A stretch of 59,949 bases of DNA, counting the filler, from Dimargaris cristalligena (lineage: Eukaryota): the NCBI GenBank assembly GCA_003614675.1. It is 7 parts of 7 records of this genome, joined end to end, with 100 filler letters (N's around TTAATTAATTAA, not from the genome) between each part and the next. Parts side by side here need not be neighbours in the genome. Positions count along the whole stretch, not along the records: positions 42,967 to 51,409 come from ML003327.1; 6 more parts are not named here. One strand, given 5' to 3'. The notes beneath the pieces were generated by a model. The model did no database searches. It worked only from the letters and a program-made list of their open reading frames with translations, and was not told where the DNA came from. Positions 1 to 59,949 of this stretch are shown here, piece after piece (within the stretch, counting starts at the first letter, position 1; each line of letters opens with the position of its first letter). The translations under genes and the position numbers were made by a program.

Positions 1-3
1 GTG

Positions 4-71
4 TACTTCCGATAAGTGCGAAAAATAGATAAAAAATAAAAGTAGGTAAAAAATGTGGTAAGTTCACCACA
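4..71. repeat. Terminus of a repeated element (family C), shared with 51533-51600; ends in TGTGGT-aagttc-ACCACA
   Basis: 68-bp near-identical match (one mismatch, CG vs CA) to 51533-51600. Both copies lie at contig starts and diverge right after ...CACCACA. Confidence 0.8.
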
Positions 72-110
72 CCAGGACCTAAAGTACCCATAGAAATTAT
101 TGGTTGCTTA

Positions 111-695
111 TATCAGCCCTCTTAACCCAACTTAATCCCAACTCAACAATCATACATCCTTATTAGGCCTTCTAGTGCTATATTGACCCTCCCATAGTCA
201 CCCCCAGTACTATAGGATCATCATCTATTCTATAACCCTACTCTTTCTGGCCCCCAATGCTTTGCACAAAACACTCAGTCAGCCAATCCTCAATAACTCT
301 TCCAGTTCCCAGGAGAGTCTTCCAGATATGAATCTGTCTAGGTTAGATTTCTTACCTGCCTATACTTAGCCTTAGTAGCTTTCCCCTTAGGACCTCCTGC
401 TGGAGTTGTCCCTGCATATATACAACCAGGCCCCACTGGGACCAGTTAGTTTCCTTAGCTTATTCATATCCCCCTAGTTTACCCTAATAAACTCTATATA
501 CACTCACCCCTTTATACTAACTAGTAAGTATGCCTACTGCACATCCCTTTCATATACCTGTGCTTATCCTTGATTGGTTAGTACTGCTCCCCATCCTAAT
601 GCTAGCAGCTACTTGGCCAAGTCTAAGCCCCACCTACCATTAGAAGCCTATCCTTGGGACTCTTGACAGGCTAAGAGTGGTTAACCTGGGTGACA
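111..695 (+). mobile_element. Solo LTR (family A), ~585 bp, with 5-bp target-site duplication GCTTA
   Basis: GCTTA at 106-110 and 696-700; ends TATCAGCCC...GGGTGACA form an imperfect terminal inverted repeat; homologous to 42232-42812(-), 42967-43164(+) and 53072-53406(-). Strand is a convention. Confidence 0.85.
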
Positions 696-2388
696 GCTTA
701 TATTGTATTTGTGGGAGGTCTCATCCTGGGAGTATTGTACCACCTGTTTAATATCTCTAAATTATGATTGATTCCTGGTAAATATGAATGCAATATATGG
801 TACTGCAGGGGACCTTAGCCACCTCACTATGTCCCTACTCTTCCCTTTTCTAATCCTATATATTTAAATTCCCGGTTCCATAGTGGTTATAATATCCACC
901 TTGAAAACCCCCTGGGGTGGACTGGTTAGTCATATGACTTATCATATGATACAGATAAATTCAGTTATACCCATCAGTAGAAAGTAATGACGGTGGAGTA
1001 CTCAGTGAAACATAGCAGCAATTGTATGTGAATCACACTGCCTATCCCTGCCAAATCTTCTATATAAAATAACCAAACAACTTAGATGAGCGTGACAATA
1101 AGGGTTTATACTGAGCCTAGTAATAAGAACCCATGAGCCGTATACCAGAAATTGCTTGGCAGTATCCAAGTCCATCCACAGTCTACCTAGCCAATCTCGA
1201 GAATGCTAACAAATGAGCCTTGGTACTACAATTAAGAAATCGGTTCGCACGATCCCACCGAATTAGGCACCCCCCCAGACATGTGCTTTTGAAACACTGC
1301 TTCCAGTTTCAATGGCTGTCCATCGGGTAGCATTTAGATTGGCATAAAGGAAGCCACCGATGCAGACTGATATTCTTTAAGTCTACGGGATACATCGTCC
1401 GATACGTCATAGATTATAGAACTGGGGAGCGACGTGGTCTTTATTTTGCTTCCCTTTAGCCACAGACAAGGTATGCCGGTTGCCTTATTGGATGGTATGG
1501 TAGTTTAGTTGGAACGTCAACAAAAACGGAATCCCTCCCAATTGAATATTACCACCGTCTTCCTTATTTGGTCTTTTAGAATAACCTTGGTGAAACAGCA
1601 ACCTGAGCCCGGTCACTCCAAAGCGGCTCTACCATAGACCCCCTTTGCCCAAAGGGCCATTTACTTCGGGCTTACTTAAACTTGAGGGAAAAATACAGGT
1701 GGTACGGACGGCTAATTTCGAAATTGGCGATAGTGTATCCTTCCGTCCAGTCTGAATTAGGCAGGAAATCCACCCCTCATCGCCCTTCCCCCATACTCGA
1801 TTTATATATTTTTTCAAAAAAAAAGGGGGGAGCACTAAAGCAGCCTAGCCGGACCGGTCATACAGGGCATGTGCATACTCGGTCAGTTGAATCGTACAAA
1901 GTAAATTGATTAAAAATACAGGGCTATAGCTACAGCGTCTCAGGACAGCTATCGTCGTACATCCCAGCTTGAGATGGCCGGCGAAGCCGTCCGATAGGCT
2001 CAATCAAGTAGTACGTTTTACCTAACCAACTGGTCGTTCGGTTTCGCACTGCCCTTTAACCAATTTTTTCGGATTATTCGACACATGCTTTTGGAAGGGA
2101 CTTCTACACACTGGTTCGGAGAGCCTTGCTAGTCGACCTAATGATGCAAACCTCAGCTACAGAGTCGCCAACCGGAATTACTGAGGTATCCCTTCCACAT
2201 ATATATATAATTAGCAATGCATATAAATACTCGGGCTGTTGACCCTCTTTCTACTCATAAACCAGTACATCCATCCTTCCAATAACTTCAACTTCACTCC
2301 TTTAGTCTCACAGCTTTGAGCTCACTTTTCTCTCAATAACCCTCCCCTCTCCAACCCACCTCCCCTGCGGCCATTCCAATATCCCAAT

Positions 2389-2613
2389 ATGTTGACCATT
2401 CGCATCCTTAGTTTCGCTCTCTTTGCCCCGTTCATCTTGGCACTGTCGGTCCCCACTCCTACCACCAACAGCCCCTCCTATACCGAAGATACCCGCCGTG
2501 CGGCCCTAAATCGCCGCAGCCCGCTTCCTGGTGGTAAAATCAGGCGCATCATGCATAATGTGCAAAATGTCCAGCAATACGATATCAAGATCACTCCCAA
2601 GGATAAAAAATAA
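2389..2613 (+). CDS. Small secreted protein (signal peptide, pro-region ending LNRR); frame stays open past the TAA to TGA at 2725-2727
   Basis: Hydrophobic N-terminus MLTIRILSFALFAPFILALSVP; dibasic RR; TATAAATA at 2222-2229; pyrimidine-rich leader. Confidence 0.6.
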   Translation: MLTIRILSFALFAPFILALSVPTPTTNSPSYTEDTRRAALNRRSPLPGGKIRRIMHNVQNVQQYDIKITPKDKK

Positions 2614-3518
2614 CACGTTGATTTCCAGAAACCCACCGGCGAGAAAGTTGATTTCACGATCACGGAGGCCCAAATCACCCAGTTTAAGAATTTGGGCTAC
2701 ATCCTTTTGAAAAGATTTTTAGTCTGAAAATTAGTTCGACGTAGCAAAGGTGTAGTAGGCATCGGATAGTTTTGCTTCGATATTTTCCTCCATATATGTA
2801 TATCACGGCCAATAATTTATGCCAAGATATCTACTAAATCGGGATAGGCCACCAATATCCAACGACCTGGGGGTCTATTGTCGAGTGATTAATAATAAAA
2901 ATTTTGATTGAATTGGGAGTTTTCTTCGCTAGCTTGCTAGTGACATTTATCACCATACCGATGATACTGAGTGTCCGAGTTTGAAGGTTATATAACGGAG
3001 AATGGGGTCAAATAAATATTTTTTGGTCTTGACAGTTGAATGAGCTGATCAAAAGTAGCAACCGTGTTGCATCTTTAATTGGGCATAGGTAAGTATGCGT
3101 ACATCTTCCCAATACCGAGATTGCCATCTGCAAATAAATAACCGAAGGGTGGTCACATATTTTAGACAACATTAATTCTAACTTTGGGGGTGAAATATAA
3201 GAAGCTATACAAGCGATGTTGGTGTGAAATTACCCGTCTCTACAACCAGCCTCCGGTAGTACATAAATTCGCTCGCGCCTATGCACAGAGCTGTATCCAT
3301 CAGTGATCCTGTACTAAAATGTGCAAAGCTCCGTGTCCAGTACATTGATGCTATACATTATGATAGAGATGTTTCCGCCCATTGAAACCAACATATGCAT
3401 TGGCAACCGGGCTATTTAAAATATGGCTGTGGGTCCCAGTATTCCAATTCGATTGACCTTTAACTATTACTTGAACAAATGTACACAAAAACAACAGTTG
3501 AATTCTTTATAGTACGTG

Positions 3519-3905
3519 CGGGGGGCACCCAATCTCTCCGTGATTTTGGGTGTCGAGGACATAACCTATGTAGCCTCAGCATTCGCAGTTTTCCTTCGGT
3601 CTGCCGTCAGTCTGGGCTAAATCTAAATGTAACCCACTGTCCATTATTCCCATACACTTTTGCCCAGTCGCCCTTGTCAACAAATGAGCCATGGTGTAGT
3701 GAAAAAAAAAAGTAGTGGTAAAAATAAGATTGCTAGAAGTAATAGCCAACGGCGAACTGGGCAAAAGTGTATGGGAATAATGGACAGTGGGTTACATTTA
3801 GATTTAGCCCAGACTGACGGCAGACCGAAGGAAAACTGCGAATGCTGAGGCTACATAGGTTATGTCCTCGACACCCAAAATCACGGAGAGATTGGGTGCC
3901 CCCCG
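3519..3905. repeat. Perfect 150-bp inverted repeat (arms 3519-3668 and 3756-3905, 87-bp spacer)
   Basis: Arms are reverse complements; the same peptide TGQKCMGIMDSGLHLDLAQTDGRPKENCEC appears on both strands in the ORF track. Confidence 0.97.
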
Positions 3906-3926
3906 AAGAAGCCCAAATGTTCAGCC

Positions 3927-5510
3927 TTAGAGGTTGATGACACGGCTTAGCTTCTGAACCCGATTCAGCAGAATATCGCCCTGTTTAATGCAGGCTTGGT
4001 ATTGCGCATTCTTGACATCGGGGCGGTTGGTTACCACAATACCGTTAACCTTGTCAATCACGCAGTTGAGACGGCCGGCGGCAATAAAGCGGGCCAGATC
4101 CCGGTCTACGAAGTCCTCGCTTACGCCGAAAGAGTCCGCCATACTCTCGAGAGTTAGACTGCGGTATGATTCCAGAAGTTGGGCGTAGGCGATGATGCGC
4201 ATTTCGCGGACGTAATAGGGGGTATGGACATGGAGGTAACGAGAGGTGAGCAGCTGGTTCTTCTCCATGGCAGCCAGAGACTGGAAGAACTTGGCATACC
4301 GGCAATCGTAGAGAGATTTGAGGTACTCCTCCAGCTGCGGAGCCTGGACCAGAACCTCCAAAACTTCGGGGGCATCGATCAACTACATGGTGGATAATAG
4401 AGGCGATAGTATATGGAGGGCATATCTACGAGTTAGCGATCTAATTAGGGAAACTCATTACTAGGTGTACGCAAGGCTAACCCGGGGTTCCAAAACCCCA
4501 CTTGGCCAACCGAAGTATCTAATGGGTTTCGGGGGAATCGGCGGGAATTGATGAAAAGACATTTACCTTCTTCTTGAGATCCACACGGGGCAAACTGATC
4601 ATGCCGACCACGACGGCGTATTTGACGTACTCGTTATAGTCCATAAGCTCCGTGGATGTGAATGTAGACAAGCTGTCAAGGAATAGTTGGGAGGCACCCT
4701 TGAAGTCGCGAATGGACATGAGGTAGATGGCTTCGTAGGACTTGAGGCGGTTGCGGCGGTCCCAGTCTCCACCCTCTTCAATCAGCCTATGGGGCAGCAA
4801 ATGGCATGATTTAAAGTGGAGCATGTTATGTAAGATTTTAAGTATACATTAGCAATTCTAATAGGAATAAAAGGGTGACTATCCATACTGAAGGGGGCGA
4901 TGGATTCTACCGGCAGGCAACACTAAAAAAAGTACAAGGAGATGCTTACGACCGGGCTTTCTTGATGTTACGGCTAATGAGGTCGTTGTCGAGGAAGAAA
5001 AGGCCAATTCGGATAAAGGCGAAGGTGATATCCAATCGCTGACCAATCGTGGCGGCTTTGTCAAACGCAACGCGGTAAGCGAGCACGGCCTTAACCTATT
5101 TGGGAATGAAGGGGGTTGGTGGTATGAGTAGCAGTGGAACATGGGTCAGTCAACTAAACACCGATTATATTTCTTAATAAAAAGGGAGATTCTAAATAAA
5201 ATACAGATGGATAGATAAAAGAAGGGAGCCTCCACATACTCAGGACGAAATCGTATGTAGTATGGTAGGCGCTAGAATAAGGGGGCTCGGCCGAACACAC
5301 TTACTTTGTCTCCGATTTCGGCCAGGTACTGGGCCTTCTTTAACAACAACTCGCTAGTTTCAGTCTCCCCGAGATTTTCTTCGGCATCCGCCCGTTCAGT
5401 TTCAAATCCGGCCAGGGTAGCCTGGTTGGCCTTGGTCATGCGCTCCAATTCGACCTGGTCCGGGCTAATAGCAAGTTCCTCGCATAAACTGGGGTACCAC
5501 GGCGCCATAT
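3927..5510 (-). CDS. RPN7: 26S proteasome lid subunit Rpn7/PSMD6; exons 5510-5305, 5095-4950, 4786-4567, 4382-3927; 5' exon not identified
   Basis: Motifs [74 protein letters not shown] introns keep the frame (341 aa from Met at 5508). Confidence 0.95.
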
Positions 5511-7094
5511 CTATAAAGGGGGGGGGGGGGGGTGTATCACTATAGTGGTACTTAAGTGCGACATACTAACTAGGGGGTGAGTATATGGTGGGTTTTTAGA
5601 ATAGGTATGAAGTATAGGCTAAGGGGTAAAGGAACATGTCCTAGGGAAATATTTAAGCATGGAGGCAGCACTGGCGATGTTATCCAAAAAACAACAACGA
5701 AAGAAGCAGTGACACTGGGAGATACCTGTTGGTATCCAGCGAAGTCTTCAGATAAGCTACGAGGGTTCGGCAGAGAAGACCGTGGTTCTTTGGCTGAGGA
5801 GGCTGCTAAATGATACACATAATAACAGGGTACACTTTCTGAAGGTAAAATGTCATATTATTTCCTAATTCAGATGGTAGTAAAGTTAGGGTAAGGGATC
5901 AGGATTTAATATTGTAAATCGTTCTCCCCAAAAATAACTTTAGTTGTCGTTATATCGGATGTGGCCCATCTATTCAGCTATGTAATACCAAACATGGATT
6001 AGCTTTGTATTCCTCAGTTATATTTGTATATTTCCCTTTATTCGCTGTGCTAGTTAACTTGTTCTTCCCAGTTAGTATTTCCATACTAGCCCTGCACCAT
6101 ACCAGTTTCCCATTATCTGTAATTAATAACAATTCCCGCGGGTTCATTGTAGAATCTCTTAATTGTAACGAATCTAGATGAGCGTTGCTATTATGCCGAA
6201 GAATGGTTAATTAGTAATGATTATAAGAAAGGTATGATGATGAATAGAAGCTTCGGTAGTCAAGGTCGGATAGGAACACTAGGCATCCAAGGGCCTGTGT
6301 TAGGGCAAGCAGATTGTTCCTCTTATATCGGAGCATTTTGAGGACCTCGTTTAGGCGCAACTCGGGATAGAAATGGCACGGCCAGTAACGATTGGTACTC
6401 CTGTAAGGGCATCTAAGGGGCCATATTGTCCAAAGGTGGAGTATCATCGGGCAGTGCCATGGTCGGATCTTTGGTTATGTGGGCACCCTGATCAGTTCTG
6501 GGGATACCCGGCGTTGCGACATCAACATCCTCATATCCTGTTTATTTCTTTAAAAAAAAATTGAATGCTAGTAAAGGTAAAACTATCCAGCCGTTTATTA
6601 AAGTAATTCAGGAATTCGAGAATTCCCCCGGACTTCGATTCAAAACCAAACTATACTTAAATAGTATATTTCCATTGATGCTAGGCTGGGCTTAAACCCA
6701 TCATTTTGATCTAATCAAATATATCCCCAAATCAGAAGGACATTCAACAGCCTAACACAAACTCCCTCCCCATAAATGCTATTAATCTGCACTATTTACT
6801 AACGACATTGCCAATTTGATTCATGTTTCAAGATAGTAAAAGCATGGCATCTATTTTGGAATACATAGAATAGCTGCATATAGGATCAGGTCAATCCGTC
6901 TATCTCGACTATACCGGCAATAACGTCAACAGTAACATCATATAAATCACTCAATAATCGGAAGCTATAGTGAGAGACCCCGCTAGGTTGTCTCTAGAGT
7001 GGAGTAACCATGGATCAATGTTTATTGAAGAAATCGATGAAGTCCTCTAGCCCCCCAAAATAAATGGGGGGGGACATGTTTATGACTTTGTAGC

Positions 7095-7440
7095 CTATTT
7101 CGGTACAATGGGCTTGCCGCCGTTCTTGTTTTCACGAGCGCTAATATTCCTGATATGGGTTTTGACGTGACTCGAACCTTGAGCTGTCTTCACGGGCTTT
7201 CCGCCAAACTAATCAATGAGTTTCCCCGTGTTATTATTACCGACACTGATCGTTTTTTGCTTGGGAGGCCCAGTCGTAGCGGGTTTCTGAGGACTAGGAT
7301 TCCATTTAGGTAGTTGCCGGCGCACTAGATGAACGGTAAGCATTTGGGAGGGATGGTAGTCTGGGCAGTGGATTGGCTAGAACCAGGGCCAGGGTCGCGG
7401 ACGCGATCAAGGCGAGCGTGGTGGGGATAGTGAAACGCAT
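7095..7440 (-). pseudogene. Small secreted protein, probably disrupted (frameshift before ~7306, internal TAG at 7209-7211)
   Basis: Signal peptide MRFTIPTTLALIASATLALVLANPLP; TATAAATA on minus strand at 7583-7576; a shifted frame continues PKWNPSPQKPATTGPPKQK...LID*FGGKPVK...NGGKPIVPK*. Confidence 0.5.
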
Positions 7441-8537
7441 GGTGAATGGTAGTGGGGTAATTAGGGGTGGTAGAGTGGAACTGGGGATGCAAATGGGTAT
7501 GATAGTGCAATTGAGGATGGTATTGGGGTTGAAGTTGTATTTGATACTGATAAAAATGAGGGAGAACATGGCCGATATTTATACGATTAATGAGGCCAAG
7601 GAAAAGGGCGCTGGTAATTAGTAGCTACAAATCACTCTCACCGGGACTCTCCTTTCAAATGAAGTATGGCAGTCTGCATGGGGGGATCCATAGTACGTAA
7701 CTTATCCCCCCCCCTCACCAATTTAACGGAGAATCGGGCCTTTAGCCCGGCTATGGTGGTCGGAAAAGTTGTAGATCGGCATCGATCCATAAAGTCGATG
7801 ATCGGACAGCCGTTGCTTTCCCTATAGTGCCGCCCGCCCGTGATTTGCATACCGCCGACTAGTAGCGCTGGCCTTCAGCCATTTTCCCTTCTTGTATTGG
7901 CCCGGGTCCACTAATAATGCCACATGGCTGTCTAACCTCTAAAAAGACCTTTAGCATAGTTAATTATTTGTACAGGCGGTACTGGCACAGTTGTCTAGAA
8001 TAGTGGAGGGACCCTTGTCGGGGGGATAAGGTAGGTAAAGATACGGACAGAAGGATGTAGGGGGACACGACTAGGCAAATATCCGACGGACCACCCTTAT
8101 CCGTCCCCCCAAATCTGCGGACCATACCATTTGGCTTTCCACAGGCACGACTCGAATACCGCAGCATTTCTTTATTTTGGAGGGAATCAACGGTTTATCC
8201 ACCCACCCTTGAAAGAACAAACTTAAATTAAACCGACCGCTAAATTAACTATACTCTGGGCCTAATGGTCGACTGTTTAACGGACAGATACTAATAATAA
8301 ACCCAATCCGAGGGTATTCCTCTCGCCGTGAGCTCTCGGGATAATTAGAAATACGGTGATCCAAATGCCCATAATATCGAACGTCGGTGGCGCCCAGTGG
8401 GATACACCGGCATTCCGGTTGAAGAAGATCGCCATCATCTATGTTTTAATTGTTCGGCTGTGGACCTGTCGGAAGCGAGTCGGCATGGTCATGGGCGCTA
8501 GCTTTTTCAGTCACTGGAATGGTGTACGAGAGGCCCT

Positions 8538-8637
8538 NNNNNNNNNNNNNNNNNNNNNNNNNNNNNNNNNNNNNNNNNNNNTTAATTAATTAANNNNNNN
8601 NNNNNNNNNNNNNNNNNNNNNNNNNNNNNNNNNNNNN
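8538..8637. other. Artificial contig spacer
   Basis: 44 N + TTAATTAATTAA (stops in all six frames) + 44 N. Confidence 0.98.
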
Positions 8638-11600
8638 GTATAGCTGGGCGTGATTCGTAATGAACTGCTTCTGGGCCTTCACGAAGGACTGCATCATTTT
8701 GCGCTTCATTTCGCGGGCCGTCCGGCGCTTGGTTTCCTGCTTTTCCTTTGCCTCCGCTTCGGCCCGGGCCTTGGACTGGTTGGCGTCCTGGGCCGCCTGG
8801 CGGGCCAGGTGCTGCCGGATGGCCGCCCGTACAGCGGGACTGCCCCGCCGGTGCAGGAGGTCCAAGATGTACTCGAGTTTGGCCGTCCAGTGGAGGCATT
8901 CCCGTCGGCCCAGAATGGTGAAGAGCAACTGCAGGAGGGCCATGTCGTATTTTCCGGGTTGGCCCATCTTAATGGGGAACCGCAGTTCAAGCACGTTATG
9001 CCAGATACCCCCGGTGGCGTAGATGGGTGTGAACGCGGGTGAACCGTCAGCAGCTGCCTCGCCGCCCTCTTCCGACATAAAGGTGGTCAGGTCGATGACG
9101 TAACGCGGATCATCCCATTCGGCGCGGTAGAAGTCGTTGTTCTTGTCCTGGACGGCCAAGTAGAGTAGGTGAATGGCATTATCGATAATGGTGTCGAATA
9201 TCGAATTGCCGACGCTGTTGACGGCGAGGCGCAGGGCGTAGAAGATGATTTGGGTTCCTAGGCGACCCTGTAACATATTGCCCAACCGTTGATAAGGTCC
9301 TGTTTCAATGGTGAGCAGCGGGGTGTGGGCAAACACACTTTTAGGCTGCCCCGCGTTGGTGTTAATACCCGGAGCCCCATCGGACGAGGCAGGGGTTTGG
9401 TGGTCCTCGCGGGGGTGGGCGAGAGCCTGTTGCTCGAGGGCATGCTGCCGTAGCCGTTGCTCGGCCTCCGCCTTACGGTTACGGCTATAATGGATGAAAT
9501 AGGGGTCTACCTCTCCTAGAAACTCGTCCTTGAGTTGGTAATAACCAATGTCATTGGTGGAGGTGGGGGGTTTGAAATTAGCCACATCCTTGATGGTTTG
9601 ATCGTAGGTGGGCAGTTCGTTCATACGGTCGGGAATCTGGCGCATCAGGTCGGTGTACGGAATCGTGGTCACGGTACTATGGACGATAAACCGGCGAGTA
9701 TGCTCCTCGAGAGAGAGTCCCGCGACGTTGGCCCGCTCACTCATGCAGACAATAAAGAGGTTCAGGAGCTGCTCGACCATATGCAGGTGCTGTGACGGAT
9801 CGTACGACTCGTGCGGATGGGGGTCAAATCCGCCGTGGAAGAAATTAAGGAGTTCGAACCGATCCAGGATAGTCAACATAATATGGTCAGGATCGAACAG
9901 GCACAGGGCCACCTGCATGAGAAATACGTCTAAATCGTACGTATTGTACCGCAGCGTGATTTCACAATAATGGGCGGCGGAGCTCTTGGCGATGTGACCG
10001 TTCCGGACCCACAGATAAGACCGGATTTGGGCCATCATACAAATCACCCGCAGGGGATAATCAAAGATACTGAGGAGGAGGCGCTGGTGTTCGAAATCGT
10101 TCATCATGGCTCGCACGGAGGGGCCAGTCTTGCCGACGTTCTCGGGGGTCGACTGGGACGGGTCAGGGTTTCCATGGTCCCAATCAGGGTCCTGGAAAGT
10201 CCACATGAGCTCATAGAAACTGTTCCAACCCTCGGCGGCCAGGGCCGAGTCGCTCAGCTTTGGTAAACAGTGCAGGAGCTGGGCCAGGAACCAGTGCAAC
10301 GGGTGGTGGAAGGAGACGTAGTTGTCCGAGACGCTGTACACAAGGACACGGTAGGCCGTATGCCAAATCGTGCCAATGGGCCGGAACTCGTTGGGAACGA
10401 AGGACGTGTTGGTTTTTTCGGGATTTTTGCTCAGGACGTTCATGCCGCCGTACTCCTCGCCGAACTTTTGGCTAAACTCGTAGATGAGGCGCATACCGCT
10501 CCGGATGGCGTGGGTCAGGTTGGCAGTGTGGTTAAAGTAGCAGCTCGCCAACTGGCGGCACGATTTGGCCAACTGAAGAGTGACATTAAAGGCGTTGATC
10601 CAGGTATCCGCTTCATACTCCACATGGTGCCCCTTCTGGCGCAGCATGGGGTCCATACCCTGAAATAGACTGAGAAACTTCATGTAGTTCTTCAAAAACC
10701 GGGTGTCCCCGCTGATCGCATTGGTACAAGTATCCGTTCCCGTGATGTAGCGCATATCGTGGAAGACGTGGAAGTACCGCCGGTTACGGAAGGCCTTGGT
10801 TTCACAGCTGATGATCCCCCGACGCAACAGTGGCTTGGCGGTATCGGCCGTGAAAAAGCGGCGGAGAATCCGGAGAATGGTGTAAAGGAACTTGTGTTCA
10901 TATGCCAAAGTGTAGGTGATGGTGGGTACAGTGAAGAGCTGGACCGAAAACAGAATGATGGAATGTTCGGGGCCCTTGTCGCGGAGCAGGAATGAGCTAG
11001 ATAGGCGGTCATAGTTCGTGGCGAAACTGATGGCGATCCGTTTTTTGTATTCGATATTCAGGGTCAACGTGGCCATGTAGAGCTCCCGTAGGCCGGCCCG
11101 GACTTCCTGCCACAGACGCATATCGTACAGCAGAAACCAGTCGAGTCGGAATTGAAGGGGATCGGACGTACGGGGCTGAAGGCCTGTCCCAAGTGGTCGA
11201 TATGAGTCGGCCAATAGGTCCGAGGATATTGACTGGACTTCCGAATCAGACTTCTCAGTCTGGGTGGGTGTGCGTTTACCACTCGCCAGGGCACTATCGT
11301 CTTCCTCCATAAAATAGTCGTCATCGTCGTCGGCGATCTCTTCGCCCGAATAGACCACATTCTCGTAATCGCCGTCTTCGTCTTCGTCTTCCTCTTCACC
11401 ATCCCCATCATCGTCCTCTTCCTCGTCATCAGGCTCGATGTACTCATCGGAAACATCACTGGCATCGGATATGTATTCCACTTCCGAGTCTGACCCGGCT
11501 TCCACATCGGCCTCGGTGAATCCCCGCGGTCGCTTTCGCTTCAATAGAAAATCGCGTAGCTTTGGGTTATTATCCACCAACGTCCAGGAAGACGTGAGCT

Positions 11601-12879
11601 CTTCGCAAAGGATGGTCTTAATAGTGCTGGTGAAGTGACCGTCGTAGGCGTGGTTGATGACCCGGTATTTCTCCGAACTATCCTTGGACAAGTCCTTGAG
11701 CCAGAGAAGAAGAGTGGCCGACAGCTGCTCTCGGAAAGTATCACGGGCGGAACGGATGGACACCTGCAGTTTGATGGAGGCCATGTAATTAGCGACCCGG
11801 ATTTGGTGGCTAAGGTCGGGCGAGGTAAGAATCACCGCCCGGCCGCAGGCGTGGGTCCGATCGGTAATGACCCGGGCCTTGGCGGGGGTCACACCGATAC
11901 CGTCCACCAGCTGGTCAATGACCTCTTGATACGAGTGGGCGTCATCATTCCATAGGACAATGGAGTAGGCGGCTGGGCAGCTGGCCTCCTGGAAGGGGAT
12001 GTTGGCGTGTTCCATGTCCCGCTGCACCGAGGCCTCGTCCAAGCCGGCCTTAAACGGGTCCTTGGAGGTGCAGAACGTACCTAGCATAAAATCAAGGATG
12101 GTCCGGATGGTGGTGACCATGGCCGGGATGCAATGCGGGGGAAATTCCTTACTTTGCGTGAGGGGGGCATCGCTGGGCACTGCGTGGTATTTGCAGTTGA
12201 CGGGCACCCGCCAGGCTTCGGAATCGCCGCAGTCGCAACAGCCACCAGTGCCCGAATTGACGGAAAAAGAGGTGTCGTGGCCTGTATGGTCGGATGCCCG
12301 GAAACAGCGGGAACAGAGCACACAGGTATCATCTAGCGAGCAGTTCCGGCAGCGGTAGACACCCTCCCCGGTGAAGAACACGTGGCCGCAGGGCTTACCC
12401 CGACGGGACTCGGAATATTCGATACCGAGAGCGCCCTCGTCCTCCCCGCTATCGCTGTCGCTGCTCGAATACTCGGCCTTGTCGGTATCCCGGAAAATAG
12501 GCGGGATTGTCGGTCGAACCGGTCTCGGGGAGGGCGGTATTTCGACCAGGGTCAGCAAACTGGGGTCCCCCGCAAATAGGTATTGGTTGCAGGCCCGGAT
12601 TATATCCGACTCGACCCGCTTATCGAACAGATATTGGTACTGGCGGTCCACCTGCAGTAAATATTCCAGTAGGTCCAGTTTGGGACCCGTGTGAACGGGG
12701 GCAGGGACCTTGTCTTCATTGCCACCTGTGGAGCTGGACGACGAGGGGGTTACATTGGGTTTGGCTCGACCCTGGCCGGGATCTTTCCGAGTCCGGCGGT
12801 GGGTAGGTCGAGCCCCCGAGCTGGAACTACCCGGTTGGGAGGAAAAGGGATTTGACGAGTGGGGACCGGGTGGATTCAT
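8638..12879 (-). CDS. UBR1: E3 ubiquitin ligase UBR1 (N-recognin), N-terminal half, truncated at contig edge
   Basis: UBR-box zinc finger CGHVF...YRCRNCSLDDTCVLCSRCF...HTGH...GCCDCGDSEAW; ClpS-like IVLWNDDAHSYQEVI; VSFHHPLHWFL; LWVRNG; ends in basic region KRRTAREMKRKMMQSFVKAQKQF; 1414 uninterrupted codons. Confidence 0.95.
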
Positions 12880-15289
12880 AGGGACAGCCTAGCAGGAGGG
12901 AGGGTTTTTTACGAATTCCCCAAACAGCCTTAGTGAATCGTGGGAGGAGGGTACTACCTCGCTAGTAGACCTAATTTAACGGAGAAGAATGGCCTTTAGT
13001 GAACGGAATTAGAAGGAAGTTGGCCGATTGGTGGTTCAACGCATGAACCGCCTATAAATGAAGGGTAAAAACGAAGTGCGGGGTTCGGGAGTAGGTAGGT
13101 GCACAAATGGAGTCGAGGAGCGTGGCCCCGAGTCAGCGAATGGGTTTAAAAAAGGCTTGTAGAAATATCAAAGACAATAGGGCTAATACAAGGGTCTGCA
13201 GGCTGACCCTACTATTTTTGTTTAAACAAAGCTAACTCGACCGGTGCATTCAGTAGGGGGATCTCTTATGCCAAGTACCCGTAATACCACGTAGGTGCTG
13301 GTGAAAACTCAAGAAGACTTCAGAGCGTGACGGACTAAAGAAAAAAAATAAGGCACAGTAGGCAAGTAGTGGTGGGAGTGAGAGTGAAGGGGTCATTCAC
13401 TACGCTGTGCCGGGCGGGGTTCTGGTCAAAGAGGATGGTCGACTGGTATATTAAGGGGGCCGATACCAAATAGTGATTTACAAACCAACGCGGAAGCCGG
13501 AGGCCCGTATGCTTTTATAGCGCAGGCCGGAATAACAATGACAAATGGGATATTCATACGCCAAATGGAAGGGTAGACACAGTAGGAGTGATAAATGACC
13601 ACGAAGGAGGGACTCGCGCAGCTCACCGCCGCGCCAGGGATCCATGGATGGCTTTATAGTTTAATGGAATAGTAAGGAAGCCCTCGTGCCTGTTACATTA
13701 TCGAGACACGGCATCCCTTCTTCCCCATCCCCACCCTCTCGGCATCTTCCAGCTACATGGGCTTGCCATTGAAAGCGTATCAACCGAGGCATTCCCCGTC
13801 ACACGGCTTATTTAATCTGTATCATCCACCCAAACATACATATTGGGAGAGGGAGACGTTGCCCCCATGACCCCCGCCTATATCCACCCCCCCGCCATTC
13901 CGTTTCCTTCTGTCATTCACATTTCGGATTTTCCGCTTGTCCATTTGTAGCCGACCGGAAGAACCTCCCTCCCTCTCCGCCATTTAAGTAGGGATGGCCC
14001 TATTGTACACACTCCAGCCTACAATTAAGTAGGCAGCGAGTGTGGTGATACAGTGCGTCCTAAAATCTAATACCTCACCTACAGCCACCCCGAATTGGCA
14101 CGCACCACTTTGGTGTCTTATTATTGTAGTGTCTTTTTGCCATCGTGACAAAGAGCGATGACTGCCAATATGGCCGCCGAACTTTCCCGGGTTCATTAGT
14201 TCTGGCACGTCAAGATTGTCGCTTCGATTCTGCTGGCATACCAATCGACCCTCCGCGTCACCTCATGCGACATAGGTCGCGCCAATCCAAGTCTAATTAC
14301 ACGAGCAACATTTAAACTACCTATGGTAATGTGGTAGCTAGGTTGCTAATGAACTGGTTTAGCAAAGTGATCGTCCCCCGTAAGTGGGTTGAGTGGGTAT
14401 TTGGAAGGATAGTAAACATACCATTTAGAGACACACATTCCTATCATTCTTCATGGTGGAGGAAATACAAAGTGGGGTTAGAGTCCTGGCATCTCGACCA
14501 AAATACTGTTAAACAAACACATCTTATCGCTATATCCGGATGATAGACAATGTAAGAGTAGGGCTAAGACCAAGACAGTTATATTCAAATACTCACGTCA
14601 CTGGAGATTTTACTAGGAACCCTGAACAGTGAAGACAATAGCCCACGGCCATTCCATATTGTAACAATCAACTTAGACCTCATCAATTCGCTTGAAAAAA
14701 CTAGATTCAATACATACTCTCGTATCAATGGCTTAGCGCCGACTATATAGCGTTGTCAATTTTATAGCCCTATTGACAAGATGACCAAATGAACGGGTAT
14801 CTGGTTCACCTTGAAAAAGTAAAAAGAAATAGAGTAATATGGTATAATTTTGCCACAATAGCGCAGCCACATTCGGGAGGAAAAGTATTTATTAACCCAT
14901 TTTAGACATTTGGTATACTGCAGTAAAGAGGATTGCAAAATTGGGGTCCCAACAATAACAAAAGTAACGAAGCGACACGCTATAAGTATTTGTAGGCATA
15001 TATGAGAGGGTCAAATGGGCTGTATTTCAAAATATTCCTTAGATGAGGCAGGTATTACTTGTTAATAAATCATCCGCCTGCTATCCCATACACATCAATA
15101 AAAACCTTATACAGCCGGCCCAATCTTCACCTACATTCCAAGTTAGATGCCTATATAGAGGCAATCTATACATTGGTCAAGGGTGCACTGGATTTAATAG
15201 GCTAATGTCACATATAACCATACGCCGTTTTTGCTTAGGCCTCAAAATAGAGGTAGTACGGGTTAGAGGAAGGCTATATAGTGAAAATA

Positions 15290-17108
15290 CTAAACAGTCA
15301 CTTGGTTAGGCTTATTCGCATCAACGACTACTTTGATGGTTTCAGCGAACACGCGGCGGTTGATGCGAGGGTTCCACGTAAAGGTGATCAGATAGGTAGC
15401 GAAGGCAATGGGGAGGCGACTATAAAGACAAAGTGGGAGTTCAAGGGGAACGTGTACCCGTTTGCAAGGGACCAGCTCCAGAGAATACCAGCCAGTATTG
15501 GGCCAATGGCACGGGCCAACGAACCGACAGTCTACGTGAATCCGTTGACGGCTCCCAGGGCCGCCTGATTCGGCACTGAGTTGCTGATAAGGATGTTGGC
15601 GCTGATAAAGCAGAGGGTTGCACCACAGACTTTAGCGAATAGAGCGGCGATGAGCGCAATCCAAGTGATGGTTCGGATGGGTTGGGGCTCCACTTCCGTT
15701 AAATTATGGAAATCCGCACTATGGTCAGTGCGACGGTCGGCCTCCAGAAGGGAGATGAACGGGAGATGAATAGTAAAACGGAGAAAAGGAGGGCACCGTA
15801 GCGGAAACAGGGAAGACTGCCCAAATAGCCCTGGACTTTAGGATACATCACAATTTGAACGTACAAGACCGACACACCGGTAATGGATAAGGTAAGCCCA
15901 ATCGTTTTACTAGTTAGGCCGATTCCGCCAAGGTCTGGGTCGGTGGCGTACCAGACAGGATAGAGTTCATCGACTATGGTGGCTAGTAGGGATAGACCAA
16001 AATAACCAGCGATACACTTCAGCGAATCCCGATTGAAGGCAAGGGTCAGAGATGACCAAGCACTCAAAGTACCCTGGGGGGACAGATTCGAGGGATCATC
16101 TGAGCCAGTCTCTAGTGACTTGGTCAGCAACGGAGTTGAACCATCGTTATCGCAAATATCACGGCCAATACCTGTACCAGCTTCCCGACAAGGTAGGCCA
16201 CTCACGGCGTTGTAGCGGTTCGGCACGGTAGATGATGATGGGCCACGCGACGCACTGCCAAGCAGACATTGACGCCCATTGGATTCGGCAGCCGAGTCCA
16301 GCGACACAGACGATGTGATAAATTTTCCAGTGGTGGGATTGATGGTGCCAGCTTCAGTAATTGATTCGTGTTAATCCACCAGTGCGGTCCCGGATGTCGA
16401 TGCCAGATTCGGGACTTTGGGTATTTCCCGGTTGAGGGTTTCTTCCAGGAAAATGAAGCCCAGTACCCAACTACACATACTCAGGGCAGCACAGAATAGA
16501 CAAGGCAATAAGTTGGGGTATTTGGTGAACAGTACGCTGTCTCCAAAGATACTGGGGTAGTTATCCACGGGATTGGACAGGAGACCGCCTATCATAGGCC
16601 CTACAATACTGCCCAAGTTCCAGCAAAGCGGCAGTAGACTAAACCCCCTAGCCTGGTTCGTCTCGTCCGTGATTTCGGCCATGATGGTCTTGGCGGTACC
16701 GGCGTTGCCATTGAGAGAACCCCACAGGAGGCGCACCATCACCGCCCACAGGAGTGACTTACTCAGGCCGAACAGAAAGGAGCACACAATGGTACCCAGG
16801 ACCCCAAAGAGCATTATAGGTCGACGGCCGAGACGGTCAGAAAGGAAGCCCCACAGCATGCCCGTGATAAGTTGGGCAATGGAGAACACCGAGGCGACGA
16901 TTCCGACATAGAAACCGATTTCCTTCGGGTCTTCGGTAATGTGAAAGTCGCGCACCATGAAGTACACAAAGGGAAAGAGGACGGTGAAGCTGATGGGCTC
17001 GCTGATTCGGAACAGCATCAGGACCGTTATTTGCCGCCAAGGCAGGGGGGTTATGCGGGCGGTTGCGGGGGGTGCGTTGGCGGCCGTGTTGGATGAATAG
17101 GAATAGTA
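15290..17108 (-). pseudogene. MFS transporter (DHA1 / ZIFL-like) with two in-frame stops and two inferred frameshifts; first exon off contig
   Basis: TPLPWRQ, WGFLSDRLGRRP (motif A), AEITDETNQARGFS, GPMIGGLL, GAVNGFT*TVGSLARAIGP. TAA 16371-16373, frameshift ~15765, TAG 15532-15534, frameshift ~15410. Acceptor AG at 17110-17109. Confidence 0.85.
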
Positions 17109-17155
17109 CTAGATATTTTAGGAGACCGAGAAGTCAGTGGTATTTAACAACCATT

Positions 17156-17255
17156 NNNNNNNNNNNNNNNNNNNNNNNNNNNNNNNNNNNNNNNNNNNNT
17201 TAATTAATTAANNNNNNNNNNNNNNNNNNNNNNNNNNNNNNNNNNNNNNNNNNNN
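17156..17255. other. Artificial contig spacer
   Basis: N-run/TTAATTAATTAA/N-run, 100 bp. Confidence 0.98.
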
Positions 17256-18186
17256 GAATTACAGGTCTGCCAAGCCTGCCGTTTCATACAGCGGGTTCCA
17301 TGGACTACACACACTTCCCTGTTACGGGACATATAGAGACAGTTGGGATAGAGAGTAACCGGTTTATTGCATAGGTATAATAATAGAAGGAACCTTTTTA
17401 AATAAGAAAGCGGGTGCGCTTAGGTTTGATAGGAGCCATCGAGACGGGTGGATTTACTCCCGCCAGCTGTTACACTAGTGCTGTTATTGGCCGAGTAGGC
17501 CGTTATAACCCAACTGGCCACCCGATAAGCCAGAAATAAAGCCGAGGCTATCTTTGTCGAGCTACCAGAGTGAGACACGATGGATGTTGTTGAGTCTGTG
17601 GACTCTATGGGCCGACTGTGAGGGAAATTGGGCTTCATGCCAACCTAAGTAGCGGGAGTTATCGAACTGAATCGGTCAGAGTCGACACTAAGCTACTATG
17701 TTGGGGGCAGGCTCAATCCAGTCTTATAAAATCGGGTTGAAGCAATTGCTTTAACGTGTGGAAAGTAATCCGTTTGCATGTTTTTACATAAATATCATGA
17801 TCGAAGTTTTATACAATTAAGGTGAATCTCGCCCACATTTTAAGGGCAGGTTGTAGCTATGTGGTTAATATCTGGAATTTCAACTATGGTTCAAATACCA
17901 ACCAATAGTCACGTGACTAAATTAACATCGTATACATGCAAATTCCATATTCACCGCTAAGTTGGCCATGTGGAGAGGGGAGGAGAACAGAGCGCACTCA
18001 GGGTGGGAGGGAAAACACACGATCATAGAAATAAAGGCCTCCTAATCAAAAGACAGGAAGGATGAGCAAGAGATACAACTAGCCCAGGCTATACAAGAAT
18101 CCAGAGCACCTCGAACTGCCGTGATCCCCCCTTTCCTCTTCTTAGCTGGTTGTCTCCTTCCTTCAGCTTATACATACGTCGTCGCC

Positions 18187-19430
18187 ATGTCTCGCGTAAG
18201 TGGCCGATACTCTCCGCGTCTAGATCTGTCACCGTCACCGCCGTTACCAACATATCCCCCTCTGTCGAACCCGTATAGTCCGTCCGACCCGTCGATATGT
18301 TGGTGAACCGTCCAAATGGATGGATGGATGGATGGATATCATATAATGGCTTACCAACCCATCCATCCATCCGTCTGTATCGCAGGGCTTGTGAAATCGT
18401 GTCGAGCCATGGCAAAAATGACCGATGGTTTCCGCCGACGGGCACCGTGGAAAATGCAGTCGATATTCGCGAGGGACCAGGTGGTGGCGACGGCCGGATA
18501 TACCTACTTTGTACAGCGAGCCACCCTCTGCCCGAATAGCTACTAGTGTAAACCCATGCTTGAAGACTAACTCTCTACTCGCACCGTCTATATCATCTAT
18601 ACATTTTCCCCCCTATTCATCCATCGCTCTCCCCTCGTGCGCTGACCGTTCCATCCTACAGTTCTCCGAGTACTCGATTGTGGGCCGTAAGGTTCCCACT
18701 GAGACCGACCCCAGCCCTCGTCTCTACCGCATGCGCATCTTTGCGCCCAACGATGTGGTCGCCAAGAGCCGTTTCTGGTACTTCCTGAACCGCTTGAAGA
18801 AGGTCAAGAAGACCAAGGGCGAGATCGTGGGCTTCAACAAGATCCTCGAGAAGAACCCTCTGCGCATCAAGAACTTCGGTATCTGGCTGCGTTACGACTC
18901 CCGTTCCGGTACCCACAACATGTACAAGGAATACCGCGAACTGTCCCGCGTCGCTGCCGTCGAGGCTTGCTGTAAGTATTTGAATGCTTTATTCGCACTG
19001 TTCTGACCCATTCCGAATCTGGAATCCTCCAACCCCATGTGGGTTTGCGAGGCATCTGCTATGGACTGAGCTTTAGCTTGTGTACATGCCTCTTGTTATG
19101 AGTTTGGGGAATACGCATAGCTGCGCGATACGGCTTCGACTGAGTTCCCCTATCTCCTGTATTTTATTTAATAATCAATATATATCTACATATATCTTTA
19201 ATTTCTTAAACTCTCTAGACAACGACATGGCTGCTCGTCACCGTGCCCGTTTCTCCTCGATCCAGGTCATCCGTGTGGCTGAGGTCGCCGCCAAGGACGT
19301 CCGTCGCCCTTACATCAAGCAGCTTCTGGTCAAGAACCTCAGCTTCCCTCTGACCCACCGTGTCATTCGCCCCGCCGACAGACGTCACCGCTCCCTGGTG
19401 GTTGCCAACCGCCCTTCGACTTTCTGCTAA
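18187..19430 (+). CDS. RPL20: 60S ribosomal protein eL20 (L20/L18a); exons 18187-18195, 18662-18971, 19219-19430; 176 aa
   Basis: [61 protein letters not shown] donors and YAG acceptors keep the frame; strong codon bias. Confidence 0.97.
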
Positions 19431-21258
19431 TTGCTGTCAAATTACTGGACTACTTCTCACCCATGTCATTTATCCCTTGAAGGCGGTTGTCGTTGACTCA
19501 CGTACCACCACCTACTTCAAACCGCTTGTTTTCTTATGTCCACAATAAAATCGTCTTTGACCAAGGGATTGTTCTTTTACTAATATATATATATTTAATT
19601 TTCTCGTGGACTGAATCTCTGAGAATGTTATCTTGTTGTGGCGGCGGGGGTGGACTTTGCGGAGATAAAGCTCGCTTTGATGTTACAGAGGAGAGGGGAT
19701 ATGCTCAATCGCGTCGGCGAAATGATTAATCTTGTTCGTCCTGGCAATTTAGTACTGTGATAAAAGCGATACCTGTTTAAACATTCGCGCTGTAATTCCA
19801 AATGCATCGAGTATCTGTTATGGGCAATTGTGTTACTAGTGACAGTGCCTTTGCTGGCGCGTGACAGGTGTGGTCGAATTGTTCATAAACAGTTAGTCGA
19901 TTGCCTTGCGAGCCAAAAACTAATTTTACAATAGGTGCCATCGGTGAGGTATTGAAACTCACTAAAGGACGAGCACTGTACTTTTTGACCCACCACACAT
20001 GTACCTGTGGTTCAGGCCTTTTAATTAAATGTATTGTTGGGCAGCACTCGGCTGTATTGGGGATTTAAAACACCGGCGATACATATTCCCAGGGTGCGCT
20101 AATGGGTTGGTCTATGCCGACCAGGCCCCTATATAGGATTACACCTTACAAGACCTTTTGATGCTATTGTGTGGTAGAAAGGTATTGGCTGAATGGGTGC
20201 AGAAGTCTAGCGTGACTAAACTAACGATTATTATATATCTACCTGGGAATAGATGTGTGTTTTCCTCACACCCCCTGAAGCCATTATTACACCTCTCATG
20301 GAGAGAGCTTTATTACTCCTTTTGGAATGGAGCGGCTGAAGACTGGGCCACATTTAGTCACGTGATAATATAGGTGGGCTTCGACATGCCCATCCATTCC
20401 TTTCCACAACTGGTGTATGTGGTGCATATTCTCCATATTGGTTGACTCTGTCTGTGGTACTACCATTTTCAGGGCCACCAAATGGGTTGAAGAGGGGCGT
20501 GATAGGCTGAGCAAAACGGCATACCTTATTTAGAAGCGCGAGTCTGTTTTGATTTTCGAAGGGTGTTTACCATTTATTGGCGGCCCGCTCTGGAAAAGTG
20601 GTCCGGGCAATTAGTTACATTTGATATTCAATGTCCAATATTCGATGCTTAGGGGAAATGGGGGGGGGTCAGGCCATCATGGTCCCTTATTAAAGGACTG
20701 CAGCGGTGGACTGAGTGGATGGGGACGGACATTATCTTCAGTCTAGTACGGGGTTAGTGAGCTCACCCCGCCCACTGCGTGGACACTACTATCGGATAAC
20801 TGTTGGGATGATGGCTTGACCGATCCTTGCTATGGCTATGGCCAGGGTGGGTGTATGCGTGAGCATGGGAAGAGGATATATGCTAGCCCTAGGAATATAT
20901 ATGCGTATCTTCGTGCTTATCTGCTCTATATGGCATTGCTTTATGTTCCCTTGTATACCATTGCTTCATTCCTTTGACTCCTTGGTTGGTTTTTCCTCTA
21001 CCAGCTCGTCTTGTTGAGTGGGACTTCTATAAAACTCGTGTCACCCCGTCCTACCCACCACCGTCAACTACTACACTCCCCGTCTTTCCGATCCACCGCG
21101 TTCCCCAGTTCAGATTGTCCCGTTTTCTATTTTTATTACTTCTTTTGCTACGCGCATTGATCATCCCTCGGTACCATCCCCAAGTTGATCGGTCCCTTTT
21201 TCACTTTCTGCCCAACCGCAGTCGCTTTCATACTGCTATATATTCCGATACCACCACC

Positions 21259-22190
21259 ATGTTGAACGGTAGTCGCAAGCCAGACGCTGACCAACGCGCG
21301 GATGACATCAAGACTTATGCCAGTAGCATTTACTATTCGGAGAGGTACAATGGTACGTTACGGTCCCGTCTCTTTATAGGGGAGAAGCCTGCCAGCCCCG
21401 TCCAACGGGGCCAGCGGGGCGGATGGTCGCTACGCTCATTCTTTCGTGTTCCGCTTTCCCTTTCTCTCCGACACCCTCATATCTATCTACCAGCCAATCA
21501 GGTATTCCTTCCTTATCATCCATGTCGTCTTATTCGACGGCCCATGTATTAATCTTCCTACTATTATATACTATATTCGATTCCATATCAATACGAACCT
21601 ATCCCGTCATGCTCCCGATAACAACGGGCATTAGACGTCGAATATGAATACAGGTAGGTTTCGAGGACCCCATCGAGACATGTTTTCTTTATCTTGGATC
21701 GTATCTTGCTCAGCTAAACAAAACGGACCTCGATGCACCCGTAATGCCTACCTAAACCCTCTTTTCTATAATTTCCCCCATAATGCAATTATATCCCCTT
21801 TCTAGACACGTTACTCTGCCGAAGCAGTTGGTTAAGTATCTCCCAGGAAAACTAATGTCGGAACAGGAATGGCGCGCCCTCGGCGTACAACAGTCACCGG
21901 GCTGGAATCATTACATGATACACGGTAGGTCAAGGCTCACGCTTCTAGCAATCACTAAGTCCCGTCATGGGTCTCCCCAACCTATTTTTCCTTTTCCCCA
22001 TCGGGGCATTTCCGGAAGGGGAGAGAGTTCCTTTTTGCCCGACTAACCACCACTCGCCTCTTTTTCCCACCTCCTTTGTTTCTATTTCACTCCTATTATT
22101 ATAATAACAATAACAACAGCGCCGGAGCCCCATATTCTATTGTTTCGCCGTGAAAAGGACTACGAACTCAAGTACAAGAAGAAGCTCTAG
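21259..22190 (+). CDS. CKS1: CDK regulatory subunit Cks1/Suc1; exons 21259-21352, 21635-21653, 21806-21924, 22120-22190; 100 aa
   Basis: Spliced product [21 protein letters not shown]...[35 protein letters not shown]; all junctions GT-AG and in frame. Confidence 0.95.
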
Positions 22191-23618
22191 AGCAACGGCC
22201 ACGCCCCATCCTTCCTTACTTCTACTTGCCCTTCTCGGCCTCACCACCTCCTATACTGACTGGCATGGCAAGTCATTTTTTTTTGGGGGGGGGCAATCTC
22301 CTTTACCTTCTTACCATCAATTCCTCATATAACCCTCACCATACCTTCTTCTATTCGCCCATACATACTGCAACCATGTCTTTAACCTCCTTCCATACCC
22401 TGCGCTCTCTGCTCACTTCCCATCCTAATCACTCGGTTTTCTATTTTGTTTATGCTTGATTTACGGAACATACTGATATTATGAAACACCGTACTCTCAC
22501 ACCCTTCACTTGTAGCTTTCCCCGTCTTCTCCTTCTCCGGTGAACTCTTTTCTCTCTATCCACCTATTCTCTCTGGTTCTTTACCTTTGATATTTCCGAA
22601 TCAATTCATGTGACATAAAACTCGGACGATTCCCTACCTTTTCTATTTATTGGCATTCCTGTGGAGAACATGTGTCTCCGTCTGGTTCAATTCCTGATAC
22701 CAAAAAAGCGACGTTTATCTGTAGCAGTATTTGCAATATATTGAATATTCAATGAGTTGGTAGTTTATTTTTTATGTCGGATTAGCCCATCAGAGATGTC
22801 CAGTCGCCCAATGCTATGGCAAGTCACAGCCCTGAGGATCGACGAACCATTGGTAATGACTTACCCTGCCCACGTTCCAGATATCCATAGTCCGGCCCAC
22901 GTCATTTGAGGGTTTGGATATCACAGGAACGGGCAAAACAATACATATTTAGTATTTTTTGGCTTTGGCCATGGAATCACTATCAAGCATAGGCGACTTA
23001 AATTGCTTGTCGCTGGCTGGGCAGGGCCTGAGGGGGTTTTATCTGCCACCAACGAACTAGTATACCCTTTGTCTCACACATACAAGGAGGGGACTGGCCC
23101 TGCCTTTATGTTGAGAATAAGCAGTGTTAAAGGAGCATTAGGTGTTTTTTAGTCACTCTATTCTGGCTCGGAATAACTGGGCGGTCTCTAGTAAAAAAGT
23201 AAATGAATGAAGCACCCACCAGTCGACTAAGCCATGGTGTGTGGCGGGTGGGCTATCAGGGTCAGGGTCGCAGCAAGCCACTAGTGCAGGCAGAGAGGGT
23301 GTAATCTATACGTAGTTTATACGCACCGACTTTAAAGTCGAGCCTATCAAAGCGGGACTTCTGTATCTCGCTTGTACTCGGTGAATCGGCTTCCTTAGTT
23401 ATTTTCCCCCCAGCCATATCATTATAATAAACTATCTCTATTCCTCGTGCCAACCCTGTCCCTTCTTATCCCTTGCTCCGACACTTCACTCGGTCTCCGA
23501 CAACTTGGCTTCATTTCGACTCTCCCCTCCCCTCCCCAACTCAGTACCCCCCCTAAGCGATACTCCTCGTTAGCAAAATAAACCCCCCAATTCCCACCCC
23601 CTTCTTGTAACGGACCCC

Positions 23619-25577
23619 ATGTCGCTGGATTACAACACGCTCGTCCTGGGCACCCTCACCAGTGCCGTGGCCTACTTCTACTTCAAGCTGTCCACCGAGG
23701 CCGATGTGCACCCCATGGTGCTGCAGCAGCAAAGTGACGTGGCCCCCATTCGCCAGCCCAACGAAAGTAGCGTGTACCGTTCCAAGCAGACCCCCGATGG
23801 AGTTCCGCTATTAGGCGAACGGGACCACCAACTTCCGACCTCTATGGTCGACTTCTGGGCCCAGGCCGCGGCGGCTCTGCCGGATAAGGCGTTTTTGCAC
23901 CATAAAGACCCCCAGCGGCCGGGCGACACCTCCGAATCGACCCAGTTCGTCAACCTGCCCTACCGGGTGTTCCAGGAACGCCTGCATCGAGTAACGCGGG
24001 GCCTGGCCGCCCAGTTGCTGCCCTTGCCCGGGGAAAAGCCGGCTATAGATACTGCTTCCCCGCCCCGGGTGGCCCTGCTTTTACCCAATTCGGCGGAATG
24101 GCTACTAACCTATTACGCTCTGCTGCGACTGGGCTGCGTGGTGGTTCCGTTGTATACCCAATGGTCAACCGACCAACTAGCGACCATTCTCCAACGGGCC
24201 CAAGTGGACACCGTCGTATTGCCCGAAGTATCGTCCATGGCTGCAGTTACCGCCGTGGCCAGTACGGCTTCGATTATCCGTATTGTTAGTGTACCCGGCC
24301 TGCCGCTAGAAAAGACTAACGCTGATATCCGGACCTCCGGAGACGCCGGGGCCCTAACGCCCGAGGAAACCACCCGGGTATTCGTGACCCTCACTGATAC
24401 CCTCAAAGACCCCCGATTCAAGCATATCCAGTTTTCGGACTTGGAGCTGTCCGAAGACTCGGCCGCCGTAGCCCTTTCGATTGACGACCTGACAATGCCC
24501 GAACCCGACCAATTGGCCCAGATCATGTACAGCTGCGACGACGAAAACCAGTTGCATGGCGTGGCCAGCACCCACCGCCAGCTCCAAGTGTCGGTGGCCG
24601 CGTTCAATAGTCAGTTCCCGCCCAAGGAACGCCTGCGTTCCGAGGACCGCTACATGGTAGTGGGGGCGCTGGCTGAACCGGCGGCCCTACCCATTTGCCA
24701 CGCGGCCGCCCAGGCGGGCGCCAGTATTCTTCTGGGCTACTACCCCACGATCGAATCCGTCAGCAACGACGCGTACCGGGCCCGGCCGACCTATATCTAC
24801 ATGGCCACCCCGCTTTTCAACGGCCTCTATTTCGCTTTTCAAGACCACATCGACCGCTTCGCTTCTCTCGAGGGCTACCTGTGCAAGATCAGTATCGAAC
24901 AGAAGCGAAAGTTAGTGCAGGCCGGTCGGTTAGTGAGCCACTCCCTCTGGGACTATGTGTACTTCCGCCACTTCCGGGCTTCCTTGGGCAGTTTGGTGCG
25001 CGTCATTCAGACCGACGGGGTACACGCTACTTGGGGTGCGGCGGAATTCATTCGGAGTATGCTGGCCTGTCAGGTCATACTCACCCAGGGCGTCGCCCGG
25101 ACCGGCGATTTTAGCACGGCTACCCAAATATACGATTATACCGAGCCCTACGGTCAACACGTAGGCGCGCCTCTGGCGGTCAATGAACTTAAGCTGGTCA
25201 ATACCGGGGCCTACACCACCATCGAGGGGCACGGCTCTCCGGCCAGTGCGGACAACCCTCGCGGCGAGCTTCGGGTCCGGGGTCCCAATGTTCTGGCCGA
25301 GGTCACCGACAGCGGCGCGGTTCTGCCAGTTGATACTGGCCGCCAATGGGTACCCACCGGTCGGGTGGCCGAAATCCTCCCCAACTGTACGTTCAAAATC
25401 TTGGGGTCAGCGGTTACTTACCGGGCCCTGAAACAATCGGGTCGCTACGTAGCCTTGGCTGAACTGGAAAATATTTACCGTACCAGTCGGTTGGTTTCCC
25501 AGATCTGCTTGTTCCCCGGTCAGGATGGGGAAGCCCTGAAGGCCGTTATTTTCCCACATCATTTCGCGATGTACCAG
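23619..25577 (+). CDS. Long-chain acyl-CoA synthetase-like (ANL superfamily) protein with degenerate motifs; exon 1, 3' end probably off contig
   Basis: N-terminal TM segment; VALLLPNSAEW...LGCVVVPLY; HVGAPLAVNELKLV; NPRGELRVRGPNV; GRYVALAELENIY; donor CAG|GTAGGT at 25577/25578. Confidence 0.85.
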
Positions 25578-25743
25578 GTAGGTGACCCCGCTCGCCATTT
25601 ATTCAATTGTAGAAACACATCTATCTGGACCTAGCGTACCCTTCAATCAGTATTTGGTTGAGTAATTTAGTAGGGCCCGTGTTGTTTTTATATGTACATG
25701 GTTGGCTCGGCTAACCAGCATTTCAGCGTTTCTAACTTGATAT

Positions 25744-25843
25744 NNNNNNNNNNNNNNNNNNNNNNNNNNNNNNNNNNNNNNNNNNNNTTAATTAATTAAN
25801 NNNNNNNNNNNNNNNNNNNNNNNNNNNNNNNNNNNNNNNNNNN
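25744..25843. other. Artificial contig spacer
   Basis: N-run/TTAATTAATTAA/N-run, 100 bp. Confidence 0.98.
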
Positions 25844-25845
25844 CC

Positions 25846-28800
25846 GGGACAGCGTCGGCCGTCGGAAGTCACGGTCATCCGTCGCGTCCGCAATCAGCGG
25901 CCGGGTTGGTCCGTAAACTACCAGGTTTCCGCGATGCCGGTGATGGGCACAGCCATGAGAGTCCCGACCACGACGGGGGTGATGGTAGCCATGGTGACGG
26001 AGTCGATGGACACCAAATATTATCACGGATGGCCGCCCGCGCCCGGAATAGTTCTGCAATGACCGACGATGGTGACTATGATGATGACGAAGACGACGAC
26101 GAGGACGAAGACGAAGATATAGATACTGATTCGGACTTTCCTTCCTGTCGTTTATCGGGTCAGAGCTCCTGCGCCGAGAGCGGGGGTGATGGGGCCGCCA
26201 TGGAAGACTTCGATCACTCTCATTGCACTACCGGATCGGCCGGTGGATCGCGAATTTCAACTTGCAGTTCGGCGACGGGTAAGTGTGATGGTGGATCCGA
26301 TATTAAGATACTGCCTCCCAACGCTGGGGGCATATCCGAGATGGATGACTTGCGCCGTTCCATCGATCCCGCGCGAGCCGGCTCTACTATTGCCACCACT
26401 ACGTTGACTCTCAAAGAATCTTTGGCGGTTGCTTCGGCTGCGAACAATCGACGCCGGTCCCGGAGTGGTTTGAAGCGGGTGGGTGGTGGTGGTACCAGCG
26501 GTATATCTGCGCGCACCCGTCTGGGCAAAGGTCTGTTTCAGGCCCATCGCCCCGGCCGGTCGCGGGCGATTTTGCCAATGGATTACACCAGTCCCGTTAC
26601 CCTGGCCCAACGGGGTCGTACTTCTAGTTTCCTCCACAGCGTCGGGGCTTCCTTCCGATTCCTGGTCGACCATAGTGAGCTGCTAGCCGAGGCCGATGGT
26701 GAAGAAGGTCGGGGATATAATCCCTCGGCGGCCAACGCCAGTGCGGCCTCCGCCGCTGCCTATCCGCCTCTCGCAACTTACGATTGGGAACCCCCCACGG
26801 GGGCCTGTATCGTGTGCCAGGAGAATTTGGATTCGGGGACCATGTACGGTATGGTGGCGCTCATCCAGCGCTCCAAGCACCTGCGGAAGTTACCGCTCGG
26901 GGACCGCCGCTCCATTCTGGATATCCTGGACCTCCCGGAATCCCTAGACACGGAATGCCCCCGGCCTGCAGCTGTAGAAGTCCGGGGTGTTGAGGCGGCT
27001 TTTGACACCCACCCGCCTAATCCCGACGGCTTTCACATCCGCGGTTTCCCATCGAGCCATCTCGTGCCGGGCAAGTACATGTCCAGTTGTGGTCACATGA
27101 TGCACCTACACTGCTTCGACTCGTTCTACGCTACCATTGAAAACCGGCATAATAACCAACCCACCCGGAACGCCCCTGAGAATATTCTGCGCCGGGAGTT
27201 CATGTGCCCCTTCTGTAAGGCCCTGGGTAATGCGCTCATCCCGGCCTTCCACTTCGTACCCCAACTCAACCAGATTTTACCCCTTGGGGGTGAGCCGCAA
27301 TACTCGCTACCCGAGGCCCCGGCGGCGGCAACAGCCCTGGAGAAGCAGGATATACCACCCGAGGTATTACTATCCCTGGTCGCGGCAATCCGGGCCCGAC
27401 GTCAGTTACAGGAGGACGAGGATTATGATGACGACGACGAGAATAGCGACGAAAGCATTGAAGATAAGGAGCTGGTCGATTCGGAAGAGGAATTCGACAC
27501 TGGGGTCTCGCGGAGGACCACTAAAGCGGGCAATCAGAAATCCCACCGTACACCCGCCGACCATGGCCAGGCCTTTGGTCAGTTGCAAATGGGTCTAATG
27601 GCTAATGCCGTGGAACGGAAACTGTTTGGGACGTTGATTGACTTGCGCCTCTGTCTATCTAAGTTACGCCCCGGGGTCAGCTACGCCACCTCCTATTCCA
27701 GCCATTACGGATCGGACCCCTTCCCCGGCTATTCGGTCGACGACTATGGGGTGGGCACCAGCGCCGGCGTGGCGGCGGGACCCTCTTACCCGTCGTACAA
27801 CGGGGGCTATTACCAACCGCCCCCACCCCCGAATACGCGCCACGTGGGCGGAGGGGTCGGGAATCCCGCGGACCCCACGGCTCGCGGCGGGGTCTCCCGG
27901 GGAGGTGGTTCGGACATGAGCCCGGCTTTGCGTTCGGCGTCCCATGCTTTGAAGCCCCTGGACTTCCCGCGTACATCATCCTACTCGTACCCGCCTTGTG
28001 TGGAGGTTCGCCCCCAACCCCAATTCCCCCTGGCCCTATCGGTGATTACCCAGATTCGGCCGTGGTCTGACCCCACCGCCCAATCCGCCCTTACCCTGCG
28101 GGAAATGCTGGCCCAGGTCATTTATAATACCCCGCATCCCAATGACCGATCGAACAAGATTATCACTTGGGACCAGGTGCTCGACAGTGTGGATTTCGGT
28201 CCCACCTCCCAACACCAACCGTCGACATTGCCCTCGTCGTCATCGTCGATGCCACCCCATCCCGATAGCCTACATATGGGCGGGGGTTCTCAGACCACCT
28301 ATGAGCCACTGCCCCTCACCCCTGAGCTGTTTGGTCTAGAATCGGCCCCAGCCACCGAGGACGAGATGATCAGATCGATGACCCCACCCCTGGCCACCCC
28401 CCACCATTGGGCCGCGAAAGCTACAAACACCGCCGCTACGTCTTCGACAACTGGAATGGCGGAAATCGGTGACGATGTCACGGAATCCGAACTGGCCCAG
28501 GCTAGGGCTTTATGGGACGCAGCCATGTCAGCGGAGGCTGAACGCATGGCCATGGCCGAAAAATTGAAACACTCCAATTTTGCACTGAGCAATATCAACG
28601 ACATCAAAACCCTCTACTATCGCCTGGCTGATGTGATGCGAATCCATCTTAATAGCCAGGGTCTTAGCATGCAGGGCCAATACTTTGACAAATTGGCCAT
28701 TGATATGTTCTACTATACCGTCTCCAGCATTGAGGCTACTTATCGGGGCTCTCCACATACACACCAGACCGGAACGGTTTTGGACGGTATCAACGAGTCT

Positions 28801-31119
28801 ACGTTCACCATGCTGCACATGCTGTCTCAACTGATCCTGCATCTCTTCAACTTGATTCGGCACTCGAACTCCCGCCAGGAGTGGCTGAAACGTCCGACCC
28901 GGCAACGGGCTGCGTTATGGCTAACCAAGATCCTGCAGCCGCATTTGTTGTATAACCCAGCCGTCCTGGACCAACCGGCCAACGAATTGAGCTCATTTAC
29001 CCCTCCTGCGGTACCCGCCCACGCTACCAATACCTACCCGACTATGAGTGGAAGTCACCCCTATGCGCCAGCTCAACCGCCGGCCCCACCGGGCGATGGC
29101 TCATCGTTCACTTGGCCCGCCAGTAACCACGATATGCGTGGTCGACTAGAACCCAATCCCTACAATTACTATGGCCTAGGTTATAATTCGCTGGGAGGAC
29201 GGTTTTCGAATACCGGATATGATAATCTCCCGACCGTGCCGGATCCCACTACCATTCCCGAAGGACTCTTTTCATCCACTGCTGCATCAACGGCCAATGT
29301 GCTAACTACCGGCGACGTATTTGCACAGCCGTTCCTACTGGAAGACCCCTTCCAGGCCCTTGTGGAGGTGAGCATGTTTACTGTGCCCGAATATGGTTTG
29401 GATGTGCTGCCGCTGATTCCCTTATTCTTCACCGCGGAACTGACTCGTACCGTCCTGGGGCTCATTGAATCGGCGGTTCGACCGGATAAGAACGAGAAAC
29501 GCTCGTGGTTGGGCCAGGACATGGTTCGCAGTCAAGCGACCCTTAGACGCCTTGCCCGTCATTACCGGTCGTTCGATCGCTCGCGGTACGTGCGCTTCAC
29601 GCGCCGTCGCCCTCGCACCCCAGCGGCCCCCCAGGCCTCTAACCGTCCGGCCGAAACTATGGGTGAGGCCATCGGTAATTTAGATACCTCCGCGTATATC
29701 CCCTCCCCCCTAGGCAGTTCGAGCCGGAGCCAAGGCAAACGGCCGAGTTCGAATCGCCCGAGTCGGTTGCGGTCGGCCAAAACCCACACGCGATCGAACA
29801 GTCTTCGCATGAACCGACCCGAGTACCGGGCCATTAAGGAATTCGCCTGTTTTTTGATGGCGCAGATGCAGTTTACTCCTACGGAAATCACCGATTTCCG
29901 ATCCAAGATACCCGGTCTAGTGCTGGCCCGTCTCGTGCGGGGCCTGTGTTTACCATTCCTGCGCCGGGTTGTCATCTTGCTCTATACCCACTTCGGCGTT
30001 TCCTTCGCCAATGGTTACCCCTCGCGAGACATGTCCCGCGGAGCATCGCCCTCCCCATCGTCTGCGAAAGTGAGCGGCGAGGGCAATGATAGTAATTTTG
30101 GGTTGCCCGAAGAACTTCTCACCCCGACCACTTCCGGCCAGCTGGACGGGGATGGCCAACGAGCTTGGACCCAATATGCCGAATTCGACCGGCTTCTTTA
30201 CCTGCTCCGCCTACCGTCTCTGACAGACTTCTGCCGGCCGCCTAACGAATCGACAGTGGGTACCGATGATGCCGCGTCCCGGTTCTACTTATTCGCTTAC
30301 ATCAAAGCGTGGTGCTTACATTTACGGGCTACGGTGCCCCACGTGAATTCTCTGTTGAATCACTATAGCCGGGAGACGAGTAATGCGGGCCCCTCCACCC
30401 CCGCGGGTGGACCTGGAGCGGGCGCAGGAGTGCCGAGCGCTGGAAATATGGGTATGGGTTCCAGTGGTGGGTTGGCCGAGCCCACGTCTCTACGGCACTA
30501 CCAAACACCACCAACTCCACCAGTCAGTCATCCCCAACCAGCCACTTCCGCTACCGCTAACACCACTACCGCCACCACTGCGGACAACAGTGGTGCGGGA
30601 ACCGTAATGACAGTCCCCAAGTTAAACATTAAGATCCCACCCATCCCCCTGAACTCCCCCCATATCATGGAACTCACGGCCCTGCCGACCCGCTTCGATT
30701 TCCTATTCAACGCCAGTAATATTCAAAAATGCGTCATGTGTAAGAAACCCCCTTCGGACCCGGCCCTCTGTATGTTCTGCGGCCAATTCGTGTGTGTCCA
30801 GAGCTTCTGCTGCTCGGATGATTTCTACGGGGAGTGTAACTTACATGCCATGACCTGTAGCGGCCCGATTGGTATATTCCTGCTCGTGAAGAATAACTCC
30901 ACGCTATTGTTATGGAACTACAGTGGCTCGTTTATCGTGACACCCTACCGCGACTACCACGGCGAAATGGATTTGGGACTGAAGCGGGGCCGCCCTCTAT
31001 TCCTGGATCAGAAACGGTACGATGAGCTCCGTCGGACATGGTTGGCCCAGCAAGTTCCCAACACGGTTGCGCGGACGCTGGAGAATGTATTCGATACTGG
31101 GGGTTGGGTGACCTTATAA
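25846..31119 (+). CDS. UBR1: E3 ubiquitin ligase UBR1, C-terminal half (RING-H2 plus C-terminal Cys-rich domain), 5'-truncated
   Basis: Frame open from the contig edge; split RING CIVCQE...SSCGHMMHLHCF...EFMCPFCKALGN; C-terminus CVMCKKPPSDPALCMFCG...GECNLHAMTC...PYRDYHGEMDLGLKRGRPLFL. Confidence 0.93.
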   Translation, partial: GTASAVGSHGHPSRPQSAAGLVRKLPGFRDAGDGHSHESPDHDGGDGSHGDGVDGHQILSRMAARARNSSAMTDDGDYDDDEDDDEDEDEDIDTDSDFPSCRLSGQSSCAESGGDGAAMEDFDHSHCTTGSAGGSRISTCSSATGKCDGGSDIKILPPNAGGISEMDDLRRSIDPARAGSTIATTTLTLKESLAVASAANNRRRSRSGLKRVGGGGTSGISARTRLGKGLFQAHRPGRSRAILPMDYTSPVTLAQRGRTSSFLHSVGASFRFLVDHSELLAEADGEEGRGYNPSAANASAASAAAYPPLATYDWEPPTGACIVCQENLDSGTMYGMVALIQRSKHLRKLPLGDRRSILDILDLPESLDTECPRPAAVEVRGVEAAFDTHPPNPDGFHIRGFPSSHLVPGKYMSSCGHMMHLHCFDSFYATIENRHNNQPTRNAPENILRREFMCPFCKALGNALIPAFHFVPQLNQILPLGGEPQYSLPEAPAAATALEKQDIPPEVLLSLVAAIRARRQLQEDEDYDDDDENSDESIEDKELVDSEEEFDTGVSRRTTKAGNQKSHRTPADHGQAFGQLQMGLMANAVERKLFGTLIDLRLCLSKLRPGVSYATSYSSHYGSDPFPGYSVDDYGVGTSAGVAAGPSYPSYNGGYYQPPPPPNTRHVGGGVGNPADPTARGGVSRGGGSDMSPALRSASHALKPLDFPRTSSYSYPPCVEVRPQPQFPLALSVITQIRPWSDPTAQSALTLREMLAQVIYNTPHPNDRSNKIITWDQVLDSVDFGPTSQHQPSTLPSSSSSMPPHPDSLHMGGGSQTTYEPLPLTPELFGLESAPATEDEMIRSMTPPLATPHHWAAKATNTAATSSTTGMAEIGDDVTESELAQARALWDAAMSAEAERMAMAEKLKHSNFALSNINDIKTLYYRLADVMRIHLNSQGLSMQGQYFDKLAIDMFYYTVSSIEATYRGSPHTHQTGTVLDGINESTFTMLHMLSQLILHLFNLIRHSNSRQEWLKRPTRQRAALWLTKILQPHLLYNPAVLDQPANELSSFTPPAVPAHATNTYPTMSGSHPYAPAQPPAPPGDGSSFTWPASNHDMRGRLEPNPYNYYGLGYNSLGGRFSNTGYDNLPTVPDPTTIPEGLFSSTAASTANVLTTGDVFAQPFLLEDPFQALVEVSMFTVPEYGLDVLPLIPLFFTAELTRTVLGLIESAVRPDKNEKRSWLGQDMVRSQATLRRLARHYRSFDRSRYVRFTRRRPRTPAAPQASNRPAETMGEAIGNLDTSAYIPSPLGSSSRSQGKRPSSNRPSRLRSAKTHTRSNSLRMNRPEYRAIKEFACFLMAQMQFTPTEITDFRSKIPGLVLARLVRGLCLPFLRRVVILLYTHFGVSFANGYPSRDMSRGASPSPSSAKVSGEGNDSNFGLPEELLTPTTSGQLDGDGQRAWTQYAEFDRLLYLLRLPSLTDFCRPPNESTVGTDDAASRFYLFAYIKAWCLHLRATVPHVNSLLNHYSRETSNAGPSTPAGGPGAGAGVPSAGNMGMGSSGGLAEPTSLRHYQTPPTPPVSHPQPATSATANTTTATTADNSGAGTVMTVPKLNIKIPPIPLNSPHIMELTALPTRFDFLFNASNIQKCVMCKKPPSDPALCMFCGQFVCVQSFCCSDDFYGECNLHAMTCSGPIGIFLLVKNNSTLLLWNYSGSFIVTPYRDYHGEMDLGLKRGRPLFLDQKRYDELRRTWLAQQVPNTVARTLENVFDTGGWVTL

Positions 31120-32509
31120 AACTGCATTTTATACCCACCGTGCCCATTGTTATAGGATGATTGCCGAGTGTATCATTTACTCCCCCAGTTGAACTCTGCA
31201 TTGGCTTAGCTCAGCTCATTACTATCCGATATATTATAGTATTATGTACATGCTTATGTTACATTTATTGATTAATCTATCGCTACGCCTTTGATTACTT
31301 GCACTGTTCCCTCTAAGACGATTGAATACCTACCAATTCATTCTGCATTTTTAAACCTCGGTTAAATTTGGAACTCTTTAAATTATATATATCTAAATAA
31401 ACTTTATAATACCGCCCCATATATTGTTCATTAGTTTTGGATATATATATTTAAGACTGTTTTAGGGCGTGTGGTTCAATTATGTAATGAGCACCGGTTT
31501 CGTTCAGATCATTAGTAAATATCCGGGAAATGTAAAATATAGCTGATGGATAAAAATAACACCCACCACAATAAACCGATTCACATAGCGAGTGACCTAT
31601 TCCTAACCCTCGATTGCTATTCAGCCCACTAAGGGCAATGTAATTGAGAGTCAGCAAGTTCATGAAGGGTATTCCACGGAAATTAGTAATTCAATATGCG
31701 CAATACAGCATTAACTATCATTGTTAGCCTCATTAACGTCCCACGTAAAGCAAGCCTCCCACCGATGCCAATTGGCGAGTTTGGCACTGTAGAAACTAGT
31801 AGTTGTATCACCACGGATAAATGAAATGTATTTCCGAAGCGATACTAATGAGTTAAAGAATGAGAAGCATGTTGCTAAAAATGGATTATTAAAGAAAATA
31901 GACCGTGCCATGAAGCCACATTAGCCAAGCCCCGGTGGGTTTTATAAATGTCTCTAAACAATAGTTATGTCACAAATATTGGGTTCTTGGCAGTTGCGGC
32001 CCAACCTCAATATTTATTTTTAAAAATAAATAAATATACCCTGAACTACAGCCGCTGATCTGGTGGTCGAGAGGTGTATAAAAAGCCACTGATGATGGAT
32101 TGCATTAGCACGGCGATTATAATAATACAAAGAATGGCGAGGCGTTGGTGGGTATGCCGCGGCTAACGGAATGATATTGACTTATGAGCCAAACCTAATA
32201 GCCCCACTTGCCTGGTGGCTGACTTTCCAATTGACGCCGGTAGGGTGGCTCATTATACCACCCACCGCATTACATTGTAATACTATAACAATCCAGTTAC
32301 TATTTTCTTTGCCGAGTGACTTCATTTGGTTATTCAAACTATATCACCTCAAGCTAGAGCCACTTCCAAAATACTACCAAACATACTGTCATTTCACATT
32401 TGTCCATTTAGAAACCCGGGGTATAAATATTTGCCCTCATTCCAATCTTTACAAGTCAAGAAGAATATGTATTTATTAAAAATAAAATAAAATATTAAAG
32501 GGTAACTAA

Positions 32510-33754
32510 CTACCTGTCGGCTACCTGTTCAACGTATTCTCGATTAACGAGGTTGTTGAACTCTTCGGTAGTAATAAAATGTATCACTAACCGAGGAAGC
32601 GCCCTGCGGATCCCCATGAGCTGGGGCCGCGAGCGCTTGTATATGCTAAGCTGCCTTAGCCGCTGTAGCTTGCACAGTGCCGATTGGAACCATGCAAAGG
32701 CTACAAAGTTAATGGCCAGCCGCATGAATAGAATATTTTGAGAAGCAAATTCACCAGGGAAAAGAGCCCTAGTGAACACTTCATCCCGGTGACACAGATC
32801 AAAATGTGTCAACCGGAAACACCGGCCCAGGGCATACCGGATCTCCTTTTCATCACAAATGCAGTTAATTAACTGCAACTTGCGAAGTCTGGATCCAAGG
32901 AGATCCACAATGCTCTTCAGTAACCCACTACCAAGACCCACTTCGTTAAAAACGAGACTAGTGAGAAAGCTTGGAATTTCTGTGGTTAAGTAGCTGAAGC
33001 TGGTGTGGGTGCTGGCGGCTGATACCACTGAATGGTATGCAAACACGCCCTTCATAACTACCTTCCTCAAACCACCATGGCAAATGGTGCGTAAGAGGCC
33101 AAAGGGGTTATGGATTACTGTGTCCTGGAGAGTGAGGCACTGGAGCCGAGGGAATACATGTAAAAATGTAGCCCAATTAATGCCATCACAGTCGACTCCA
33201 CCTCCCAGGACAATCCTCTGGATCATATTAATGCCCGCTGTTCTGGGCATATTATAGGGGACCAGGCAAGGTGGTAAAAGTAGCCAAAATGGGATGTGGG
33301 CCGGGCAAATAATGCGCAGCTGTCTGATAAATCGGACAGTGCTTTGCAACAGCCGCCCCACCCAATTCAACAATTCGAGATGACGGATCTCGATGGTCAG
33401 GCATTGTAGACTGCCCAAGCAACCCATCATCATCCCGAATAAACCAACAAAAAGTTTGTCTTGGATGCCCCGACATTCCAAAACCAGCCTCAGATGCTCA
33501 ATCGAGGCCCGGTGGTTAACTAGGGTCCGGTAAGTGTCTTGAGCCGAATGGGTTGCGGTGGATACGCACACCTTTTTGAAGCAGTGGGGGCGTAGGGCCT
33601 CAGCATGGGCCCGGTTGGTGGACGCCAACGCCAGGATGTCCTCGTTCCGGGCATATCGGTTTAGGCGGACCCAGAATGTACGGCGAAGCTGGCGGGTTTC
33701 GGTCTCATTGGCGTTGGGGACGGTGAGGAATGGGGTGCTCGAGGTTGAAGACAT
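32510..33754 (-). CDS. F-box-like / leucine-rich-repeat (RNI-like) protein, 414 aa, intronless
   Basis: F-box-like FWVRLNRYARNEDILALASTNR...LRPHCFKKV followed by LxxLxL repeats (LQCLTI, LQCLTL, LRKLQL, LTHFDL, LRQLSI). Confidence 0.65.
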   Translation of the reverse strand: MSSTSSTPFLTVPNANETETRQLRRTFWVRLNRYARNEDILALASTNRAHAEALRPHCFKKVCVSTATHSAQDTYRTLVNHRASIEHLRLVLECRGIQDKLFVGLFGMMMGCLGSLQCLTIEIRHLELLNWVGRLLQSTVRFIRQLRIICPAHIPFWLLLPPCLVPYNMPRTAGINMIQRIVLGGGVDCDGINWATFLHVFPRLQCLTLQDTVIHNPFGLLRTICHGGLRKVVMKGVFAYHSVVSAASTHTSFSYLTTEIPSFLTSLVFNEVGLGSGLLKSIVDLLGSRLRKLQLINCICDEKEIRYALGRCFRLTHFDLCHRDEVFTRALFPGEFASQNILFMRLAINFVAFAWFQSALCKLQRLRQLSIYKRSRPQLMGIRRALPRLVIHFITTEEFNNLVNREYVEQVADR

Positions 33755-34310
33755 GGTTGGTCGGTAAAAGCGGGCAGGGTTCTTGAAAACGAGCGGGCGT
33801 TTGCTGAAAGATATGAATATTGGAAACTTTGAAAATGATAGAGTTGAAATCCAAAATGCACTGGCGGATTTTGCTTAGAGCGATTGATAGAGCGAGAGAC
33901 TTGGTGGTATAAGTAGTCAGATAACGGTGGTTGAAATGAGCTGATAATGGGTGTAAACGGTGGGCATATCCTCGTCTCTTTATATTCTAACCTTTGACTA
34001 GTGACATAGCAAGTGGATAAATCCAGCTGGACTTCGCTCATTCCACGGAGGTAGTACGCCTTGTCGTCAATTCGAGAAGGGTGAATAGTCAGCCACTCGA
34101 ACATCCTGGCCCCGGACTACCCACATCTACCTGTGTCTAGGAATGTCCGTCGAACCCATCGAACCCCATCGGTATTTTCCCACCCAAGTGATAATAAGTC
34201 CATGCAGCGGAGATATCCATATACCCCGCCCGGAAAATGGATAAGGCATTCACTATTCAAAAGGTGGCTTAGGATTGCTGCTGATCATGTTCGTATCTTC
34301 TTGGACCTCA

Positions 34311-34410
34311 NNNNNNNNNNNNNNNNNNNNNNNNNNNNNNNNNNNNNNNNNNNNTTAATTAATTAANNNNNNNNNNNNNNNNNNNNNNNNNNNNNNNNNN
34401 NNNNNNNNNN
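34311..34410. other. Artificial contig spacer
   Basis: N-run/TTAATTAATTAA/N-run, 100 bp. Confidence 0.98.
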
Positions 34411-34412
34411 GT

Positions 34413-35639
34413 CGCTTGAGCGATTTTGTACGGGAGCTGCAGCCCGAATTCCTGGTCAGTGCGGCTATTCAGTACTTCAGCATCCTTAGTGTGGACGACC
34501 AAGACTCCGTGCGTCTGTTGACCATCGAGCCCCTGGTGACCATCTCGACCGCCCTTCCCACCGAACAGGTTGGTCAATATTTGTTGACTTCCTTCCGGAC
34601 CCTGTGTATGGACAAGTCGTGGCGCGTACGGTATATGGTGGCCGAAAAGTTTGTTGAGCTCACCAAGGTCATGGCCCCCCACCTGTCCAAGGACGAAGTT
34701 ATCAACATTTTTGTCACTTTCCTCAAGGACGGCGAAGCCGAAGTACGTACGTCCATCTGCTCCCAGATCCCGGGCTTCTGCGAACTGGTGGGGCGCGATG
34801 ACGTGCTGGAAAAGATTTACCCTCAGCTCAAGGAACTGGTCAGTGACCCCTCGCAACCTGTACGGGCGGCCTTTGCTTCCCACGTCAGTGGCCTGGCCCC
34901 TCTGTTCGAGAAAGAAGCCACTCACCAGTACCTGCTTCCCCTTTTCCTGCGTCTCCTTAAGGACGATTTCCCCGAGGTGCGTCTCAACGTTATTTCCAAG
35001 CTAGACAAAGTCAACTCGGTTATTGGCATTGAACTGCTGTCCGATCAGCTGTTACCCGCCATTATGGAACTGGCGGAGGACAAGCAATGGCGGGTGCGGC
35101 TGGCCATCATTGAGTATATTCCGCTCCTGGCCACCCAACTGGGGGTGGAGTTCTTCGATGAGCAGCTCACTCACTTGTGCATGTCCTGGCTGGGCGACCG
35201 GGTGTACTCGATTCGTGAAGCAGCCACCCGCAACCTAAAGAACCTGACCGACGTCTTTGGCGTGGAGTGGGCGAAGGCCACCATTATCCCCAAAATTCTG
35301 GGTCTGTCCAACCACCCCAACTATTTGTATCGTATGACCACCATCTTTGCCCTCACGACCATCATGCCGTCCCTGACACCTGAAGTGACTGAGAAGAGCG
35401 TTATGCCGGCTCTCCAAAGTTTGGTCACGGACGAAATCCCCAACATTCGGTTCAATGTGGCCAAGGCCATCGAGAGTATGGCCCCCGTGATGGCTCGGAA
35501 TGCCGCCCTTCGGCCCCTACTGGAGGCCCCGGTTATGCCCATGCTCACCCGCTTGACCGAGGACCTCGACCCCGATGTCCAGTTCTTCGCCAAGCGGGCC
35601 ATTACAACTGTGTCCGACTCAATGAATGCGGCTGAATAA
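34413..35639 (+). CDS. TPD3: Protein phosphatase 2A scaffold (A) subunit, C-terminal HEAT repeats, 5'-truncated
   Basis: DDQDSVRLL, DKSWRVRYMVA, LKDGEAEVR, PEVRLNVISKL, ELAEDKQWRVRLAIIEYIPLLA, WLGDRVYSIREAA, NYLYRMT, IPNIRFNVAK. Confidence 0.96.
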   Translation, partial: RLSDFVRELQPEFLVSAAIQYFSILSVDDQDSVRLLTIEPLVTISTALPTEQVGQYLLTSFRTLCMDKSWRVRYMVAEKFVELTKVMAPHLSKDEVINIFVTFLKDGEAEVRTSICSQIPGFCELVGRDDVLEKIYPQLKELVSDPSQPVRAAFASHVSGLAPLFEKEATHQYLLPLFLRLLKDDFPEVRLNVISKLDKVNSVIGIELLSDQLLPAIMELAEDKQWRVRLAIIEYIPLLATQLGVEFFDEQLTHLCMSWLGDRVYSIREAATRNLKNLTDVFGVEWAKATIIPKILGLSNHPNYLYRMTTIFALTTIMPSLTPEVTEKSVMPALQSLVTDEIPNIRFNVAKAIESMAPVMARNAALRPLLEAPVMPMLTRLTEDLDPDVQFFAKRAITTVSDSMNAAE

Positions 35640-36572
35640 GGTTAGACCCCCTCCGTGTGAGTTCGTTATTTATTACCCAGTTGTCTTGCTTATTATCGCC
35701 ATGTTTCTTTCTTACCCCTCTTATTTACCCATAACCTGCCTTTTATTTACTCAGGCCGTCATCACTCGTACGTCTTCCTTGTCGAATTTAGCCCAGTACT
35801 GGGAGGAGATAAAGACTTCCATATATATCCAAACTTCATTTTTCCTCATTCCAGTTTTTCTTTTTCTATAATCCACTGGTAATTTTCACACTCCCCCCCC
35901 CACCCAGTCTCATTTGAGTACTTTCTCCGACGCCCATCTTTCCTTCCTCCACCACCTCTCCTTCTCTGTTTTCACTATTGATTCAGTCGTCCTTTCCGCT
36001 TGATCCACACCGCTTTATTATCTATCCCCCACCCTCTTATACTTCATCCTGACCACCAACTATGCTTTTCGAGTTCTACATTATTGCTATTAAAATGCAC
36101 TATTTTGACTATACATTTTGAAGTTCTTCGGACAATCGAATTGCTAGTCAATTGTGGGGGTGGCTAGTCTCAGTAATGAAACGAATATCAGTCGATCACA
36201 CTACTATATAATTGGTCTGGTGGGTTGCTATCATGTAAAATCAGTGAGGTGTGTAATACCGGCCGTTGCAAGTTAAGATGCAGTGCAGTCACATACAGTC
36301 AAAGAGGTGGGTTGGATTCTCCGCCACCCAACTATAGCAAATATATGCGCTGTTTGGCATAGAATACTTTTGGGTTATATTAACAGCATATACTCGGTTG
36401 AAACCTACCATGCATGCTGAATGCTTAGCGAAGTTGTCCCGGGTATATAATACAGCACCGTTGGTGGCGGGCCTAGTTTAATCCGTCTTATTATTTTCAA
36501 CTATACTGCATTGATAACTAAGGTTACTAGTTGCCCCATTGATATTTAACATGCCCGACTTTTGTCTTTGTA

Positions 36573-39500
36573 GATTAGCAAACCGTGTTGAAGGTAACAT
36601 ATATTTAGTACCCATATCCTCCTAGATGCAATACTTGGGTGCTCAGGCTGTTTGCAGGCCTGATTCTTAAAGGAGAGAGGAGCAGTACGACTTCGATGGG
36701 CTGTTCTAATCGGCATACACTAATTGGGGGTTATTGTTGTCTCTTATTACCTTTTTAGAGTTGGTTGAGCGGCTTATCCGGATCGTTAACCGGAACGGCA
36801 GTCCGTATGCTGTTCGAATGGCCCTAGAAACTCTCCACAGTTCCATGGCCCGCGAGGCGACCGGGAGAAAGATGTCAGTATCACCAGCGGAACCCGACTG
36901 CAATAATCAAGGCTGTGTTGGGCGGTGTTTGACGCTGCTGGCGAAGGTTTTACAAGCTTTCTGCGGGGGACAGTTCCTAGAGAGGGTTCCGTTGTCAAAG
37001 TCGGACAACCAGCTCATGGGTAGGTTATATGCGTGTTATATTCCCCTTGAAATGGTGCAGCTAATAAAGGAAATAGCTACCTTGACCCGGATCTATATTT
37101 ATGCACTAGACTCATGTCTGAAACTTGTTATACGCTCTATGATCATGCCATTGGGAATAATTCCACACTTAATTATTGCGCAGTATTTCTGCTAGGCGAT
37201 CTTGTAGATGTCTACCTTTACGTAAACGGCCTTTGGGCCCATACTCCCTATCATGAGACGCTGGTGAACCTACACAGATGTTTAATAGCCTTAGTCGACC
37301 ACCTGGGACTACCCTCTTGGCTGGTAGGTAATATTGGTATAACGAATGCTATTTACCTGCTGAAATCCCCTACAATCATGAAAGTGCCCCATCTCCGCGA
37401 TAGGGATCAAATAGGGTAAAAATTTAACCGATTAATGTTATTTGTCAAGAATGCTTGAATTCACAATAATGCATCTAGGTATACAGGGACTTACAATGCG
37501 ATCAGTCTCTCACTATCCTAGCCAAGTTGTTCGATATCACACATCGCTTTCCTCAGAAGACTATGCCTTTCACAATTCCGCTGGTCGAAAAGATGGGTAT
37601 GTAAGGGTGTCAAAAAGTAGATATTCGATTACTTACGTCGATATTGGATATACTAGTTGTCTCAATTAGGATGAACCTGACTTGACTGCGCGCTAAGTTA
37701 CATTTGGCCGAAAAACTTTATATTTTGACTGCACCTAAAATTAGTCGCTATGGGCTGGTTGCAGTCAGGGTTCGCTTATTTCCGGTGGCTTAGTGAGGAT
37801 CCCCGGGGCAAGGGTACATCATGCCCGACATCTCAAAAACACCACCATTCGAAAGACGGCCAAAGAACCTGCCTTCAAGTGCTTCGTTTCATATATACAC
37901 TTTTGAGTGGTATGCACTCACCAAGTGATTCGCCCCTATCCTACCCCGATTCCATATACGATGTATTGGCATGTAAGCACGTTGGTTGGCTTTTTACTGA
38001 TTACTGACTTAATTCAAGACTGTGATCATATCATTAATTAATATGATAATGTGAAATCCAATTTTAAGACTTCTATTTTATTCAAACCTCCGCATAGTGT
38101 TGCTATAATTTGCTCGTATGGATGGAATCGCTGTTCTTAGATTTGGTGAATGAAGAGCAGAATGGTTCCTACACGGCAAATTTAACCACGCAGGACGAGG
38201 CTCGTATGCTGTACATACTCCTTATAAACCACTGGTTATTCACCATTGTTCAATTTCCTCGGTAAGCTGGTACATTAACTGTCAATTCCAAATGGACTCA
38301 ATCCCTACTATACAAACAACTTTAACTATATTTAATCCCGCCAACGCTTAGCATCAATATATTCTATATTTTACCATACTAGTCCAACTCAAATAATTTT
38401 GTTAGAGCTTGGTCACCAAACGATCCGAAGTACCATACACCAGCCCACGGCCACAATGTTCCCAACACTCATACGATTTCGTTCGATCGTCGTATTTCTG
38501 GTATGTCGGTTGATATAATATAATTTTACGCTATAAGTCATATGTACCTTTTGAGATATATCCAGAAAATGAATTGAGATTGTAAATTAGCCTATTCAAC
38601 AATTGGGGTGTTCCGTTTACGATATCCTCCCGCCCCTAACGATCGAATCGAAGACATGTGAAAGGCAGCTTGGTCGAACCAATGGTGAGTGCTTATTGTG
38701 GCCCGTACTTTACAGGTGAAATTGCAGTGGTCTATATCGAGCGCCTCTACATATAATGCATAGTAATACGCATGTTCCGTTCTCCTACATCACCATTCGG
38801 ATTGAAACCCAACCTAGAGTTTAAGCCCGCCACACATCAAAACTTAATGCGGCTAATGGCCAGCATTATTCAAGACTTACGGGATTCTCCGACAGCTTCT
38901 CAAACTGTTTTGCAGGATATATCCAATCATGCGGAGCTAATATCCAGCTGGTTATGGCCCATGGCTCAACAATTTCTTCTGTACCGTCCCTCAGTGAAGT
39001 TGCTGGTAAGTAATGCCAGTTTTCATTGGCCTCTAACAAATGTCAATAAGTTTAATATTACTGAGATGGTTCCTCAGGGAACAGTGGTAGTCCTCGATCT
39101 TATAGCATGTCTAACCTAGTAATGGCGAAACTTGTTAAATAATTTTATATTCGGTCTACTTATCTACTAGATTATTAAGTGGATAACATTTCTTCAGGCT
39201 CGCGGTCAGTCGGCCAACCTATACCATCACTGCCTAAGCACAATTGTAGTTAGTTCCGACGGTCGCCGCCTTTTCCTGGTAAGGTATCCCCTCCTATATA
39301 CCGAGATTGTCGGGAAATTAGATTCTTAGGCCAACGTTTGCATCAAATTCTACCATAATAAGAAATCCGTCGTTTCTAACCCACTTTTGAAAACACTGGC
39401 CACTATACAGGAATTACTAACTGACATTCACCGCCAGAGTCAACCATCTCCTCACTGGTACCCTCTTGTTCATGCTCTAAATGGCGTATATGAGCACCTG

Positions 39501-41870
39501 TGGGACCATATTTCGAAATCTCCTGACTGGAACCAAAGTGAATGGGATACACAAGTTTATGCTTTTCTAAATGGATGTTTGCGATCAATGGATATGTACC
39601 ACCAAGGTAAGGTTGTTCGCTAATTTTTCTTCATGGTGGAGTCGTATCTCTGGTTGCCAAACAATGGCAATGCCACTCAAAATACCGTGTTAGTCTCTAT
39701 CAAACAATTTATCAGATTGGAAATAGCAAGAACCGAAGTCTCAGAGGTTGTCGATTGTCGCCCGTGCAAGAGAGTCAATCTAGAATTTGACATTTGTGAT
39801 AGCCCCCCGTCAAGCAAATCTTGGGTGCCATGTATTAATCCAATAATCTAGTCTATTGTTTAAAAACCTCGTAATAGTCTGGCTATACCTTCCATTGCTT
39901 ACGTGGCGCTATTTGCAGACCTCGGAAGGTCTAATTAATTTTGAGTTAACCAGAGGTATTGAGTTGTAATATGTGTAATGGACTGTCCATAAAATCGCTT
40001 AAGTCGTTACACAAATTACCCTAATGCAATCCTCGATAAGATATTAAAAGTATATCTATATTTTTATGCATAAAACTATACTACACATCCGAGTAAATAG
40101 TAGTAGACGACATTATTTGGCAAGTGGTCTTTATTACATCGTGGCATCGTGTATTCGGAACCATTATGCCGTGTATGATATTATGCTCATTCTTCCCGGC
40201 TAATGCCATATTAGCCTCTGAACTATATTTATTTGTATTCCATTATAATTGTAATTCTCGAAATCTAGTCACATGGAAGCGACAGTACGGTACCTTCAAA
40301 ACCCTTCTGAGGGCACATTCCGTTGTTACTGCACAGATCTAGCGATGTTACAAAGTAAAGTTGAAATACTTTTAGTACTACGCATATTGACCGACATTGG
40401 TACCACACCTAGTAAGTAGCTACTTTGTTATGCTAGCATAGTAAGCATGATGTACATACTTAAGAATCCCAAAGAATCCGAACTCCTCAGGTTTTTAGAG
40501 GCGAATCAATAATAATAATACAGATAATGGTATGTATTGGCATGATACAATTTTTAGAAGAGTCGTTGCCATATTCGGACATTGGCCAGTGTTTAGGTCT
40601 ACGCGACATATTCTTAGACTGGGTTTGGACTATGTTAGAGAACCCCGTAAACTATCAGTTTAAGGTAGTTATAGGCCATATCCTGACTCTAATCACCGGG
40701 CTCATCCCCTTTAAAGCGCCAGGGCCGTGGTCCCGTTTCAAACAGCTGGCCCGCGGCTTTGTTAAATGTCAGAACATGGAAATAGCATGTAAGTGGAAAA
40801 ATACAGGCCGAGCCGAGTTCGGGAATTACACATTTTCCGGCCGTTCGCTTTGATATTACATAATTATATTCCTCTTCATGCGAATAATACTATAGCCCCA
40901 TAAGTGGAAAGAAAATGAGTAAGCTGAAGCTGTAACATTAAGATGATTGGCACATTTGAATACTATTGCTAGCATATATTTTTCGTCTTTTAGTAAATAG
41001 CCTACATTGCCAATCACCAAGGCAATTTGAGACTATCAGCATGGCGAATATACCGTTATTTATTAGAGCATGGCTCGCAGGTTTAACTCTAGCCCTGCAA
41101 TCGGTAAATAGGATTTTAATAGTGTTGTATCATCGTTTAAAACTAGGAGACTATAATGGTTACATATGCCTCAGCTATTCTCGATACACTGGGTCGAGTA
41201 ATATATAGTAGGTAGCAAAATATACCAATTGATAATCTCTTTTATACCTATACTTATAAAAATTACTAGCTTTCGTGGTACGACATGCGGGCGGTTAGGC
41301 AGCTCCTGGAGCATATCGTTGCAAGTGATCCATCCCGGGTAAGAGCCATACGATGGGTGGTTCTAAGCGATACGTTTAATTTGTCTAGGATTAAGGGAGC
41401 ATTGTCATCCGCCACTGACGAGGTGGACCCAAATGTAAAATTACTGAACAGTGAATGTCGGCTAATTATGCAACTGGTAGGTCATTCTCATCCAGATATA
41501 CTTGGCACTCTCAAATGTTTGGGCTCAGATAGTCCCACGAGGAATAGTAGGCCTGCCTACCGGAAAATTGGGTTAATAAGAAATTGGGTCCTGGTCTATA
41601 TCTATTTGTACAGGTGAGCAAATCTACGGGCAACAGTCAAGCAATTAATTCTAGCAGTGGTACTGCGGTGTATTCTCCAAACAAGGACCATGATCAATCG
41701 GATTCGGGTTCACCCATCAGTTATCTCAGGTTGGGGGTCTTTAACAATTACGTTAGAATAGTCCAATGATGCTGGCGGATACGCTCCCGAAAATGCTAAA
41801 CGCTGCCATTTAATTGCAACAGGTTTCATTCGCCCAAATAGAAAACATAATTATGAGCTTGGGTATTCAC
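36573..41870 (+). CDS. Unidentified intron-rich gene encoding a leucine-rich helical protein; boundaries approximate
   Basis: Series of plus-strand amphipathic-helix ORF pieces (36734, 37196, 38880, 39387, 40527, 41285) bounded by canonical donors (GTAAGC 38262, GTAAGT 39006, GTAAGT 40789) and AT-rich introns. Full model not reconstructed. Confidence 0.5.
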
Positions 41871-42231
41871 TATTTAAACATTTACCCGGCCATCTCCCCT
41901 AGCTGAATAATATTATAAACTCTACATGGATGGGTCATAATTTATCCCGAATAAACTTTCTTTTCATTGATACTTCAATCTGTAATAAACCATTATAATT
42001 AAATTTATCCAGCCATAGCACTTTAAGAAGTAGAGCAGGTCGGGATTTGACAGTGATATAAAGTGTAGGCGGGCTTTTTCAACATATAACTTAAGTACTG
42101 GTTTTTTATGTAAACCATCCAGTTCAGTATGGCTAATATTATTGATAATATAGGAGGGGTACAACTGGGTTGTATAACAAAAAATCCATTAGATAAAGCA
42201 AATATTAGTAGTTAAAAATAAATATCCCATA

Positions 42232-42812
42232 TGTCACCCAGGTTAACCACTCTTAGTCCATCAAGAGTCCCAAGGATAGGCTTCTAACAGTAGGTGGGGC
42301 TTAGACTTAGCCAAGCAGGCTACTAGTATTAGGATGGGCATAGTACTAACTAATATAGGATAAGTGCAAGTAAATGCAAGGGACAGGCAGTGGGCACACT
42401 TACTAGTTAGTATGAGGGAGTGAGCATATATGGAGTTTATTAGGATAAACTAGGGGGTAATAATAAGCTCTGGAATTAAACTGGTCCCAGTGGGGCCCAG
42501 TTATATATATGTGGGGACAGCTCCCACAGGAGGTCCTAAGGGAATACTACTAAGTCTAAGATATAGGTAGATAAAGAATCCGACCGGATGGCTTTGTATC
42601 TGGAAGTCTCTCATGAGAACCAGAAGAGTCATTTAAAATAGCTGGTTGGGTATTTGGTGCAAAGCATTGGGGCTGGAAGGAGAAGGGTTATATAATAGAT
42701 AACAATCCCATAGTACTGGGGGTAACTATGGAAGGGTTAATATGGCACTATAAGACCTAATAAGGATGGACAATCATTAAGTCCAGATTAAGTTGGATTA
42801 GGAGGGCTGATA
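42232..42812 (-). mobile_element. LTR family A, full-length copy
   Basis: Reverse complement aligns end to end with 111-695; no clean TSD seen. Confidence 0.85.
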
Positions 42813-42866
42813 GCCCCTAAAACTGAACATAATCTCTTATTATAGAAATCTTGTCCAATTTCAATG

Positions 42867-42966
42867 NNNNNNNNNNNNNNNNNNNNNNNNNNNNNNNNNN
42901 NNNNNNNNNNTTAATTAATTAANNNNNNNNNNNNNNNNNNNNNNNNNNNNNNNNNNNNNNNNNNNN
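42867..42966. other. Artificial contig spacer
   Basis: N-run/TTAATTAATTAA/N-run, 100 bp. Confidence 0.98.
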
Positions 42967-43164
42967 GCTCACCCCCTAGTACTAACCAGTAAGTGTGCAT
43001 CTAGAGCACGGACCTCGCCTATGTCCTACGCTTGCCTTATCCGGTTAGTATTGTCACCATCCCTAACACTAGCAGCCCGCTTGGCCATGTCTGACGCCCC
43101 ACCTACTGTTAGAAGCCTACCCCCGAGACTCTTGACGGACTAAGAGTGGTTAACTCGGGCGACA
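42967..43164 (+). mobile_element. LTR family A, terminal ~200 bp, least CpG-decayed copy
   Basis: Aligns to ~502-695; ends ...TAAGAGTGGTTAACTCGGGCGACA. Confidence 0.85.
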
Positions 43165-43937
43165 GTCATCCAAATCAATAGTGACTTTAACCCATGATAA
43201 TTGACCACTTCATATCACTACTTTTATACTATTGACTATCCTTTATGAGTGGGGCTTGGGAATAACTAGCCTCCAGTGGTTTCCTTCTTAGAATTACACT
43301 ATACAATTATTTAGTATGAATTCTTTTTATTAGTTTTATTAATATCTGACATGAAGGAGAATTAGGAAGACTGTGTCTTCCAACCTTCCAATTTCTATAA
43401 TTTGCTTCCCTTTAAATTACTATAATTTAGCCAGTAGGTCAATTTATTATATATACCTTAGTAGTGTCCCCTCAGTTAAAGGGACAAGTTAGTTTCGAGA
43501 CAAACAAATAAATATCTGTTTTAACTTCACTAGATAATACTGACAATTAACCTTTTACCCAGTTTTATTATTATCAGTTATTTTATTGCTACTACTCCAA
43601 TTTGTTTATTTTTATTTACTTAGCTCAAATTTATGGTATCCCTGAGTACCAAATTGATTATACTATTTGATTATAATGTTTTTGGTTTATTATATTTTTC
43701 TTATCAACCAACAATGCAAGACAGCCATGTATGATACAATGGATGACCAGAAGATCAACAGTGACTTCCCTAAGGCCACCTTGGTCTCAACCCCCTCAAA
43801 CCCAGCAAAGTCCAACCCTCCACACTATATGACAAAATATGGTGACCCATCCAGTGGAAAGAAACCAGAGGTTCCCCCTCCTGCTGACACTCCCAAAGAC
43901 AAACCAGTGGAGCCCCTTAAATGGTTGGCAACACACC
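43165..43937 (+). repeat. Dispersed repeat family B (AT-rich leader plus start of a possible gag-like ORF)
   Basis: Aligns to 53792-54668; both encode MDDQ...DFPKATLVSTP.NPAKSN.PHYMTKYG. Confidence 0.85.
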
Positions 43938-44089
43938 AACCATCAACCTATAATTGTGGAAGAATAATCCCCCTTAGTCCCAAGTGAGCCTAAAATTGAG
44001 CTACAATCATTTTCCATTGCTGATTCATGAATGGTTTGGGAAGTAAACTGGGAGACCCCACTGGTGGGATTGCCTACTGGTAATGAATA

Positions 44090-46510
44090 GGAAGCTTGCT
44101 GATTAATTCTACATGCTCAACCAGGAGTGGCCATCAGGGCTGGCTCTTCCAAAGGGGTAGAATAATTATTCCCTAAGCTTATTCTTGTATTATTTTCACC
44201 ACTACCTAATTGATTATTCCAAATGGTAGATTGAACCACCCATTTTCCTGTGACTAATCAAGGGAGAAGGAATCCTGTCTAACTTCTCTGGGATGTGGGT
44301 TCAGGGTGCAATAGTGGATTAGCTGGGTATTCCAGGGACTTGTAAACCAATTGGTTATGTGTGTCCCAAATAAGTGATCTAGGGACCTGAATAATACTTT
44401 CACCAGTTTCCAATCCCCCTGCTGGTTTATCTGGGAGAGAAAGTTGGCCTCAGTATTGAGAATTCTGGCCAGATGCTACACCCCCCCCCAAAGATTGTGA
44501 TGTTATTCTTGGCCACCAAGGCCCAAATATGACAAACTATTTGATTCAGCAGTTGGCTGTGTGATCTGTAGCCATTTATTGCTGCCACTACACTGGTAGC
44601 ATCCATTTGGAGTTGCATCTGGTAGCCACAGACTGCTGGTAGGCTCCTTTTCAATGCCTCTTCAATGGCCATGAGCTCCAAAGCAGTAATATGGAGTTGG
44701 GCTTTAGCCAGAGTCTACCTCCCATGGCTAAGGGTGGAATCATAGGTCCACCCAGAGCCCTGGGAGCTGGCATCAGTGGTCAAGGTGTGGGTCTGAACTG
44801 GAGCTGATATGGGATAGCTTAACTCAGGGTCTAAGAGAGTATAGTATAACTGTTTTAGATCTTGACAGGCCACATTGGTCAGCCTGAGCATTGCATTGCA
44901 ATTTTCCTTAGTTACCAGACATTGGTATAGTATACATAGGTAAATCCAGAATACCAGGAACACTAACTGGGCTGACTGGATTAATCCTATCAGGGAGGCA
45001 GGGGTCCAGGCCTTGATTAGGCATTTCTATTGGGTAACCTTGTGAAGGAGATGATGCACCTACCCAGTTAGTTTTCCTCAAAATTTAGTATTGAGTATGA
45101 ATTGTATCTGGGGGATATCCAAAGTCAATCCCAGGTATTGAATGACCACTGTGGGATCCCACTGGCACTTCTTGGGATGGGGCTGAAGGCCTAGGGAATA
45201 AATTAATTTTTGTATCCTGAGGGACATAGACTGCATTTCAGTGGGCGAACCCGAGTAAAGGACCAAATAATCATCCAGATATGGCAAACAATTTAATTTC
45301 CATAAACAAAGGGTAGAGGTTAATGTCTTCATTGTTTTGCAAAAGAAAAAGGGCAACAACTTCCAACTAAAGGGAAGAGTATTGAACTGGTAGAGTTTCC
45401 CAAGTAACCAAGTCTGGAAGAACCCTTGGAAATTCCGGTGGATTCCAATTGCCATGTAACCATCCTTTAAATCGAAGGATATCACATGCTGGTCCAGCCG
45501 GATATAATTGCGCACTGCGTCCCAGGTTTCGTAGCGCATCATGTGTGACCGACATAATGTATTTAAATACCTCAAATCGGTGATAAGGCAGTACCCGCCT
45601 CCTTTTTGGGGGATTAAGAAGGAGTGGGAGACGTAAGTACCATGGGGGATCTCCCGAATTGCACCAGCCAATAGCATCCAATGGATCTCGGACTGCATAA
45701 ACCCCACTTCTTCTGGGCTGGCTAATGGGCACTCAGGGAGATTGAAAGGGGGTAGGGGCCCCTCCTTCCAAGGGATAGCAACCCCATGTTTGATCCAATC
45801 GAGAACATGGGGGGAGGTTTTTAGGGAAGCCCAGGTGTCTACTGCTGACCTGACCTGTAAATGCAGAGGTCCCTCCTTGGACGGGCTGTAGGAGCTAATC
45901 CTGATGAGTACCAGGCTTACCTATTGCAGGGTTCACCTTAGCACTATCAGAATTCATAGTCTATGATCTAATGGCAGTCTGAGCTGTGACCACAGTTTCC
46001 TGATCATGTTTCTTAGCCATAAACTGTGAAATAAAGCCCTGTAATTGTAACAAACTGTTGGATACCAAATTACTTTCATCCATCATCTGGATGGTATTCA
46101 TGACCTTCATGCCTTTGGTGACCTTGATCTGATTAAGTGTCAAATGGGATAAAAGTGACCCATCAATTGCACTGGTGAGTATCCACACTATATAGGCCAC
46201 TCATGGGTCAGATGAGAAACCCAGGTCAATTAATTTGGTATACACCAATCCGGCAATGTTCAGTGATAAGAGGGATTACCCAGCAAAATATTCTTCACAG
46301 GACTCTAATGCCATACTGGTGGAATAACTGTTACTGTAAGAACAGACAATCCAAGACTCAGGGGGCAAATGGGAGAAGGGGAGGAGATAATCCACCCACT
46401 GGCTGATTGGCTGATGTTCACATGCATAAACTGTTGGGAAGAAACTACTAGGAACATGTAGTAAGGCATCCAGAAAGTGTTTGTGTAGTGCCATCCAGAG
46501 GTTGGCACTT
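44090..46510 (-). mobile_element. Decayed DIRS-type retrotransposon: possible ORF1 remnant, RT (45840-45078), RNase H (~44790-44430), methyltransferase-like domain (~44420-44100)
   Basis: RT: VLDWIKHG, FLIPQKGGGYCLITDLRYLN, FDLKDGY, YQFNTLPF, YLDDYL. RH: LTTDASSQGSGW, HITALELMAI, NTEANFLS. MT: WKL...FG.H..NWF...WNTQL...DSFSLD*...WFNLPF...LPLWKSQP*WP. No tyrosine recombinase recognised. Confidence 0.85.
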
Positions 46511-47963
46511 ATCCCCGGACTATGGGCAGCCAGTCCTCATTGTCAGAGGGCAGAATATGCCGTGACATGCAATGACAGTATCACTCCTACCATTTACCCA
46601 CAAATATATATATATACCACCTACACTGCAGCATACATAAAAGCTAACAAATATTATTCATTCCTTTATACTCATGGTTTGCATTAAAAAGCCCGCCATT
46701 TTTTCCTTGCTTCTAAAAGTCTGACCTATTTTTTGGCAGATTCCCAGTTATTCCATCTTGTTCCATTTCTTGACCTTTCTCTACATCTTTTTTCTTGCAC
46801 CTAGTGACCCCTAAGGCCCTCGGGATGGCTACATAAGTAACCAGTGAATTCCTGCTTATTTGAGAAATCAATCATCACTCATTTTATTTCAAACTCAAAT
46901 TCCACAATTCCTTGAACTCAGTCCTAATTTTTTTATTGATTATTTCTTATTGTTTAACACCACCGTTTCTTATATTTATTTTCAATAAAACTCTTGTGTC
47001 ACTCGTTATATCCTCCCCCATCCTCTGTCCAATCCACTGACCACCCGCCCCCTCCGAAAACTCACCATGCCAACATCCAATTCTGCCCTGGTGTCATCCC
47101 ACTCTGCAAACCTCCCATCTTCTGCCACCAGGGAGCTGGCCACCGTGACTTCAGGCTATGTCGATAAGGAGGCCACTGCCTCCTTGCAAATCCCAAAGGC
47201 TGCTAACAATAGGCCGGATGTCCCAGGTAGTACATTTGTCCTGGAGGTTATGGCCTCCCTGATTGACAGGCTGGGCAGCTTAACACTCACTAATCAGCTC
47301 TGTAAGGAGATTCTCCACGGTTTTGAAGTGCTCTTCAAGGGGATTTGACATACTGGAGAAAACTAAAAGCCACGAGAGGTAGGGCATAAATGGTAGGGAT
47401 TAAATTAAGATAACTATAATACTAGATCAGGTATAGGGGAACCTTGTAGACTGATAAGGGCAAAAGTAGGCAGAATCAGTGGTACATAGACCAACATAAA
47501 ATGATCACTACCAAACTTTTATTCACAAAGGAATAAAAGATGGAGAAAGATAGAGAAACAAATTTTCGCTAGAAAATTTTTCCTTTCTACTTCGGGGAAA
47601 GTAATATTTTTATGGATTTTTTTTCTTTCCCCTCTATTAACATAATAAGTTTGTATAAACGAATTCTCCTTTGTACAGGACATCCATTATGTAGCGGTGA
47701 TGGTTCAATGGATCGGGAATCATGACATTGCATTCAACTGAAGAGCCAGCAAGTCCCTCCGATACATCCGTTGCTGGGCTAACATGTGTACATGCGGGCA
47801 CCCCCTCTCCTAAGTAAATGGCCATTAGTGCGGTCTACTTATTATAAATACCGGCCTATCCACACAGTATTTCAGCCAAAAACCATCTTCTATGGTATTC
47901 TTATTTACAACTCCGTTTACACCTCCGGCTTCCCCATTACATTTGCGAGACCCTTCGACCAGC

Positions 47964-49667
47964 ATGAAAGTCTATATTACTTCGGCCCTTCTGGCCGTTT
48001 TTTCCTTCACTAATCTTGGAAGGGCCGCTGATGATTCGTATAAGCAGCTCAATAATGTAATTGACAATTTGTTATTCTTTGAAATCCGCGGAATAATCAG
48101 TGACTATATACCCATCGGTGATTTTGCCCTAAAAGCCGCTTATTTATACCCATACCAGTACCAAAGCGAACATGAGACCACTAATCAAGTAAGCTATCCA
48201 ACCGGACGTCTAATTCCTGCACTCAAACCCTACTATATTCCCGTCCCTAGGGCGAACATGCCCTGGACCCACTCCTGTTTTTGGGTCCATCAAGGCCTTC
48301 AACTATGTAGAGTCATACCTCCCACCCATCTAACCGACACGCTATTATACTTTCTTATGGGGGGAACGATATATCATATACCACTAATTATACCCGATAG
48401 ATTAACAAGCCTTTAGAAGATACGGCAATTGAATTCCAAACCATTGAAACAGTGAACCAACGGGCCTCAAAGAATTCGGCCCAACAGATCCTGAAGTTTA
48501 CGGCCGAATTTTATTCCCTGGCCCGCCTCGGATCTTGGGTCCAGATAATGGGGAGTTTTCTGGGTAAATTCCAACATCTCCCTTTAAACCTGATCAACTT
48601 GGATGAATCCTTCAAGTTCAATAGAATTCCCGGGAACCGCCAATCTATCGAATTTGTCAAGCTGATTAGTGAAAATCCCCTCGCTCCGATTTTAAAAAAG
48701 GGAATGTGGAAAGTAGTCGATATTCAAACGTTGACAAACTGAAATGGGACTACTATTTCCTTTGATTAGAAATGCCAATGGCGATACCATGGTATACTTG
48801 GAGAAGATTTACCGATCCATCTCCACCCACGTCGACCAGCTGTGTGAGCCGCAATCAACCATGGATACCCATTTCAGGACCGACCTCCAACTAAACCCCG
48901 AGTTAATGAACACCCTTCAGCTGGCCCATACGCCAGTTGGAGGTTCGATTGAGTTGGTCATTCCCATGATGACCTGGTACCTCCACCACCGCCAAAGGAC
49001 GGATGAGTTCGATGGATTAGATGAGTTCGGTAAGTTCTTCACAGTCCTTCTGCGCCCAGTACCTTCGGAGGCCGAGGGGAACAACCCACGTCCCATTAGC
49101 CGTGTGGCCAGTAGCGTGACCTATTTCTCCCTGACCCTTGCTGCTATCCAGAAGGATCCGGCGAGAGTAGAGATGCTGAGCGAACAACTGGCCACGGTGA
49201 AAATCTTCAATAGCACCACCCAGTTAAGCACCCATACTCTGGAAAGACAAAAGCGGCTGTTTCTCGAGTGCCTTGCCGCCCGGGACTTGACCGATGTCGC
49301 CCAATTTTTGGCCAGGTCCTGGGGAATAGAATTCAGTCAGGACTATGACAAAGGCAATGGCGCCAGCTGTTGGTTCCGGTATTTTGGTAGTCGCTGGTTT
49401 ATGCTCGCCCCGGAAGGCGAATTGGGCGTTCAAGTGCCAACAAACTTACTCGGAATTGCCTTGGAGGCTAACCAGTACATGGAACCTAGTGTTCAAACCG
49501 ATTTCCCATCATTCCGAGCGGTGGAAAAGACCGAGGTAGTACTTTACGGAATGAAAGGGCCCTTGCTCGATCGGACCATGCATTACACTATTAAGCATTC
49601 CAAATCCGCTTTATTACTCTTAATTGGCATCACAGGCTGCCATTGGGTGTACGACACATTTTTCTAA
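47964..49667 (+). CDS. Secreted hypothetical protein; intron 48189-48400; apparent frameshift at ~48740 (pseudogene or sequence error)
   Basis: Signal peptide MKVYITSALLAVFSFTNLGRA; GTAAGC...ACTAAT...TAG intron joins in frame to the 48452 ORF; the next ORF starts one base out of frame; TATAAATA at 47843-47850. Confidence 0.65.
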
Positions 49668-51409
49668 AAGGACTTGTTTTGAGCAATGGCGGTGACTAAC
49701 GAGGTTAGTGGAGATTTTCTGCTGTTTGGTTTGATTTGGATTAGTTATTATTATTGCTGTGGTTGTCACTAGGGTTGCCGGTGGTCTTCTTAAGCAGCGA
49801 TAATAGGCTGGAAGGTCGTTTTAGGATTAGGTCTAGCTGCAGAATCTAGATCGGCGATTGGTGAGAAATAGCAGGGATTAAATAAATCCCATACAATACG
49901 GAGCACAGGTAGGCACTGTATAATGGCCCACTTAGTATATACCAAAGAGGGTGTATAACATAGTGGATTGTCCTGATAAGAAAGCGTCAGTAGATGACAC
50001 ATACTTAGTGGGGAATGTACGATGGTACTAGTAGGAGAAGTGCCAAGGGAAGCATAAGTGTTAGTAACCCCAACTCACTTTAATTGTTGTCGTCCCCCAT
50101 TTGCTGACTAATTCACCTCGGATTTGAATTGACAATGGCCTAAGCCGAATTATCGGGCCATCGATAGAATGAGGCTCCAGAGATTCGTCACCCATTGGGC
50201 CGTGGTTTGTTAGAATGAGTCCTGGCGGCTGAGTAACATTGGTGCGCCTGGAATCCATGGATGCCTTTGATCGTTTTAAGGACACAAACCCCCCTATTCC
50301 GTCCCCAACTTTTATAAAATTATAGCCTGCCTGCCCAGGCAAACCCCAGCTATTAAACCAGACACATAATTTATATTGTTTCATAATAAAATTATGCATT
50401 CTATAGTCTGTTTGGTTCACCTGCCCGCGCCAATTCGCCTATTCATCAATTGCCCAGCCATTCAGCTCTTTCATAGACCGGTACATGCTTCTAAACTGTG
50501 GCTTATTTCGGCATCGTATTCCCTTTCTATTTCTAGTGAATTACCACTTCTGTCACACTCAGTGCCCCCCATGGCGTCCCCCAGCCATTCCCAGCCTAGC
50601 ACAGGTTTACCCAAGCCATCCATACCTTTTACTCTCAAACACTAATTCGAAAACCACTCCATTCATATCAGAATCTGATGGATACAGACAGCCTCCTTAA
50701 TATTCTCCAAGTATCCCCCCTCAGATAATACAATGCTGTCATCCAAATGTGTAAATACCATGTCCAGGTTACATACCTACTAGTACCAGCTTATGTTATC
50801 CTCGTATTGATCTAATACGCTCATATTCACTCACTGTATGAATAATAAATGTGAACCTGTAACTAATTATTATGATTAGCTCATTATTGTCCCCTATACC
50901 TGGTAAGTAATAGTATTGGCCAAGAATACTTCCAGAGCTATACCTAGTGGAAGCCTATGGACACATATTCTTAGCCAATGGAGAGTGGTAAACTACCACA
51001 ACATAGGGAAATTTTAATGATAATCATTATAGATTTGGAAAGTGTTTGACAAATAATTGAAAAGGAATGATATTTTATAGGTCAAATGTAAACTGTGAAT
51101 TTATCAAAGATATGAAGATAAATTGATACAATAGTAGAATCCATTGATAAAGGAGTGTTGCTAATTTATTTGCATACTTGGTATTGATGTATCCCATGAC
51201 CTAAGAAAATGTTGTGGTAGGATATAAGACCACTTAGTTATTCATAGTAAACCACAGTATTCCCTGATTAATTACATTCTATTTTTATATCCTTTTATCA
51301 GTGAAGTCCCAATTTATTATTTTATAGCCTTGCAATATCATAGTAAGTGAGAGATGTAAAGAACTGAAATCAAATCCTTGAAAACTGAACTTTATTTGAA
51401 AAGATAGAT

Positions 51410-51509
51410 NNNNNNNNNNNNNNNNNNNNNNNNNNNNNNNNNNNNNNNNNNNNTTAATTAATTAANNNNNNNNNNNNNNNNNNNNNNNNNNNNNNNNNNN
51501 NNNNNNNNN
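51410..51509. other. Artificial contig spacer
   Basis: N-run/TTAATTAATTAA/N-run, 100 bp. Confidence 0.98.
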
Positions 51510-51532
51510 GGCTCATTCACTCGTCAGGGGCA

Positions 51533-51600
51533 TACTTCCAATAAGTGCGAAAAATAGATAAAAAATAAAAGTAGGTAAAAAATGTGGTAAGTTCACCACA
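51533..51600. repeat. Family C terminus abutting the copia RT
   Basis: Matches 4-71. Confidence 0.8.
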
Positions 51601-52631
51601 ATATCAATGATATCCTTTGCCGTTTTAACATGGGAAATGAAGTACCAACCTCTACCCCAATTGCCGCTGGTCCCCAAATTCGTGAAGAAATGGACGCCGA
51701 GTTTAATCAAACAACTTACCGCTGCATGGTTGGATCTCTCATGTACCTTGCAACATCGACCCGTCCAGATATTGCCTATGCTGTCAATTTGGCATCGCGC
51801 TACTCGGCAAAACCAACAGAAAGTGATGTCGAAATCCTACGTCGTACGATGCGATACCTCATAAGCACTAGTAGGCGCGGTATTCTTTTTCATTTTGGAC
51901 GAGACTGTAAAAGAGGCGAACTCGAGGCGTTCTCAGATGCAGACTGGGCTGGGGATACAACAGACCGAAAATCGATGTCAGGTATCTTGATCACCTATAA
52001 CAATGTGCCCATCATCTGGGGGAGTCGAAAACAGGCCTGTGTATCCACCTCAACCACCGAGGCAGAATATATCGCAGCCGCCGAGGCAGCAAGGGAGGTG
52101 AAGGTAATAAGACAACTGTTAAGTGATATGGGAGAAAAGGTAGAGGGGCCAACCATATTATATTGTGACAATACCACAGCAATAGGCCTCACAAAGGATG
52201 CAGGGAAGATAAAACGGGCCAAACATATCGATGTAAAATACCACTACATCCGAGACCTGGTTAAAAATGGTGTAGTACATGTTAACTACAAAAGTACAAG
52301 CGAAATGACTGCAGACGGTTTAACAAAGGGGTTACCTAAAGCAAAGTTCGAAGAGTTTAGAAACATAGTTACAACGGGTTAGCAGATGAGAGGGGGTGTC
52401 CAATATGGGACATCTACTACCTGCCAATAAGAGCGACGTAGATCACCGTAGATCATTGCAGATCTTTCCCGGTCATGACAGGCCAATTATAAGGCCGCTA
52501 TACCACTCACGTGAGTTATTATTACATAAAAATTTTTTCTTCTTAGACAAATGGAATCGTCAATTCAATGTTCACATATAAACTAAATAAAGTTCTCCTC
52601 CGGGGAACAGCAGATCCTCTGAATATCAACA
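51601..52631 (+). mobile_element. Ty1/copia retrotransposon 3' end: RT C-terminus and RNase H (stop 52380-52382), polypurine tract 52388-52396, probable 3' LTR 52397-52631
   Basis: YRCMVGSLMYLATSTRPDIAYAV, FSDADWAGD, STSTTEAEYIA, LYCDNTTAI, KHIDVKYHYIRD, MTADGLTK; GAGAGGGGG then TGT...AATAAA...ATCAACA. LTR right end inferred. Confidence 0.93.
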
Positions 52632-53071
52632 GTTTTGACAGAAAATTGGTACCCAAAATTTGATACAAAGAAATTGACATATAGAAAAAAAGAGGGGGAA
52701 AAGTTATCCCTTATATGTAAAAATATGCATACTAATGAATGTACTAATCACTCACATGCATTGCCTGATTGCCTGATTGACTGCATTGATGGTGCAGATT
52801 TAATCCAAAAGAAGAGAGAGAATAAAATCAAATAACCACTAGTAATCAAGTATGAATATACATATCCAATCATAGGGGTAGCATGTATCCACCAATAGAA
52901 ATATAAACAAAATTAAAGAAAAGATTTGTATGGAAGGAATGGGTTAAAAGGGAAGGGAAAAAACTGGATATACTAGGTAAAAAAGCTGCTTCATACCTTG
53001 TATATAGATATAATAATTAAATATTAATAGTCTGTACCTGTAGTAATTAAGGGGACACTCCACCTTGCTAC

Positions 53072-53406
53072 ACTGGTCCTAAGGGGGCCCAGTTATATAT
53101 ACATGGGGACAACCCCAGAGGGAGGTCCCAAGGGAAAACTATAGGTAACTACAGTATATAGTAAAAATAGGCCAACCAGATGGCTACTAGTATCTGGAAG
53201 ACTCTCATGGTAACCAGAAAAGTCTTTGGATCAGCATGCTGAGTGATTAGTGCAAAGAGCTGGAGTCTGGAAGGGGAAGGGTTATATAATATAGGGTGAT
53301 CCCATAGTACTGGGGGTGACCATGGGGAGTTACATATAGTGCTATAAGGCCTAATAAGGGTGGACAATTGTTATGTCCAGATTAAGTCAGATTAGGAGGG
53401 CCAATA
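53072..53406 (-). mobile_element. LTR family A, partial copy
   Basis: Aligns with ~42480-42812 and with the reverse complement of 111-445; terminus reads TATTGGCCC. Confidence 0.8.
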
Positions 53407-53791
53407 AACATTGAACTCACTGCCTAGAGCTAGCCATTATCTCTGAAACCATAAGAGAAGACAGTTTTTTTTCTAGTAATGAGACCATAAGGTGTTGAAG
53501 GAGAATGGTCAAGGCCAGAGAAATCATTGTTGATAACTATTTGGTACCTGTTGTGCTGCCGTGGGCAGCTGGCCAGAGGCTGCGTAAGCCCTAGTACACA
53601 TTGCTAATCCAAAAAGTAGTCATACTTTGGATAAATTCAAGGTCTCCGGATGATTAACGAGTTATTTCCATGGGAACGGTCTGGGGTCATTAATATTATT
53701 TTATTTCTTTATGCTAGCTGATTCTCTTTTTGTTCAGCTTTCCAAATCATATTTCCATTTACCTTTCCGTCTATTATTGACGAAGTTATAG

Positions 53792-54668
53792 GTCATTGAA
53801 ATCAATAGTGATTTTAAAACTATGACAATTGACCACCTCATATTACTACTTTTATGCTATTGACAATCCTTTATGAGCGGGGCTTGGGAATAACCAGCCT
53901 CCAGTGGATTCCTTCTTGGAATCACACCATACAATTTCTTAGCATGAATTCCCTTTTTCTCAGTTTTATTAATATCTGACATGAAGGAGGACTGGGAAGA
54001 CTGTGTCTTCCAACCTTCCAATTTCTACCTTTTTACTTCCATTTAACATATTCATGCCCATAGTTTAGCCAGTAGGTCAATTTTTTCCTATTGCAGGTTT
54101 TTATGACCTACATTTATTGCAGTTTTATTCTTAGCTATAGTTATTTAGTTTGGTCATTTTCCTATATATATCTTAGTAGCATCTCCTCAGTTGAAGGGAC
54201 AAGTTAGTTTCGAGATAAATGAATAAATATCTATTTTAACTTCACCAGACAATACTGATGATTAACCTTTCACCCAGTTTTACTATAATCAGTTATTTTA
54301 TTACCATTACTTCTAACTTATTTTACTTTCATTTACTTAGTTCGAATTTGTGGTATCCCCGAGTACCAAATTGATTATACTATTTGACTATAACATTTTC
54401 TTGTAATGGTTTTAAGTTTATTTGACTTTTCTTTTCAACCGACAACATGAGCCGACGACGTACGATGCAATGGATGACCAGGAACTCAGTGGTGACTTCC
54501 CCAAGGCCACCTTAGTCTCAACCCCCTTGAACCCAGCAAAGTCCAACACTCCGCATTACATGACAAAGTATGGCGAGTCATCTAGTGGCAAGAAACTGGA
54601 GGTTACCCCTCCTGCTGACTCTCCCAAAGGCATGCCAGCAGAGCCCCTCAAATTGTTGGCAACACACC
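53792..54668 (+). repeat. Dispersed repeat family B, second copy (may extend further left)
   Basis: Aligns to 43165-43937 with about 100 bp of extra internal sequence. Confidence 0.85.
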
Positions 54669-56418
54669 TGTCACAACTATTACATTTTAGACTTGCAATT
54701 CAGGTATAAAAACTCATCCATTTTACTACCTAGTTCAAGGAGAGGACTGAATCATCATGAACTAGTCTATATTATTAATTCTCCAGCTACATCCATTTTG
54801 TAAATAAAATCCCTTTTTAAAAACTGTATAACATTTTAATTTGTTAATCTATTCATTTGACAAGGCTGTCAAGAGCAAAGGATACAGAAGTAGCCATGGC
54901 TTTCGGCCCCCATATACATTAATTTTGAGTATAACATTTTCCTTATCATATTTTTTTCTTTTTGTTAAAGCAATACCATGTTTTGTTCCAAATGCCCATT
55001 CACTGGAACCCCCAAAGTGGCACCATCACCTCCCCCATCATACCCTCGCTCACCGCTTGAGCGGTTGTTGCTGCCATCCTCCTCCTCATGGTCTGGTGTC
55101 CCTCAACCCAATGGGGTCACGTCGAACCCTCCCGGATCCCCAGGCTACGTCAATACAAAAGCAGACTAAATATGAAGGATTAGGCGCCATCATCGCCTAG
55201 CTCTATGAATGAGGCGCGGGAATTCAGCCTTGCTGAAGGATCACCTTCCTTCAACCATTCCCACCACTCTATTCATCTATTCCGTATATCCCCTCCATTA
55301 TATCTCCATCTATTATTAGCTATTCATTCTACCACTATCTAGTAGCGTCTTCCAACATCTTCTATGCTGGTTTGATGCCTTTATCATTAGTCTGCTCGGC
55401 TATATAAAGCCATGTTAATTCCTATAGCTATTTTTTAGTTAATTACCACTTATTCTATACCCCCTCTTTTATAATTAACTCTATCTATTGGATATCTCTC
55501 TCTTATTCTTATCTATAATGTGCCCTTCGCATCAACTGCTTGTGTGTTATCTCTTGTAAACTCGTCCGAGGTGTAGACACTTAATCGTCCCTTGGATTAT
55601 TGCCTACGATATCAGGCTACTCAATGCATAATTAAAAATTACAGCATAAATGTGTGGAGGGCCAGAGTTCTAGATAAACTCTTCTTGGGTTGTATTGGGT
55701 GAGTAAATATACTTGTAGAGTCAATTATAGTGCACTGACTCACTTACACTTAGCCCCAATACAATGCCTTGTACACTTCCCTCCTATCCGGCTTTGACTT
55801 GTTTGACCTTCTTTTAGGTGCTGAATTAGACCGCACCAAGCCCATTTTTACACAACAACCTTTTCGCTTATTAATAATTACCATTTCCTGGACCGACAGC
55901 CTGATTACCAGCATCTAATCGGCCACTGCTCAATGGTCCCCTCATCACATGCAGTTATTACGCTCGAATTCTTCCGTTTTTTATTGGCGAGCTATTTAGC
56001 CCCTTCTCTCCACTCTCATTCTCTGTAATGTTGGGCTTGTACTACGGCAACTTAGGCCAATAGACCGTACCAGACTTTACTGTCTGGTTTGGCATGCACT
56101 ACAGTAGCATAACACGGGCATATGCAAGAATGGTAAGGGAAAATACAATGGCCTCGACTCTTAGCTGGATTATAGCCGATATATCAACAGTCTTGCCCAA
56201 AATAGCCCCAACATATGATCCGTGACATTTAGAGACATTGGGCGCGCTGTAATTTGAATTTACTCGATTCCAATCGGCCCACTCATCGATACACTTAGCT
56301 ATATGAATATTTATTAATAAGGTCTCTAAAATACGATAAAATGTCTAAAAAGATATTGAAACAAGGAATCCCCGGAAAAATTATCCCAACCTCTTCACTG
56401 TGTACTGACTGGCATTAG

Positions 56419-57933
56419 TTATTGGCCATTAAATTTGATCGTGTTAAAATATTCAGAGCTGAAGGATTCGTCGAATGTAAGCGGTTCGAGTAGGTTTTGT
56501 TGGAGTTTGCCAGGGGTATAAAGCCGGTTAGAATGGGGTGCTATAAGTATCTTGGAAGTCTTCGTAGTGGCATCGTGCATGAAGCCGACGGCGTACTTAC
56601 GAAATAGTGGCAGACCAGCTATAAAAGGGGTCTGATCCACTGAGGAGCCGTATCTGATTAAACCAGGGACTTCCGACATTGCGGATTCACCGTACACCCC
56701 GAGGCAGTACTTGGTATCTACCCCACGACCACTACTACGATCCTCGCTTTTTCCCACCAACTCCTTCGAGCCCAACTCCAGGAGATGCCCCGATTCATTA
56801 GCAGTCAGCTTCAGTCCAAACTCAAAAGGTTGAGTTTGGCAGTATTCGTACACTTGGGGGTCGTAAAATACATCAGCCTCATTAAATGCTTTGGTGAAAG
56901 CCGTGCGGTCCAAGTGGATGCCACTGTAGAGGGGATTGATAACCAGGGGGGCTTTACCTAATTCCTGAGAAGGGATAGGAGTGGTGGTGGGCTCGCTCCC
57001 CCAATTCGATGCCAGGCTAACATCCGAGGATGGGCGACCGGGTTTATCAAGGGAGGCTTCGATAACCTGAGTATTTGCACCGAGTATGTTTTGCAGCTCG
57101 GTTTCCGACTGACAGAGAACTGCCTGATCCCGAGGGGAGTCGCGGCCGAAGCGCAGGTCTTGAGGGGTCGCTGGGGCATAGCCACTGAAGAGAAATGCGA
57201 CACTAGTGGCCGAGGGTTCGGGGCACAGTTGCCCTAGAAGTGTATCGGTGAAAGCTGACTTCTCGCCCTTGTCAGTAACAATGGTATACATTTTAGGAAG
57301 GCCTAACCCCAGAATACCGTCAACCTTGAATTCTTTAAAAAGCTGTTGCTGGTCAGACCTGTCAGTGACCATGGTGACTGGGGTTTCATTGAGGGTGGTC
57401 ATAGAGTCGCCCTCTGTGCCGATGGTTACTTTTAAGCCCCGTATAACAGTATGGACCCGCCTGCCCTTGATTGTTACGTTGGGCTCGGCGGATGCCCGTT
57501 GGCCACGACCAAACAGCCCACTGAAGTGACCCCGCTGGTTATGAAGGGAGCTAAATAAGTAAATTCCGGACATTTCGGTGTCCAGGCCCATGCGATAAAC
57601 CCTAACAGCGCCACCTGTTTCATAAACCACCATTTCCACGTAGGGGATGGCCGGCCCGTTGTCACCATCACGGTTGTGATCGCGGTCATCGGCTTTGCCG
57701 GGTGGGGTAGTTTTTTCCGGCACGATGGATAGGCGACGGGGTCTTTCTTGATTGGTAACAAGCCTCAGAAGAGAAGTTGACTTGGATTTCGTGAGCCCGG
57801 CGGGATTTTTAGACGGGGCTAGGTTAGCGAGGGACGAGAAAGGGCCTGGTGTGTACCATTTGACGGACCAGGTCAGTGCGTGAGTGCCCAAAAAACAGGT
57901 ATTCAAAATCAAACCCCAGTAGATGGTGTACAT
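56419..57933 (-). CDS. Secreted pepsin-like (A1 aspartic peptidase fold) protein with degenerate active site, 504 aa
   Basis: Signal peptide; MGLDTEMSGIYL (first Asp motif), VDGILGLG, LVINPLYSGIHL (second motif position), CLGV, FIAGLPLFRKYAVGF. Confidence 0.7.
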   Translation of the reverse strand: MYTIYWGLILNTCFLGTHALTWSVKWYTPGPFSSLANLAPSKNPAGLTKSKSTSLLRLVTNQERPRRLSIVPEKTTPPGKADDRDHNRDGDNGPAIPYVEMVVYETGGAVRVYRMGLDTEMSGIYLFSSLHNQRGHFSGLFGRGQRASAEPNVTIKGRRVHTVIRGLKVTIGTEGDSMTTLNETPVTMVTDRSDQQQLFKEFKVDGILGLGLPKMYTIVTDKGEKSAFTDTLLGQLCPEPSATSVAFLFSGYAPATPQDLRFGRDSPRDQAVLCQSETELQNILGANTQVIEASLDKPGRPSSDVSLASNWGSEPTTTPIPSQELGKAPLVINPLYSGIHLDRTAFTKAFNEADVFYDPQVYEYCQTQPFEFGLKLTANESGHLLELGSKELVGKSEDRSSGRGVDTKYCLGVYGESAMSEVPGLIRYGSSVDQTPFIAGLPLFRKYAVGFMHDATTKTSKILIAPHSNRLYTPGKLQQNLLEPLTFDESFSSEYFNTIKFNGQ

Positions 57934-58764
57934 GGTTAACGCTACGTAAAATGGAGGAGGGAGATAATGATGGTTCAGAAAAGGGGAATGTCAGGAAAAA
58001 CGATAGATAATTCGTTAAAAAATAATGCTAGCCAATAAATACGGCGAGCATGAGATACAATATTTACAGGTTGGGAGAGTCCATAAATATATATATATAT
58101 ATCGAAAATAGACATGTTAAACCCCAATTTACATTGCGATGGTCGAGGAAAAATAGGGGACCGGAGGAGCCTGTCTGATCCATTAATATACGAGTGACAA
58201 CGCTACTGTTGACGAATTTTTCATCCCTACTAACTCAAGTAGGCGAGTAACGAACCACTCACGAATGACTTTTCTCTCAAACCCTTCGGAGAATAGTCAA
58301 AGGGAAAACCTCTAGCAGTTAAGGGTGGGTTTGTGAATACGGCTTTGCCTTGCGTAACAACGTCTTCCATTTAATGGTCTATTATAGTCTGCCTCACCAT
58401 ACTATCCGCGAGTAAACTTCCCCCCTTTTACAGAGCCCATTCTCCCCCCTTTTCCACTACCGCTCTTTGTCCTTCTTTGGTTCCGCTCTAGCTCTATCAT
58501 TCACCTAGGCCCTTTTGTGGTACGACTGTGGTACCCTAGTACTCATCTGTATTATACCTAATCGTGTGCGGGGGGGGTAGGTGTTTATATGAATACGGAA
58601 GTAAGAGATACGAGGGATAGACGAAGACAAGTGCATACTTGATAAAATAATAACTGGGTGCAGGGTTATTTACTATTGGGGGTAGAGAGCATTGGTTTTG
58701 GGAGAGGGAAGTCCAAAATTAAATAAACGTGAATACCGAATATAAACACTGAGAATATACCCGA

Positions 58765-59949
58765 CCTTTTCTCCTGTTATATGCCCCGTTTCCATTTTTC
58801 ATCTAGCCTTCCTCCCCTTGTGGTGCACTTCCAGATGGCCCGACTGTAGCCAAGTGCGCACAGGGGGATTTAGGAGGCCGGAAATGGAATACGCCTTGGG
58901 GCATTTTGATAAACCTCCAGTCCAGAGTGGGTACTGCTTCCTGGACTATTTTGGTCACAATGTGATATAAGAAATGTCATATATTTGGGACCAGTCGGCT
59001 CTCCTCGTCTACACGCTGTTTGGGATGCCACAGTAAAAGGGGAACCCGCCGCCCTGGGGATCTGGCGGGCTGGAAAATGGGCCTATGGATTTCGAGCCAC
59101 AAGCCTATGTAAAACCTCTTTTTCCCCCGTTAAATTACCAGCCTGAAACCTCCTACCCCAATCCCACCGTTAGCCACTGTCCACCTGCTTGGCAAGGTTA
59201 GCAAACTATGGCATGTTTTGTCGGAGAGGCTGTACCTCTCCTTCCCTAGACACGGGGACAGTGGGGGGTTGAAGGACAGGGAAACATAAGCTGATTTGAA
59301 GAAAATGTTCATGCTAATATCAGCGAAGGTGTTTTTTGCCTACTACCACTGCTTATCAATGAACTGCAAGTATTATTATATCCAGTCTAGGCTTTCCCTT
59401 TGTACATTTGTCTTGTTAGCTTAATTTGTAAGGGCAACTTCAACCAAACAGACAGTATAGCACTACTGCCATAGCACTTGCCCTTAAACTATTTAAAATA
59501 GTAGCCAAGTATACCACTAGTAGGGGGCCACACGCCACTCGTCGTAAAGGACGTACTAAATACCTCCTATTTGCTATTCCAGTTCAAGTACGAAAATTAA
59601 TGGCACCAGCTATTATATGATAGAGACCCAGTGGATTTTATTAAAATAACACCTATAATTAACGTTTAATAGACCCACAATCCTTAAACGGGCTGGTTAG
59701 TATTTTTTCACTATAAACTACCGCCTCTACCTCCAATCATTTCTGTCCCTTTTACTCCCCAAGTGCCACAGACTGATCCATTTACTGTCCCAATAAAGAG
59801 CAGTCAGATGCCGGTGTATTTATCCCGATGGTCGAGCAAGTTTTTTTTTCGCAGACAATTTTACACTCACAGGAGCAATGGGGCATAAGCCCCCCCTTTT
59901 CTCCTGGTATATGCCCCGTTTCCATTTTTCATCTAGCCTTCCTCCCCTT
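58765..59949 (+). repeat. 55-bp direct repeat (58765-58819 and 59895-59949), offset 1130 bp; second copy cut by the window end
   Basis: CCTTTTCTCCTG(T/G)TATATGCCCCGTTTCCATTTTTCATCTAGCCTTCCTCCCCTT occurs twice with one mismatch. Confidence 0.9.

Follow-up and report, generated by a model that had tools for sequence, protein, structure and literature searches.

The repeat at positions 43165-43937 raises the question of which process has stripped CpG dinucleotides from it and from its neighbours, and of how far that process is confined to repeated DNA. An initial annotation had proposed C-to-T mutation restricted to repeats, caused by methylation or by a RIP-like genome defence, in what looked like a non-Dikarya fungus. 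The window, by which we mean the whole stretch of DNA analysed (59949 bases), consists of seven contigs, ordered from the longest (8537 bp) to the shortest (8440 bp) and joined by N44-TTAATTAATTAA-N44 spacers, so that positions 42867-42966 are not genomic and the neighbourhood of S5 and S6 in the genome is not established:

1-8537: contig S1
8638-17155: contig S2
17256-25743: contig S3
25844-34310: contig S4
34411-42866: contig S5
42967-51409: contig S6
51510-59949: contig S7

A perfect 150-nt inverted repeat is present at 3519-3905. Protein matches assign the DNA to Dimargaritales (Kickxellomycotina), in agreement with the suspected non-Dikarya origin. On S4 lies a UBR1-type ligase whose C-terminal part, at 48-53% identity, is best matched by four Dimargaritales proteins (two species of Dispira, Dimargaris verticillata, and Tieghemiomyces) out of 24 with E <= 0.001. 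A PP2A-A fragment on the repeat-bearing contig S5 matches a protein labelled Dimargaris cristalligena at 100% identity over 100% of its length, compared with 79-81% identity to three other Dimargaritales proteins; in a protein atlas the same fragment matched only clusters of mixed phyla. Repeat families common to S1, S5, S6, and S7 indicate that these four contigs derive from the same genome. Dimargaritales are described in one account as mycoparasites and as the earliest-diverging order of Kickxellomycotina (PMC9866270).

Loss of CpG is extensive around the repeat. The initial annotation, reading by eye, had found no CG at all in 43500-45240, and this is exact: CG is absent throughout 43497-45246, an unstranded run of 1750 bp that covers the end of the repeat family of 43165-43937 (family B) and, in an adjoining pol element, the part for RNase H and MT. 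For 43531-45222, ~78 CpGs are expected from composition and zero are observed. Further CpG-free runs of at least 300 bp lie at 19-873, 42070-42581, 43160-43496, 45882-46251, 52601-53560, 53878-54211, and 54574-54904, and, with a spacer included, at 42585-43009 and 50818-51522. The CpG observed/expected ratio (o/e) differs strongly between compartments of the window:

Repeat/TE blocks, 8310 bp, GC 0.406: CpG o/e 0.16
Eight long non-TE ORFs, 17472 bp: CpG o/e 0.94
Remaining unique DNA, 32452 bp: CpG o/e 0.82
24 unique tiles with GC < 0.43: CpG o/e 0.80

Genes had been said to be CpG-rich, and the long non-TE ORFs are CpG-normal, standing at 0.94 in the comparison with repeats (0.16) that had been proposed as a check. 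Low GC can be ruled out as the cause, because GC-matched unique tiles still reach 0.80.

Since the repeat/TE blocks were partly delimited by their poverty in CpG, a separate, depth-based classification of S6 was made, for which contigs from four public runs (X1, X4, X5, and X2, from two studies) were aligned to S6 at >=80% likeness; summed depth is not equal to copy number and serves only to split multi-copy from single-depth bins. In run X1, summed depth is 50-97 over 47761-51144, 160-370 over 44095-45222, 6000-8400 over 46351-47196, 12000 over 47479-47760, ~66000 over 42967-43248, and 132000 over 51145-51409. The 18 multi-copy bins hold 47 CpGs against 219.5 expected (o/e 0.21), whereas the 12 single-depth bins hold 116 against 161.3 (o/e 0.72). 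Along S6, CpG o/e falls as depth rises (Spearman -0.46, p = 0.01), and the two switch together at 47760/47761, reaching the values of unique DNA from 47761. Depth and CpG statistics together outline two additional segments of this contig:

45933-47760, unstranded: CpG-poor multi-copy mosaic of further repeats, upstream of pol
50581-51409, unstranded: CpG-poor end of S6, with 50581-51144 at single-copy depth and 51145-51409 very high-copy (boundary at 51355)

The description of the loss as repeat-confined is therefore only partly upheld. It is concentrated in multi-copy DNA (o/e 0.21 vs 0.72), but confinement is not strict, given that 42967-43164 is spared, the very high-depth bin 42967-43248 keeping an o/e of 0.68, and that the single-depth stretch 50581-51144 is depleted, with 3 CpGs against 15.8 expected. 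A mark, if present, is not a simple function of copy number, and the depleted unique flank could reflect either spread of such a mark or an old relic whose similar copies have all disappeared. Positions 43164 and 51355 are termini of dispersed high-copy elements, since numerous contigs stop or fork there with unlike flanks.

Two copies of family B, identified by self-blast and alignment, allow the loss to be followed site by site:

43165-43937, unstranded: family B, S6 copy; 1 CpG, o/e 0.04
53792-54668, unstranded: family B, S7 copy; 11 CpGs, o/e 0.37

The two are 81-85% identical and differ by 87 transitions and 32 transversions over 773 aligned sites (27% transversions). Reciprocal CpG differences between them had been reported as pairs of short strings, all of which stand in the alignment. 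Their inferred CpG sites comprise 1 CG/CG, 5 CG/TG, 4 CG/CA, and 10 TG/CA, such that loss is strand-symmetric (CG/TG 5 vs CG/CA 4), and each of the seven adjacent double-transition classes other than CA/TG scores 0-1. A three-class fit to these counts gives ~0.82 of CpGs lost per copy and ~30 ancestral CpGs. Outside CpG sites, 58 transitions and 32 transversions are found in 733 sites, a non-CpG rate of ~0.04 transitions per site per copy; CpG decay in family B is at least an order of magnitude faster than transitions elsewhere. A Pfam scan of the family B ORFs returned zero matches. The summed depth of the family is ~100-400 times unique depth (7000-22000 in run X1), and both it and a second family, A, are high-copy genome-wide, beyond the two to four copies in the window.

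Family A, likewise delimited by self-blast, consists of parts a1 and a2 and is represented by four copies that differ in CpG content:

~42967-43164, minus strand: family A, part a1, on S6, in the opposite orientation to the copy on S5; 10 CpGs, o/e 0.71
42232-42812, plus strand: family A, S5 copy at the contig end; 0 CpGs in a1, 2 in a2
111-696, minus strand: family A, S1 copy at the contig start; 0 CpGs, within the CpG-free run 19-873
53069-53401, plus strand: family A, S7 partial copy (part a2); 0 CpGs

The same reciprocal differences had been claimed for this family, and the site tables of both parts support the claim. For part a1, CpGs number 10 on S6 but 0 on each of S5 and S1; the S6 copy retains CG at 5 of the 6 listed sites, and S5 and S1 carry CA or TG there. 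Part a2 has 12 sites at which the copies divide into TG and CA, and CG is kept at none of them. Reciprocal CA, TG, and CG states at shared sites indicate that decay occurred in situ, after copying.

The CpG-free run extends from family B into a transposon gene:

43981-45932, minus strand: decayed, low-copy DIRS-like pol (RT, RNase H, and Dam-like methyltransferase domain) with 10 in-frame stops

Its ORF 45920-45078 (minus strand) has an RVT_1 match (E = 5.7e-12), and an exhaustive protein search with this RT ORF returned 7807 proteins at E <= 0.001. Ten homologues were scanned, all of which carry RVT_1 (10/10); four combine RVT_1, RT_RNaseH, and Dam (P0025, P0031, P0033, and P0036), and P0040 is a Ty3-like polyprotein. 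In tblastn the homologues are collinear with the window from 45875 down to 43999, with P0025 (776 residues) collinear through residues 78-768, and 216/216 HSPs from 150 homologues fall within 43981-45932. RT, RNase H, and a Dam-like MT together make up what we take to be the DIRS-like pol architecture (Goodwin and Poulter), and judged by its predicted domains the element at 43981-45932 is of this type. It resembles DIRS-type tyrosine-recombinase retrotransposons in possessing these three domains collinear with homologues, and differs from them in that the copy is dead, with its 10 in-frame stops, and in that neither a tyrosine recombinase nor gag was seen by tblastn with the 150 homologues, which are pol proteins only, nor was a terminal repeat structure seen. 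The short ORFs flanking RT gave zero Pfam matches, and tblastx of 43900-47600 detected no second pol copy among the seven contigs. Depth of pol over 44095-45222 is 2-5 times unique depth, and its flanks are other high-copy repeats. Family B lies outside the pol element, given its far higher depth, which falls at ~43940-44094, and an S7 copy with no pol behind it. Three of the 10 pol stops (TAG at 44717, TAG at 44256, and TGA at 44136) fall opposite a W in homologues, consistent with the TGG>TAG/TGA changes that had been proposed for this gene.

We pooled adjacent double transitions from three independent pairs of copies (family B S6-S7, a1 S5-S1, and a2 S5-S1), and 24 of the 31 were CA/TG (binomial p = 2.4e-16), where 12.5% would be expected from the dinucleotide share of CA and TG. 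C/T differences between copies, counted only at sites with a conserved 3' neighbour, depend on context:

CpG: 9/11
CpA: 45/139
CpC: 16/129
CpT: 24/157

Relative to CpC and CpT combined (40/286), the excess at CpG has an odds ratio of 27.7 (p = 2e-6) and that at CpA an odds ratio of 2.9 (p = 1.6e-5). The CpG-specific excess that the initial annotation required is hence present, in double transitions (24/31) and in single sites (9/11) alike, and the non-CpG changes it had noted are also real, both as the C/T excess at CpA and as the three pol stops at W of homologues. An excess of C/T differences at CpA is not predicted by pure CG methylation. By upstream base, the differences at CpG number 2/4 at TCG, 2/2 at ACG, 3/3 at GCG, and 1/1 at CCG, all very small counts.

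Direction could be assigned within family A at sites whose flanks are conserved in all three copies, where C>T occurred at 5/20 CpA, 2/35 CpC, and 3/33 CpT, and T>C at 3/56 TpA. Taking the CpG-rich S6 a1 copy to stand in for the ancestor gives 26 C>T vs 6 T>C for the S5 copy, the former divided into 9 CpG, 8 CpA, 6 CpC, and 3 CpT; such an excess would also be expected from ordinary GC-to-AT bias acting on a GC-rich ancestor. Contigs of run X1 aligned to S6 show 733 transitions and 198 transversions. Among the 40 of 1184 variant places that were listed, S6 has A or T at 12 where nearly all contigs have G or C, and 6 of these 12 are former CpGs according to our reading of contexts in this small, selected sample. 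Neurospora-type RIP lowers (CpA+TpG)/(ApC+GpT) and raises TpA/ApT. Here the first index is 1.29 in repeat/TE blocks and 1.59 in 43938-45077 (TpG o/e 1.26, CpA o/e 1.24), compared with 1.07-1.14 elsewhere, and the second is 0.96 in repeats vs 0.93 in unique DNA. With the first index raised and TpA/ApT at background, the composition signature of Neurospora-type RIP is absent.

The observation of CpG decay is thereby confirmed and is statistically solid: the decay is CpG-specific, strand-symmetric, concentrated in multi-copy DNA, and heterogeneous from copy to copy. We infer 5-methylcytosine (5mC) to be its cause, with a DNMT1- or DNMT5-type CG methyltransferase as the presumed writer. Specifically, it appears quite likely that in this Dimargaris-type fungus the transposon repeats carry CpG methylation, or carried it over a long period, and that genes and unique DNA do not. 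Repeats would bear CG methylation, with genes and unique DNA free of the mark, and deamination of 5-methylcytosine to thymine would convert CG to TG when it occurs on the top strand or to CA when it occurs on the bottom strand. Each methylated copy would lose its CpGs independently, to an extent that depends on how old and how methylated it is, so that old copies would become CpG-free with a surplus of TG and CA and copies would come to be reciprocal at former CpGs. The lesser CpA excess may stem from a degree of DIM-2-like non-CG methylation or from an ordinary context bias. Against the methylation reading, no DNMT domain was present among the window ORFs scanned, and an assembled contig of a high-copy repeat may combine several copies.

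The pattern resembles the decay of methylated transposable elements in vertebrates, plants, basidiomycetes, and Phycomyces in its symmetric change of CpG to TpG or CpA, its concentration in repeats with genes spared, and its variation between copies. It differs in the additional CpA excess and in its occurrence in a lineage that reviews describe as 5mC-poor, and here the footprint is known from sequence alone. Passages of PMC13297926 and PMC7862722 review both the deamination principle and the restriction of fungal 5mC to transposable elements. Moreover, transposons of Phycomyces vary in 5mC from copy to copy according to one report (PMC11258239), which is paralleled by the heterogeneity in CpG seen here.

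Of the two mechanisms that the initial annotation had left side by side, methylation-type CpG decay stands as the main one, on the o/e ratios and the reciprocal sites, and a RIP-like process is disfavoured by the indices and by transversions. The alternative that survives best is nevertheless an active RIP-like or Dim2-type mutator that directs C-to-T change to repeats with CpG >> CpA > CpT, CpC, and that would be enzymatic rather than a matter of passive deamination. We consider it unlikely, and just as doubtful is what would follow from it, namely a Zoopagomycota fungus with a RIP-like or Dim2-type genome defence outside Dikarya, in which an active cytosine mutator aimed at repeats prefers CpG and, after it, CpA. 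It retains this much standing because of the CpA signal, C/T differences being enriched at CpA too (45/139 vs 40/286) and polarised C>T changes in family A following suit (5/20 CpA vs 2/35 CpC and 3/33 CpT, with T>C at 3/56 TpA). The pol stops at W codons (3/10; TGG to TAG or TGA) and the 26:6 ratio of C>T to T>C against the S6 a1 proxy ancestor point the same way, but that ratio also matches ordinary GC-to-AT bias on a GC-rich ancestor. Both composition indices argue against a mutator, TpA/ApT being 0.96 vs 0.93 and (CpA+TpG)/(ApC+GpT) being raised, the opposite of what CpA-type RIP produces. Copy number argues against it as well: the least repeated part, pol, is the most CpG-depleted, whereas a very high-copy piece keeps its CpGs.

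RIP of Neurospora and other Pezizomycotina shares with the present case C-to-T change in repeats, stops in transposon genes, and some CpA preference; it differs in that here CpG is the main target, the RIP indices are not those of RIP, transversions are common, and depletion does not track copy number. Horns et al. 2012 reportedly described hypermutation of transposons at CpG or TCG in basidiomycetes, and the term CpG/TCG hypermutation is said to appear also in work about Tricholoma matsutake and Rhizoctonia solani AG8. The likeness there is an excess of CpG transitions in transposon copies of a fungus without classical RIP; the differences are that a TCG preference is not visible here, at very small counts, and that the phylum is another. 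RIP yields almost only transitions according to passages in PMC8016269, whereas transversions make up 32 of the 119 differences in family B and the transition:transversion count of contigs on S6 is 733:198. The same source documents a Dim2-dependent mutator of CpA in repeats of Zymoseptoria tritici, which lends a mutator some plausibility and is matched here by a CpA C-to-T excess within repeats. More than 98% of its C-to-T changes are at CA, however, and CG is spared (PMC8016269), whereas in the present repeats CpG is by far the most affected context and CpA a minor component. Enzymes of the DIM-2 and RID types are recorded for some early-diverging fungi in portions of the literature (PMC8298701; PMC13297926), which speaks for a mutator. 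On balance, the RIP branch of the initial annotation is probably wrong.

It is very improbable that the repeats were already poor in CpG on arrival, through their own composition or that of a foreign genome, with no CpG-specific process acting here. Pol gives this idea some room, as a single copy in the window means that its CpG loss is not traceable copy by copy. Families A and B, however, are reciprocal at the same sites (CA/TG/CG), a state that only decay subsequent to copying can produce, a CpG o/e of 0.71 persists in one copy of family A, and the surplus of TpG and CpA occurs exactly at the CpG-depleted places. Arrival in a CpG-poor state is largely refuted by the site tables together with the 24 of 31 double transitions that are CA/TG. 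No more credible is a methylation-independent context bias or an assembly or amplification artefact: repeat contigs can be collapsed or chimeric, and the inverted repeat at 3519-3905 is a hint of such artefacts in another part of the window, but unique low-GC DNA on the same contigs has a CpG o/e of 0.80, so that a genome-wide bias cannot give 0 vs ~78, long pieces of S6 recur with 0-1 differences among the contigs of four runs belonging to two studies, and CpG-specific reciprocal transitions are not something that artefacts create.

Methylation-driven decay, the reading we prefer, has a precedent in a relative of this fungus. In Phycomyces, 5mC is described as lying almost exclusively in repeats, "similar to Linderina pennispora (Zoopagomycota)" (PMC11258239). 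Against this reading, passages of that source report a scarcity of 5mC in Mucoromycota and Zoopagomycota, and early-diverging fungi including Zoopagomycota are characterised, there and in parts of a further source, by scarce or near-undetectable 5mC (PMC13297926; PMC11258239). A CDCA7-like protein, one that co-evolves with DNMTs, is stated to persist in Kickxellales and Basidiobolus (PMC10538959). We found no published account of DNA methylation or of a DNMT in Dimargaritales, a weak negative with the key survey and supplements outside the scope of the search. The process is textbook, and repeat-restricted 5mC is already on record, in the account of PMC11258239, for Linderina pennispora, a relative within Kickxellomycotina; the gain in knowledge is modest for these two reasons.

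What the present data contribute is evidence, drawn from nucleotide sequence only, that a mycoparasitic fungus of Dimargaritales may methylate, or may long have methylated, its transposons at CpG, in a lineage whose relatives are described in reviews as poor in 5mC and rich in 6mA. The secondary CpA signal would be of consequence only if it were repeat-specific. If true, CpG methylation of transposons in this fungus would add a data point on the persistence of 5mC-based transposon control in early-diverging fungi.

The seven contigs, ordered by steadily falling size, are linked by six identical spacers, each N44-TTAATTAATTAA-N44, at the following positions:

8538-8637, spacer
17156-17255, spacer
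25744-25843, spacer
34311-34410, spacer
42867-42966, spacer
51410-51509, spacer

Features that seem to span a spacer, such as the family A repeat at 42812 and 42967, are non-contiguous. A UBR1-type E3 ligase is divided between the second and fourth contigs (S2 and S4), and in each the left contig end truncates the open reading frame:

8641-12888 (S2), minus strand, UBR1-type N-terminal part (zf-UBR, ClpS, winged helix)
25846-31119 (S4), plus strand, UBR1-type C-terminal part (PRT6_C)

These two frames probably represent a single gene of ~3000 codons.

Several small repeats were identified within and between contigs. A perfect 150-nt inverted repeat (3519-3668 and 3756-3905, with an 87-nt spacer) adjoins a PCI/RPN7 proteasome-lid frame on the minus strand (3927-4382); it represents either a sequence able to form a hairpin or a chimera created during assembly or amplification. 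A 65-nt direct repeat with 92% identity lies at 58755-58819 and 59885-59949, the latter copy being the extreme end of S7. The starts of S1 and S7 share a 68-nt repeat (4-71 and 51533-51600; 99% identity), in which the sole mismatch is CG vs CA.

Both copies of the family B repeat retain a short open frame of ~70-100 codons (...DFPKATLVSTP.NPAKSN.PHYMTKYG...):

43658-43987, plus strand, family B open frame
54416-54709, plus strand, family B open frame

The frame has no match in Pfam; it may be the beginning of the family's own protein.

Counts taken from the repeat alignments (43165-43937, 42232-42812, and 111-696) show that C/T differences between copies are ~2.3-fold as frequent at CpA as at CpC or CpT (45/139 vs 40/286; odds ratio 2.9). 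Within part a1 of family A, the copies at 42232-42430 and 500-696 hold 0 CpGs at a GC content of ~0.45; the copy at 42967-43164 retains 10 CpGs (GC 0.545), and this member of a very high-copy element may be young or may lack methylation. The stretch 50581-51144 on S6 is nearly CpG-free (3 vs 15.8 expected) despite a single-copy depth in the summed public-run contigs, and which adjoins a very high-copy repeat starting at ~51145-51355. The putative methyl mark may have spread into this flank, or the flank may be the relic of an old repeat.
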